64,000 nucleotides of DNA from Cenococcum geophilum (lineage: Eukaryota): contig CP158635.1 of assembly GCA_050273025.1 (NCBI GenBank), forward strand, positions 21,824,001 to 21,888,000. Reading direction: 5' to 3'. Positions 1 to 64,000 of the stretch are shown here, one piece after another (within the stretch, counting starts at the first letter, position 1; the number at the start of each line of letters is the position of its first letter). The translations under genes were made by a program, and so were the position numbers. Below the pieces are notes generated by a model. It worked only from the letters and a program-made list of their open reading frames with translations. It was not told the DNA's origin and did not search any database.

Positions 1-789
1 AGACGAGGCTGGTCTTTCTGACCACGACCGTCCGATAGCACCATATGGATGCTTGGAACTAGGCTGTGAGAGTCGATTTCTAGGCAAAAGTAGTGCGTCT
101 TCACCGTCCTCGGATATGTCTACATCTTCCACTGCCACGGCAGCTCTACCAAGATCCCCCCGTCTCCTTCCCAAAGAGTTATACGCATAGTTATTGAGGT
201 CTGGGTGCTGCGACGGTGGTATGAAAGGACTTTGACGACCCCGGTAGGTTTCGGGGCCAATGGTTTCTGGAGAGACGGGTTCGGAAACTTCCTCGATAAC
301 GCTTGGGCCAATAGATTCAACGGATAGACTCCCTTCGCTCTGATCTGTATCGTGGGATAAATGAGGTGCGCGGCGCGTAGAGTTTCCATCGGAGTCTGTG
401 AAGCTTCGACCACCGTGGAAGGAATCGGAATCCAGGGCATACGAAGCTAGTTCTTGTGTCTTCTCGCGGACGCCATGTGACGAGTACTGAGGCGTGTCTA
501 CTTGAGAGGTAAGTAAGAATCAAGACGGATCCTTAGGTTTTGGAGCACCAGTACCTGAAGATCCATGGGATGCCTGGTGGAAGAAGGATCTCGCGGGTGT
601 TCTCTGCGTGAATGAGGACGAAAGAATGGAGCCGGAAGTGGAAGATGGAGATCTTGCAGTACCCAGACGGGCTTGTCCTGCTTGGTCTCTGGTGAAATCC
701 CCGTCTTCTACAGTGTGACTGGTGAAGGGAAGCTGCTGCTGGGCCGAAGCTGAGGACTCCCCAGACCGTCTTATGAGGCGTGTAGGCAT
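1..789 (-). CDS. 5' part of a probable SulP-family transporter (Vsb1/YGR125W-like); runs off the window edge. Exon 1 789-555, intron 554-498, exon 2 from 497
   Basis: The spliced frame reads ...PARSFFHQASHGSS/DTPQYSSHGVREKTQELASYAL...VIEEVSEPVSPE across a GTACTG...TAG intron. This resembles, from recall, the N-terminus of the filamentous-fungal sulfate-transporter-family/Vsb1 proteins. The transmembrane core is outside the window. Confidence 0.55.
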
Positions 790-1610
790 CGCAAGAGCTA
801 GAGTTCTTCTTACGCAAACGATGGAACATCCAAGGTCCTTACGACCTCAATGGCAGGCAAAGGGCGAGCTAGTTGAAGGCGGCAGTTCAGCTGGCGCAAT
901 GGCTTAGTCCAGCAATTGACTGCACTCACACCCTAATCAGTTTGTGAACGCATCGAGAGAGCTAAACATGGTTGCGAAGGTTCTTCGAGACCGAATGACG
1001 GCAGGCGTCAGGTAGGGGTAGAAATTTCCCCACTCGGGCTTAAGCAGCGTGAGTCTCTATTCGCCGCCACTGCGGGACGTACAACCCTACTATGATAAAA
1101 TACTGACATGGCTGAAAGGCTATCTGCTGAAAGACGCGTCGCACCCAGTGGCATCAAAGAGCCTCTCCATCACACCACCGGTGCACGCCATTGCTTCAAG
1201 GTCAGAAAGCCGGCGAGACAGGCATCCCGCACGGCAGCTAGGCTATATCGGTCGGCCGTTGTTACAGTAGGCTTAGCGAGCCGCAAGCCGGCGCCTCAAG
1301 TCTCAGCAAATTTATTTTCGCGAGCGTCCGTTCCTAACGCGCCCGCAGGAGCATAATTGCTTTTTTTTACTCTAGCCCAGAAAAAGCCTTGGAAGCCCTG
1401 AATCCACTCCACCGGTGTTCTTCTCCGCACTCTAGGGGAACTAGCGGCGGACGTGCCCACGGCTGCACGGACAGAGTCATGATCCTACATAACCGCCTCC
1501 CTTCCGCTCATGTGATGCGATTAAGGTCAACCAGAGCGATGTCGGGACCGCCCACTCCATGCGCATTGCCTATAATGGTAATCCGACCTCTTCTTCAAGC
1601 ACCCCAGGAA

Positions 1611-1849
1611 TATACGGACGGAGCAAAAAGATATTTCTACTTCCTTTTTGTGACTAGTGGCTACCCCCATAAGGTCGCCAAAGTTATGGGGGCTCTGTCG
1701 CCTGAGTAACAAGATTTTATGCCCCTAGACCCGCCAAAGGCCCCCCAAAGAGGCCCAAAACCTCAGCAACCTTATGGGCACCTTATGGGGAGAAAACCAC
1801 TAGTCCCAAAAAGGAGGGGGAAATCTCCTTTTGCTCCGTCCCCCGTATA
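1611..1849. mobile_element. MITE-like foldback element (~240 bp) with ~70-bp imperfect TIRs
   Basis: The left arm TATACGGACGGAGCAAAAAGATATTTCTACTTCCTTTTTGTGACTAGTGG...CCCCATAAGGT matches the reverse complement of the right arm ACCTTATGGGG...CCACTAGTCCCAAAAAGGAGGGGGAAATCTCCTTTTGCTCCGTCCCCCGTATA. TA lies at both ends. Confidence 0.75.
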
Positions 1850-1889
1850 GAGAATATAGTCTCCGAGGCCTTTTCCACTTATAGGCTAA

Positions 1890-2641
1890 TCAGCTGAGTC
1901 GCTGAAGATAGCCTTGTGCAATGAGGCGTTCAACATCGCCTTGCCGAACATAGAATTGGCTGTTCTTGGTCAAAGTGATAGCTCTGAATGCTAGTTAGCC
2001 CCAGCCATTGCCGGTTATCATTTAAACTACGCACCCATATTCCGTTTGGATCTCCCCTGCATCTTTGAGTACTCGCACATCAATGAAAAGATCCCTCGGA
2101 GGCTCTAAACTCCCAGTGAGGTCAATGTCTGTCCATTGACCTTTGTATGCTGCTAGTAGATCACTGTATTGTCTCACGTATTCTTCCTCCTCGGGGCTTA
2201 GGCTGCTCGTGTTGCCTACTTCTGCGCCAAGAGAGGTGCCACCTTCTCCTCCATTTTTCCCAGACTGTTGCTGCTGCTGTCTCTCAAGCACGTCAATTCC
2301 ACTCCAGCACATTTCCTCGAGCTTGTCGGACCTGACACGGTGGTAGGCCAATAGACATCGCTTGTTCCGTCTCATGCAAAGGTGATTGACTAGGAGTGCA
2401 CATGCCGTCGCAGGCTCTGCAGAGGGGTTGAATGACCCAGCGAACGGCTCCAGTATGGCGGAAACGTCCTTGTCCAGATCGCGAACCTCTCGCGTTACAG
2501 CACGGACAATCTCTGCTTGATATGGCGGAAGGTGGGCGAGAGATTGCGTGCGCTTCGCATGCTGAACCTGAGCAATATTAGATCATTCTAGAGGTAGATG
2601 GCGAGACCATTTACCAGCTTATTTCCCAATTCCCCATACAT
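1890..2641 (-). CDS. PSF1: DNA replication GINS complex subunit Psf1; exons 2641-2615, 2567-2035, 1983-1890
   Basis: Spliced protein MYGELGNKL/VQHAKRTQSLAHLPPY...MRRNKRCLLAYHRVR...DLTGSLEPPRDLFIDVRVLKDAGEIQTEYG/AITLTKNSQFYVRQGDVERLIAQGYLQRLS*. Both introns are GT-AG. Confidence 0.97.
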
Positions 2642-3456
2642 GGCCGGGGAGTTGAGGGCCGCGAGGTTTTTGGCGCTCGGACTAATAAACAATATACCCT
2701 GAGTATGGCGTCAGTAGCCGATGAAGTCGAGATCTATCAATCTGAAGCACTCGAAGCGAGATTCAGATCGAACAGCTGAAATCTCCAATGTTCCAATTCC
2801 TGACAGGGGGGAGGCTTTCTCTCCCAATGTCGTGCCGCGTCGGAAGAAGTCCGGGATTGTTGAACCCGGAATTAGAGATCCTTGGCAGCTTGGAAGCCGA
2901 GTCAGAATCCTCGACAACCTCTTTCACATCAGCAACCCAATAATTCTGTCAGACCTGCTTTGCGAAAATGGTGGACACTGGCTATAAACCTGATAATTTT
3001 AGACCCCACAACCACACATGCTAGCCTCTCCACACCTGCCAAACGACTAGCCGTGGAACAATGCCGTTGTACCCCTAAACGAAATGGTAGCGAAGAGCCA
3101 CATCAGAAATATTCATAATCTCAACTTCCCTCCAATCAATCCTTCTAACCTCAGAGAAATTGAATTCTTAAGCAGTCGTATCAAAGGTGAGGACAGGTTA
3201 ATTTCTCAAATTAGACAAAATGCAAAAACAGCGTGCATTTCCCATCTATAAAATCCTCGAACTCCAACCTCAACTCTAGGAATAGAAAAGTTACAAAAAT
3301 CATGGAACTCATGTGTATGACACAGAATTTTTGTACCATTAAAAGGATAAGAGGTACATTTCATACTCAAATTATACATTTCTCCTCTCCTCTCTCCGGT
3401 TGAACGCCATGTCCCAAATACCACCGTTTTAACGAGAACGTAAACCAATGTATTTG

Positions 3457-5241
3457 CTAACTGGCAGGGTGATCATCCATCCACTTATCGAACTCGGATC
3501 CAGGCTCCATCGGTACGACCGTTGTGTCGACTTGCCAAGCCTCAGGACGATATTCCTCATGAGCAGCACCGCTTCCGAGAAAGCTGTGCACACTCTCCTG
3601 ATCAAGTTCTCGTTTCATCATTCCCATGTGACCATTTCCAAATTCAGTGCGGTGTTCCATACCTATTATTACGTCACTAGTCTGGCTAGGCTGTCCTCCA
3701 AACTGATCGTCAAAGGCCAACAACATCGGATCGACCTGGAATTCATGCGGTATTGGGGTGCCCATATGTGTATGCATCTGAAGCAATTCGGGATGGCGAA
3801 CGCCTGGCAGCCCTAGGAGTGAGTGGCCTTGAGGAAATTGCATAACTATGCCCGGAGTGTCCATTCTCCGCATCCTTACATCCTCCATTCCCGGTACTGA
3901 CATGTTTGGTTGTATGGTCATCTGGTAATATTGGTTGTACAAGTCTACTTGACCCATTGGAATAGGAAGAGGCTTTCCTTCGTTGCTCGCTTCCCAGGTT
4001 GACTTGTTCATGCCGTTATTTGGTCCGAAATACTGACCGTCAAACCCCGTTGTCATGCTGTTATTTGATGGATAGCCTGCCCCTTTGCCCTGCCGTCTAG
4101 TGGATTTTCCCCTCGACCTTCGTTGGCCTGGTGGCCCCCACTCTGCATCAGGATCATCCAGTTCACTCATTTCATCTTCCTCTTCCGAATATTCACCCTT
4201 TCGTTTTCGGGTTGCACTCAATGCCTTACTTGGGGAGAACTTGTAGGTAGGGTGCGCATTTTGGTGATTTATCCTTTCGATTTTCGCATAGTCATTGTAT
4301 AGTTCGCGTACCTCGGGCGGTTCCATCGGCCAGCTTTCTCCAGACACAGATGACACAACTTGGTGGTTGTTCTGTAAGCACCACTGTTTGGTCCTATCGG
4401 CATATGCGGAGCGGTAGAGCATAAAGGAATTCATAGGCCTCGTCACATATCCGTTTCGTTTCTCCACTTCTGTTCGTCTCACCTCTGGTGGTCTATTGAC
4501 CCACTCCTCCATGTTTCGAACCGGAATATTGGCAAAATTTTTCGTCAAGACGCTCAAAGGGGCCGTAAGTTTCGGAGTTTTTGGTTTGTCCGCCTTATTG
4601 GCCTTCGCCTTTTTTGTTTTGGTGGTTTTCACCACTCGGGCTTTACTGGTCTGAGGCGAACCGGACCGCGCAATCGATCTCCCACTTCTGGTTCGTCGGC
4701 CGATTTCGCTATTGTCGGTAGCCGACATTGGAGTGGGTGGCGAACCTGATAGTGTGCCTCGGTGTGCATACTAGCAGTTTTGCCAGTTAGTCCTTATCAC
4801 CCAAAATCTCGATCTAATGTCCTGGATAATCCACTTACCGGTAATCCAATATCATGACTATCATGTTGGAAATAATTTGGAGGCGCTCCATACCCATCCT
4901 ACGCAATTCATTAGTACCCTTCTGCCATAGTTTCTTCATCCAGGCCTTACATATTGAATTCCTAGGCCAAATTCGCCACCGTGAGGGTCTGGATAAGGCC
5001 CTGGTTCGAACTGCTGGGTTTGAAAATGTTCACCAGATTGCTGTGACCCTACTTCCTGCATCATTGGGCAAGGCGACCCATAGGCTGAGCCTTGCCTGCT
5101 AAGGTATTGTGCTTCTCGGTAGTCATGGTGGTAATGGTGGCCTGTGTTGTGGTTGACGAGATGATGGAGGCCATACTGAAGCTCAATGTTGCTACTGGGC
5201 GGCATGGGTGGGTGTTGCTGCACCATGGTGACAGCTTTCAT
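3457..5241 (-). CDS. MATA-class HMG-box transcription factor (not MAT1-2-1); exons 5241-4951, 4898-4839, 4770-3457
   Basis: HMG box RPMNSFMLYRSAYADRTKQWCLQNNHQVVSSVSGESWPMEPPEVRELYNDYAKIERINHQNAHPTYKFSP. Two in-frame GTAAG...CTAAY...TAG introns join the 101-aa and 423-aa ORFs. Confidence 0.9.
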
Positions 5242-7872
5242 AACAGCAAATCCTCAAGGTTCAGTACAAGGCACCCAACTCTTCTTAACGTCCTCTGGCA
5301 GGCGATTTGAAAGCGAAATATGTTCTCGTAATTGTTTTTTAAGATGATGTTGATGCTCATAAGATGGATCTAGGATTTTGTGGAGGGTGGTCGATAACCG
5401 TACGCTGTCTACGGAGACTACTTCGTCAACTCCGATTGCGGTCTTGGATTTCCTAAGACGCTTCACGGTTGGATTTCGATAATCCTATTCCTTCAAGGCT
5501 GTGCTGCTCTTGATCAAATGACGTCGTCTCACCGAGAGGCCGTGCTCTGCCGTGAGCGTACAAAAGGTTTCCTTCTATCAGGCTTCTGGAAAGACTTTGT
5601 GGGTCAAGCTGGCTTCTAAATTACCAGGAATTCATCTGAACTAGTGTGTCAGCGGTAAGGCGAATTCGCAATGTCGCAGAGAAGGGGTTTGCCTTCCACG
5701 CTTTGATGCAGTAGGTCAGAAAGAGCTTGGGAACCAACCTGTTGCAGATACCCGTTTCTCGCTACAGCGCTTCTTTGACCGTTCAAGCAATCAGCCTGGG
5801 AGTTTTGACTGAGCAAGGTCCCGGCTACCAGAACGTGGTGTTTCTGTATTGTTGTGGTCTCGGGGGAGTTTCTTTGTCGAAGCAGTCGGTCGGACAAATG
5901 TGAGGAGGCAAATTGCCTGGCAGTAATTCTTTGTTTAATCCGATGGAGTACCCAGACAGGTATTTGCACCGATTTAAGGGCCTCGAGGTCGACTGCTTAC
6001 GTAGAGCGCGGGCTATCTGGATGCTGAAGACGGACAAGTGCACCGGATCCGTGATATACTTAAGGGTTACCACATTTGGCTGCCAGCGGCTGCTTTTGGA
6101 CGAGGCGCTTTCTGAACGACAACAGATGAGCGCAAAACGAAGAACAAATACTCCTAGCGATGAGATTTTGCTTGCTCTAGTATACCAGATATTGTTGAAG
6201 CTCGATGGGGCTAAATGCGGCCATATGATCTATCTATTCTGGGGTATTAGCCTACCACCTCACGACCCGCCAGTGGATCTGGCCCTGCCTAAGTTGACTA
6301 TCACGAAATTTTCTTACCACCGTCAGCGCACCACCTATGGACTTCAAAAATATGCATGAGATTCGATTTTCAGTTCCACCAGTTCGTCGCTCAATGAGCT
6401 GCAGATGTCATGCGACTCGAGTGCCCGTAGGCGCCAGTCGCAGGGTTCCCTTCAACCAGCGGCCGTTAAGTGTGGGCCTGAGAGAGCGGACTACTGTGAC
6501 ACAAGCACACAACGCTCACATTCCGCTCGCCAATACCCGTCTCCAGCACCCACACTTCATAACCCAGCAGGGGCAGACGAGAACACCATGGTTTCATGCT
6601 AGAAACAATTCAAGTGGAACAGAAATTTCCTGCTGGTTACCATGGATGTTGGCGGCTCAGCGTGGCTGGTGCGAATCTTACAGCGGGTAGCCGCATTGCG
6701 AGCAGGTCAGCACTTTACAACTGACAAGGGTTTATCGCCGGAACCATCTCTTTGCGTAGTTTGAATGGCAAATCACTAACAACAACTCACTGTCTCACGG
6801 GAACGTGCAAGGATCGCCAACACATCTAAATCTAGGTCGCTGAATTTACAGGTCCCACGGAGAGACCATATCCAAGACTGGCGGAGTGTCACGATGGGAG
6901 ACTAGTTAATTCATGTCTCTGATGACTGGAGGAGGATTAAGATCTAAGCTCCACGCTCGACCATAAACCTCCTTTTCTCGCATCTCGTTTGCATGTGCTC
7001 ACGTTGAAAATCTCATGTGCACTGGACACCTCCATCGTATAGGCATCTTCAGAGTAGCCGCCAATCAAATTATGATAGGTGAAATAGACACCATGGCCAC
7101 TGTCTGGCATGCCTGTCGCAACCAGCTTAGGGATCGGTTGCGTCCTGCCGATCATTCCGGGGGGGCCTGCGGCGGAATGCGCACTATCTACAGCCAACCG
7201 TTTGACTTGTGTAACCACCCGCCTTCAGCAGCACCTATTGCTGGAGAGTTAGTTAGTATGACCAAACGATATCAGGAATAGCTTGCGCCTCAGTTGCGTT
7301 TATGGAAATGCAGGCCGTAGTGCCATCTGAATCAGGGGTTTCCATTGGATATGGCTTGGTGGATTTGACGTAATTGCTTCCAGTGGGCTGCAAAGCTTAT
7401 CAGAGCTGCTCTTTGAAGCTTTCGACCTGTAGACCACTAAGGAGCTCAAAGGCTTGTCGTTGGAGCGACTATCCAATTAAGGCGTTGTTAGACGACAACG
7501 CTATTAAGCAAGAAACTTTTACCTTTAGCTCAACCCAGGGATGCATATAACCAATGAAACTATAATCGCCCACCAGATAAGGATTTTTGTAAACTTGCAG
7601 GTATTGATTTTGATTGATCGTATTGATTATAGTGATGACAGATATGTTGGCAACTCGACAACTCTTTGCCAGTGCAGAAGATCAACAGAGCACCTGCGCC
7701 AAGAATGGCAAGATGGTTCGGCACTCGGTACTGTTACCGTCATGCTGATGATGAGTTGGACACAAATTGGCATTTAATGCCACGATACGATCTGGCCCAA
7801 ATCAGCTCTGAGTTCCGAGGTCGACAGTTCTGGAGGCTTTCCTTACTCTCCTCTATAATGGTATCGCTATTA

Positions 7873-8205
7873 TCCCTTAACCCGCCAACGTCCACAAATC
7901 AAGTGGTCAGTGCGGAACACTAGGATCAGAACAACGCGTATGGGCTGTATAGATTTGGATCAATACAAACTATTAACTATACCTTCCAATTGTACTTCCA
8001 ATGATGTAGACCTTGTTCAGCCGACTTAATATAACGTTTAACCAAATCGTGTCTCAAAAAAGCCTCCCCCGGGGTCTTGGCTATTGCCCGATTTTGAACC
8101 TCTCGACATCAGCTGTATATTCCTAGGCACGGCGATTTTAATGCATTGATTTAATTGGTAAATCCTTATCGGTAACGCGTGGACGAATTTTGGCGGGTTA
8201 AGGGA
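7873..8205. mobile_element. MITE family A, copy 1 (333 bp, TA-flanked)
   Basis: TA-TCCCTTAACCCGCCAA...GTCCAC and GTGGAC...TTGGCGGGTTAAGGGA-TA. The interior is homologous, in inverted orientation, to 41219-41551. Confidence 0.8.
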
Positions 8206-8739
8206 TAGTGCTGCTTCTTCTTATAAAAGGCCTAAGTAGAGGCGCGCGTTAGCTATAAGTATACTACTCTATAAAGTACCTACCTACCTTAAACTCCTTC
8301 TGCTTTAGCTTATAATTTAAAGATATATTTTTAGGCCTTTCGGCACGCATAAGGGTGAGAATGCTCTACGTATTAGCGCGTAGTTTAGCATTATTCGCAA
8401 CATTAATCTCTATGCGACTAATTAACGCCATTTTTAAAATAGGACATTGCTAGAGATGCGGCGCCCTAGGGGGGGTTTCCATTTTTTTATATACACGCAG
8501 ACATAGACTAAGGAGGAGAGGTAAAGAAAGTATGCCTACCTACTAGCCGCTTAGCGAGCGGATAGGTAACCTTGCCGTATAGGGTAAATACATGGGCGCA
8601 CGGCTGGCCCAATGGGCCAATAGTACGCGCGCATCAGCGGCTCGATCAGCGGGGGGTATCCAAATATGTCCACGGCTTGGCCGCAGGCTTGGCCGTGGAC
8701 GGCGTCACGTGCGGCTCAGCGACTCAGCCGAGCCATGAA

Positions 8740-9861
8740 TTATCTCATAAATCAGACCCCCGGGGAGAAATTGCGCCACGGTTACCTGCGCCAATCAGAC
8801 AAGCGCACTAACTCCTGCCAAGTCCTGCTAACTCCTAGACCAATCAGATCACACCGAGAGGAATTTCTCCCCGAGGGTCTGAGAGCAAATGGGCGCCCTT
8901 TGTATACAAACTCAAAGTTTCTTGTTAGGCGATAGCTCATCTATTACAACGCTGTATCTCAACCCTTTTATAACGTCTAATTATTATAAAAATACTACGA
9001 GGTAGGAGCTCTTTAGATTCTCTATTTATTGTATTAAATAACGATATTATATAGGGTGTTAGATAGGGGCAGTCGGTCGCGTTTTCTCGTCAGTCGCGTT
9101 TTCTCGTCGGTCGCATTTTTCATCGCAATCTTGCCTTACTGCTATACCTTATATGCTTCTCTACATCTAATTATCCCTAAAATACTACGAGGTAAAAGCC
9201 CTTTATCTTCTTTATTACCTCTATATTATAGCAATATCATAGCTCTATTTTACGAGAAGTTAGACATAGGTAGTTAGTCGTTTTAGTGTATTTTATTATA
9301 ATCTTGCCTTACTGCCAAAACTTACGTACTTCTCTACGTCTAATTATCTCTAAAATACTATAAGGTAAAAGCTCTTTATCTTCTCTATCGCCTCTACGTT
9401 GTGGCGATATCGTGGCTCTATTCTATAAGAAGTTGGACGTAGGTAGTCGATCGATTTTAGTTCAAAATCTACGAAGATGCATTTGAGAATCCTAACTTAC
9501 GTTCTACGACGATGTATCTCGCCCCTTAATATTCTAGATATAGGGCTATAGTATATATTTATAAAGATATAATTACCTAAAGAATCCATTACATTAAATA
9601 TATATAATATAACTATCGTGGTTAAGACATAGCTCGTAGAAATACACAAAATTCGATTTCTAAAACATTCAATTACCACCAAAGCGACGCCCATAAGCTC
9701 TCAGACGCTCCGCAGAAGATTTGTGGGTGACAGGGGGTGTGCAGGGGGCTGAAGTTAGTGCACCGTTCTAATTGGCTCAGGAGTCCGCAGGAGTTTTTCA
9801 GAGTCCGTGCATCACCCCGTGTCGCCCGAATCTTCTGCGGAGCGTCGGATTTATGAGATAA
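8740..9861. mobile_element. Non-autonomous TIR DNA transposon (1122 bp) with 8-bp TSD, hAT-like
   Basis: TIRs TTATCTCATAAATC / GATTTATGAGATAA. TSD GCCATGAA at 8732-8739 and 9862-9869. The interior holds RIP-diverged repeats and an internal inverted repeat (9704-9846). Confidence 0.85.
8975..9455. repeat. Three ~170-190-bp tandem units inside the TIR element, differing largely by transitions (RIP)
   Basis: TCTAATTAT...AAAATACTA(C/T)(G/A)AGGTA...(G/C)CTCTTTA recurs at ~8975, ~9165 and ~9340. Confidence 0.75.
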
Positions 9862-9911
9862 GCCATGAACACCAACTTCTACCTATAACCCCTCAAGTCG
9901 AGCCTCCCGGT

Positions 9912-10908
9912 ATGGCATCTAATCCACAATCTATTCCTCTTTGTACGAACTGGGTGTTTTCGAATACTTCCAATGTCCAGTGAGTATCGCTTTCCTCATC
10001 TTGACGCACTCGTTACCTCAAAGCCAAAACCCGCTAACTGTTACAGCATCGCTAAGGATAGAGCATGGTTCAGAGACTACACGCCGTACGAATCCGTTGT
10101 CGGCGACCTCTACGGAATGGTCAAGGAGAGTCTCGGTGTTGAAGGTATAGGTACCGTCGAGCTACCAACTAAGCGATCACCAAATCGCTCCGGACGAGAC
10201 TCCCACGGCATTCTATGCCTCACGAACGTGCTCCATGTGCCTTCCGCTCTCTGCAATATCATTGGCGGCCCAATCCTAGAAGACCACAAGGTAACCGCCG
10301 GTCCCGCTGGGAAAGCTTCCCTAGGCTCGATCAAGGATCGGAAAGGCCGTTCGGTCGCGTACTTCGATAGCCGCCGCCCTCTGCTACAAGTCAAGCTTCG
10401 CGGTCATCCAATTGGATCGAACGTCCTAAAGGATGGGCAGGATTACGTGATCAATGCCATTTGGCCTGATTCTGAGAGGCAGAAGTGGGAAGCTCATCAA
10501 GGCCGTACCGCCCATCATCCCGGGCCTATCTATACAGAAAAGGAGAAAGGATGGCTAAAGGAGAACTACCGTAGCGAGTTCCAGTTCCTTCGGGACTTTG
10601 GTTTGAGCATTTACAAGGACGAGGATCGTGAAGAGGGCCGCGCGATTCTGCGTTCCTTAATGCGAAGTGAAGAGGAAGAGGAACTCGAGGACGAGGACGA
10701 GGACGAGGACGAGGATGAGGACGAAGATATCGAATCCAGCCTTGAAGGACATATGGCCGACTACCACTTCACGGACGCTGAACTGGAATACATTGAGAAA
10801 GGGTATGGTAACTCTATGAACTTCCTGTATAGCTATGGACTAAAGTTCTATGATGACGATGATTGCGAGGAGGGCCGATTAATTCTAAAAGGTCTAATGT
10901 CCCCTTGA
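9912..10908 (+). CDS. Hypothetical protein: Ty1/Copia protease-like beta-barrel N-terminus, acidic tract and duplicated C-terminal helical module; exons 9912-9979, 10047-10908
   Basis: The GTGAGT...GCTAAC...CAG intron gives MASNPQSIPLCTNWVFSNTSNVH/IAKDRAWFRDY...VEGIGTVEL...LTNVLHVPSALCNIIG, the Copia PR pattern WxxDSGAxxH...F..Y...G.G.V.L...L.NVL.VP....N.I. Confidence 0.75.
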
Positions 10909-11725
10909 GACAGACGGGATGGGAGATAGGCATGTTACGGGTTGAACCTAGTTTTCTATGTACTCAGCAGACAGTAAGGTGCTTTGTATGGTATTGAATG
11001 CCTCACCTAGCTCCAATCAACGCTCGCGCTGGTATTCGGCTTGCTGCTAAGCTACTAAATCAGCTATACAAATTTTCCCGTGGATATCACTATTGATATT
11101 TAACTAGAAAAGGCGGCTTCGGCTATTACACCAACATCCAGTTTAAGTCATGTGATATCATGTAAAGTCTGATGCAAAAGAACTATGTAGACTTGTATTG
11201 TAGCGTTTAACATTCTAGTAAACTACGTGTAGGTACGCTGCCTCTGAGTTTAGCGCACCACTGTAGTTAGCGTGTTTGACCACTCCCGGGGCCACATCAT
11301 CGAATTCCCGACTGCATTCCTCTCATTTTCATCTCGCTCATGCTCTGGAGACCATCCAGTGACAACCATCCTCTATTCAGGTCATACATCGAGGCCTAGA
11401 AGGGCGGCAGTGCCTCTGATTTCAGCCTTCCAACCCTCAGGAGGCCGAAGACTAGGGGGCGTTCTTGGCGGGCGTTACTGGCTCGCTTTGAGCGCACATA
11501 CAGATGTGGCTGAACAGGAGAGCCTAGGCGGCGGTTGCAGTGCGTGGTAGGTCGACTTTTCCTTGATGAAAGGGCCTATGCTCGAACTTTCTTTCAGTTG
11601 TGCATGTCGCTTGTGATTTCATAGTATCTCTCTCCGAAAAGAAACTGGACGATCACACTTCCATTTTCATATCGGTACTTTGCCCTAATTGGGGTACTGT
11701 ATTCCAAAGCACATTAATCAAAGCC

Positions 11726-14700
11726 ATGGCCGAAATTGCCGCAGCAGCCACTATCATTCAACTTGTCCAGTTCAGCGGGACTGTCCTCTCAAGTTGTTAC
11801 GACTATATTAGGAAGGCCAAGAATGCTCCTGGTGATATACAGAACGTCATCAATGATATCAGCGGGCTTGAGGGCATCCTCAAGCGCCTACAATCGCTCA
11901 CCTCAGATCCTGAAGATGAACGTCATGCTCTATTAAAGTCTCTTGAGGGGCCAAATGGTGCTTTTCAAGCATCCTCCCAGGCGTTGAAGGAACTGCAGAA
12001 GAGGCTGAAATCACTTACTGAAGCTTCCAATGCTCGGAGGAGACTGACGTGGCCCCTTGAACAAAGCAAAATTGCCGAAATCTTGAACAAGTTAGGGGAA
12101 CAGAAACAGACATTCCTTTTCGCTCTCGTTGGAGATCACGCCTTCTCGGACGATGCAAATGCGGCTGAAGTTGGCAAAGTCAAGATAATGTTGGAGGATA
12201 TGAAGGTCACTGAGCAGCGGAATAAGGTTATCGGTTGGTTAAGAGGAGCTGATCCTTCCACCAACTACAACGCTGCGCGTAAGAAGCACGAAAGTGGTAC
12301 TAGTGATTGGCTACTTCATTCAGAACAATTTCAATCTTGGGAGGTAGGAGACGGCCAATTTATGTGGCTTTACGGGATACCTGGAGCGGGAAAGACGATA
12401 TTAAGGTCCGTTTCCCTGTCGCAGCCCAAGGCACCAGGACGAGTCTAATTTCTATCAAGCTCAACGGTGATCCGTCACCTTACCGCTCAATATGATAAGC
12501 GTCCAGGCTGCCGTGTCGCCTATTACTACTTCGACTTCAATGACCCCAGAAAGCAAACCGTCACCGGCTGTCTGAAGTCTCTTGTTCAACAGCTCTGCGC
12601 GCAGTCGGATAGCGTTCCCGAACCTTTATTGTCGCTCTACGAAGAGTGTAAAGGGAGTGATCCTAGCTCTGCACAGCTGACTGATGCGTTGACATCCATG
12701 CTGAGTACCTCATCAAGAGATTTCATCGTCATTGATGCTCTGGATGAATGTAAAGAAGAGGAAGGGGAACGAGAGCGAGAGGCCTTTTTCGAAGCTTTGG
12801 CTAGTATCAAAACGTTGGCAACGGGGTCTTACTGCATCTTCGTTACGAGTCGCCCGGAACTGGACATTCGACGCGAAATGATGGTACTTGGAGATATGGT
12901 CTTGGAGGTGTTAGGGACCTTAGTGAATGAAGATATCCGATTGCATGTCAAAGCGTATCTAGCGAAAGATGCCCGAATGAAAAAATGGCCAGCAAATGTG
13001 AAAGAAGAGGTTGTAGATGCTCTCACGGACAAAGCAAACGGGATGTAAGTATTTCGTAACCTGTAAAGGACAAAAGCTAATTCTGCTAAGGTTTCGATGG
13101 GCTGTATGTCAGCTAGATTCTCTCCGAACCTGTCTCAAACCAAAGCTACCAACTATAAAACAGAAACTGGATGACCTTCCAAGAACCTTGGAAGGTACCT
13201 ACGAAAGGATCTTCAAAGATATGCCACCCGATTACGAAAGGGAGATGCGAACCATTCTTATGCTTTTGGCATTCTCCACTAGGCCAATGACAATCCAGGA
13301 AGTCGCAGAGGCGACTGCTGTGGACCTCGAAGCCCAGAAGTTCTCCGTCGAGGAAAGATTTCCTGACCCTTACGATATCCTGGAGCTTTGTTCAAGTCTT
13401 GTGTCCTTGTCAGAGCCCAGCTCGGACCCAACGTCAGACTTGAAAAAAGAAAGAGGCTTTTCAAGCATCCCGTGGGCACCTGATGTCAAGATGCTCCAAT
13501 TTGCGCACTTTTCAGTCAAAGAATACATCCTTTCAGAGCGGGCCCAAAAGGCTATGGCCGCAAAATTGCATATCGAAGAGTCTGTCTGTCAGCGGCAGAT
13601 CACCGAGATGTGCTTGATATACCTGCTTGACTTTAACGGCAGTCAAAGAGCGAGCAATTTCGACCATGACGAGTTCCCTTTGCTCGCTTATTCCTCCCTA
13701 CATTGGATCACGCATATGCGCGCAGTGCCTGCGAGTGGGAGAAATTCTGTTGAAGGTCTGCTCGTCCGGTTATTCGACCCTGATCATCCCGAGAGTCTCA
13801 TGAACTTCCTCAACCTCTACGACCCTGCATCAGTCTGGAGCCTATATGACGACGGAAAGATCGTTTCGATGGGGTTTAACTTGAAACGCAACAGGCAAGA
13901 CTTCGAAACCCCCTTGTATTACGCCTGCTACTACGGACTTCTTCCCATTGCAACATGGTTACTAAAGGGCTCTGACACTGGACTAAAGAAAGAGGAACTG
14001 GGATCAGCTCTCGGTGCAGCTGCCGTTGAGGGTCATCCTGATATTGTGCAGATATTATTAAACGAAGGAGCGGATCCCAATACGCCTTACTGTGCCGTAT
14101 ACCACCGCCCTTTGCATGCGGCCGCAGAAGGCGGACATGTAAGCATAGTGAAGCTGCTTCTCGCAGTCGGCGCCGAGGTCAAAGCTCAGGATGGGGAGGG
14201 CGTCACTGCACTCCATCTTGCGGCGAAGCAAGGCAATCCTGAGGTGGTTCAGTTGCTCGTTGATGCTGGACATGAGATGGACGTCCGGGCTTTGAGAATG
14301 GGAAATCCCCTTTGTCTGGCTGCTCGGCACGCGAACAGCGAGGCTCTAGCGGCTCTGGTGCGCAACGGCGCTGACGTGAACGCATATTCTGGGCGTTACT
14401 TCTCGGCACTGACCACCGCCTGTGAACGTGGCAGCGCAGATTCTGTGAGGATCCTCCTGGATGCCGGTGCTGAAGTCAACACACTGCGTTCGTCGGAGAC
14501 CCCGCTTCACAGTGCGGCGGAACGAGCCGACCTGGAAATTATGCGCCTACTTATTGCCAGAGGTGCAGATGTTGACGGAAGTGGCGGGACGTATGGCACT
14601 CCTCTTAAGGCTTCGATCCAATCCCGCGAACCTGAGTCTTTCCAATTCATGTTGGACAGCGGCGCAGATATCAACGCGCAGGGTAGCACATCGAAATTCC

Positions 14701-17069
14701 CGGTCGATCAGGCTATCTTCGGTGGCAATCTCGCTGCAGCGGACAAACTCTTGGATTTGGGAGCGCAATTTGGTGACGATGCTCTCCTCGAGGCTTTGGA
14801 TTATCATAGCAAAGAATACCTGGCCAAGAGACTCCTGGACCTTGGGGCAAACCCAAATGCGGAACATAAGAACCAAGGCAACGTACTCCAATTTGCCGTG
14901 GTGTCGAGTTCCGAAGACGCAGTGCGATGGCTTCTCGAGGCAGGCGCAGATGTCAACGCCGTTGAAGGCGAGTATGGAACCGCACTGCAAGCTGCTTGTT
15001 ACCTAGGAAGCAAGAGCGGAGTGCATCTGCTGTTGGATTATGGAGCTCATGTCAATATGCCAGCTTGCGGCAACTATGGGAATGCTTCACAAGCCGCTGT
15101 GGAAGGGGGAAACGAGTCGGTCGTCCAGTTACTTCTCAACCGTGGCGCTGATGTCAACGCAAGAGGAGGGAGATACGAAACAGCTCTACAAGCTGCTGCT
15201 AATAGCGGAAAGAAATCTTTGGTACAACTATTTCTTGAGAAGGACGCCGATGTTAATGCTGTAGGTGGCCGGTTTGGAACAGCTCTTTGCGCAGCTCTTA
15301 CGAGCGGACACGGGGACATTGCCAGGTTACTTCTTGAACACCAAGCCGATATCGAGGAGCAAGTTTCCGCGAAGCTCGCAAAGGCCACGGAGTCGAATTC
15401 GATGGAAGAATACTCCTCCGCAATTGCAGCGGCCGCCGGGTCGGAGAAGCCGGGGCTGATTCAGCTCTTGCTGGATCATGGCGTTGAAATCAACGCGGAC
15501 GGCGAGGCATGTGCCTCTGCTCTCTGGAATGCTGCGGTCTGCTCTGACACGGCTATGCTTAAGTTCCTGATCGCAAATGGAGCAGACATAAAGAGACACG
15601 GAGGAAATGCGATCCGTGGGGCCGTGGAAAGACATCACCCGGAACACCTTGACTTGTTACTTCGGCATGGCGCTGATGTGAATTTTGTGAATAGCAATTA
15701 TTCTTCCAACATCACAAGTCCTGGTTGCGCCTTGCAGGCCAGCATTGAGCGGGGTCGATGGGATCTCATGCACACGCTGCTGGCCGCAGGCGCGGATATC
15801 AACCTACAATGTGGCCAGTGGGGCACTGCGTTGCAAGCGGCTATCGAACGCGGGTCAAAAGAGACTGCTATGGACCTTCTCGAGAGAGGAGCCGATGTGA
15901 ATGCAAAGGCTGGCTACTGGGGAACCTCCCTGATGCAAGCGGCATATAAAGGTGACGAGGACTTGTTCCACACCTTGCTGGACCGCGGTGCGGACGTCAA
16001 CATCCAGCATGGGCGCTATGGCAACGCACTCCAAGTCGCTATTACGGGGAAATACTACGATATGGCCCACGAGCTGCTGGACCGAGGCGCAAATCCAAAT
16101 GCCCAAGGGAGACATTCGACAGCCTTGATTGCAGCATGTGGATGGGGAAAGGCTGGTCAACTCGAGCTAATAAAGCGCCTTGTGCCAATGGGAACCGATC
16201 TAAACGCATTTGACCAAAAACGCCCTGAATACACAGAGTTCAGTGCGAGTACGGTGCTCTTGAACCCGCTCGGAGCAGCCGCTTATGCTGGAAAAGATCA
16301 TATTATTCGCTTGTTGCTCGAATTAGGAGCCGATATCAATGCCCAAGGAGGTACTTACGGTAATGTCCTGCAAGTAGCCGTCATGAGCAGGCAGAACGTA
16401 GTAGTGAAACTATTGGTGGACGAAGGAGCTAATGTCAACGCTGTGGGAGGCGATTATTACACAGCTCTGCAAGCGGCGGCAGTCCAATACTCCGGTGCTC
16501 TCATCAATATGCTCCTTGAAGCTGGTGCCGACGTCAACATTGAAGGAGGATATCACGGTTCTCCGCTCCAAGCGTCCTCAAGCACAGGCGTTATGCGTCA
16601 CGTCCAGCTATTTCTCACCCGGGGCGCCAAGGTCAACACGAGTGTCGGTAAATACGGTAGCCCCCTCCAAGCCGCCGTGAAGGGAGGAAATCTGGAAACC
16701 GCCAGGCTTCTCCTGGAGAATGGTGCGGACGTGGATTTACCAGGTGGGAAATATGGCTTCCCCCTGCAAGCTGCGGCATGCGACACGACCATGGACCGGA
16801 TCAGTTCGAATGATGGTTCCAAGACCCTAGAGCTGTTGTTGGAGAAAGGTGCGGATGTCAACGCACAAGGTGGTAAGTACGGTACGGCTTTGCAGGCCGC
16901 GGCTTACCATAACCCAAAATTCGTTGAAATCCTGCTGGAACACGGAGCAGATCCGAATGCGTCGGGTGGAAAGTTTGGAAGTCCTCTTAAGGCTGCGAGG
17001 AAGAAGGGACTGAGCAGGGCTGCGAACGCATTACTGCAGAACGGTGCTAAGGATGAAATATGCGAGTAG
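11726..17069 (+). CDS. Fungal NLR-like STAND protein: HeLo-like/SesA-type N-terminus, NACHT, >20 ankyrin repeats; introns 12406-12459 and 13045-13090
   Basis: Walker A GIPGAGKTILSS, Walker B FIVIDALDEC, IFVTSR, KANGMFRWAVCQLDSL, FAHFSVKEY, then many GADVNAxGGxYGTALQAA repeats. Both introns restore the frame. Confidence 0.93.
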
Positions 17070-17476
17070 GGAGATGTTTGTACTGTTTCGCACTCTTCCA
17101 ATTTCTTACGTTTTTTTTTTCTTTCTTAATATGCTCATCTGATTTTAGTTAGACAGTCCTCTCGTACTCTTGATCAGAAGAATACCTAGTACAGAGATAT
17201 AGCATAAACGTAAAACGTTTTGACCGACGCAGATGAGATCTTCTTTTAAGCCATGACTACTACATCTAGTGGAGCTGTTAGCGTTAACGGATATATAAGG
17301 CAGTCTGCGGAGACTATTTCTTGAATTCAGAAATTACAATATGGAGGTATCGAGAATAGCAACCTGATGGAAGATTCTAGGTTTGTTTGTCCCCGCCCCC
17401 CCAAAAAAATGCCACTTTTGGGCCTCGGCTGGCTGGTTCGTTGTTGCCCTGATCCCGCCCGATTAAAATCCTTCTA

Positions 17477-17608
17477 CACCCTCTCGTCAATTCCGGTGGT
17501 TAGCGTGTTTTATTAACTTTCCCTTAAACAGCAAAAATACCAAAACTTCCCCTACAAAAAGGCCGTGCAGACGTGGCTGCGCTAACCACCGGAATTGATG
17601 AGAGGGTG
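17477..17608. mobile_element. Tc1/mariner-type MITE (132 bp, 29-bp TIRs, TA TSD)
   Basis: TA-CACCCTCTCGTCAATTCCGGTGGTTAGCG ... CGCTAACCACCGGAATTGATGAGAGGGTG-TA, with one mismatch. Confidence 0.85.
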
Positions 17609-18089
17609 TAGTAATAGCCTCTCACAAACATCGCGCCGCAATAGCTGGCAAAGGCTGGGTTCTATCGTGGCCTGTGCGGAGACGGCTTGGACGTGGTCTG
17701 CTGCTTCTACTATCTCGATCGAACAATATGGCTTTTAGCCCCGTAGAGGAAAGCTTGAGCTTTATAAGTATACGTATACAAAAGTCTGAATTTAATACCA
17801 TTCAAGGAAGAAAGCCAGGCTGTGAAAAGCTTTTGTAACTATGGCATGAGTGTTAGAGACACCCATAAGAAACCTAGGATACAGCATCAAAGATTTATAA
17901 TTCCGATTTGGCAGTCCATTTTATTGATGTGGTCGGCAACGTTACAGCCGTTATAAACTCCACTCTTAGCGATGATTGACCCCCGCCTCAGCCACATCGA
18001 TCAATAATAACTCGTGGCCGTCAGGCAGCTAAATCAATATACCTGATCGCTCTTCTTCTCCTAGCTTCTCTCCGCAATCCACAGCAAGC

Positions 18090-18836
18090 ATGGCCTGCCC
18101 TCTCTCTCCTCTAGAGAACCTCCCCTCAGAGCTTCTCTAGCAGACATTCTCCCTGGCTATGAGCGTTCAGCTTCCACGTAGCGGTCCCGCGATCGCCGCG
18201 AAGCTAACCTCTGAGCACATCTTCTAGAAATACAGCACGCAGGTCCTATTCCCCGCGGAAAAGCAAAACACCCGAAGAGCTCCTCTAGCCGGCGAAAAGC
18301 AAAACGCGCAACTCCATCCGCGGCATCCTCAAAAGCTCCAAAGCCCCCTCGCAACATTCGCGAGCGCGCCCTCTCCCCCCCACCCCCCGCCTACGACCTC
18401 CTCAACACCCGTCTCCTCACCTGGCCACGCTTCAAAGCCAGCATCGAAGCCGGCCTGTGCCCCGCGGCCGCAGGAAAAAAAAGCCCCCAGGTGCATCCGC
18501 CGTCGCCGTCTTCCTCAACGACCCGGCCTAGCCACCATACCCGCCTCGCCCTGCGCAGAAATCCGCACCACCATCTTCGCGTACCTCTCGCACCTCCGCG
18601 CCTGCACCCTCCCGCGCAAGCTGCTCCGTGCCCTCCCCCTGGACCCCGGACTTGACGCGCTTCCTCTCCTTCCTCACCTGCCTCGGCCTGCGCGCGGCTG
18701 AAGGAGGCGCGGTTTGGGATTGCGAGGAGGCTGAGGTGGGTTAGGGGCGGGAGGGAGGAGGCGAGATATGTGTGGGTGGAGGAGGAGGAGGAGGTGGTGG
18801 TGGTGAAGGGGTTTAGGGTTGGGAGAGATGGGTAGG
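18090..18836 (+). pseudogene. Disrupted gene with an F-box-like N-terminal motif
   Basis: MACPLSPLENLPSELL*QTFSLAMSVQLPRSGPAIAAKLTSEHIF*K. In-frame TAG stops fall where CAG(Q) would fit. GC-rich coding-like sequence continues with frameshifts; the 3' end is approximate. Confidence 0.5.
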
Positions 18837-19088
18837 CGGTTGTAGTGTGGATGCGGTCTGGTTGGTGGTGCGGTAGGGTGTGCGAGGCGATCGTCGGGTT
18901 TTGTGACTTAAGAGTCGGGATAGCCTTATGTTATACGAGAATATCTATATAAGGACATGACTATACTTCTCTGTGAAACTTCTATGGCTTCGGTGGTTAA
19001 GAGATGCACTGGTTAGTCTTCTCCTTCGAAGCAGTCAGCAGAAGCTTCAGGAATAAGAATTGCATTTTTCTACGGCTTACATAAGAGA

Positions 19089-19281
19089 CTCCGCTTGGTG
19101 TAGTTGGCTTATCGTAAGTCAACTCAGCCTCGAATCAAATTCGAGTTCAAGTCTAATATTCATAGACGTTCGACTGTAATTGTATTCTTGCCATCGAAAG
19201 GTCCCTAGTTCGATTCTGGTAATACCTAGGCTTCTTTAGGAATTTCAACAAATACTAACAAGTTCAAATAGGGAGCGGAGA
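19089..19281 (+). tRNA. tRNA-Tyr-GTA: tRNA-Tyr(GTA) with three introns. Exons 19089-19113, 19166-19179, 19193-19218, 19272-19281; spliceosomal-type introns 19114-19165 and 19219-19271; canonical 37/38 intron 19180-19192
   Basis: Joined exons give 75 nt: acceptor CTCCGCT/AGCGGAG plus A73 (C1:G72, A73 eukaryotic Tyr identity), D-stem GTG/CAC, anticodon stem TTCGA/TCGAA with loop CT-GTA-AA, variable loop AGGTC, T-arm CCTAG-TTCGATT-CTGGG. Confidence 0.92.
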
Positions 19282-19293
19282 CAAATGACCACA

Positions 19294-19299
19294 TTTTTT
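19294..19299 (+). terminator. RNA polymerase III oligo-T terminator of the tRNA-Tyr gene
   Basis: T6 run 12 nt after the discriminator base, with a second T run shortly after. Confidence 0.8.
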
Positions 19300-19892
19300 G
19301 TGGTGTTATTTTTTGTTACTAGCCGAGTGGATGATCATTAGCGAATCTTAGCTAAGCAGGATATACACATCTCCGAAATCTAGCGAGGCGCAATCTCATC
19401 TAGCGATCAACCAATAAGTGACCTGCCAATTAAGCAATGGAGGGATCTAAGATGGAAACTCGATATGAGACGCAGTGCAGTGCAGTACCATTCTTGTTGA
19501 AGCGTGGTATGTTGGAAAGGTTCGTTATGGCACAGCACTGTATTTTGATGATCAATTAGACACAACCAACACATACTCCAGCAGGCAATATTGTGGGTCA
19601 ATATTGCAATTAGTTCAACTCATAAATTGATATCATCATGGCTCTAAAGCGGAAATGCAGTTCTCTATTTCTACGCCCAGAAATATATTAGAGCACGTGT
19701 ATTCCCCCATAACATGACCAGTCCATCCACACCCAAGAAGTAGCGAAGGCCCAAATGCACCAGCTCTAGATGGGGATCAGCGACAACTCCAGCAACCAGC
19801 GGCAACATCATTTTACCCTAACCCGTCTCGACATGACTTAGACAGAAAAGGGACTCATGAACAAGAGAACGTACGCGCAATATAATACAAAC

Positions 19893-21853
19893 TTAACCGC
19901 TGAACTCCTTGATGTCAATCTGCTTGCCTGAGAGAGCAAGCGGCACGATGCCGCTGACGTGCATCTCTGGGCCATACACGTGCATGTTGAGTCCGAGCTC
20001 CTGACCTACGCTCTTGATGTTCTTGAGACCTTCCTGGTAGTTGGGGCCTGCACGACGGATCCAGATCTGGACGTTGTGCTCGTTGAGGATGGGAGCGACC
20101 TCACGCAGAGCGCGGATGACACCTTTGAATGTGGAGGCAACCTGTGCGATGTCAGCAGGCATTCATCCAAAAAGTTATATAGTTGTAAGACTTACGTTGG
20201 TGAAGTTGGCAATACCACCACCGATGAAGAGAACCTTGCCTTCAGGGTGGATCGGGGCCCGAAGCATGAGGTCAAGGACAGTGCGAGCGTAGTGGAAGGT
20301 CTGAGTCTCACTGGGCGCACCGGAGTATTCACCGTAGTTGGCGAGCTCGCTGGCGAATCCGGCGGAGGCGATAGCATCGGCGTACACGACGGAAGCACCA
20401 CCACCAGCAACGAGAGTCCACACGCGACCGGTGGCATTGAGAATGGTAAGCTTGAGGGAAGCACCAGTCTTAGCATCCATCTCGGCGATGTATGCCTCTT
20501 CCTTGCTCATCTCACGACCGAAAGGAGCGGGGAACTCCATTGGTGGGCCGGCGTCGATGGTGACCTTGGTGTCCTTAGAGGCAAGCTGAGGCAGGCCGAG
20601 GGCGGTTGCACTGCGAGCGATAGCCCACTTCACACCGCACTCGAACTCGGCGGTCTGGTCAAGTTTAGCAGCAAGATCCAGGAAGTGGACTTCAGCGGAG
20701 GTGGCATCGGCGTTGGGGATAACAACGAGAGGGTTGATTTCGAGGTAGCTGGAAGAGTTATGAGCAACTGATGGTTATAAAGGTGGCAGCGGGACTTACG
20801 TGAACTGGCAGTCGACATAAACGGCATATAACCTCGAGATGAAGTCAACGAGGACATTGTGCACACCCTTGGGGACCTTCTTCAAGAGGGTCGCGGCGAT
20901 TTCCTCATTTGAAGGATATTGAGTGAGGTCGACAGGAATGAGAAGCTTCTCAGCCTTCTCATCGACATCACCAACGTCAACACCACCTTCGTGGGTGAAG
21001 AGGATCCAGTCACCCTAAAAAAGGGAATGTTAGCATGATTACGTGATAGGGCCGTTGCGAACCGAGCCTTGAAGCGATGCCGCGAAAGAGTCGCAACATA
21101 TTCTAGGGAACAAAAACGATCTGCGGCAGACAAAAGGGACCGATAATAGATAATAAGCAATGCAAAGCACGAGACATGTCTGGGTGGCTGTAGGTGTGTG
21201 CTCTGTGATGGGTCTGGATAACTTTTCCCTTCGCCCGTGGGAAACAAAACCCTGGTGAACTCCCGCCGCCGCGAAGCCTGCTTTACGCCAGCCTCCAAAA
21301 CTTCACAGCACTATTTCTCCAACCAATACAACAAATAATTGTCTGTTTTGCGAAGCCAAAATGGAAATGGTTGCAATTCGAAGAAAATGCGGAAATGAGT
21401 ATTTCGACATACCTCTCGCACCGAGTTAATGTTGATGTAATATTCGGTATCCTGAGAGTGCGGCACGAATGGCTCGACCAAGAACTGCCTTAGGACACCC
21501 TCGACAGTCTCGACCTTTTGAACCTTTCCTGCTCTCGCCTCGATCCACTCGCGTGCCTCTGGCCATGTCTTGTTCAAAGCAAGAAGACCGCTCTTGCCTC
21601 GCCTCTTGATCAATTGATCGGGCTTTGCGACGAACTTCGAGTCTTTGGTGAGCAACCACGGATATGTGGCCTCGGCCTGGTCTAGGACGTCCTTGACGGC
21701 GGCATCCGCGGGGAAGTGCAGAGATGCGAGTCTAGGAGCTGGGTTGTGTGTGGCAGAGGGAGGGAGAGGAGTGGGCTTGATGACGGGAGCGCGTGTGAGG
21801 TGGTAGTTGAGGATGGCCTTGCCATCGGCTTCGAGGATGGATTTGGCAGACAT
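19893..21853 (-). CDS. acl2: ATP-citrate lyase, small (beta-like, ATP-grasp/citrate-binding) subunit; exons 21853-21413, 21014-20800, 20748-20196, 20141-19893
   Basis: [84 protein letters not shown]. Confidence 0.97.
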
Positions 21854-22968
21854 TGTGAGTGAGTTTTACTGAGGGGGAGAAATCTAGAAAGATTTGTGAG
21901 TTCTACCTTCTATCGAAAATGGGCTCGACAGCTGATGAAAAGGTAAGGCTCGAAGGGAATGGGAATATCCACAAAACAATAGTGTCTGAGAGGATTGACA
22001 GCTGCAACGATGATTGTACCCGAAGAGGACGGGAAATTATTGGACTTGGAAGGCAGGCTTATGAAAGTCCGAAGAGGCTACTCGGAGGTGCTGGTGGAAT
22101 CCCGGCCGCACATTGCAACCCGAAAAAAAAAGCGCTGAGCACTTACCTAGTCACTGTTGAACTGCAGGACTGCAGAGGGAGGGGGGAAAAGCGAAGAGAC
22201 GGTTTGGGGTGAGAAAGGCAGGGTCGGGGGGTGTCTGACAATTGAGTTTCTGGTAGTCAGGCACAGTTTAGGGATGGCACTCCAAATTGTTTTCTGGTGG
22301 GTTGACCGCAGCTTTCTTTGGGATCGCGCTAAACACCCGAAGGCCCTCACTTCGTTGGGAAAACTTGGGAAACGGACACCGAGACCTGAGCTGGACCGCA
22401 GTTTGACTGAGCTCAAAACGACGCCTCCAGTCCGGAAGGCTTTGCGCTCGACGACAAGCCGCAAAACCCAAGGTGCGACTATTTTCTACGATAAGCCCGA
22501 AGTCAGCCAGCTAGTCGTTAGGCATTTCGCAGAGTACACGGATCCCCATAATACCGCCCCGCCCCGCCCCGGCAAGTGGGAGATTATCGGCTCAACCCCA
22601 ACAACCCAACACCGAAAACCAAAAGAGTCGGACCAGAATTTCGGAGAGCGTCATCTTCATCATCCATCTCATCACAAAGCTCCACCCTTCCACTGATTTT
22701 CGAGAAGCTTTCTCTGGGACAACAAAACCCAAAAGGTCAGTTGTGCTTCCTGTTTTCTCCCCATTCTACTCCGTCCGTTTACACCGCCCCCATCACCTAC
22801 CATATTTTTTTTCTCGTATGCTCGGCTCCAATCCTCTCACGTCAGCTCAAGCTCCAGAATCCGACGAGGCTATCAAAATCCGCTGCGATCTCGATTACTG
22901 ACTAGTGTTCTAAACTCAGATAATATCACCTCTCTTTTTTACCCTGACTGTTGTCAACATCTCTCGCA
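21854..22968. promoter_or_regulatory. Divergent (bidirectional) promoter region shared by acl2 and acl1
   Basis: The two start codons are head-to-head and 1.1 kb apart. This arrangement is known for Pezizomycotina ACL genes. Confidence 0.7.
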
Positions 22969-25221
22969 ATGCCTTCCGCCGTGCCTGCCACAAACAGCGC
23001 ACCCACAACCTCTACTGAGGGCGGTCTGTCTGCAAACGACAACATTCGCCGTTTCGCAGCTCCTAGCAGGCCGCTGAGCCCCCCGGCCGAGCACACTCTC
23101 TTCCATCCAAAGACGCGATGCTTCGTCTAGTGAGCTTCCCGCCTCGAATTGAGTGGAGATAATCGGAAAAAGAGACTAATTGGAATTTTAATACAGCGGT
23201 CTCCAGCCTCGTGCTGTGCAGGGCATGCTCGATTTCGACTTCATTTGCAAGCGCAAGACGCCTTCTGTAGCTGGTATTATTTATACGTTCGGAGGTCAAT
23301 TCGTTAGCAAAATGTGCGTTTAGCCTATTGGAGCTTGCCCTATGAGATATCTCGGATTGCGCGTTACTAATCTACTTTCTGCAGGTACTGGGGGACAAGC
23401 GAGACTCTGCTGCCAGTCTACCAATCCGTGGAGAAAGCCATGGCCAAGCACTCCGACGTCGATACCGTCGTCAACTTCGCCTCGTCCCGCAGTGTGTACA
23501 GCTCCACTATGGAATTGATGGAGTTCCCCCAGATCAGGTCAATTGCCATCATTGCCGAAGGCGTTCCCGAGCGAGTAAGTTTACCTAACACATTTTACAT
23601 GTTTTCTACATATGGAAATAAAGTTTAACATGGATTTCTAGCGTGCCCGTGAAATTCTCCATGTTGCCAAGAAGAAGGGCATCACCATCATTGGCCCGGC
23701 CACCGTTGGTGGAATTAAGCCTGGCGCATTCAAGATTGGTAACACTGGTGGTATGATGGACAACATCGTTGCTTCTAAGTTGTACCGCCCTGGTTCCGTC
23801 GCATACGTCTCCAAGTCTGGTGGTATGTCCAACGAGCTTAACAACATCATCGCAAACACAACCGATGGTGTGTTGGAGGGTGTCGCCATTGGTGGTGACA
23901 GGTACCCCGGAACGACCTTCATTGACCACGTTCTCCGCTACCAGGCCGACCCCGACTGCAAGATCATCGTCCTGCTCGGTGAGGTTGGTGGTGTTGAGGA
24001 ATACCGTGTCATTGAGGCTGTTAAATCGGGTCAAGTAAACAAGCCCGTCGTCGCGTGGGCCATCGGTACTGTTGCTAGCATGCTGAAGACCGAGGTCCAA
24101 TTCGGTCACGCTGGTTCTTTCGCAAACTCTCAACTTGAGACTGCTGCGATGAAGAACAAGATGATGAAGGAAGCCGGCATCTACATCCCGGAGACATTCG
24201 AGGACATGCCCGGCATGCTGGCTCAGGTCTACCAGAAATTGGTCAAAGATGGCACCATTAAGCCTAAGGCTGAGCCTGTTGTCCCCAAGATTCCCATTGA
24301 CTACTCTTGGGCACAAGAGCTTGGTCTAATCCGGAAGCCTGCTGCTTTCATCTCTACCATCTCTGATGACCGTGGCCAAGAACTCCTCTACGCTGGTATG
24401 CCTATTTCCGATGTGTTCAAGGACAACATTGGTATTGGTGGTGTCATGTCGTTGCTTTGGTTCCGTCGTCGTCTTCCCGACTACGCCAGTCGCTTCCTAG
24501 AGATGGTCCTCATGTTGACTGCCGATCACGGTCCAGCCGTGTCTGGTGCTATGAACACTATCATCACCACGAGAGCTGGTAAGGATCTCATCAGCGCGTT
24601 GGTCAGCGGTCTTTTGACCATTGGCTCGCGGTTCGGTGGCGCTCTCGATGGCGCCGCAGAGGAGTTCACTAAGGCCTATGATAAGGGCCTGAGTCCACGT
24701 GACTTTGTGGACACGATGAGAAAGGAGAACAAGCTCAGTAAGCGTCCTTGTAAGTGCTTTGATAAATCATGTCCTAACATGTCCTAGTTCCTGGTATCGG
24801 CCACAGGGTTAAGTCACGTAACAACCCCGATCTCCGTGTGGAGCTCGTGAAGGAGTTCGTCAAGAAGAACTTCCCTAGCTGCAAGATGCTAGACTATGCG
24901 CTTGCGGTCGAGACGGTGACAACGTCCAAGAAGGACAACCTGATCTTGAATGTGGACGGATGCGTGGCAGTCTGCTTCGTTGATTTGATGCGCAACTGCG
25001 GTGCCTTCAGCGCCGAGGAGGCCGAGGACTACCTGAAGATGGGTGTGCTCAACGGTCTGTTCGTGCTCGGCAGGAGTATCGGTCTGATTGCCCATTTCCT
25101 CGACCAGAAGAGGTTGAGGACTGGTCTGTACAGGCATCCATGGGACGACATCACCTACCTGCTACCAAACCTTGGTGGCGGTGCGCCTGGAAACGAGGGC
25201 AGAGTAGAGGTCAGTTTGTAA
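22969..25221 (+). CDS. acl1: ATP-citrate lyase, large (alpha-like, CoA-binding/citryl-CoA lyase) subunit; four GT-AG introns
   Basis: [64 protein letters not shown] (phospho-His), [22 protein letters not shown]. Confidence 0.97.
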
Positions 25222-26468
25222 AAGAACGGAACGGAACGGGAATGATTGAAAAGAGAGGGACGAGTTTAAGGATGAATATTTTTTCTCCGGATCTGGGAGG
25301 GAGTTGCTGCGGTTACTGCGGCTTGGGTGTTCATTAGAGTTTTAGCAGTGTAGCATACGACTCGGGACGTCTGGGTAGAGTTAATATCATCTGATGAATT
25401 CACCTTGGTTGCTTTATGAATTGCCCCGTATGAACGACTAGGACCTGACGATCAGTGGATACAGGGTTGTGATCAGGCCGGCGCCGTGCCACTGCTAGCA
25501 AAAGCTAGAGCAACGCTGCTAACTTGGAGGCGTCGGTGTTCTTTTTCTATCTAGGAACAGGCGCGATTGTGTTATAGCCGGAAGATCAGGCGTGCCAGGT
25601 CCCATCCTAGCATGTCAGACAGTGCGGTGCCGGTTCACTATCGTTCGCTCGTGTTGGTGTTTCTGTGCTAGCCTTACTCAGTGGGTTGGCAGGCGGGATC
25701 GGCGCCAAGCTGATAATCGGCTTCCGCTTCTTGCATTCGAGATAGTTCTTGGCACGCACTTTACCTAGGAATTGGATTTTTGATTTATTTGCATAGTGTG
25801 TATGTAACTAACACGTAAAAGATGACTCGAGGATGAATCGAAATTTTTACACATAGCTCTTCCTCGTTCCCAACTCCATCTCGATTTCCATTGTCAACAT
25901 CTCCAGCTTCCAACCTCTTTCCATGTTAGGTATTGCCATGATACCTCGCCGAACTTCCGCCGGGAAACTGATCGCGTCATCGATGAACGGGCAACCCGGC
26001 TAGGCATAAGTATTCCTTCCTTTCTCTTTCTTCCTAGTTGTTGAACGCCCAATTGGCTCAAAAAGACCGGTCCTTCTGACGAAGCCAGATAGGACATATT
26101 TTATAGGTTGACACTAGTTCTAGTTTTCTCAGTCTAAGGGCTTAAATACATTGCCTATCCATTGTGAACAGACTTTATGCATAGTCGTGGCAAGTGGTGA
26201 CCAACTCTATATATATTATAAGCCCAAAATATATTAGTTATACTTATTTACTTTACCTAATATATATATCTATAAGCTGTATATAAGGTATATAGGGTAT
26301 AGAGGTAGAGTATATTAAAGATAAATTGTTATATTCGTTGATTTTAAAGCTACTAAGTTATATTACTAATCTCCAATAATTTCTAAGCCAATTTACCTCC
26401 CGCGAAGTATATAAAAGGAAGCTTACCCTAAAGAGGTGGTGAGTAGGGAGGTAGTTTGGCTCTTTAGC

Positions 26469-29235
26469 TTATAATGCTACCTCAAGTATCCCTCTTCGGT
26501 CAAGTAGCGCCATTACTTTATATCTACAAGTTAAATTCCCTGCTGCTGCCTTAAGCACCTCTTCTGTGATCTGGATATCGTCCACTCTTCGGTTAAGTAG
26601 CAGTGCTATTACATCATCTTCATACCAATTCCCTGCTGCCACCTTGAGCACCTCTTCCGTGATCTGGATATTGTCCCCTCCTCGGTCGAGTAATAGTGCC
26701 ATTATTCTTTCTCCATACCCCAGACTTCCTGCTGCTGCCTTAAGCACCTCTTCTGTGATCTGGATATTATCCCCTCCTCGGTTAAGTAGCAGTGTTATTA
26801 CTTTATCTCCATACCAATTCCCTGCTGCTGCCTTAAGCACTTCTTCTGTAATCTGAATGTCGTCCCCTCCTCGGTTAAGTAGCAGAGCTATCAATTTATG
26901 TCCATACCACGGATTTCCTGCTGCTTCCTTAAGCACCTCTTCTGTGATCTGGATATTGTCCCCTCCTCGGTCGAGTAGCAGTGCTATTACTTTAAGTCCA
27001 TACGTCGGATTTCCTGCCGCTGCCTTAAGCACCTCTTCCGTGATCTGGATATCGTCCCCTCCTCGGTCGAGTAGTAGTGCCATTATTTTAAGTCCATACC
27101 CCTGATTTCCTGCTGCTGCCTTAAGCACCTCTTCTGTGATCTGGATATCGTCCCCTCCTCGGTCGAGTAGCAGTGTCATTACTTCATCTCCATAGTCCCA
27201 ATTCCCTGCTGCTGCCTTAAGCACCTTTTCTGTAATCTGGATATTGTCCCCTCCTCGGTCAAGTAGTAGTGTCATTACTTCATCTCCATACTCTAGATTT
27301 CCTGCTGCTGCCTTAAGCATCTCTTCTGTAATCTGGGCATTGTCTCTTTTTAGAACGAGTAAAAGTGTTACTATTTCTTTACCGAATGACTTTGTAATAA
27401 GGACCATCTCTTCTTCTAGGATCTGGACATTGTGTTTTACTCGACTTAATAGATTTTCCATCATCTCTAGTGCCTTTGCGCTTAACCTGCCTTTATCCAC
27501 GTAAATTGACGCTAGGTTGGCTATGCTGCTCAGCGTATCTGGATGATCCACCCCTTGCACCCGTTTTCTTGTCTGTATTACCTGCAAAAATAAGTCTTCT
27601 GCCTTTTCTAATAGGTTTTTTTTCTTGTATATAAACGCCGGGTTCTCCATACATGCTAGCTTGTATGGGTGCTCCTCCGTAGACGGTCCCTCATAGGCCT
27701 CTATTATTTCTTGAAACCTCTTTCCTGTCTCTTCATACTCTCCCGCGTCTTGTAAGATTAGTGCTACATTATACAAGCTGGTTATTTTATTCGAAGCTGT
27801 CATCGAATACTCCGATACCAGAGTATTGATCTCTGCCAAAGCTTCGTTGGACTCGTCCCAGTTCCAGGCCAGTAGAAAGTCACGCGAGAAGCTTTCCATT
27901 GAAGGCAAGGATCCCTGGCGCTCAACATATCTACTCTTTGTTTGTACGCCCTGCCGAGGAGTAACTGCGATCACGATAACAGTAAAATGGTCCTTGCGTG
28001 TTCTAATGATGGTTGGCTTTGAAGCCCCTTGTAGAAGGCAGACGGGGTCACCATTCCGGATGGGCTTTGCCGAGGCCTGGAGAGTCCATCGATTGCCCCA
28101 TTTCCTCCTATACTCTGACGACCTAGACGTATTCTTAAATTTGATAGTCACGTGCTGTCTATCATACCGAGCACTGTCACTTTCTACCGAGGACACCTGG
28201 CCGAGAATAAAGCCCTTGGTTTTGATCACTGCTATCTCTCTTTCATTCCAAGTCTCTACAGAGATTTCTTTGTAAAGAAGGAATCCAACAAGTCGCAGCA
28301 AAAGTTCTTTCCAAGAGACCTGGTAATTAGGCGATAAACCAGCTGCGCTGGGACCTTCAGAGCTCATGCCGAGCAAGGCATAGATCTTGTCGTGGCGCCT
28401 AGTAGCCTCGCGGTTATGGTACATATCTATCAGCTCGCCTAAAGAGACTCTGCTTGGCAAACTCACTGCATGTCTAGGTCGGAATATTGCTCCCCTTATC
28501 AGATAGACTGCTGAACGGATCAGACCCTGTAAGCCTGGAAAACAGGAAAGCCCCAATTTGTTGAGACCTGAGCAAAAGGCGTATCCGTTCATCTCTGCAG
28601 AACCACACATGATCAGAACGCTTCGCGCTGCAGCGACTTCCTGAAGCACCTAGATCGACTTTTAGTACTTTGCGGATATTGTCGAGTATTTGCTCCCTTA
28701 CCTAGATGCGCCGAAACCACAGTCGTTCAAGCAGTTTGAGAATTGCTTTCTGGCTCGTTTCTTCTATCAACGAATTCGTAAACTCATCTTCTGCAGCAAT
28801 ACGTATGTCTTCGAACGCTTGATCGCTATTGTCTGCCGCCTCTCCAAGCCAAATGATTACATGGTTTGCTTGACCATAGATCTTCGCCATATACTGAATT
28901 TGGTGCACTTTCTCTTGCTCATTTGCTTGGTCGATGCAAACAGCATCTACCCATATAATTCGTTCGATAGAGTGATTTCGAAGATGTAGCAGCGCCGTGT
29001 GAAGGTTTTCCGTGATGTTGAAGCAATACTCGCCTACAAAAATAGGCACGGTCTTGTTTGGATCGCCCCATACGTAGGATAAAGCTTCGTACAGGTGAGT
29101 CTGTTTGCCTGATTCAAGGGTGTAGTCGAAGAGTTGGCATTTGATAACGGCAGTCTCGTCTTTATTTGGCATTAGGCGAAGCAAGCGAGTGCTGTCATGT
29201 CCCGGCAGAAGCGAAGAATAGCTGTACGGATCCAT
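26469..29235 (-). pseudogene. HET-domain protein with one TPR-like motif and nine 31-32-aa helical repeats, interrupted by a single TGG->TAG stop at 28704-28702; intron 28701-28650
   Basis: HET motifs YEALSYVWG, IWVDAVCIDQAN, HQIQYMAKIYGQANHVIIWLG, WFRRI*/VLQEV, DKIYALLG. TPR-like LGxDHPDTLSSIANLASIY. Repeats IQITEEVLKAAAGN. Confidence 0.85.
26490..27345 (-). repeat. Coding tandem repeat, nine copies of a 93-96-bp unit
   Basis: Near-identical units CCTGCTGCTGCCTTAAGCACCTCTTCTGTGATCTGGATAT(C/T)GTCCCCTCCTCGGT on the + strand. Confidence 0.9.
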
Positions 29236-29770
29236 AGTCTCTTCAAGCGTAAGTCCGACCAGACCCGATGTGAAATAGTTGAGTGCGGAACAACTAGGGG
29301 TGTGCAGTTCTTTGTGCGGATCGATAGAGGGTCGTGAGACAAGGTAAAACAGCGGCACCACAAAGTCCAGCAGGGAAAGTTACGGCTGCCGCGATGCTGG
29401 CTGCGGCCGAGCCCATCATGGTGGGGCGACATGTTGCCTGTCAGTTTTCACATAACTAAAGCTAGACCTTCTCTACGTGAATCAGTACAAGCCCGCTGAG
29501 GCAGAGGAGATATTAAAGCGCGCACTGCAAGGATACGAAGAGACAATTGGTCTGAAGAATACATCGACATTGCGCAGGTCTAAGCTGGTTAATTGTTACA
29601 CCTCGCGGGAGAGATAGGCTGAATTGGATGGGACTGTAATTCTTTAAATCCTTTATTTTTTTGGGGACCTGGCTAAAGTGCGTGCCAAGAGCTTCAGGAA
29701 AACCGTGCGCTAAGAATTTCCCGAAAGCCAAAAAACCAGAAGCTGCTAACCTTCTTATCGCAACTAAAGC

Positions 29771-32700
29771 CGGGGTCGCAGCTCGGCAAGGTTATGGAAA
29801 AGCTCGGCGAGGTCACAAAGTTCAACGGGGTCAGAACTTTAAGTTTGACTTTGTGACCTTGCTTAACTTCTGACCCTGCTCAGCTTCCGACCCCGCCGAG
29901 TTTGTGCATATGTAGCGCATATACCCAAAAAAATTAATATATAGAATTTAAAGTATTTAAAGTATTTAATAAATAACGAATATAATAAAACACTTCATAT
30001 GCATATGTAGGGTATATACATCCCCTAGCTGTAGTATAAAATACGCAAGCTAAGTTATTAAAACATGGCCCGTGCATACGCGTCGCATATCCATAATAAT
30101 AGCGGTTACACCATAACTTCTCCATAACACCACACGCCACGGGTATATTCTATATAACCTACACATAAGCGTTACATATGCTGACATAGTGCTAGTTAAA
30201 TTTAACTACTAAACTTTATTCTCGTATATGCCCTGCTTACGCTCACCATAAGCCTCTTAATTATTAATTTTAATAATCCGCAGGTGGCCGGCGCCAATAA
30301 CCCTAGTACCTTTGGCTACTACTATAGTAAGTATATGCTTTATATATGCCTATAAGAAGCATATACTAATAGAAGTATACAGGCCCGATCCCTAACCCTA
30401 ACCCTAATTAGGTAACACTAGGTTAGTTATAGAGAATATATATATAAGGTATATGCTCACAATAGACAAAGCACGCGCCGCAGCATTAGTAGCTGGTGGA
30501 AGGCGTAAGTAAACTAAGCGCCGTATATCTATAGCATATGCTAACCTTATACAGCCCTAGCTGTGACGGTATAGAACAACGTAAATAGGTGCCAGAAGAG
30601 CTTAACGTAAAGAGTGTGTATATACTAAGCGTAAACTAGACCTACCTAATCCCGCATCCGTGTTGTCTGCTATTAACTCCATAGTATAGGTTATATATCT
30701 ATACCTTCTATATAGCATATGCTAACAAAAAACATAGCTGCGATATTGTAGTAAATAGCACGCAGATATGCGGCCAGGTTTTTACCGCCTAGCTAAGCGT
30801 ATATTCCGCATACGCATAGCATCTGCTTTATCTACTAATATAGTTGTAGTACTACCGCCATATCCGTAACGAGCACAGCGGTGCCTATATGTATTACCGT
30901 ATAATAGCAGCTAAGGTATACGCTTACCATATATAGTGATAAACCCTCCTACTACTAATATGTTGGCCGTAGAGCTGATTGCGGGAGAGAAGTATATGCC
31001 TAGTATATGCTATGTATATACAACGCTAATACAATATAGCGCCCTAAAGTATTTTGTTTTGTCTGGCGGCTAGCGGGATACTAGGTACCTATATAAGCCT
31101 AGGTAGGTTATATATATACAATATATATATAGTACTAATACTAAATATAGCTGTGGCCCTTTAGGGTTAAGGATTGCGGAGTATATAGACGCCTATACTT
31201 TAATCGCGTATACTTACTCTATACCCAGTATATACCTAGCCCAAACTAACTAGATATAGTACCTAAGACTAGGGGTTTACTGCCTAATTTGGCAGGCAAT
31301 TCTATCGCAAGGTAAGAGCACTAGTATCGCTTCTATATATACGCACCATACCCTAATATGTCTATCTATCTATATATCTATATACTTATTCCCCCTAAGT
31401 TTAATTTTAGACCTAATAGTACTTGTAGGCCTAAGGGTAGCGTATACGAGGGATAACTATAGCTACTACTAGGACTACTGCCCGATTCAGAAACGAATAC
31501 TTATCTCTATATTTAGGACACTGGCAAAGTCTGACTTTATATAGGCCCTGCATATGCGTCACTAACACCACCACTTAGTTATATTGCTAGCTTATACGCG
31601 CATATACTACGTATATACAAACCCCTAATGTCTTCTACTAACTATAGATTAATATATGCTTATACTAGGCGTATGCTAATATAAGAGAAACAGTATATCG
31701 GCCCGTCTACTCCTTTAACCGGCTTAAAGCGCAAGGTTAGTATTTTACCTGCATATATTCGGCATATGCTAACTATATACATAGCGTGGCCCGACTCCCC
31801 CGGGCGACCGTAAGGAGTCTCTCTTACCGTCTACCCGCCGCTAAAGGGGCAAGTTTTCCTTACATATACTCTATATATGCACTACTAATATTTAGCAGCA
31901 GGGGGTAGAAAACCAGCCGGCCGTTGTTGTAGTAGTAGTAAGAGCTCTAGTAAGTCTAGTTCCTTCTATTGCGTATATTATGCTTATGCTTTATATAAGC
32001 CACGGGCGGAACCTACTAGTTATCCCGCCTCTCCCGCACTATATAAAAAGCTAGTATTAATCTTTAAGTTCTAGCATACGCTAGGCCTATATACTATATA
32101 CGTAGTGCGCAGTATATATAGTCGGAGTTTTAGTAGAGTTTATTCGGCGGATAGGCTAGGCATATACCTAATATAGGGCACCGGCCGATAGGCCTATATT
32201 AATTAATTCTTTATTTATGGTAACAGAACTCTACGTAATATTTATTATGTATATACCTTGCATATACACCTATATGCTAACACTATATTCCTACGCCCAC
32301 TTTTTAAGCTCTGCTAGTTCCTTTGCTTTATTATATACGTCTTTAGCCTATTTTAATTCATTAATTTGTTGCTCCATATTTTCTATATATAGCGTATATG
32401 CCTCCTTTTCTAGCTCCTTTATAGATAGGTAAGACCTATGCCTCTTACCTGCAGTCTGGGGGGTTTAACTTTAAGATAGTGGTGGCATATATGCTGTATA
32501 TGCGGTAAATATACGCGACGTATCCGATACTAATGCAATATTATTATCTACTGTACTTATCTGCGATATATTCTGTCTACTAAATATAGTAGGTTTAGGG
32601 GTGTTAAATGGGTTCCGAGGATTTTAGGGAAGATTTAGCCTAGGATTTCTAGCTTGCCGCTTAGCTGCTTTCCGCTATTTCTACGCTGCCTAAGCTTAGT

Positions 32701-35700
32701 ATATACTTTATATTTACATTATATATATATATATTGTTTCCGTAGCTATACCACTATCCACTTTAAGTTGTAATAATTTTTCTATATATTATCTATTCCT
32801 GCCTCTTTATATAGCTCTTATATATCGAACATTTCTTATATACGGAGTTTAAGCCTTTACTAAAATATTAGAATATACGGTGCATATACAGAGTATATGC
32901 ATTTACTGTAGCACTACGGCAAGCACGCATAACTTTCAACCGGTAAAGTTATTATCTTAAAAGTAACTACTTTTACCAATTCTAGTATGCTTCTGTGCAT
33001 ATGCCCACCACTTATAAGGGACCTTTAACTTTTCCTTTGCAAGCCCGGCTAGTATCTATATTTTCTTCTTATTGTTTATCTAAGACGTAAGCTCCGGATA
33101 CAGTGTACATATACTTTGCATACGCGCGATTAGTTTCTACTCTGTCTCCGCTTCCTATATCTGCTCTATAATATATCTTGCTTTATAAGTTAGAAAGCGC
33201 TTAGCAAAGTTCTATTTAATATATACTAGGCAGAATATAAGTATATACTAAAGGTGTTTATCCTATTTATGGGATGGGTTAAATATATATAGGTAGTCCC
33301 TAAAGCCTATATGTTATAAGCATATATTAGGCGTATGCAAAGCGTATACCAAACGTATACTTACCGCTAGCTTGTTTCTTATATATATTAACGATAGCTA
33401 TACAAAATCCGGTTCCGTAAATATATGTAAATTATATAGATGATTAAGCAGCATTACCTAAAACCTTAAATACTAGCTTAAACGTCTTTATATACGCAGC
33501 ACGTATTTCTAGGTTAAGAAAGGCGTATACCTATACCTTGATTCCTATTATCGGTATTAGCGTATATATGGCATATATATAGCATAGGGCATATATATAT
33601 TTAGAATTCTTATCCCATCCTACAATTAAGAATAGATTTGTTTTACCTTAAACCATCTTAAATAATAGGTCCATTTCCATATATGTTACGTGTTGGAATG
33701 CCTTGGCTTGTGCGTACATATAGTATATAATAAGGAAATGCTCATTATCAAAGTTATAAATTACCCGAATCTATTACTCGGTGTTCTCTTTATATTAATT
33801 AATAGAGAACTCGCGTAGTATACCTGCTCTACTTAGTCTTTATATATGCTTAGCATATATCTAACCTATACTTACCTATATATGCCGTCCCCTCTGGGAA
33901 TTGTACCATCCTCTCCTTTCTAATTAGAGCAGTAATTCGATTCTTAATATTAAGACTACTATACACTGCACGTAGTGTCTGCGCCCTATACTTCCTATAT
34001 AAAATATAGTACTACGGTAATAGGATAAATCGACCTATATAATAGTAAGTAGTTTTATTTATATATACTATGCATATATAGGGCATACGTATAGTAAGGC
34101 TTAGGACTTCCACCTGCCTTATTGCCTTAACTACGTTATTAGCAAGGTTAATTAGTAGCTTTATTAGGTACAGTGGATAATATATATAAGAATTCCGTGT
34201 AATAAGGCAAATATAAGGATATTGTGCTATATTAACAGGAATATAACAATCTAACTATGCACCGTATGCGCGGCCTACTACCCTGCCTTAGCCTTACGGG
34301 TGGTTAAATCCTGTGTATGCTTAGCATATGCATAGTATATGCAAAATATATACATTACGTACCGCAATATTTTCGCTTTAATGTTGCATATCTAATATAG
34401 GTACATTCTCGTTTAATTTCCTAAACTCCATATTTAATAAGTAGATGAAGGTATTAAATATCTACCTGGGCAGTTGTCGGTAATAAAGGCTAGGCAGTAT
34501 ACTATACTTTAGTATTACTACTGCTGGAACAACCGATAAACTCTACCTGTATATAATAAGCATATATTATGCATATACTGGCCATATGCGTACTCTATGC
34601 CGAAAAAATATCATTAGTCTGCTTTTACTACATACACGTTCTTATATACTAGGGTAGATATACTACCACCATAATTATAGAATACTGTGGTAGTAGCTGT
34701 ATATTATAAGCATATGCCTAATATATATAGACGACGCTTACTTCTCTGTGCTTTGCTTAAGCTTTTTATTAATCTCTACTGCCTAGTATAGATGACTACT
34801 ACGCTTTTAGAGGTCGTTAATTAATTTAAGCTTAACCTAATTATATGCCGAGTATATGCGGAGTATATCCTTATAGGCGTACTCGTAGTGTCTAATGCCG
34901 CTATATTTAAATGCTTAGTGGAATGCTTTTCTATTCTCCTAATTATTGGTTTCTCTAAGGAGTTTTAGTCGTATAATCTTAGCGTTACCAGTTTAATGGA
35001 ATAAGAATTAAATCTACTAGAGGTATAAATATAGCATATGCCTAGTATGTATATAGCTTACCTTTGATATATACTCCTTAATAACATCGCGTACTATCTC
35101 TTTATCTATATCTATAAATAGTAAAGGTGTTGCTTTATAAATAAAGTATGCAATTCCTTTTTTTCTAATTGCTAGATATTCTAGCATTATAATATAGTTT
35201 ATTACCTCTTAGATAATAACTTAATGCTTGCCGTTGGAGCTAATAAGTGCTCTATAGTCTTAGAGTATACTTTGGCTATTCTAAGCATATATATAGCCTA
35301 TGTATGGTATTATATATAGTTTTACCTTAGAGAGACCCATATAAAATAAAAGCCGCTATTATATACTATCTTAACCCTCGCCCTCCTTAGCTTCTTTATC
35401 TTTAATTTTCTCTCTATTAATTATATCATCTTAAGAACTATCGTCTTCGTGTTCGATGTTAGGTACGCTCTAGAGTACCTGTATATACTTAGCATATGCG
35501 TGGCATATAGTAGTGCAAACTTACTAGTAAGCCGTTTAGCCACGCTGCTATACTCTTATTTGCTTCAGTATTGTTTTCAGTTGTTATTAATATAGCGAGG
35601 CATATATAAATGCGCGTCTATATACGTGTATGTGTATGTGTATATTTATATATCCGTGTGTCTACGTGTCTGCGTGTCTGTGTACGTATGCGTAGCATAT

Positions 35701-35886
35701 GCCCTAGGTATTTAGTTTGTGCGGTCGCTTAAGTTAAATGTGGCTACCGATGCGCGTTCTATATGGGTAAAAGTGTGACCCCGCCGACCTTTTGCCGGTG
35801 GTTCCATCGGTGACCCCGTTCAACTTTCGCCGACCCCATCGGTGACCTTGTTCAACTTTTCCGTGACCTTGGTCAGCTGCACCCCG
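29771..35886 (-). mobile_element. 6.1-kb RIP-inactivated TIR DNA transposon, Mutator(MULE)-like transposase remnant, 8-bp TSD
   Basis: TIRs CGGGGTCGCAGCTCGGCAAGGTTATGGAAAAG vs (rc) CGGGGTGCAGCTGACCAAGGTCACGGAAAAG. TSD ACTAAAGC at 29763-29770 and 35887-35894. Minus-strand relics, read with RIP reversed: EMDLSFKMVQGKTNLFSIVGWD, VDMCKKQAS-GFGDYL, FCLVHxKxNF (CxxH), HTGIGESSH. Confidence 0.8.
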
Positions 35887-36487
35887 ACTAAAGCCCGTCA
35901 AAGCCACAGTCCAGTTCTTCGCCCCACTACCGCCCCCAACTGCCTCACTGCCAACGACACCCAACTTCGGCAACCCATGATGCAACTAACATGTGCAGAG
36001 GCGTGCAAGCCGAGGAATGCGAGCTCTTTGCCCCAGCTCTTTATTCCACCGCCTGTGTCTCATAGACATGGGACAGACGTTTGCACTATAGTACTTGTCG
36101 GCTTCCCCAAACGCCGGGCAACGCCCGGGGGGGGGGGTTGTTATGCTGCTAAAGAAGCTGGCCAACCGCCATCATTATGCAGCTACCCCGCGCATGAGCT
36201 GCAAGCTCCAAGACGAAGCTATCAAGAGCTATCACGCCCCAGCTGCTGGGTGAAGCTGCCAAGCTGCTTATTTATGATAAGCCCGCCCTGCCTTGCCCTG
36301 CCTTGATTTGCGTCTCTCTTGCTTAAGAGGTCCTCTTAAGGCCTGAGGTGACTGCTGCGGGATTAAGTACACCCTCTCACCTCTCCATATTTTTCCCGTC
36401 TGTCCAATCTCTCTTTCTTTCTGTCTTGCTCCCCTCGGTCGGCTTCCTTTGCTATAGCTTCATTTGGCTGGTTCCACCCCGCTCACA

Positions 36488-38431
36488 ATGCTCGCTCTCT
36501 TCCTAGCCATCATGGCCGCCACCTGGCTGATCAACGCCGATGATACCTACCAGCTACACGCTGCCGCGGTGATCAGCCGTACTGGCGAGCGCACTCCCGA
36601 GATCCACGGCTCGGAAGGTCGCCAACTAACAGCGCTCGGCGCCCAGCAGCTCTACACCGCCGGTGAAGCCTTCCGGGGCCGCTACATCAATAGCCTGAAC
36701 GGCGGGAGCACGGCACTGGGATCTGCACCCATTATAGGCCTCTCAGCCAACGTCGTTGACAACGGCCAGACATACGTCCTCACCCCCGACAAGCCATGGC
36801 TCGTTGCATCCGCGCAAGCTTTCTTACAGGGCCTGTACCCGCCGTTTACGCTGAACAGGACCGCTGCGCTGAAGCTGAACCCGTCGTACATCCTCGCCAA
36901 TGGCACCTACATGGACTATCCGCTCGACGGATATCAGTACGCGCAGGTGCACACGGCGTCGGATCTGGATCCGGCCAACATTTGGGTTCAGGGCAGCGAG
37001 AACTGCCGCAATACTACGCTGTCCGGGATCGAGTACTATGACACGCAGGAGTTTGCGAATACGCGGGCGACTGCGGAGCGGCTGTATCAGGCAGTGGGCT
37101 ATTCGATGCTGAAGGATGTGCTTAAGCGGCCTCAATGGTGAGTATACCGAATTTCTACCAACAAAGGAGACCCCAGTTGCAATTGGTGGACACCTGCTCC
37201 TAACCTGGAATCTGAAATTCTAAGACTTGAAGTGCTGTTATTGGGAGATCTGCTATATTTTACGTAGAACTCCTAGACTTACACAAAAGCTAGGGACTAC
37301 TACAATGCCTACCTAATCTACGACTACCTAAACTACCAATACAGCCACGACCCGTCAACCTTTGCCCTCCTCTCCGACAACATCTCCTTCGCTGGCGCCT
37401 ACGACCAGCTCCGCTACTACTCAGACCAGCAGCAATGGGCGCTCTTCGGCAACACGACCGCCGACGGCGGCATCCGCGCCATGGCCGGCAAGACGCTCAC
37501 CGCACGTATCCTAGGTCAATTCCAAGGAATCGTCGCATCAGTCAGGCAGACCCCGAAGCTCTCCCTCCTCTTCACCGAGCACGAGCCCTTTATCTCCTTC
37601 TTCGCGCTCGCGGAGCTCGAGTTCCTCAACTCCAACTTCTACGGCCTGCCGGCCTACGGCAGCGCCATGGCCTTCGAACTCTTCAGCATCGGCAACAGCT
37701 CCGACTTCCCCGCCACCGAGTCCGACTTCTGGGTACGCTTCCACTTCCACAACGGCACAGATCTCACCAACGACACCACCGCCAGCGCCGCGCTCCAGGC
37801 CTTCCCGCTCTTCGGCCGCGGGCCCTCCCAGACCGACATGCCCTGGCTCGACTTCGAGAACATGATGTCGCGCACCATGACTAGCCTCGTCATGGACTGG
37901 TGCGCGGCGTGCGACTCGCAGATCCTCTTCTGCGACGCCTTCGCCAACGCCAACAACATCACCGTCTACCTGCCGGGCTCCAGCGGCGGGCACACGTCCC
38001 TCGCCGTCGCGGGCGTCATCGGCGCCGCCGTCACCCTCGCCGTGCTGGCGACGATCCTCGCGCTCGCCATGTGGCTCGGCGGCGTGCGCTTCCGCCGCGT
38101 GCCGATCAGCCGGAAGAGCGTTCTGGGCGGGTTTAAGGGCGGGTTTAAGGGCGGGGCCAAGATGGCGAGTGATGCGGATTTGGCGCTGCCGAAGAATGGG
38201 GCGGCGGTGGGGATTACGAGTGTTGGGACGGGCGTCGCGGCGGCGCCCGGGGATTTGAAGGAGGGGAAGGAGCGCATTGGGAGCTGGGAGCTGCGGAAGC
38301 AGGATCTCGGGAAGGATTTGGGACTTGGGAAAGATCTTGGGGAGGGGCTGAGTCGGCGCGAGAGTTTGGAGGTGGAAGAGGAGGGGGTTAGTCCGTTTGC
38401 GAGGCCGGTGAAGCCTGATGAGCGGGTTTAG
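36488..38431 (+). CDS. Histidine acid phosphatase-fold protein with signal peptide and C-terminal TM helix; intron 37138-37293
   Basis: Hydrophobic N-terminus MLALFLAIMAATWLINA; RTGERTP...LTALGAQQLYTAGEAFRGRY; SAQAFLQGLYPP; PAYGSAMAFELF; TM AVAGVIGAAVTLAVLATILALAMWLGG. Confidence 0.88.
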
Positions 38432-38993
38432 AAGACGGTGGTGGGGTTGGGAGGGGGAGACTGGAGAAGTGGTGCGGGCGATGAGTATGCGGGGCGGTTT
38501 TTCTGCCGTTCTCTCGTGTCATCGATTTGGAGTTCTTGGGAGTTAGGTCGGTGGAGTAAGTATCTGGTCCTTTGTTCTTTTGTTTTTTCTTCTCTTGGCC
38601 TCATCCTCGTCAGAGGGCCGGCACTTGGACGGAGCTTTTCAGATCTTTCGCTTCTTACGGCTTGGAATACCCCCGGCAACATCTAGGGCGTCGCTATCTT
38701 CTTGGGCTTAACATAGGGGGTTGGATGGCTCTTTTGCGGTTACAAGGGGAATGGGTATGTGGATTGGAATATATTATGAGGGGGGAACAGTATGCTTGTG
38801 ATGGATGAGTTAGATGACTTGATAGTAGGAGAGCGGTCCGCGTTCGGTGTAACTGATATGTACGCGGAGATAGGATACGGGGTATGGTTTAATCCGATTC
38901 ATGATAAAGTAAGAGGGCGGAATAACGAAAACCGTGCACGTGATTGTATAAAAGAAAGAGAGTACGGCATGAAAAAAAGTAGGCTCGGGTCCA

Positions 38994-41042
38994 TCAACAA
39001 ATTGAAACATTCTCCATGTTGCATTCTCCGCTTTCGAGCCATTCAAGCGATTCCCCAAGCATTAGTCCTTCAACATAGCACTCGCCAACCATCTGGAAAT
39101 AATCACCCTTGAGGCGAAGGAGGACGGGAAACTTGCATCCAGCGATTGCATATATAAGGTCGCCCTGCTTCAGATCGCATCGTGTTGACCCTAAAAAGCC
39201 CCCGGAGGTGGTAAATAGGGTTCGGCCAATACCTGGATACTCCATCAAATCATTCCACAGCTCGTGGAACTCGTCTGGATTGTAAGGTTTGATCTCCGAG
39301 GAGAAAAGAGCTCGGAACTCAAGACCCCATATCTGATAACCTGCGTTTGCCCTCTGAAGCGTACTTATGTCGCACATGAGTTGGCTTTGAGTGAACTTGG
39401 GCCACCCAAATTTCTGAAATAGCTCCGAATCAAGCTCAACGTCACAAAGCCAAGGCACATCGAATAAAGTAGCTCCCTCAGGCGGTTCATAACGCGTGCT
39501 CATGAGGATTGCTCGTAACAAACGCGTCTTAATCGACGTATCCAGAGCATATCCATGCTTACCCCGGCGAGGCTGGACAGCCAGTCGGTCCGATACCTTA
39601 GAAGTCACGTCATCCTCTGCATTTTGAGGCGCCCTACCACAGCTATCAACCGTATCCATTCTCCAACCCTTGCAAACCAGAATTGTCTTGTCTTCGGAAA
39701 ATTTATAGTCAATTTTGATATCCCCACTGGTTTCGCAGGTCTCCCAATAGGAGGAATACAGCAGGAAGTTTGATTCAACCCGAAAATCGGGACACCAGGA
39801 AGGTATGGAACCTTTAATGCTAGAATGAGAGAAAAGGAGGTTGAAGGTACCGGCATCCTCAATGATTGCTCTGGCAAGATCACAGAACGTCAGCCCGACA
39901 GATAAAGAGTAATCTGGTGTGATTCTTGTCGAGACGGACGGAGGTAGAAGAGCCAGAAGCCCATATACGTGGTCTCTATCATCGGATACCGTTGTTAGAG
40001 ATCCCATATCAAGCAAACGACTCAAGGTTCCAAAATAATTGGACGCGGCGGATACAGGCCCTCGCCGAGCATCTACATAGAGCATTAGCCTACTTAGCCT
40101 ATGGGATGCTTTTAAGATTTGACCGCTCAAATCCGGATATGTGTCGGGCCGGATACAATCCAATTGGTTACCAGCCATTTCATAGAAGGCCGCAAGTAAC
40201 GCAGCATAGTCCCAGGGGACCCGGACCCTCCCGAGGAATAAGGCCATACACGGTGTACCTATTGCAATTTCTTGGATGATCCATAGCCTTTCCCAATACG
40301 GCCGATTCGATATATGGATTAGAGCTGGCGATAGAGCAGTACTAAGCTGTAGAATTCCTGTAGGAGTTAAGTTGTCCATGTCGTGCAGAGTATTCCCACA
40401 CTCTCTTAAAGCTTGAATGGCACTACGTATGCATTTTACCTCGCTCCCCAGCCAGACAGTCACCGTGTCAGCGCGGCCGTATATCCGGCCCATGTGCTGT
40501 ACCTCGTGATTGCGTTCGTTTATATTGGCTTGATCGATGCATATGGCGTCTGCCCATAGCTTCAAGCCATTCCTAAATTCAGGTTCGCACCGAAGAGATC
40601 TGAGGGCCGCCTCTAGGTTCGCACGGATCGTCACTTCTTTCTCGTTCAAGAGGATGGTTCGGGTATCATCAGGCGACCCCCAGACATAACTTAAAGCGCT
40701 ATAATCTCCCCAGACGAACCGTAATCGCTCCGGATCATGCTCGTTATCATTTTCATCAAACTTGAAATGCCATTCAAAATGTATTTCGTTGCTGGACTGT
40801 CCGGTCATTCCACGCCAGTATTCCTCGTATGCAGGAGTGAAAGCGTCCAGCGAGACATACTCCAGAGTGCAGCAGACAGTGTCTTCTGGCATATCCGCGT
40901 TAGTCGGGGAGGACAGAGGTTCGTCGGGAGGCGGGAGAAGTGTAAGCACCCGGATCTCGTGCTTTGCAGCTTCGAGCAGTCGATATTCAAATGTGGACGC
41001 TGGCTGGGATGAGGAGAGCTGGTTGGTAGCATCTGAGTCCAT
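38994..41042 (-). CDS. HET-domain protein (HET-6-like), intronless, probable start MDSDATNQ
   Basis: YSALSYVWG, LWADAICIDQAN, EVQHMGRIYGRADTVTVWLG, RPYWERLWIIQE, DDRDHVYGLLAL, PSWCPDF, VGECYVEGLMLGE. Confidence 0.9.
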   Translation of the reverse strand: MDSDATNQLSSSQPASTFEYRLLEAAKHEIRVLTLLPPPDEPLSSPTNADMPEDTVCCTLEYVSLDAFTPAYEEYWRGMTGQSSNEIHFEWHFKFDENDNEHDPERLRFVWGDYSALSYVWGSPDDTRTILLNEKEVTIRANLEAALRSLRCEPEFRNGLKLWADAICIDQANINERNHEVQHMGRIYGRADTVTVWLGSEVKCIRSAIQALRECGNTLHDMDNLTPTGILQLSTALSPALIHISNRPYWERLWIIQEIAIGTPCMALFLGRVRVPWDYAALLAAFYEMAGNQLDCIRPDTYPDLSGQILKASHRLSRLMLYVDARRGPVSAASNYFGTLSRLLDMGSLTTVSDDRDHVYGLLALLPPSVSTRITPDYSLSVGLTFCDLARAIIEDAGTFNLLFSHSSIKGSIPSWCPDFRVESNFLLYSSYWETCETSGDIKIDYKFSEDKTILVCKGWRMDTVDSCGRAPQNAEDDVTSKVSDRLAVQPRRGKHGYALDTSIKTRLLRAILMSTRYEPPEGATLFDVPWLCDVELDSELFQKFGWPKFTQSQLMCDISTLQRANAGYQIWGLEFRALFSSEIKPYNPDEFHELWNDLMEYPGIGRTLFTTSGGFLGSTRCDLKQGDLIYAIAGCKFPVLLRLKGDYFQMVGECYVEGLMLGESLEWLESGECNMENVSIC

Positions 41043-41218
41043 GTTTATGATAAGTTGAGAATGATCGTAAGGAGCGACAAGGCTGAAGAGCCGTAAAGGT
41101 AACCAGCATTGCGGCTGCAATGAGTCTGAAAGTTAGTCCTGAAGTTATTGTGACAACCTGAAGAAGAAATTTAGTCGGGATCAATTTTTAACAAATGGAA
41201 TAAGAGGGGAATTTGCTA

Positions 41219-41551
41219 TCCCTTACATAGCACGGTGAAATTCGTCCACGTTATCGATAAGGATTAGCCAATAGAATCGATAGGATCAAAGGTGCGTGCT
41301 CAGAAATGAGGTCGGTGATATGCAGGCTCGAAAGCGGGCAGCGGCCAGGGCTCCGGGGGACGTCCTTTGGCCTTTCAAGTCGGTGAAACAGGATACTGAG
41401 TCAGCGGAACAAAGTCTATATCATTAGAAGTACGATTGGAGGTATGGTTGATGATAATATATTGATTGAATCTATATAGGTGATGCGCGTACTTTTGATT
41501 CTGGTGTTCCGCATGGACCACCTACCTTGTGGACGCCACCGTGCTAAGGGA
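41219..41551. mobile_element. MITE family A, copy 2 (333 bp, TA-flanked, inverted relative to copy 1)
   Basis: TA-TCCCTTACATAGCACGGTG...CACCGTGCTAAGGGA-TA. Internal blocks AAATTCGTCCACG, CGATAAGGATT, GAACAA.GTCTA.ATCATT.GAAGTAC.ATTGGA and GTGTTCCGCA are shared with the reverse complement of 7873-8205. Confidence 0.8.
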
Positions 41552-42061
41552 TAGTTAGCACCAATTGGGGGGTGTACGCGTATCATTTAGGGGGTGTGAT
41601 TATAGACTATAGTTTGGCTTATACTTAGAGTCGTTTCTAGGTTCTTATATATCCTATTATAGAGATCTGGGTAAGGAGACCGAAAGCATTAGAAACTTGC
41701 TAGGAAGTAATAGTCCCTATTTCTCACACTAATTGGGTACATTAATAGGGCTTATTCTACTATTAGTGGCTTCTTAGTTATTGGCCAGATGCTAAATAAG
41801 TATAGCTTATATATTCGATTAGGATAGGAGTACTACTCTTTTTAAAAATTCTGCTCTTCTATTTTTCTTTTCCTTTAATACCTTATAGTTAAATCTTAGC
41901 AAGCTATATTCTATATATACGTTATAATTATTAGGATAGGCGATATAGTTCGTTATTAACTTAGTCTAAAACCCTAGGGGTACCTTTTTATAGCCTAGTT
42001 TTACCGTAATATTGGATGTTATACTCTGGACTAATATAAGAAATTATTACCTAGTCTAAGT

Positions 42062-42121
42062 TAGTGCCTTTATTAATATTTAATACTTATTAATAAGTAT
42101 TAAATATTAATAAAAGCACTA
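42062..42121. mobile_element. 60-bp spacerless palindrome with 8-bp TSD (hAT-like micro-element)
   Basis: TAGTGCCTTTATTAATATTTAATACTTATT|AATAAGTATTAAATATTAATAAAAGCACTA (one mismatch). Flanked by GTCTAAGT at 42054-42061 and 42122-42129. Confidence 0.75.
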
Positions 42122-42819
42122 GTCTAAGTTTTTAATGGTATTCTACCTATTTCATTGGTGTCTATGGCATTTAGCAGGATTAAAGTCTTTCTCCGCCTTC
42201 TTGCCGAAGTTACATTATCCAGAGATAGACTTAAATGGTCGACAGCCGTTAAATCTAAATAATTTACAGACGGCAATCAACATGCCTTGGTCTCAGACAT
42301 TATAAGTAGTTACAATAGCGTAATTAAAGGAAGTAGTAGATAAGATAAATATTAACTAGGTAGGAGAATAAACTTAACGACTTCGGAATAATAAAGATAA
42401 AGATGCCTTTAATTAAAAGGTTTATACTTTAATTAATAATTAATATTAATATAAAGGCTTATTAATATTGGTATTGAACTATTAAAGGAGTATTTGAATA
42501 TTAAGATTTTGCCAAGATTTTGCCAAGCCTCCATGATGTAACTCCCTAGCTCCAGCTTAAAATTTTATACTTATATCGCCGCCGCCTCTGCAGAGCAACG
42601 TTTTTCCTTAAAAGTTCAATCAAATATCCGCTTCTACCTATTGCCTCTCTACTGAGGGGCTACTTTAATCGTTCATCACTTCTCCTCGCCTTAGAGTGAC
42701 CGTGCACGATCTAGGCGGTCACTCTAGTGCACGCCTAATCTTTAAGCACCTTTCTCTATTCCGTCAACACTACGCGTTCCGCCCTACTCTCGCCCTACTC
42801 TCACCCTTCGAACCTCAAC

Positions 42820-43809
42820 ATGACTACCCTTTCCGAATTCAGCGATACTCTATATGCATATACACCCATGCTAAAGTCATCTTCAAGCACGGGTGTATCA
42901 AGAGAGACCTCACCAGCGAAGAGCTCATTAATGGAGAGTTCGCTCATGGAGGGACTGAAAGACGTCCCTATCCATCAGTACATAGGGATTCCAAATCTAC
43001 GGCGGTGTGTTAGGGCACAATCTGCCGAGTTGCAGGCCGGTCGCTCGAATCAGCAGTACCTTGTTTTCGAGGGGGTCACAAAAGATCACCTTGGCAAAAT
43101 AGACCATGAGCGCGCTAGCATAGGGAAGCATACTCGGATGTCCCATGATACGGATGCCGATCTATTAGTTATTAAACTAATGCCCGCAGCGAAACACGAA
43201 AGTGCACACCTTTTACTGGCTAGACGTTTAGAATTCGCACTTGTAAGAATGGGCCTTCCGGAAGACTGCTTATATCCTCTTGGTGGGACGAGGTTCCATG
43301 GCCCTAGTTCCTCTAAGGAGGCCGATTCAGCATTTAAACCCCTCTCCCGAACCCAGGAAACTGACTGGCCAACAATTGTTTTTGAGTCTGGACTCTCTGA
43401 ATCGCTTGCTCGCCTAAGACGCGACGCAAAATGGTGGCTCGTTAACTCTGGAGGGGATGTAAAGATTGTTGTTGTCATCTCGATAACACCAGCAGTGAAG
43501 AGGCTACGGATCGAAAAGTGGTGCCTTCTTCCGGCTCCTGCACAGAGGCCGGTTACTAGAGCGCACCCAAATCCCAATCCCCTAGTTCCGACAAGAGTGC
43601 AAGAGATTACTATCACCCAAAATCCTGCCGCTCAGCCAGGTGGCACCATTCAACCGGGCCCCGCCCCATCATATACCGCTACTGGAGCTCTAACTCTCGA
43701 ATTTTGGGGTGTTTTTCTACGAGCCCCTGTACCACCAGAGGGCGACGTTGTTTTCACTGCAGCGGAACTTGAGCGCTGGGCGGGAATTTTCTGGGGGTAC
43801 GTTAAATAG
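42820..43809 (+). CDS. Hypothetical protein with a PD-(D/E)XK restriction-endonuclease-like (Uma2-like) motif
   Basis: Intact 329-aa ORF with MPAAKHE...SSKEADSAFKP...DWPTIVFESGLSESLARLRRDAKWWL...VKIVVVISI. Confidence 0.65.
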   Translation: MTTLSEFSDTLYAYTPMLKSSSSTGVSRETSPAKSSLMESSLMEGLKDVPIHQYIGIPNLRRCVRAQSAELQAGRSNQQYLVFEGVTKDHLGKIDHERASIGKHTRMSHDTDADLLVIKLMPAAKHESAHLLLARRLEFALVRMGLPEDCLYPLGGTRFHGPSSSKEADSAFKPLSRTQETDWPTIVFESGLSESLARLRRDAKWWLVNSGGDVKIVVVISITPAVKRLRIEKWCLLPAPAQRPVTRAHPNPNPLVPTRVQEITITQNPAAQPGGTIQPGPAPSYTATGALTLEFWGVFLRAPVPPEGDVVFTAAELERWAGIFWGYVK

Positions 43810-45144
43810 AGGGGTCGCAGGAGATTGTGACAGTGAGGCATTATTCAGGATTTACAGGTAGCCCCTCTACCCTTTGTAGTACTGTCTTGTGAAGCACCTC
43901 AGTTTGTTTACCAGAGTCTACCGGTTTTTGCGGTAGAGTCTATTTTGTAGCTAGGAAGCTCATTAAAGCCTTTAGAGTCCGCGAGTGCAGACCAAAAAGT
44001 AGCTTATTAGTTTATACGCTAGTTACAAACAGTGTAAGAGCCACGAGTTTTAAAGACTACCCTAAAGAAATCGTAAAGTCTTATAAATGCCTTATTGGTA
44101 ATCTAATAGTGGACAACAATCCGTCCTAAAATTAGTTCCCCTACCTTTAAGTTAAATTTGCTCGCTATAGGATAGAATTTATTAGGCGTTAAGCCTAACG
44201 CTTTAAGGTTAAACTAGATCATATTTATTTCTATAGGTAATTAAAGCTTTCTGCTAAGTTACTCTTAGAGTACGGATACACGTTTTACTTTCTTTTATAT
44301 AGCCTTTAACTTCCTACTAAGGAAAACGTCGTTAATGGCCGCTTATGCGGGTGCGGCAATTACCCTAAAAGCGCATATGCTACCGCCAAGAAGCTTATAA
44401 CTTTATTTTACCCGCTTAATAAAGACGGAGCTCCTAGTTATAATGCTACTAATTGGCGCGCTAAAACCCTTTATAAAATACAGCTAGATGCTGCTAAAGC
44501 ATTTGCTAATTTCTTAGAGGGTATAGAACCTAGCGGCAACCGCTTCCTAAAGGCGAGCTCTATTTAGATGTATGTAGATTAGGGGGTTCTAAGTATATGC
44601 CTACTAGGAGATAGCGCGAATATTAGAGAGGGGTATAAGGGTACCCCAAAGTGTGTTCTCTAAGGAGATAACCCAGGTTAGGCAGTTATAGATACTTTCT
44701 ATAATAGTGGCATGTTTCTTAACATTATCTAAAGTAAGGTAGTAGCCGTTAAACGGGATAACTATTCTAATTAAGGTACCGTAAAGGCTAGATACGCTAC
44801 CACCTTTAAGGATAGTAATGTGCGCATAATAGTTGGTAAGGATTAAGTAAGGTAGGGCTATAAAAGCGGATTGGAGAGCTACTTAATTACCTATAGTACC
44901 TAAGACAATAAGAAGAGAGGCTTTATAGCCTACTAAGCCAGTAATAAAGGTTTATAAGGAATTTATTATCTAGTTTTTATCTATATTACCATCTCTAAGG
45001 GATGTAGTAATAATGGCTTCTAGTATAGGCAGCGTAGGCTTAGTAAAAAAATCCAATCGGAAGTCATTTAAGGATTTATTACTACATCGGGAAAATATTC
45101 GCAGGATGAGATTTAAGTAGACTTTGGTTTTCGCGTTTCGCGTA

Positions 45145-45510
45145 ATTGACATGCAATTTGACCAACTTAACACGCAATTGACCAACTTGACACGCAGTTG
45201 ACCTACTTAACATGCAATTTAACCAACTTAATACGCAGTTGACCTACTTGACATGCAATTTAACTAACTCAATACGCAGTTGACCTACTTAACATGCAAT
45301 TTAACTAACTTAACACGCAGTTAACCTACTTAACATGCAATTTAACTAACTTAACACGCAGTTGACCTACTTAATATACAATTTAACTAACTCGATATGC
45401 AGTTAACCTACTTAATAACTTTAAAAGCTAACTATATATCCTTTGACACGCAGTTAACCTACTTAACAACTTTAAAAGCTAACTATATATTTCTTAACGT
45501 GCGATTAAGG
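45145..45510. repeat. Minisatellite, ~20-21-bp unit (TTGACACGCAGTTGACCTAC-like), RIP-diverged
   Basis: Direct tandem repeats visible in the sequence. Confidence 0.9.
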
Positions 45511-45594
45511 TAAAGTTATATATTATATATTTAACTATTATATATAATCCTATACAATCTTATACAATCTCATACAATCTTATAGTCTTATTAC

Positions 45595-45980
45595 TTGGAG
45601 GCTCTGCACGAGGCTCTACACAAAGCTCTGCGTACAGAGGCTCTGCACGAAGCTCTGCGCATAAAGGCTCTACACGAAGCTCTATACGAAGCTCTGCGTA
45701 TAGAGGCTCTACACGAAGCTCTGCGTACAGAGGCTCTGCACAAAGCTCTACGCATAAAGGCTCTGCACAAAGCTCTGCACGAAGCTTCGCATAAGGCTCT
45801 ACACGAGGCTCTACACAAAGCTCTGCGTACAGAGGCTCTGCACGAAGCTCTGCACGAAGCTCTGCACGAGGGTCTGCGCAAGGGTCTGCGCGAGGGTCTG
45901 CGCGAAGCTCTGCGTATAGAGGCTCTGCACAAGGCTCTACGAGAAGCTCTACGTACAGAGGCTCTACACAAAGCTCTGCA
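45595..45980. repeat. Minisatellite, 12/15-bp units (GAGGCTCTGCAC, GAAGCTCTGCGTACA)
   Basis: Direct tandem repeats; they produce the spurious EALH ORF. Confidence 0.9.
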
Positions 45981-46119
45981 TCGGGTCCCCGCTATATTCC
46001 CAATAGCCTCTACACGTGCCTCTACCCTATATAGCCACCTTATTTTTTACCCTTTCTTCCTTCTTTATATCCTCCCTACCTAGGGAGGCACCAGAACGGC
46101 AGCCAGCAGAGGACCGTTG

Positions 46120-47060
46120 CTAGAACTAGACGACCGTCGCCAGAACCAGATGACCGTTACCAGAACCAGACGACTATCACCAGCCAGACGACCGTCGCCA
46201 GAACCAGACGACCGTTGCCAAAGCCAGACGATCATCACCAGAACCAGACAACCGTCGCCAGCCAGACGACCGTTACCAGAACCAAACAACCGTCGCCAGC
46301 CAGACGACCGTTACCAGAACCAGACAACCGTCGCCAGCCAGACAACCGTTACCAGAACCAGACGACTGTCGCCAGAACCAGACAACCATCGCCAGCCAGA
46401 CGACCGTTACCAGAACTAGACAACCGTCGCCAGAACCAGACAACCGTCGCTAGCCAGACGACCGTTACCAAAACCAGATAACCGTTGCCAAAGCCAGACG
46501 ACCGTCGCTAGAACCAGACAACTGTCACTAGAACTAGACGACCGTCGCTAGAACCAGACAACCGTTACCAGAACCAGACAACCGTTGCTAGAGCTAGACG
46601 ATCGTCGCCAGAACTAGACAACCGTCGCTAGCCAGACGACTATTACCAGAACTAGACAACTATTGCCAAAGCCAGACGATCATCGCCAGAACCAGACAAC
46701 CGTCGCCAGAACCAGACAACCGTTACCAGAACTAGACAACCGTTGCCAGAGCCAGACAACCGTCGCCAGAACTAGACAACCGTCGCCAGAACTAGACAAC
46801 CGTCGCCAGCTAGACGACCATTACCAGAACCAAACAACCGTTGCCAGAACCAGACGACCGTTGCCAGAACCAGACGACCATCGCCAGAACCAGACGACCG
46901 TCGCTAGCCAGACAACCATTACCAGAACCAAACAACCGTCGCCAAAACTAGACGACTATTACCAGAACTAGACGACCGTTGCCAGAGCCAGACAACCGTC
47001 ACCAAAACCAGACGACCGTCACCAGAACCAGACAACCGTCGCCAAAGCCAGACAACAACG
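46120..47060. repeat. Minisatellite, ~18-20-bp unit (CCAGAACCAGACAACCGTCG)
   Basis: Dozens of tandem copies with C->T variants. Confidence 0.92.
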
Positions 47061-47112
47061 ACTAGCTAGCCAATACTATAAACAATTCAATCAATTAATT
47101 GAATTAAGGTAG

Positions 47113-47510
47113 CATAGACAGGTAGGCATAAACAGGTAGATACTAACGAGTAGGTAGATATAGACAGGTAGGTAAATATAGACAGGTAAGCAGATATAAA
47201 TAGGCAGGTAGATATAGATAGGTAAGTAAATATAGATAGGCAAGCAGATATAGATAGGTAGATAAATACTAACAGGTAGGTAGATATAGATAGGTAGGTA
47301 GATATAGACAAGTAGATATAAATAGGTAGGTAAATGTAGACAGGTAAGCAGATATAAATAGGTAAGTAGATGCTAACGGGTAGGTAAATATAAATAGGTA
47401 GGTAGATATAGATAGGTAGGCAAATGCAGATAGGTAGATATAGATAGGTAAGTAATATAAATAGGTAGGCGATGTAGGCAGGTAGGTAAGTCAATAGGTA
47501 GATAGGTAGA
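47113..47510. repeat. Minisatellite, ~18-bp unit (AGGTAGGTAGATATAGAT)
   Basis: Direct tandem repeats. Confidence 0.85.
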
Positions 47511-48469
47511 AGAGAACCATCGCTATATTATATTAAATTATCTAAAATAATAATATTTATTTTGCTAGCCTTATAAATAGCTTTAAAATAGCTTTTATTT
47601 ATTTAAAATATATTATTAGTATAAAAGAGGTAAATATAATTATTGTTGCCAAATGCGTAGATTGCTGGCAGGTTGCGCGCAGGTTACGTACAGGCTGCGC
47701 GCAGGCTGCGTGTCAAAAAAACACGACATAGGCTAGTCGGTCGAGTTGCTAAATGCCCTCAACTGCGCGCCAATTGCGTCAACCACCAACCATTGAGGCC
47801 ATTGAAAGGGTACCATATTTTGCCGATGTATATAACCACGCTAGACTAGAAAAGCCTTACACTTCTTAATAGGCATTAGTTTTCTTAAAGTTATATTAAT
47901 TAATCTTAGGCTTAAAGTAGATAGACGCTAAGTAATAATTAAAGTGTTAAGGCTTCTTTAAGGTAATAGACTATATATCTATTAGAAGTCTTATTAGGCT
48001 TTAAATACTAGCTACCTTATCTATAATAAGTTATATACTAGCTATTACTAGATCTATTATAGGATAAAATATATATATAATGCACTATCTATAAGGCTAG
48101 AGGAGTAGATAGTATAGGTATAGGTTATAATAATCGCAATAACTAGAATAGAGGTAGGATATCCGTTAAGCTAATTGAAAAAAGCAAAAGAATTATATAT
48201 AGATATATAAAATAAGTACTAAGTATCTAAAAAGTAGATAATATAATATATTATACTTTTAATAATACTGGCAAAAGAATATAGGAAAAATCCCAACACT
48301 ATAGTAATAAGCTACAAAATATATAAATTAAATAAAAATTTTACTCTAACTTATTATATTATGCCTAGCTTTATTATATAAGTAGCTAATATCCAAACTG
48401 TAGTGCTAGTAAGAGTCTAACATACTATGCCTATATACTATACCTATACCCTATAAAAAGAGCACTAAT

Positions 48470-49430
48470 AATTAGCCGCAGCTATATATAAGTCTAACGC
48501 TTTGGCTGCTTTATGCGTAGATATATACAGATCGGATTATACTGCTAAGTTAGAGGTATGGAAATCTTACTTAGGCTATTAGAGTAAGACTAGCATTAAC
48601 AATTAGTTATAGTATATACAGGCCTAGCACTCTAGCTGCTATATATATAGGTACGTATAGATTAGATTATACTACTAAGTTAAAAGTATAGAGATTTCAC
48701 CTATACTAACAGTTAGCCGCAGTATATGCAGATCTAGCGCTCCAGCTACTCTATATATAGGCACGCACGGATTAGATTATACTACTAGGTTAAAGGCATA
48801 GAAATCTTATATAGGTCACTAGAGTAGGACTAGCACTAATAATTAGTAGTAGTACGTATAGGTCTAGTGCTCCGACTAAGGTAAAGGTATGGAAATCTCA
48901 CCTAGGCCATTAGAGTGGGATTAGCACTAATGACTAGCCGTAGCATATAATCCGGCTGCTCTATACGTAGGTATGCACGGATTGGATTATACTGCTAAGT
49001 CGAAGGTATAGAAATCTCACTTATAGTCTATAAGACCTTTAGTATTCCCTCCCTTGTATACGCGCGCAATATACGGTAATTTCGCTTTATATATACTAGA
49101 GAAGTTTAGGTTTAACTCTTCTAATTAAGCTTAAAGAATTAAAGGCTTTACCTTTCTTACTAGTATATGGCTCTTTTAGCAAGCGCATAGTATCTACGCT
49201 AGATGGTGCATTTGTCTAGTAAATACTAAAATTGCTATATATTACGCGCGTATATAGGGGGGAAACACTAGAGATTTTATAGACTATAGGCTATTAGAGC
49301 GGGACTAATACTAGGGATTAGCTGTAGTATATCCAAACCCGCCCTAGCCACTGCTCTATGCATAGGCATACGTATTATATTATACTGTTATACTAGGGCA
49401 TAGAATTCTTAACTAGCTATAAGCGAGAAT
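48470..49430. repeat. About five degenerate ~100-125-bp tandem units upstream of the NRPS-PKS relic
   Basis: GATTATACT(G/A)CTA(A/G)GT...AGGTAT(G/A)GAAATCT...AGG..ATTAGAGT recurs at ~48535, 48665, 48775, 48880 and 48985. Confidence 0.75.
49024..49286. mobile_element. Tc1/mariner-type MITE (263 bp, ~70-bp TIRs) inserted at a TA within one repeat unit
   Basis: TA-TAGTCTATAAGACC...GATTTTATAGACTA-TA. Sister repeat units show the empty site AAATCTCACCTAGGCCATTAGAG. Confidence 0.8.
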
Positions 49431-51224
49431 AAGTAAGATATATTTAAGCGGCTTCTTATTAACTTTATAGTATAAGTAAACTACAACCTTTAACCTAGAG
49501 GAAAGATAAGTACTATTTTGGCTATAGACTACTAGATAGCGATTAAGCAATTTAATGCCACTAACGACACTATGAAGTTGGGATACTGTCTATACCGTCT
49601 TCTTTAAAACGCTACAGATAGCTACTTAAAAAAGACTGCCTTAATATATAGTAATAGGGAACTAACCTACTATGGTCTTAATACGCGCGCGAATTGTTTT
49701 GCCCGCGTCTTAGAGGAATAAGGTATTAGGTATAGTAACCTTATTAGCGTTACCTTAGACCGCTTTATTAACCTTATTATAGTGCTACTAGCCGTATTAA
49801 AGACGGGTGCCGCGTTTATACCTATTAACCTAGCCTTCCCTATAGATCGTATTAGATATATAACAGATAATGCCAGATTAAAGCTCGTTGTTATTAAAGC
49901 TAGTATATAAGATATATTATTATTTTAAAAAGGCGCGTGCTTAAATATAGACGAGGTTTAAAATAATACGGCGAACTTAAATATTAAGTAAAGAAACCTT
50001 AAAGCGGACGTAAGGGCAGAGGACCTTATATATGTAATATATATATCTAGCTTAACCAGAAAGCCTAAGGTGGTAGAGATTAGTTATAGGGCCTTATATA
50101 ACCTATTATACTTAATATAGCGGGAGCTAGGATATAGCGAAATAGACTAGCTACTTACTATAACGACCATCTATTTTAATATTATATTATTAGAGCTGTT
50201 CCTGCCGCTGCTTTACGGTATAATAACAGTTATAGCCTAGATATATAATATTAAAGACCTAAGCGCACTACTTGGGCTAATTTAGCGCTATAGCATTACT
50301 ATAATATAGGGTACACCCTTAACTTAGCAGATGCTACTAGAAATAGGCTAGTAAAAAGATCTCCGTCTCTCTAAAATCCTATATAGTGGTAATACGCTGC
50401 CCTAGCGGCTGGCTAAATAACTACTCCCCTATATAGAGTTAGTGTAGAATATATATAGTCTAACTAAGGTAATAGTATAGGCAAGCGTCTAAAAGGTGCG
50501 CTAGAGTTAGGAGGTAGTTATTAGTAGGCCTATTACTAACTATAGACTCTATATACTTGGTAAGGACCTTTTACTAGTGCTACTAGGGAGTGATGGCGAG
50601 CTATATATAGGCGGCGCCGGCCTAGCTAGGGGCTACTATAATAAGCCTAAGATTACTTAGTTGCGCTTTCTTAATAATCCCTTCTATAAGGGCCTTCTAT
50701 ACTATATAGGCGACATTACTTATTTTAAGGATATAGAGAGGCTAAGTATATTAGGTCGCGCGGATAGGTAGGTTAAGATCTGTGGCTATAGGATTAAGTT
50801 AGGCGATATTAAGGCCGCTATTACCAACTATAGCGATATATTGGAGGCAGTCGCGATTAGCAGGGATAATAGGCTTATTGCGTACTATATATAGGATGTA
50901 AGTATACTTGTTCCTATAGAGGCGCTTAAGCTAATATTTAGAAGTATACTGCGTCTATAGCTAGTTAAACGGCTACTAAAGTATATAATGCCGGCGTTCT
51001 TCGTTAAGATAGCAACCTTTCCTATAATACTTAATAATAAGATTAACTATAAGGCGCTTCTAGATCTAACTAAGGCAAAGCTACCTATTATAGGCTAGCT
51101 AATAATTAAGATAGAGTATAGTATTTAGCTTATTTAGTTAAGCGTCCTAGGCTACAACTAAATTAGTATCTATAATAATTTCTTTAAGATTAGCGGCGAC
51201 TCTATATGTATAGTTTAAGTATAA

Positions 51225-52179
51225 TAATAATAATAATAATTCATTGCTTAACGTCTGATTTGGATCCCTACTGGGCCCACGCGGACTACTCCTTATTTAT
51301 ATATGGGGAGAAAACTCTATTTAAGAAAAATGAGAAAACCCCGTGATCTATCTCCCCGCCTTTTGGGACTTGCCTGCTTAGCGCCTGCGAGTCGCCTGTG
51401 GTGCTCTACTACCTTACTGTTTGACCTCCTTAGAAACCACTGCTGCCGTAATAAGCCTACGGACGCGCTAGTATTATAAACTTTTACTCTACTACTGTAG
51501 AGTTACTAGGGGGCACCTGCTGCTTGCCCCCTTGCCTTCTATTATTATTTCCCTTGTAACCCGGAACTAATTTAGCATATTTTAACTAATAAGCCACTAG
51601 GTAACCGCCTTGAGGCCTTTTTTTGTTAAGAGTAGTGTATTATAGTTCTCTGTGCTAGCTGCTAAGAGCATTATTTCTTAATTGGTGCGTAGGGGGCATA
51701 GCAGTATTACGTGTTTTGGTGTCTGTCTTAGCTAGCCATATTTATATCTTAGGCTACCTACTAGAATACCCACCCAGTAAAGCTAATCTTTTAGTCCTAT
51801 TATTCCTGTTCTTAAGAGTATTGCTATTATATTTTCTACCTTTGTTAGGCCTTCTCGGAGCCCTTGGGTATTTACCCCCTATGGCGTTAACTATGCTATA
51901 GCTTGGGTTCGTCTTGCCTAAGTTAGCCTCTGTACCTTCGACTCCCATTTGCCTCTCTAGCGTTAGTCCAACTAGTATTGTATTACGGTAGATGGTTTCC
52001 CGGCGTTCTTGTGTGTTTTACTTTAGCTCCTTTCTCTATCTTGCTGTTGTCTTTGCTGACCTCTTGCGCGTCTCCCTTCCTCCTCTATATGGGCCTGGGC
52101 CCTAAAGCGGCACTATTCTTCTTCTGCTTTCTTTACCTGTTTCTCTAATATCTCTTCCCTACTTTGGGGTTGTTGGTTT
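51225..52179 (-). mobile_element. 5'-truncated LINE (Tad1-like) retrotransposon fragment
   Basis: (TAA)n tail at the left end. 16-bp TSD TATAGTTTAAGTATAA at 51209-51224 and 52180-52195. Minus-strand relic GLTK...AILLRTGIIGLKD.L....C.CG..RQTPKHVILLCP is the ORF2 C-terminal CCHC region. Confidence 0.85.
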
Positions 52180-55100
52180 TATAGTTTAAGTATAAAAGGA
52201 GGTAGAAAAGCTCCTAGGCTAGCCTTTATCCGCAGCTTAGCTATTTAAGCACTATATTATTAAGATACTAGCGGTATACCTAGATGGGGTGGAGAAGACT
52301 AAGGCTAAATATATACTTCTATAACCTTGTATATAAGATAATAAGGGCATTACTATCGTCTTTATGGCGTACCGGCTTCTCGGTAATGTAATTACGCCAA
52401 AAGAGTACTAGGAGCTACTTAAGCGCGGCGCTAACGTTACTAGTAACGTACTAGAGGACCGCTAAGACGCGAAAAGCCTTTATAATAATAACCTAGATAC
52501 TAAGGGAAAGTTATACTACTAATAGGGCGGGTTCCTTAGCTTAGTTAATAACTTTAATATATCCTTTTTTAGTATCTTACTAAGAAAGGCACGTGCTATA
52601 AACTTAGCCTAGCGCGTTATCTTAGAGACGTACTAGGAGGGATTTAAGCGTATAGGCTATATAGGCAAGTAGCTGCATAGTAGCTAGATAGGCGTCTATA
52701 TAGGCGTATATAATATTTTAGCACACTTATACACGCTAGCACTAGTAGATCTTAATAGGTATATAGTAATAGGCTTTACCGGAGGCACTATGTCCGGGCA
52801 TATCTTATATACGCTAGGCCTTAAGGGCCCGACTTTAATAGTAGACACTATATACTTGTTATTACTAGTAATAATATACCTAGTATATAATACGCTCTAC
52901 TAGGGTGAGTGTAATATAGTAGTGTCTAGCGGCGTAACGCTCCTACTTACCCTAGGTATATATATTTAGTTTAGCTAGCTCTAGGGTATATTAGCGGACG
53001 GGTAGTATTAAGCGTTTACGGCTAATATATAGGGCATAGGCTGGGCCGAGGGCTATATAGCAGTAGTACTAAAGCGGCTAAGCGACGCCGTCTGTGACGG
53101 CGACGCGGTATATATAGTGCTACGTAAAACCGCTATAAACTATAGGGAAGGAGCGCTGCGGGACTTATAGTGCCAAGTAGGCTAGTATAGCAGCGGCTAG
53201 TGCGTACGGCGCTAGCGCTATTAGGGCTGATGCTGGGTAATATTAACTATATTAAAGTATATAGTATAGGAATAAAGCTAGGCAATCTAATTAAGGGTAT
53301 AGCGCTAGCGGGTGTCTTTAGTGGAAGCTGGCCCGTTACGGAAGGGCCGCTATAGGTTAGCTTAGCGAAGTTAAACCTTAGATATATATAAGCGGCGGCC
53401 GGCCTAGTAGGGATGCTTAAAGTTATTCTAGTAATAAAGAATAATAAGCTCCCTCGGACGTTATATATAGAAATACCTACGTTAGCTATTAACTAGTATA
53501 GCGCCTATATAGCGCTTATATAGAAGAGCTAGCCCTAGTTATTAATAGTCGGCCAGCCGTAACAGGCAGGTATTAGCGTATTTAGTATTAGTAGGACTAA
53601 CGTATATACTATTATAGAGGAGCCGTTATTACTAAGTGTGGATTCCACGCCGCTATTAACCCTATTACCGCCTAAGATTCCATTTCTCCTATCTGGCTAT
53701 ACTAATGCTACCCTATACTAATAGGCTAAAAAGCTTTAATGGTATATTAAGAGCACGAGCAGCCCTAGATAAGATTGTCTTAGTAAGATAGCCTACTTGC
53801 TAGTAACCACCTATAGCCACTTTTAACGGCAACTTATAGTTATAGCTAAGGATAAAGCTACGCTTTTAGAGGGACTAGGCTTAGTTTTAAGCGCACTACC
53901 AGCCACTAACTATATTATGCAGCTACGCCTAGCTATACTGTTTACCGGCTAGGGTAGTTAAGTCGTGGGTATAGGGAAGGACCTTTATAAAGTCTACCCT
54001 ATATTCTATAATATATTAGACAAGATAACGTCCTACTTTACTAAACTAGAGACGCCGCTAATATATATAATATAGGCAGCTTCTAGTAGTAACGCCGCCG
54101 CGCTACTATAGTATACTAACTTCGCATAGCCCGCGCTCTTCGCCTTAAAGGTAGCCCTATGGCGTCTCTAAAAGAGCTAGGGCGTGTAACTAGATTTAGC
54201 GCTCGGCTATAATATAGGCGAGCTCGCTGCCGTATATATAACCAGCGTTCTAGACCTCGCTAATACTTATTATTTTATTATAGTATAGGGCTGACTAATG
54301 CAGGCCGTTTCTAGTTATGGTAGTATAATTTTGCTAGAAGCTGGTATAGAGGAGGTAACTAGAGCGATTTAGGTACTCGGCCTTATTAGTAAGGTTAATA
54401 TTACGGGCCATAACACGCTAATGTAGATGGTTATATCTAGTAATTCTAATGCAATTAAGGCTGTAGCGGTCTATTTTACTGCGTAGGGCTATAAGATAAA
54501 GTTACTTAATATATTATACGCCTTTTACTCGCACTATATAGATAATATACTAGGAGCTTTTTAGGCAGTAGCTAAGATGGTGCAATTTTACCTACTATAA
54601 TTACCTATAGTTAGCAGCTTAACTAGTAAGCTAGCTATAACAGGCGAGCTTAAAAAAGCTAACTATTAGGTCCGCTAGGTATATAGGATTGTTCGCTTTA
54701 CTAATAGCATTTAGATACTTTACTAATAGGGCGTTAGCGTCTTCCTTAAGCTAGGCCCGCAGCCTATATTAGCTAATATAGGTGTGGTATGCCTTACTAC
54801 TAATAGCGCTAGCTATATATAATAGTAGTACCTAGCCTAAGCTAATATAGACCGCTTTTACTTTAAGATTAGCTAGCAGGAAGCTAATATTAGTAATATC
54901 GCCCTGGGCGGCTTATAGGGTCTACTATATCCTACTAGGAATATGGCTAAAATATAAGCCTACGCGGTAAAGATAACTTTAGCATAGGCTAGTATTAAGG
55001 TACGTAAGGTTAGAAGTCTTTAAGAGGCTAGGGAGCTTTACGGTCTACTATATTTGTAGAACTTAGACGTTAACAACGTTATAGGCCTAGCGCGTAACTT

Positions 55101-55629
55101 AGCCGCAAAAGCGCTGGCGTAGCTGTAAACGGCAGCGCAGACTTAGTTTGCGCCGCCGCTAGTGTAGGTCACCCGCTATATAGTAGGTGCCGCTAGGGGC
55201 GACCTAGTAACGGGGCTTAGGGCTAGGCCGCTGTGGGGCCTAATACGCACCGCCTAAAGTGAACATCTAGAACTATGCCTGTGGTTAATAGATATAGATA
55301 TAGAGACGACCGCACCTAATGCCCTCGCCCTCGCCCTCGCCCTAGCGTTAATATTAGCAGCTAAGCCGGAATGCGCCGTATGCTAGGAGCTAGTGCTAGT
55401 GCTATAGATATAGCGCATTAGCCTAGTCCCGTAGCCAGCGAAGCAGCCACTCCTACGGTGGGACGGTGTGGTACTTATTATAGGTAGGCTTAGCAATCTT
55501 AGTTAGCGCGTAGCCCGCTAGCTGGCGAGTGTATATAGCATTTATAACTTAGTATTAACCTTACGCCGCGGTATAGCATCTTCTAGTACGGCCAAATTGG
55601 TAGCTATACTCGCTAGGCTTAGTACTAAG

Positions 55630-56055
55630 TGTTACGGACGCTTTAAGTACAATGTTACGACTACTTGGAGAAGAGTCGGAAGAAGCTAGTTAGTTAATAC
55701 AAGCACGGTCCAGGATGGAACCCGTGGAACCATGTGACGAAGAATAGTAGCCAAGGTCACATAAGGTGCTACGTAAAGAACGTAAGGAACAAAGGGAACT
55801 TACGTACCTTATATATAACACATACATTACGTATAAGAAGGATTTCATAGGAGTACGGTTATATATTTAAGGACCCTTAGTCCCTACCTAGATAGTTCCT
55901 TCCTTATAGTGATTCTTAGAATATAATTAGAGTTAATCTATTAGGTAACCACTCTACTAGTTATTATTACGTTATTAACTACTATCTTTACATTTCCTAT
56001 ACACCTAGCCCATTAATAGAACCCATTATAGTTCCTACTATAAGGTTCCGTTATA
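55630..56055 (+). repeat. 5' LTR
   Basis: Direct repeat of 63202-63627; differences are almost all transitions. Confidence 0.95.
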
Positions 56056-59000
56056 TAATTACTACCTAGTTACGGTATTAAATACAGAAAGTTAAATAAT
56101 ATACCACTAAAAGCAGCTACTATAACGCCATTAACGGCGGCAACTACTTTAAGGTTAGGGGGTAATACTAGTATAGCGGACACTAACTCGCAATAACCTG
56201 TAACAGTAGAACAATTATAAGAAATAGTGGATTAATTAATAAAAAATAATATAGTACTTAAAAATAGACTTAATAGAATCGGAGCAATAAAGGTTAAGTT
56301 ACCATTAATTAAACAATTCTTAGGAGAGAGATTAAAGCTTAAAGGATTTCTAACGCAGATGCATTTTAAAGTTATATAAGAAGGGGCTAAGTTAGCCACA
56401 ATAATAGACTAGATAGCCTACGCAGGACTATTCCTAACGGGTTAGGCACTTAAATAGTTTAAACCTTACTTAACAAAAATACAGACTAATAGAATAACTA
56501 CTGCCAATTAAGAGGTATAATTTGTATTTTCTAGCTAGGTAGGATTTACGAAACAATTAATATAGATATTTAGGGACCCGGAAGTAACAACTATAGTAAA
56601 AAGAAAGCTTTAGAACCTAATATAGCGAACTTTAGCAATTAAGTACACGATACAGTTTTAAACACTTATAATATAAGTTAAGTGGAATAATAAGGTGCTT
56701 ATAGTATAGTATAAATAGGGACTTAAGGCTAAAGTCTAGGACGTAATTATTCTAATGGAAGATGCGGACACCCTAAGGGAATTAATAAATTAAGCGATTA
56801 AGATTAATAATAGGATCTTCTAAAGGGAATAGGCTAAGAAAGGCTAGGATAGAGTTTCACAGTTATATAAGGCGTAGAGCGCGTAATAACCAAAGCTAAG
56901 TTAGAAACTATAGTATGGCGTAAAGCCAATAAACCTAAGTAGTACTAAAGAAGCCTATAAGAGATAGAGTAAGAAACTATAGAAACCTAGAGGTTAAGGA
57001 TCTAGTAATTATAGGACTAAGGAGCATAGGCTAAACCAGAGATCTTATTAGCAGAAGATGTTTAGGCGGACTCTATAACAAAGTTAGTAGTTTAGAGACA
57101 GAGCTTATATAAATTATAGAAAATAGGGTCATTTTATAAAGGATTATAAAAATGGTTAAAGTTACTATATAATAAAGGGAACTAGACTAATAGTAGGAGA
57201 CATATATATATAGAGGGATAATAGTATACTGCGTAAAATAAAAGAGTATTTAATTAGAAGTTTCGCGTTTTATTATAATAACGTATACCAAATTTATAAA
57301 AACGCCAAGTATAATATAAGCTATTGGCCACAAGAGCCAGAGTTAAAAGGACTTAGAGAAACTAAAGAGTTAGATAAAAAATAAAATTAACTCTATAAGC
57401 TGGATTAAAATATTACAGCAACGTATAGATAATAATTAGTAACAATAACAATGGAGTTAGAGTACTTATTAATTAACAGTAATAAGGATAGTAAAGGAAC
57501 TAACTAGGGGTATCTAAACCTTAATAATGTAATAGAAGTAGAGACTAAGACCGCTATAGAGTAAGGTTTAGTAACGGGTATTATAACACCATTAGACACG
57601 GCGTCTATCGCTTTATAAAACGGAAGGAGTAATATCTAAAGACGATTAAACAAGTAGACGACTACTAGTGCTAGCTTACCACTTAATAAAGGCAAAAGGC
57701 CACAGGCTTAAGATTCTTAAGATGAGATAAGAGATAACTAAGATTCTTAAGACGAGATAAGGCATACCTAAGGACCTATAACGGACGAAAACCGATAGAG
57801 TAGGGCAGTAGCTTAGTTTAAGAACATATAAATAAGCTTGGGATAAGAGTTTCCCACAGCATAAGATTCTTAAGACGAGATAAGTAAGATTTAAGACTCT
57901 TAAGATAAGATAAGAACACTACAGATACCTAGTTAGACTAAGGCGGGAGCTAAGCTTAAGTTAGAAGCAAGCTTAGGATTAAGTAATCTAAGGGGTTAAG
58001 AATTCGGAGTATAAATTAGGACACCTATAAGTAAGAGGTAAGGAGCTTCTTTATAGATTAAAGAATCTATAGCGTAAATAGTAATTAGACTAGGAGACAG
58101 ATATATAGACCTAGAGGACTTACTAGGGGAACACAGTGTTCAGCCTAAAGATTAAAAATTTAATACTAAGATTAAAAAGCATGGAGACTTTAAAGATCCA
58201 CTTATAAGACGCGACGTAAAGGAAACTATAGAGGAATTTAGAGTAAGAATTACCTTATAGTAAGAACAGAAACTAGAAAAGAGATTTAGCATATTAAGAT
58301 ATATAAAGGATAGAGCGCTAGTATAAAGGATCACTAATAGGCCTAGAGTAGGCATACTAAGAGCTAAGTGGCTTACTAAACTGGAACAAGAAGAGGATCT
58401 AGGGATTCCTACTAGGTTTAAGGAATAACACACTAAAGGCTGTTATAACGTAGTAATAAAGAGATATTTTCTTACGGACGAACTATATACACTTAAGCAG
58501 CTATACTAAAAGTGGTATAGGCAACGACATAATAATAAGTGGGAAGATTTCTATATATAGTTAGACAAAAAAGTTATCTAAGACCACCCGATTATAGAGA
58601 AGGCTATAACTTATATTAAAGGAGCCTTAATTATAATATTAAAGGATTTAAAGAAGCAATTAGAGGACTAGAGAAGTAAAAGATAAATCTTAGTACCCGT
58701 AAATAAAGTCGCAACGCTTAGATTAACATAAGAGAGGTTTAAACTCTAGAATAAAAACGAACCAAGAGTTAACCTAAGACATTAAGTATATTATACACTA
58801 TTATAGATAGCATGTGTAGATAATGCGTGTAATATATATAGAGCACTAAAGGACAAAAATTAAAAGTATCTAATAAGAATGTATTGGATAACGGACAAGG
58901 TAAAGTATTAAAACGCTAAATATATACATAGTTGGCACCTAGTAGAAGTTTAAGAATAAGGGGACTTAATACTTTAACTAGGAAGATTCCTTACGGAAGA

Positions 59001-62000
59001 ATGCCTAGATAAATAATAATGGTGGAAATGTCTAGAGAATATCTATCTATAGTATATTAAAAATAAAAAATAAACTAAGTATTGGCCTAAGTTAGACTAA
59101 GTATAAATAGGATCTAGTAGCTAGCAGTTAGGAAAAGTAGAGGCCTATAGGACTAAAGGGAACTAGTAGTAAAGCCTTAGACCCTTAAAGGAATTTAAGA
59201 ACAACACCTAAATTTATAAGTTAAGTGGTAAGATTAACAGTTTAAGGTATTAATAGATAGTAGAGCAATAAGGAACCATATCTTACTAGCAGTAGTTAAA
59301 AAAATAAGGTTACTACACCGGTAGAAGGAACATCCTTACCTATTAGTGACAATTTTAGGAGATCTAATAGCCTATAGAGGAGGTATTATTAATCTTAAAA
59401 TAGGACCTATTTAGTTAACTATTAAAGGAAGATAAGTCGAGATGTCTTTTAATATATTACTATTAGGAAATAATAAGGCAGTATTAGGAATGCCTTAGTT
59501 ACAGGAATACAATCTAAAGATTAATTAGGTTATAGGTTAGGTTGATATTAGGGATACTTAACGCCGTAAGATGCGACAATAAGCCAAGTTAGTATGGTAC
59601 TAAGTAGGAGCGACCTATAAAGAAACGGAAAAAGGGCTAAGCTATATACTAAAAAGATACCATAAGTATAGCAAGAAACTATAGTTACCTAAGAGTAAAA
59701 AGCTGTTAAAGTATATAGCATGGGACTATAAGATAGAATTGGAACTAGGAATAAGTCTAAGGTTCTTTCTAATTTATAAGCTTACCGAAGAAGAAGGGAG
59801 AGCATTAAAAGAGTTTATCTAAGAAAACTTACGAAAAGGATATATTAGACTATCGTAGTCATTAGTAGGATATCTAGTACTATTTATACCAAAAAAGAAT
59901 AGTAAACTAAGGCTATATATCGACTATAGATAGTTAAACAGCATTACCAGGAAGAATAGGTATTCTTTACCCTTAATTAGCAAAATCTAAAATAGGATCG
60001 GTAATGCGCAAATCTTTACAAAGATAGATCTAAGATGGGCATACTATTAGATTAGGATTAAGGAAGGCGACAAATAGAAGGCAGCCTTTAGGTCAAAAGA
60101 AGGACTATATAAACTATTAGTTATACAATTTAGGCTTATAAACGCACTAGCAATATTCCAGAAGCGTATTAACAATATATTAGAAGAATATTTAGATGAA
60201 TTTGTTATAGTATACCTTAATAATATTATTATCTACTTAATAAATAAGGAAGAGCACGGAGAACACGTTAAATAGGAAGAACAAATGCCAGTAGTAATTA
60301 AGAAATACGAGTTCTTCACCAGGAAGACCAATTTTGTTGGATTTATTATTAAACTAGGCCAACTTAGCATAGATCCAAAGAAGATTAAGGCTATAGTGAA
60401 TTGGCAAGAACTAAAGAATGTTACGTAATTAAGATCGTTCCTAGGGTTTTGCAATTACTGCAGAAGGTTTATAGCGTAATAGTTAAAGGACATTAAACTA
60501 TTTACGCGATTAATAAAGAAAGAAGAATTATAGGTATAGGGAGAGGAATAGTAAGAACTCTTTAAGAAAGTTAAAGAGTTATTTACCTAGGAGCCAGTTC
60601 TTAAGATCTATTAACTAGGACTAGAGACGGTTATAAAAATAGATGCATTAAACTTTATACTAGGAGCATACTTTATACAAAAGCATCCAGATAGATAGCA
60701 TCTAGTAGTATATTATAGTCGGAAGATAACACTACTAGAGTTAAACTATAACATCTATAACAAGGAGTTATTAGGTATAGTTACAGCACTAAAGAAATAG
60801 AGAGCATTCTTATAAGGTATAGAAAAACGGATTATAAGAACCTAATAGGATTCCTAATAATAAAGGAGCTTAACCAAAGATAGGTTAAATGGGCAGAGAT
60901 ACTTATAGAATACCATTTTAAGATTTAGTATACTAAGGGTACAGACAACACGCGAGCTAATGCGTTAAGTTAAAAAGCTAAACTACAAAATAACAATAAG
61001 CCATTAGGGGCTTTACTGCGAAAAGATATAAATAAACTAATTAGGTATAATCATCCAAAAATCATAATAACTTAAGAGAATAAGCTAGAAAAGGTCTATA
61101 AGACACTAGAAAGCTTTTAGGTATAAAGAATTCTAAAAGCATAACTAGAAGATCTATAGTCGGACATATACAAAAATTAAGAGGCAAAGTATATCCTAAG
61201 AAGTATAGCAGAGTAGTTTATAGAGGACTTCTATAAGGGACTAACTTAAGGATATAATAAAGCCACAGGCTTAGTGTTAAGACTTTAAAAGGAGTATATC
61301 ATTAACAGAATCTAAAGGATAGCTAGAAGGGTTACTAAAGAGTGTCTAAATTACTAAAGAAATAAACTAATAAGGCATAAGCCGTATAGAGAGCTATAAC
61401 CTATTAAAACACTAGAGAGACCATAGGAGGTTATATTATAGGACTTTATTATTAAGTTGCTAAAATTAAGAGACCCTATTACCGGATAGGATTATAACGC
61501 GATCTTAATAATAGTAGATAAGCTTATAAAGTAGGGATACTTTATAGCCTATACAGAAGAAATCTTAGCGGAAGATATCGCTAGAATCTATATTAAAGAA
61601 GTATTCGTAAGACATGGAGCACTAAGTAAAATTATATTAGATAGAGATCTAAGATTTATAGCAGCATTTTAGGAGGTATTCTTAGCGGAACAAAGAGTTT
61701 AAGTAGTAACTTTTACCGTATATTACCCGCAGACAAACGGTTAAACGGAAAGATTAAACTAGACACTAGAGTAGTATCTAAAGCATTATATTAATTACGT
61801 ATAGAATAATTAGGTATTACTATTACTAGTTATATAGTTTGCATATAATGCAACACTATAAAAAGGAATAGGTATATTACTATTTAAGGCGAATTATAGA
61901 TATAAGCTAAGAACATTATTATTATTACGTTAAGTAAAGAAAATAAGTAGCAAAGCTAAGCAAAAAATAGAGACTTTAATAAATCTTTATGCAAACCTTA

Positions 62001-63201
62001 TAGAAACAGCTAAGGTAGTATAGCAAAGAATAAAAAAGTACTATAATGCTAAGAGATCTAAGGGACTAGATCTTAAGGAGGGAGATAAAGTATAGCTACT
62101 ATACAAAAATTTCAAAAGTTAACGACTAAGTAAGAAGTTAGACCACGTTAGACTAGGACCTTTTAAAATTATATAGAGGATTTCACCGGTTACATTTAAG
62201 TTAAACCTACTAGCTAAAATAAAGATCTACCCTATATAGTATATTGCGATACTAGAGCCAGTATATAGGAATATTAAGCTACTAGTTTACGAGGCAGATA
62301 TATATAGAGGATAGGAAGAAGATAAATAGCAAGTTTTAAAGATTATTAGTTATAAGGACATCGACAATAAAATATAGTATAAGGTTAAGTAGATAGGCTA
62401 TAATAAGACTACCTAGGAACCACTAGAGAATTTAAAAAATACTATAGGAAAGGTATAGGAGTATCGGAAGAAAATAGGTCAGGTAACATTAATAAAGAAG
62501 GATTATTAAAGAATAAATTACCTAAGGGGGACCTAGGAAGAGCGACTGCCGAACTACTTAGAGTTATTCCCCTCACCATAGGAGGAGAGTTAGTTCTCTT
62601 ATTACCCAGTTCCTGTAGACCTTATTTTATAAGTTTCTACTCCTTAAAATAAACCTTCTTACGTACTTTCTTAAGACAAAGTAGACGAGTAGACGCCGTA
62701 ATGCGAGTATCCAGAGCCTTTTATTCCGCATCCTAAGAACACTTAAGTTTAGTAAGGGCCTATACCAGGTTACTATTAAGCTTTATAGTAGCAGATTAAA
62801 CATAAAACCCTATAATAAATTACTTAGGGAACTTAAAGACTATTAAGAGTTATAGGACGCGCATACTTAGCGTTAGAGGTAGAGCGAATATCGCAAGACA
62901 ATTAAATGTTTGCTTTAGTGCACTCTAAATAAGAGGAGGGTTACTGAGATAAAGGACTCGCTAGCGTAATATACACTAGCCCTTCTTTTAAGCAACGAGA
63001 ATACGGAGATGGCATTATTTTACTAAGCGATAGTATTATAGCAATAGTATAAGCACAACGTTGCGCGTATAAAGAAGAAGAAGCTTTAGGCATTATAAGT
63101 AATAATATCAACTAAATTAATTAGACGGATATTACACCTCTAGTAAATAACTTAGAGATACTAGGTATCTTTAAGGACAAAGATAAAAAGGAGGGAGATG
63201 G

Positions 63202-63627
63202 TGTTATAGACGCTTTAAGTACAATATTACGACTACTTAGAGAAGAGTTAGAAGAAGCTAGTTAGTTAATATAAGCACGGTCTAGGATAGAACCTGTAGA
63301 ACTATATAACAAAGAATAGTAGCTAAAGTTATATAAGGTGCTACGTAAGGAATATAAGGAATAAAGGGAACTTATATACCTTACGTATAACACGTATATT
63401 ACGTATAAGAAGGATTTTATAGGAGTACGGTTATATATTTAAGGACCCTTAGTTCCTACCTAGATAGTTCCTTCCTTATAGTAATTCTTAGAATATAATT
63501 AGAGTTAATCTATTGGGCAACCACTCCACCAGTTATTATTACGTTGTTAACTACTATCTTTGCATTTCTTACACACCTAGCCTATTGACAGAACCCATTA
63601 TAGTTCCTGCTACAAGGTTCCGTTACA
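63202..63627 (+). repeat. 3' LTR
   Basis: Starts TGTTATAG after the polypurine tract AAAAAGGAGGGAGATGG and ends GTTACA. Confidence 0.95.
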
Positions 63628-64000
63628 CTAAGGCTACTATTATAGCCTGTAATATAGCAGACTTTAACAGTATAAAGGCGATTATAGTAGTCTTTAATAA
63701 GGACCGGCCGCTGTGGGGTATAGTTTATATAGCTAGTGTATAGGACAACGGCGTCCTTACCGCCTTAACCCTATAGCGATACGCCACGGCCTTCACGCCT
63801 AAGGTAAACGGTACCTAGCATCTACACTAGCTAACCTATGACATAGATATAGACTTAGATATGTTTGTTATGTTTTTCTCTATCTCTAGCATTATAGGCA
63901 TGCTGGGTTATAGTAACTACGCTATTACTAATACGTTTCTTAATGCGCTTACGTACCTACGCTATACCTAGGGCCTACCTATTACCTTATTAGTATACGG

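Follow-up and report, generated by a model that had tools for sequence, protein, structure and literature searches.

A fungal tRNA-Tyr gene split by an ordinary tRNA intron and two short mRNA-type introns

The closest described counterparts of the locus reported here are the mRNA-type introns in the U6 small nuclear RNA (snRNA) genes of numerous fungi, Schizosaccharomyces pombe among them (Tani and Ohshima 1989, 1991; Canzler et al. 2016, cited in PMC5855946). In both cases, short GT-AG introns with a branch site interrupt the gene of a small, structured non-coding RNA, with promoter elements for polymerase III inside the gene; the introns occupy several unrelated positions across lineages, with up to several in one gene, and their sequence is unconserved apart from the canonical signals. 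The U6 introns have been explained by reverse splicing into RNA at the active site, an account that is not directly transferable, because a tRNA is not part of the spliceosome. The tRNA-Tyr gene also differs from U6 in that it has a second, unrelated type of intron, which would place two splicing systems on one RNA, and in that its transcription by polymerase III is putative. Spliceosomal introns have further been listed in U1, U2 and U5 snRNA and rRNA genes (PMC5855946) and in fungal U3 snoRNA (PMC5832005), again with the usual spliceosomal signals and at lineage-specific positions; tRNA is absent from the lists in the excerpts of these two papers, and most of the hosts are longer.

Introns of tRNA genes are described in other terms. 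Canonical nuclear tRNA introns lie at position 37/38 and are removed by the tRNA-splicing endonuclease (PMC10275265, PMC13149111), and the relevant passages of three sources place eukaryotic tRNA introns at 37/38 and have them spliced without the spliceosome (PMC10275265, PMC13149111, PMC12530127). The 13-nt insert at 19180-19192 of our gene is of this kind, whereas the two others, intron A at 23/24 and intron C at 63/64, measure 52–53 nt and are marked by GT, a branch motif and AG. In Cyanidioschyzon and in nucleomorphs, tRNA genes can have non-canonical introns and more than one of them. Such introns are found in archaea as well, according to the part of the tRNAscan-SE 2.0 paper used here (PMC8450103). 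The archaeal and Cyanidioschyzon introns resemble ours in that there are several per tRNA gene, in the D-arm and T-arm, and in that standard finders miss them; however, theirs form a bulge-helix-bulge that is cut by endonuclease, whereas introns A and C show no such structure beyond chance in a crude test and have spliceosomal signals. An earlier note on this DNA knew of no description of spliceosomal introns in tRNA genes, and our literature search found none.

The gene lies in a window of 64 kb (the whole stretch of DNA that was analysed, 64,000 nucleotides), where a tRNA-Tyr is split into four pieces by an ordinary tRNA intron and two short mRNA-type introns:

19089..19113, plus strand: exon 1, tRNA positions 1-23 (sequence, ARAGORN, stem-pair scoring)
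19114..19165, plus strand: intron A, 52 nt, GTAAGT...TCTAAT...CATAG, spliceosomal type by sequence
19166-19218, plus strand: exon 2 (sequence), with its two parts and the tRNA intron on the next three lines
19166..19179, plus strand: exon 2a, positions 24-37 including anticodon GTA (sequence, ARAGORN)
19180..19192, plus strand: canonical nuclear tRNA intron, 13 nt, at 37/38 (ARAGORN intron call)
19193..19218, plus strand: exon 2b, positions 38-63 (sequence, ARAGORN, stem-pair scoring)
19219..19271, plus strand: intron C, 53 nt, GTAATA...TACTAAC...AATAG, spliceosomal type by sequence, with RNA joints
19272..19281, plus strand: exon 3, positions 64-73 (sequence, ARAGORN, stem-pair scoring)

Exon 1 comprises the 5' acceptor strand, the D-stem 5' strand, the D-loop and bases 1-2 of the D-stem 3' strand, and contains the A-box region (~19096-19107). 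Intron A enters the D-stem 3' strand at 23/24 (standard tRNA numbering, as throughout) and has TCTAAT at 19152-19157, with the branch A 9 nt from its 3' end. Exon 2b contains the B-box/T-loop region (~19208-19216). Intron C enters the T-stem 3' strand at 63/64; its TACTAAC spans 19253-19259, with the branch A 13 nt from the 3' end, and its 5' site lacks the G at position 5. Exon 3 supplies the end of the T-stem, the 3' acceptor strand and the discriminator A73. By its position, the 13-nt intron is a substrate of the tRNA-splicing endonuclease (TSEN), and relatives of the gene have introns of 11-30 nt in the identical 37/38 placement. The earlier note had described a tRNA-Tyr gene divided by two inserts with full spliceosomal signals, at 23/24 and 63/64, in addition to a normal 37/38 intron; sequence and ARAGORN bear out this description, and all coordinates and motifs that it gave were found in the sequence to the base.

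Once introns A and C are removed in silico, ARAGORN reports a canonical tRNA-Tyr(gta) that retains the 13-nt intron at 37/38. Its cloverleaf has anticodon GTA, C1:G72, A73 and 20 of 21 standard stem pairs, and its exons add up to 75 nt by exon count (ARAGORN prints 76). The anticodon, C1:G72 and A73 are identity elements of tyrosine tRNAs. The same program finds 0 tRNAs in the raw DNA or after removal of intron A alone, and a false tRNA-Met after removal of intron C alone; no Rfam match reaches the gathering thresholds anywhere in the raw 64-kb window. Comparison of raw and spliced sequence, as had been proposed, therefore yields tRNA-Tyr only when both introns are out. This outcome is not readily produced by chance elsewhere in the window, in which we removed GT..AG segments: single removals of strict candidates (n = 483) gave 1 ARAGORN call, at the tRNA-Tyr locus, and paired removals of any segments of 40-90 nt, on both strands (n = 366,761), gave 3 calls, all at that locus. 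The suspicion that standard finders would miss such genes extends to the relatives described below, as all 17 interrupted ones were missed or mislabelled; such fungi are therefore credited with too few tRNA genes, and some genes are assigned to the wrong type. ARAGORN isotype labels are unreliable on spliced relatives, where the canonical intron is misplaced (the uninterrupted L011 was called Asn), so in relatives we placed the intron borders where removal gave back 7/7 acceptor pairs and the conserved 5' part of 27 nt.

Introns A and C were proposed to match the mRNA introns of the window in size and signals, and comparison with three introns whose removal is seen in RNA upholds this:

19024-19080, minus strand: mRNA intron, 57 nt
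20142-20195, minus strand: mRNA intron, 54 nt
20749-20799, minus strand: mRNA intron, 51 nt

Each of these opens with GTAAGC or GTAAGT, and its branch A precedes the 3' end by 9-11 nt. Introns A and C (52 and 53 nt, compared with 51-57 nt; branch A at 9 and 13 nt, compared with 9-11 nt) have the features of spliceosomal introns: a host-like GT site, a spaced branch motif, AG and a fitting length. Intron A contains a modest internal 7-bp hairpin (fold z -2.67); the same fold analysis gave no hairpin in intron C or in the three mRNA introns.

A metagenome scan recovered 52 assessable genes of the tRNA-Tyr family, 17 of them with GT..AG inserts, so that the search of related DNA suggested in the earlier note does uncover more such genes. 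The inserts occupy six positions: 16/17, 20/20a, 20a/20b, 23/24, 61/62 and 63/64. Across the 22 intron rows tabulated for the window and 16 loci (L052 left out), lengths run from 47 to 68 nt, and every row has GT, a branch A 9-13 nt from the 3' end, and AG. These signals bear on a different mode of removal, in which the tRNA-splicing endonuclease or another protein enzyme would cut the inserts at a bulge-helix-bulge, with the spliceosome uninvolved. Non-canonical tRNA introns of that type exist elsewhere, as passages of two sources state (PMC8450103, PMC13149111). However, an enzyme that reads structure has no need of the GT, spaced branch motif and AG found in 22/22 rows. When we scored two 3-nt bulges holding the splice sites with a 4-bp helix between them, introns A and C reached 5/8 pairs, which is the null median and was equalled or exceeded in 76% of 20,000 random placements; the test is crude, as the canonical 13-nt intron, its intended positive control, also scored 5. 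We consider removal by such an enzyme scarcely credible.

Intron C is removed exactly from plus-strand RNA. Precise GT/AG excision appears in RNA-derived data of four runs (X19, X18, X1 and X22), all of them ordinary RNA-seq; the mature tRNA-Tyr sequence is not locus-specific. In X19 contig 5, 19219 is joined to exon 3 and the shorter side spans 138 letters; the same joint is present in X18 contig 4, where that side has 25 letters, and in X1 record 2, where it has 19 (0 other letters). One stranded X22 read pair crosses it with 54 letters on each side, and its first mate lies on the minus strand, denoting plus-strand RNA, that is, the tRNA strand; the piece removed reads GT..AG on the plus strand only. 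Under a bridging rule of 31 letters on both sides, the X19 contig and this single X22 read are the ones that pass. Could the joints be artefacts of assembly or alignment, or stem from an uninterrupted paralogue, with no splicing at the locus? The contigs do merge strands and several transcripts (X19 contig 5 holds a minus-strand and a plus-strand splice together), and at 2/3 contig joints one side falls short of 31 letters. Against this, the locus-specific trailer follows the joint in 3/3 contigs and in the X22 read, the joint occurs in 4/4 runs under two organism labels, and the intron-bearing DNA of the locus is present in the window and in its orthologues L014 and L048. An artefact is very unlikely. 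Separately, some contigs end near exon borders (X18 contig 3 exactly at 19113, with X18 contig 4 starting at 19195 and X1 record 2 at 19199); these ends may be graph branches and are not counted as evidence.

Spliced joints had been predicted for both introns; the one for intron C was recovered, and splicing of intron A was not seen in the four RNA runs, at a tRNA-strand depth of ~2 and an antisense depth of 37-45. X19 contig 5 and X1 record 1 run unbroken through intron A. Because antisense RNA dominates there and a joint needs at least 3 reads to enter the joint listing, we treat the missing joint as weak negative evidence; excision of intron A is presumed. Two X22 reads bear on a paralogue: they contain a 28-mer that is unique to L051 (1/56 loci), with flanking sequence that aligns to exon 1, which fits removal of the D-loop intron of that gene before its tRNA intron. 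Read ends also accumulate at 19218 and 19258 at our locus, with a strand label that is wrong for a splicing intermediate; the 19258 pile-up is probably a clip ahead of a strain difference.

The surroundings of the gene include an antisense transcript and several sequence elements that relate to its transcription:

18946..18951, strand not assigned: TATA-like palindrome, 143 nt upstream of the tRNA start (sequence)
19024..19080, minus strand: antisense transcript intron, 57 nt, GT-AG (joints in X1, X18 and X19, and 20 reads in X22)
19065..19069, plus strand: T5 run, 20 nt upstream of the tRNA (sequence)
19081..19289, minus strand: antisense first exon, 5' end approximate (X22 depth of first mates on the plus strand 12-45; X1 record 1 reaches 19289)
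19294..19314, plus strand: two T6 runs, 19294-19299 and 19309-19314, polymerase III terminator-like (sequence)

The antisense first exon spans the entire tRNA gene on the opposite strand and is the main RNA over it. The longest Met-started frame of this transcript, at 66 aa, is not a long reading frame, and no Pfam match was found near it. On the tRNA strand, the A-box and B-box regions are both intact in exons, ~100 nt apart, and the T6 runs begin 13 nt and 28 nt past the tRNA end; a T-run shortly downstream is kept in all interrupted relatives. The T5 run would cap a polymerase III leader at less than 20 nt, and the TATA-like element might, speculatively, be a promoter element of a longer plus-strand transcript. 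Spliced molecules do not end at the T-runs: the spliced X22 read extends at least 54 nt beyond 19283, past both T6 runs, and contigs with the intron C joint continue to the 3' region of acl2. Short products of polymerase III would escape such libraries, and the source molecule of the spliced read need not be the one that yields tRNA. Two readings of the polymerase are equally open. Transcription by polymerase III, as for S. pombe U6, would fit the T-runs behind the gene and the internal A- and B-box regions; the spliced molecules seen, all of which pass the T-runs, would fit read-through or a polymerase II precursor. Runs of at least four T were found in 0/18 distinct introns scored, compared with 3.1 expected (P about 0.03); the introns are related and non-independent, and L052, which has TTTT, was left out, so avoidance of T-runs is suggestive only.

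Whether the gene yields tRNA is a separate matter. It might be a relic, struck by two intron insertions and without tRNA output, in which splicing is incidental to low-level polymerase II or read-through RNA and other genes supply tRNA-Tyr. The passage of spliced RNA through the T-runs, the low tRNA-strand depth, the unseen splicing of intron A and the antisense transcript on the same DNA would all suit a relic, as would a C5.A68 mismatch in L052, which also has TTTT inside its intron; some interrupted copies may be decaying in the manner of L052. However, the 17 scored genes (the window and 16 loci) have no stem-breaking change: spliced in silico, all are 75 nt long with the cloverleaf intact and 20/21 stem pairs standard, the sole non-standard pair, U13.U22, being common to the entire family. 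Only 8 columns vary, 6 of which form three covarying pairs (5:68, 31:39 and 52:62) and 2 of which lie in the D-loop; the three stem differences are all compensated. No tabulated copy has lost the splice signals or the branch spacing, and the D-loop intron is offset by 1 nt between two gene groups with an identical spliced product.

Divergence between close relatives argues in the same direction. The earlier note had asked whether orthologous loci keep the splice signals, and L014 and L048 retain both introns with GT, branch motif and AG, intron A having a 2-nt insertion. The window and L048 differ at 1/75 exon positions (a D-loop base), compared with 3 substitutions and 1 indel in 107 nt of introns, 5 substitutions and 3 gaps in 75 nt of 5' flank, and 6 substitutions and 3 gaps in 60 nt of 3' flank. 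L018 and L019 have exons that differ at 0/75 positions and an intron with 18 substitutions in 54 nt. All five close pairs (four orthologue pairs and L018/L019) differ at 0-1/75 exon positions while introns or flanks diverge, a pattern that points to purifying selection on the mature tRNA; intact paralogues could also keep exons alike through gene conversion. Finally, the two assemblies that bear the tRNA-Tyr locus each gave exactly two pattern-matching tRNA-Tyr genes (L014 and L017; L048 and L051), and 4/4 are interrupted. The search for uninterrupted copies, also proposed in the earlier note, was successful in other assemblies, in which interrupted and uninterrupted genes with related trailers stand side by side, and not among these four genes; the fungus may nevertheless have an uninterrupted tRNA-Tyr copy elsewhere in its genome. 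Overall, we find it improbable that the gene is a relic.

We consider it likely that a filamentous ascomycete has here a live nuclear gene for tRNA-Tyr(GUA), and that this gene has gained two true spliceosomal introns (U2-type, with GT-AG ends and a branch point). Maturation of the tRNA probably needs both the mRNA-splicing machine and the tRNA-splicing enzymes, as the earlier note had inferred, and none of our results speaks against that reading; dependence on the spliceosome itself is presumed. A precursor would be transcribed, and the spliceosome would then remove introns A and C in the nucleus to leave an ordinary intron-containing pre-tRNA-Tyr, from which the tRNA-splicing endonuclease and a ligase would take the 13-nt intron, with the ends trimmed as usual. 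The steps would follow in this order, and the product would be a functional mature tRNA used in translation.

If this is true, a tRNA that needs both machines would break the stated separation between tRNAs and the spliceosome, tRNA supply would be tied to splicing capacity and, after fungal U6, a second kind of small structured RNA gene would come under spliceosome action. Interrupted tRNA-Tyr genes should also be useful for testing the origin of new spliceosomal introns, as the small invariant host gene gives clean syntenic cases of intron presence and absence; the 1-nt intron shift with unchanged product and the independent insertions at six or more sites are clean cases too. As to that origin, a multi-copy (introner-like) element was considered and found no support: introns A and C have no copies elsewhere in the 64-kb window, which is small for such a test, and no likeness to other tRNA-Tyr introns except those of orthologues.

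A further-reaching scheme is possible, although we regard it as doubtful. All tRNA-Tyr genes of the fungus would be spliceosomally interrupted, which would make the translation of tyrosine codons dependent on the spliceosome; at least some precursors would be long, ignore T-runs in a polymerase II-like manner and be spliced as mRNAs are, with the tRNA then carved out. Such a second, mRNA-style route of tRNA biogenesis would have reached several tRNA families in certain lineages of ascomycetes. At L018, a neighbouring tRNA-Trp gene is interrupted too.

Every coordinate and motif that the earlier note gave for this locus, which it had read from sequence alone as a tRNA-Tyr gene carrying two spliceosomal-type introns (here inserts A and C) and a canonical tRNA intron, matches the window sequence exactly.

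Features of the tRNA-Tyr locus and its neighbourhood (window positions, strand)
13017-17069, +, large ankyrin-repeat gene, near the tRNA-Tyr locus
19024-19080, -, mRNA intron, 57 nt, removal seen in RNA; GT-AG intron of the antisense transcript
~19081-19289, -, first exon of the antisense transcript, covering the entire tRNA gene
19089-19113, +, tRNA-Tyr exon 1
19114-19165, +, intron A, 52 nt, tRNA position 23/24; starts GTAAGT, TCTAAT at 19152-19157, ends CATAG
19166-19218, +, tRNA-Tyr exon 2, containing the 13-nt insert
19180-19192, +, canonical tRNA intron, 13 nt, inside exon 2, immediately 3' of position 37
19219-19271, +, intron C, 53 nt, tRNA position 63/64; starts GTAATA, TACTAAC at 19253-19259, ends AATAG
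19272-19281, +, tRNA-Tyr exon 3
19893-21865, -, and 23371-25221, +, two divergent ATP-citrate lyase subunit genes, neighbours of tRNA-Tyr
20142-20195, -, mRNA intron, 54 nt, removal seen in RNA
20749-20799, -, mRNA intron, 51 nt, removal seen in RNA

The tRNA finder ARAGORN reported no tRNA anywhere in the raw 64 kb, and Rfam at gathering thresholds gave zero matches in the window. When inserts A and C were cut by coordinates in a script, ARAGORN returned tRNA-Tyr(gta) with a 13-nt intron, C1:G72 and A73, the canonical product that had been proposed; cutting A alone gave no tRNA and cutting C alone gave a spurious tRNA-Met. As a control for chance, the 483 strict GT..AG candidates in the window were cut singly, with 1 ARAGORN call, at this locus; 366,761 paired cuts (any GT..AG segment of 40–90 nt, both strands, whole window) produced 3 calls, all at this locus, one of them the exact A+C pair. 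The suggested likeness to the mRNA introns of the window also held: A and C are 52 and 53 nt long versus 51–57 nt, with the branch A 9 and 13 nt from the 3' end versus 9–11 nt in the three RNA-validated introns, which begin GTAAGC or GTAAGT. Introns are short, and the window DNA looks like that of a filamentous ascomycete. The ankyrin-repeat gene has a 1350-aa open frame with 15 Ank_2 stretches; another frame precedes it and seems to belong to it, the two together covering 12449-17069 (+).

RNA alignments covered 18800-20900 in four runs: Logan contigs from organism A (X1), which is 100% identical to the window and may be its source strain; Logan contigs from organism B, a ~96% identical relative (X18 and X19); and raw stranded RNA-seq from organism B (X22; ~12% of the run read). 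A joint counted as bridged if each side had at least 31 letters, and joints were listed from 3 reads upward. Contigs mix RNAs of both strands and therefore give no information on abundance; X19 contig 5 combines a minus-strand and a plus-strand splice. Intron C is cut out exactly in RNA. In X19 contig 5, 19219 runs directly into exon 3 and then the locus trailer (shorter side 138 letters), and X18 contig 4 shows this too (25 letters). In X1 record 2 the joint goes from 19217 to 19271 (19 letters, zero other differences), and one X22 read pair, its first mate on minus and hence plus-strand RNA, spans the joint by 54 letters to either side. By the 31-letter rule, only X19 and the X22 read bridge the joint, X18 and X1 being supportive. 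In the organism B alignment the joint appears as 19219 to 19283, eight letters intervening; these letters are those of exon 3, and after them comes a 2-nt strain deletion shared with L048, a metagenome orthologue of the window locus. Because GT..AG lies on the plus strand only, with usable signals absent on minus, the spliced molecule is tRNA-strand RNA. The predicted junctions were thus borne out for intron C and not for intron A: X19 contig 5 and X1 record 1 still contain the latter, and the four runs list no 19113-19166 joint. This negative is weak, since antisense RNA dominates there, tRNA-strand depth is ~2 and joints with fewer than 3 reads are unlisted.

Several sequence ends fall near exon borders: X18 contig 3 ends at 19113, the last base of exon 1, and X18 contig 4 and X1 record 2 start at 19195 and 19199, a few bases past the canonical intron; these may be assembly-graph branch points. 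X22 molecules labelled minus-strand RNA pile up at two points: 6 stop on the final base of exon 2 (19218) and 7 on the branch A of TACTAAC (19258). Clipping by the aligner ahead of a strain difference at 19259 probably accounts for the second set. Strand was read from the minus-strand ATP-citrate lyase gene acl2, where nearly all X22 pairs have the first mate on plus (20646-20716: 487.5 versus 0), so that this orientation marks minus-strand RNA. Such RNA dominates 18800-19296 (depth 12–70 versus 0.2–2.5). In X22 the antisense transcript is 10–30 times more abundant than tRNA-strand RNA; its longest Met-started ORF is 66 aa, with no Pfam match.

If A and C were bulge-helix-bulge introns, they should pair accordingly; each scores 5 of 8 pairs, a score that 76% of 20,000 random placements also reach, and this reading has no support, although the canonical-intron control also scores 5/8, so that the test is weak. 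Nor is a multi-copy element supported within the 64-kb window. We regard A and C as very probably true spliceosomal introns.

One metagenome scan with an exon 2 pattern recovered 56 loci with 57 genes; the pattern demanded intact positions 27–61, so inserts there are undetectable by it. With L004, L043, L045 and L056 (another tRNA-Tyr family) and L012 (cut by a contig end) set aside, 52 genes were assessable, 35 uninterrupted save for the 37/38 intron and 17 with one or two GT..AG inserts.

Interrupted relatives (intron positions in the tRNA)
L014, L048: introns A and C both present; orthologues of the window locus
L001, L015, L035, L010, L030, L052: D-loop intron, 20a/20b
L018, L031, L019, L025, L032, L037: D-loop intron, 20/20a, one base earlier
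L017, L051: two introns, 16/17 and 61/62
L034: one intron, 63/64

At both orthologues, the GT, branch and AG signals are kept with the introns, in line with the proposal. In 16 of the 17 interrupted genes, exactly one GT..AG removal brings back the conserved 27-nt 5' part together with 7/7 acceptor pairs; L052, left out of the intron rows below, has its 5' part restored with a C5.A68 acceptor mismatch. The intron of L052 contains TTTT, and this copy may be decaying. Across the window and 16 loci, the 22 intron rows are 47–68 nt long, start with GTAAGT, GTACGT, GTATGT, GTCAGT, GTGTGT or GTAATA, all end in AG and have a CTAAC-, CTAAT-, TTAAC- or CTGAC-type motif with its A 9–13 nt from the 3' end.

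Differences between the window locus and L048
Exons: 1/75 (a D-loop base)
Canonical intron: 0/13
Intron A: 1 substitution, 1 indel
Intron C: 2 substitutions, one changing TACTAAC to TACTAAT
5' flank, 75 nt: 5 substitutions, 3 gaps
3' flank, 60 nt: 6 substitutions, 3 gaps

Exons are likewise identical (0/75) between L017 and L051, with 5 substitutions and 3 gaps in intron 1 and its 3' end changed from CTAG to GCAG, and between L018 and L019, with 18 substitutions in a 54-nt intron. Spliced in silico, the window gene and 16 relatives are all 75 nt with 20/21 standard stem pairs, the exception being a U.U typical of the whole of this tRNA-Tyr family; of 8 variable columns, two are D-loop positions and the other six covary as pairs (5:68, 31:39, 52:62). 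Between the two D-loop intron groups the intron is displaced by 1 nt with the spliced sequence unchanged, which is sensible only if the product matters. The two assemblies with the window locus each yielded exactly two pattern-matching genes (L014 and L017; L048 and L051), 4/4 interrupted; in other assemblies, interrupted and uninterrupted copies with related trailers are found together. A dead gene is the less likely reading, disfavoured by this selection pattern and by the recovery of no intact copies in those two assemblies; the locus is probably functional. Both loci are present in organism B, and two X22 reads contain 28 letters found, among the 56 loci, in L051 only (its exon 2a and 12-nt canonical intron). 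Their preceding part aligns to window exon 1 up to 19113, and in L051 just nine bases separate this stretch from the D-loop intron; by alignment rather than read letters, they are therefore probably L051 molecules with the D-loop intron gone and the tRNA intron retained.

For polymerase III count the A-box and B-box regions, both within exons, a T6 run 13 nt 3' of the gene and a downstream T-run kept in all interrupted relatives. T-runs of at least 4 occur in 0/18 distinct introns scored versus 3.1 expected from shuffles (P ~0.03; samples related, L052 excluded). Against it, the spliced X22 read and contigs extend beyond both T6 runs, so that this RNA was not terminated at polymerase III-like terminators, and plus-strand reads cover the leader 5' of a T5 run at 19065-19069. 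Plus-strand depth of 1–6 persists to ~19580 in X22.

The expectation that standard finders miss such genes was confirmed by the blank ARAGORN and Rfam results and by ARAGORN in intron mode on 17 interrupted loci: no call in 6, an incorrect isotype plus a spurious long intron in 10 and Tyr with a wrong intron in 1. The portions seen of the tRNAscan-SE 2.0 paper describe a search for non-canonical introns in archaeal mode only and nowhere mention the spliceosome (PMC8450103). Full-text literature searches, covering main texts, turned up no account of spliceosomal introns in tRNA genes. A U6 review, in the part consulted, lists such introns for U6, U2, U5 and U1 snRNA and rRNA genes (PMC5855946), and U3 is a further case (PMC5832005, in part). 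Sections of three reviews place eukaryotic tRNA introns at 37/38 and give the spliceosome no part in their removal (PMC10275265, PMC13149111, PMC12530127), in contrast to A at 23/24 and C at 63/64.

Around 300 nt downstream of the interrupted tRNA-Tyr in L018, a tRNA-Trp(CCA) is split in the T-loop by a 52-nt insert (1335-1386, -; GTAAGT..TTCTAAC..CTAG) and is called by ARAGORN only after in-silico removal; the insert is absent from the syntenic tRNA-Trp in L005, L012 and L032. tRNA-Tyr followed by tRNA-Trp on the same strand, 300–480 nt apart, occurs in four distinct contigs (L005, L012, L018 and L032/L037), with Tyr interrupted in L018 and L032 and uninterrupted in L005 and L012; this is intron presence or absence at seemingly orthologous loci. 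Interrupted and uninterrupted tRNA-Tyr genes alike (for example, L007, L011, L020, L022, L039, L001, L018 and L030) share a leader 30–100 nt upstream, with a CATCA-like motif, a CAAGC motif, a short hairpin directly 5' of the tRNA and, in many cases, a TATA-like box farther out. This shared stretch may serve as an upstream promoter or leader element specific to the lineage.

Follow-up and report, generated by a model that had tools for sequence, protein, structure and literature searches.

Textbooks keep tRNA splicing, which is carried out by a protein endonuclease and a ligase, separate from spliceosomal splicing. Eukaryotic tRNA-Tyr genes generally carry an intron after nucleotide 37; fungal U3 is a Pol II gene; and a tRNA-like unit, the MALAT1 mascRNA, is released from a Pol II transcript. 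We know of no natural cytoplasmic tRNA that depends on Pol II. Among the nearest described counterparts of the gene considered here is the U6 gene of S. pombe, which, according to the summary given in PMC5855946 (citing Tani and Ohshima 1989 and Frendewey et al. 1990), is transcribed by Pol III, is spliced by the spliceosome, and carries its B block inside the intron. A 2017 survey gives U3 and U6 as the sole small structured RNAs in which introns are known to be frequent, with tRNAs unlisted there (PMC5832005). In the literature outside subscription-only papers no account of tRNA genes with spliceosomal introns came to light, and a 2023 review on how tRNAs are made brings up the spliceosome solely as a contrast to tRNA splicing (PMC10275265).

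The locus described here lies in a window of 64,000 nucleotides, the whole stretch of DNA that was analysed, and is a bona fide gene for tRNA-Tyr(GUA), from a fungus of ascomycete type, in which the D stem and the T stem are each split by a spliceosomal intron. Like S. pombe U6 as summarized in PMC5855946, it is a gene for a small structured RNA that combines Pol III boxes with spliceosomal interruption, and where the B block of U6 is intronic, a B-box-like 9-mer stands here in intron 1, at a good distance from the A box. The two genes differ in that U6 itself belongs to the spliceosome, and the presence of an intron in it is attributed to reverse splicing at the catalytic centre, a route with no obvious equivalent for a tRNA; moreover, tRNA-Tyr has two such introns and a tRNA-type intron besides, its true B box is exonic, and its use of Pol III is something that we infer. 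The likeness to fungal U3 snoRNA genes, so far as the survey describes them, lies in GT-AG introns placed in stems that form only after splicing (PMC5832005). With the canonical and non-canonical tRNA introns cut by the tRNA-splicing endonuclease (reviewed in PMC10275265 and PMC4090602) the gene shares one such intron, of 13 nt, after nucleotide 37. The additional pair differs from these: at 52-53 nt both are as long as host mRNA introns, both end in GT..AG and include a branch site, which in one of them is a perfect TACTAAC, and in the D and T stems, where they lie, the eye finds no bulge-helix-bulge.

The gene occupies positions 19089-19281 of the forward strand, to which all features belong except those of the antisense RNA, and comprises three exons, two GT-AG introns and one canonical tRNA intron. 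Exon 1 (25 nt, 19089-19113) supplies the 5' strands of the acceptor and D stems, the D loop, and nucleotides 22-23. The remainder of the D stem, the anticodon arm with its canonical intron (13 nt after nucleotide 37, placed by ARAGORN at 19180-19192), the variable loop, and the T arm as far as nucleotide 63 come from exon 2 (53 nt, 19166-19218), and exon 3 (10 nt, 19272-19281) adds the final two T-stem bases, the 3' strand of the acceptor stem, and the discriminator A. Intron 1 (52 nt, 19114-19165) has a GTAAGT donor, a CTAAT branch-like site and a TAG acceptor; intron 2 (53 nt, 19219-19271) has a weak GTAATA donor, a TACTAAC branch site at 19253-19259 and a TAG acceptor. Both have the attributes of U2-type spliceosomal introns, namely a GT donor, a CTRAY branch site close to the 3' end, a YAG acceptor and a host-typical length, the candidate mRNA introns of the window measuring 50-104 nt and the RNA-verified antisense intron beside the gene 57 nt. 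The A box, TGGTGTAGTTGG (19096-19107), corresponds to tRNA nucleotides 8-19, and the B box, GTTCGATTC (19208-19216), to nucleotides 53-61. An earlier, sequence-only reading of this DNA had listed these and other motifs, and every string was found where it had been placed. It had also stated that each intron begins shortly 3' of a box and breaks a stem, which is the case: intron 1 starts 6 nt past the A box and interrupts the D stem between nucleotides 23 and 24, and intron 2 starts 2 nt past the B box and interrupts the T stem between nucleotides 63 and 64.

Presented with the unedited window, ARAGORN reports no tRNA and Rfam yields no match. Only when both GT-AG introns are excised in silico does ARAGORN call a 76-nt tRNA-Tyr with a 13-nt intron, and the doubly spliced construct then has a GUA anticodon, a standard cloverleaf, and Watson-Crick pairing at all seven of its acceptor positions. 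The pair C1-G72, the discriminator A73 and the GUA anticodon, all found here, are what we take to be the tyrosine identity elements. Excision of intron 1 alone, or of neither intron, gives no tRNA; excision of intron 2 alone leads to the spurious call of a 91-nt "tRNA-Met" containing a 50-nt intron, a result showing that ARAGORN can over-call edited constructs. As a control, 58 constructs were built at all 22 B-box-like sites of the window with zero, one or two candidate introns removed. A tRNA was obtained solely at this locus, with exactly these two introns excised, and the constructs at 20 other B-box-like sites revealed no further hidden split tRNA gene in the window. Genes of this kind escape standard tRNA finders, and the numbers of tRNA genes counted in fungi are accordingly too low. 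The neighbours of the gene are an ankyrin-repeat gene and the two genes for the ATP-citrate-lyase subunits, an arrangement typical of filamentous ascomycetes.

Several features of the introns had been offered as signs that selection maintains a Pol III transcript, and we asked of each how far it exceeds chance. The longest run of T is 2 in intron 1 and 3 in intron 2, and there is no run of four anywhere in the 193-nt gene, so the statement that neither intron contains such a run is accurate. It does not serve as evidence of selection. The probability of a run of four or more was 0.15 for intron 1 and 0.19 for intron 2 in mononucleotide shuffles and 0.035 and 0.446, respectively, in dinucleotide shuffles; such runs occur in three of the seven ORF-joining candidate mRNA introns of the window, a small set and a partly doubtful one; and a pair of introns free of them is expected by chance in approximately 33-69% of cases. 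T-run avoidance was therefore rejected as a selection signal for these two introns. The two reported hairpins are both present, and they part company in the same test. Hairpin 1, in intron 1 (19129-19145; 7 bp with a 3-nt loop, arms CTCGAAT at 19129-19135 and ATTCGAG at 19139-19145), is modestly unusual, with a z of -2.67 and 4 of 200 shuffles folding equally well. Hairpin 2, in intron 2 (19225-19240; arms CCTAGG at 19225-19230 and TTTAGG at 19235-19240), has a z of -0.01 and is equalled by 94 of 200 shuffles; we rejected it as a feature on account of this chance-level fold and of a T>C change at 19237 that breaks one of its A-T pairs in a diverged strain. Four control introns gave folding z values from -0.32 to +1.93. 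The intron features cited earlier, the lack of T runs and the hairpins, thus do not show selection, and with the former and hairpin 2 at chance level nothing about selection on a Pol III transcript can be concluded from them.

One further fold at the locus is absent from the sequence-only reading. A 10-bp hairpin at 19102-19124, in which D-loop and A-box bases 19102-19111 pair with intron 1 bases 19115-19124, has a predicted energy of -15 kcal/mol (computed over 19096-19130) and a z of -4.97, and none of 200 shuffles folds equally well. The donor of intron 1 is hidden within it. Such a structure could be a trace of how the intron originated, or it could be a brake on splicing; a donor sequestered in this way should hinder splicing that lacks co-transcriptional help, and we counted the hairpin against the Pol III route. 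Neither intron has a second copy within the window, as members of an introner-like family would.

Other elements of the locus are of Pol III type. A good A box together with a good B box recruits Pol III almost by default via TFIIIC. Both boxes here are uninterrupted and are identical, over the stretches that could be aligned, to those of a conventional tRNA-Tyr paralogue; their intactness adds no information of its own, because the structure of any tRNA demands these conserved bases in its D and T loops. The distance between the boxes is 100 nt, a spacing that exceeds that of ordinary tRNA genes. Yeast TFIIIC spans 202 bp at SNR6 (PMC9136082), and the spacing here, being shorter than that, was counted in favour of the Pol III route. 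The B-box consensus that had been noticed inside intron 1, GTTCAAGTC at 19145-19153, begins 37 nt past the A box. Over the two strands of the window together the pattern GWTCRANNC is found 22 times, where 19.6 would be expected, and in the 105 intron bases 0.018 occurrences would be expected, so that this one is above chance by what is a post hoc test; the element may help TFIIIC.

Behind the gene stands a Pol III-type terminator with a back-up. The T6 previously reported at 19294-19299 starts 12 nt beyond the gene's final base; 9 nt further on, at 19309-19314 (27 nt behind the gene), stands a second T6, which had gone unmentioned. Runs of six or more T number 43 in the 128,000 strand-bases of the window, a density at which 0.012 would be expected per 35 nt, and nowhere else in the 64 kb do two T6 runs fall within 35 nt of each other; the pair is the strongest of the above-chance Pol III-type signals. 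The spacing matches a pattern described in yeast, where a weak first terminator is backed by a second within 40 nt, and since yeast Pol III frequently continues for 50-200 nt past 6U terminators (PMC4937561), we no longer took transcription beyond the first T6 to speak for Pol II. Taken together, the intact boxes, the 100-nt spacing, the lack of an internal run of four T and the paired T6 terminator bear out the earlier view that the gene is compatible with Pol III transcription. The separation of those Pol III signatures that exceed chance (the double T6, the intronic B-box-like motif and hairpin 1) from those that do not is new here.

Transcription was followed in a stranded public RNA run (X21), approximately 12% of which yielded 241 reads aligned to 18300-19800, and contigs of runs X1, X3 and X17 were aligned to the same interval. 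Two observations fixed the strand: reads from the minus-strand ATP-citrate-lyase gene, in its 3' UTR, have the first mate on the plus strand, and so have all 20 reads that skip 19024-19080, an interval with GT..AG only on the minus strand. Splice joints were listed from at least three reads upward, and the X21 library favours long RNAs and is biased against those of approximately 115-220 nt.

The dominant RNA over the tRNA locus is antisense. This non-coding transcript runs on the minus strand over the whole tRNA gene (from 18836 to approximately 19320) at an X21 depth of 28-77. It is unspliced at the tRNA introns and spliced at an intron of its own (57 nt, 19024-19080, minus strand; GTAAGC donor, CTGAC branch site, AG acceptor), which is skipped in contigs of X1 and X3 as well as in the 20 X21 reads already mentioned. 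Fragment ends of the antisense RNA accumulate at 19218, 19258 and 18836. A coding role was considered and rejected, there being stops in all three frames and no ORF. Active tRNA genes normally block Pol II, and that the antisense RNA, a Pol II transcript, starts within the 3' part of this gene and crosses both boxes was counted against the Pol III route.

On the sense strand, the alternative raised by the sequence-only reading, a Pol II read-through transcript from an upstream gene that hosts the tRNA, holds in one part and fails in the other. Sense depth in X21 is 10-21x over 18300-18554, 2.6x in 18555-18605 and 0 over 18606-18860 (18766-18812 being masked), and the RNA of the upstream gene, whose ORFs match no Pfam family, ends approximately 480 nt 5' of the tRNA; read-through from that gene was rejected for this run. 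What survives is the suggestion of a Pol II-like transcript, in the form of sense molecules with a long leader. Sense depth is approximately 2 across 18861-19113, including 19014-19064, where the signal is not strand leakage because nearly all of the antisense RNA is spliced away there. The sense reads probably begin near 18861-18911, and they cross a T5 run (19065-19069) that ends 20 nt short of the gene. A long leader across such a run is Pol II-like, and Pol III would not be expected to start there.

Within the gene the sense depth follows the exons. It is 2.9 in the bin that holds exon 1, 0.04 in 19116-19166 (intron 1 and the first base of exon 2), 2.86 in 19167-19217 (exon 2), 0.08 in 19218-19268 (intron 2) and 0.73 in 19269-19319 (exon 3 and trailer), and the 0.04 is accounted for by two reads that touch 19166 alone. 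Two exon reads derive from the paralogue, as their joint with foreign letters reveals, and were subtracted. The approximately two that remain span the whole of exon 2, with the 13-nt tRNA intron still in place, and halt exactly at both intron borders; by bin arithmetic, at a number below the threshold for listing joints, approximately two sense reads without either GT-AG intron extend into leader and trailer. In contig 11 of X3, 19271-19800 follows on 19199-19217 without a gap: intron 2 has been removed exactly, and what comes next is the trailer of this locus. X3 is presumed to be RNA (a guess of the tool), and its contigs at the locus are without the antisense intron, as RNA would be. The contig ends exactly where its 31-mers would match the paralogue, as a real junction would behave in a 31-mer graph, assuming assembly from 31-letter words.

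Pol II-type spliced precursors exist, and the strand-resolved picture is new: abundant antisense RNA, no read-through from upstream, and long-leader sense RNA that has lost both GT-AG introns and kept the tRNA intron. The sequence-only reading had predicted that the spliceosome acts before the tRNA-intron endonuclease, and the approximately two sense reads that lack the GT-AG introns and retain the 37/38 intron fit that order, which accordingly has support, thin as it is. No short-leader (Pol III-type) or unspliced sense molecule was seen among the 241 X21 reads; the bias of the library against RNAs of approximately 115-220 nt makes this absence weak evidence in either direction. The same reading had supposed a Pol III transcript spliced without a cap. 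The missing cap is not a given, as 5-22% of Pol III pre-tRNAs are capped according to the 2023 review (PMC10275265).

A diverged strain represented by X17 and X21, in which approximately 4-5% of flank bases differ, keeps both GT-AG introns with their splice signals unchanged. The sole exon change is 19108 C>T in the D loop, which turns a C-G pair of the 19102-19124 hairpin into U-G and so retains the pairing; the introns carry the 19237 T>C change in intron 2 and two 2-nt indels. Two nucleotides immediately after the last base of the gene (19281) are missing in that strain, and the double T6 is kept, apparently lengthened. There are 2 substitutions in the 193-nt gene against 9 in 210 nt of flank (Fisher p = 0.064), a difference that we entered on the side of the Pol III route, and none of the conservation contrasts is significant (p = 0.064, 0.17 and 0.30). 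The conventional tRNA-Tyr paralogue, which has no GT-AG introns, is found in contig 3 of X1 and has a T6 approximately 10 nt downstream, a terminator of the same kind as that of the split gene; the two tRNAs can be told apart by the D loop and nucleotide 31. The intron-containing pre-tRNA of the paralogue is represented by two reads in the stranded RNA run, and we counted this and the shared T6 in favour of the Pol III route.

Pol III is a plausible enzyme for this gene, and of the routes considered we regard transcription from the internal boxes, followed by the spliceosome, as the most likely, at a confidence somewhat short of even, because the boxes are as in the expressed paralogue, the spacing is shorter than the TFIIIC span at SNR6, the terminator is typical, and S. 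pombe U6 provides a precedent. Pol III would transcribe from the A and B boxes and end at the double T6; the spliceosome would excise both introns post-transcriptionally, as in fission yeast U6 snRNA; and the cloverleaf would form afterwards, so that RNase P, RNase Z and the tRNA-splicing endonuclease could act. Since the D, T and acceptor stems need both introns out, the end-processing enzymes and the tRNA endonuclease should follow GT-AG splicing, an order with which the approximately two reads retaining the tRNA intron are consistent. That the productive precursor is made by Pol III is what we infer; low-level Pol II sense transcripts, also spliced, and the abundant antisense RNA cross the locus as well. 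We are more doubtful of a fuller scheme in which the order is fixed (the spliceosome on a CTD-less Pol III transcript, then RNase P and RNase Z, then the tRNA-splicing endonuclease), the intronic B-box-like element bridges TFIIIC, the introns are kept free of T runs, and antisense RNA from inside the gene competes with or tunes this process; as a whole it has in our view a lesser, though still appreciable, probability. At the far end of the scale lies the suggestion that there is no gene at all, and that tRNA-like exons and intron signals have merely fallen together. The silence of ARAGORN and Rfam on the unedited window and the over-called "tRNA-Met" would allow it, but a perfect 76-nt cloverleaf with tyrosine identity elements at 1 of 22 B-box-like sites, a near-identical conventional paralogue, and the exact removal of intron 2 in one contig make it highly improbable.

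A productive precursor transcribed by Pol II from its own start approximately 80-230 nt upstream is a substantial possibility, in that the only sense molecules seen have long leaders crossing the T5 run. In that case the introns would be spliced co-transcriptionally, RNase P and RNase Z would release the tRNA, the 13-nt intron would come out last, and the Pol III signals would be inherited leftovers. Splicing is normally coupled to Pol II. The sense depth across 18861-19113, including its nearly antisense-free portion, favours such a transcript, as do the 0.04, 2.86 and 0.08 of the successive bins, which fit approximately two reads that have lost both introns while their leader, trailer and tRNA intron remain; sense RNA persists downstream at 1-6x (19320-19625), the spliced junction of X3 extends to at least 19300, beyond the first T6, and a TATA-like TATATAAG lies at 18946-18953. 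There are parallels in the literature: tRNAs can reportedly be processed out of Pol II transcripts (PMC6445147), and in insects the RNase P RNA is reported to have moved from Pol III into a Pol II intron (PMC6797745). If the long-leader RNA is the precursor, its release by RNase P and RNase Z would resemble that in the engineered tRNA-guide RNA arrays described in PMC6445147, although the units of those arrays, like the MALAT1 mascRNA, are without spliceosomal introns. Against this, the evidence consists of approximately 5-6 sense reads, probably from two fragments, with joints below the three-read threshold, in a library that favours long RNAs; a depth of approximately 2, compared with 34 for the neighbouring 3' UTR, is very low for tRNA supply; passage beyond T6 does not discriminate, since yeast Pol III does the same (PMC4937561); and the double T6 kept in the diverged strain is needless for a Pol II host. 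We consider it improbable that the gene is a redundant or decaying copy, with real introns spliced in pervasive transcripts, little or no tRNA made, and Pol III-like features that are recent relics. At least one conventional tRNA-Tyr paralogue is present in the same organism, sense RNA is very low and antisense RNA dominant, the donor of intron 2 is weak and that of intron 1 is buried, and no conservation contrast reaches significance, all of which speak for such a copy. The cloverleaf, however, is defect-free, with seven Watson-Crick acceptor pairs, C1-G72, A73 and an intact canonical intron, and in a strain that has diverged by approximately 4-5% the sole exon change is one D-loop base, the other three changes in the gene being intronic and leaving the splice signals untouched.

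A tRNA that is obliged to pass through the spliceosome breaks the separation between tRNA splicing and spliceosomal splicing. The gene is also a natural substrate on which an old question, how far splicing depends on Pol II, becomes testable: it represents either the splicing of a Pol III transcript that lacks the help of a CTD or the transfer of a tRNA gene to Pol II.

Relatives of the locus were sought by pattern in other collections. A pattern made of the T arm plus a donor matched five loci in metagenomes, none of them tRNA-Tyr, and these resemble chance matches in bacterial DNA; the pattern of tRNA-Tyr exon 2 matched no locus in the genome contig and viral contig collections searched. Nearer to hand, the tRNA-Tyr paralogue of X17 reads GTACGT directly 3' of its B box, 2 nt upstream of the position that corresponds to the intron 2 site, and by its letters this looks like the start of another spliceosomal-type intron.

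An abundant, spliced, non-coding RNA is transcribed from the minus strand across the entire tRNA-Tyr(GUA) gene (19089-19281, plus strand); it extends over 18836-19320, with an intron at 19024-19080, and in X21, a stranded raw RNA run from a diverged strain, its depth is 10-30 times that of sense RNA. The antisense RNA appears to start within the 3′ part of the tRNA gene. In the same run, antisense-labelled fragment ends cluster at 19218, the final base of exon 2 (six molecules), and at 19258, the intron 2 branch-point adenosine within TACTAAC (seven molecules), and these two clusters may be antisense start sites. Both positions match splicing landmarks exactly.

Sense RNA is also present at low level in X21 over 19320-19625 (plus strand), past both T6 runs of the terminator (19294-19299 and 19309-19314), at a depth of 1-6 with its maximum at 19422-19523. 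This RNA either continues the sense tRNA transcript or belongs to a distinct transcript that converges on the minus-strand ATP-citrate-lyase gene.

Upstream of the tRNA gene, the 10-mer CTAYGGCTTA (19070-19079, plus strand) is common to this gene and to the leader of a paralogue, lying approximately 19-21 nt before the first tRNA base; it may be an upstream promoter or start-site element that the two genes share. In the window, the antisense intron (19024-19080) has its donor in the complement of this 10-mer. Farther out, a TATA-like TATATAAG (18946-18953, plus strand), which precedes the tRNA gene by approximately 140 nt, might drive the long-leader sense RNA.

Within the gene, bases of the D-loop and A box pair with the start of intron 1 in a 10-bp hairpin (19102-19124, plus strand; z = -4.97, equalled by 0 of 200 shuffles), and the GTAAGT donor of intron 1 is buried in it. 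This hairpin is far stronger than the two intron hairpins of the sequence-only reading (19129-19145 and 19225-19240). The start of intron 1 and the end of the preceding exon are almost reverse complements of each other, a relationship that may bear on the origin of the intron.

Outside the window, the same organism carries a conventional tRNA-Tyr gene that lacks GT-AG introns and ends in T6 (X1 contig 3). In a tRNA-Tyr paralogue of the diverged strain (X17 contig 6), GTACGT comes immediately after the B box, at a point 2 nt 5′ of where intron 2 is inserted in the window gene; this suggests that a second tRNA-Tyr gene has a separate spliceosomal-type intron of its own.

A GGA/GGT-rich low-complexity tract (18766-18812) lies between the expressed region upstream and the 3′ end of the antisense RNA; contigs break at this tract in all runs, and it was masked during read mapping. 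On a larger scale, long AT-rich stretches occupy 30001-36000 and 44001-64000 (GC 0.30-0.45), whereas the gene-rich part is approximately 50% GC, and GC and AT skew are both strong over 56001-62000.
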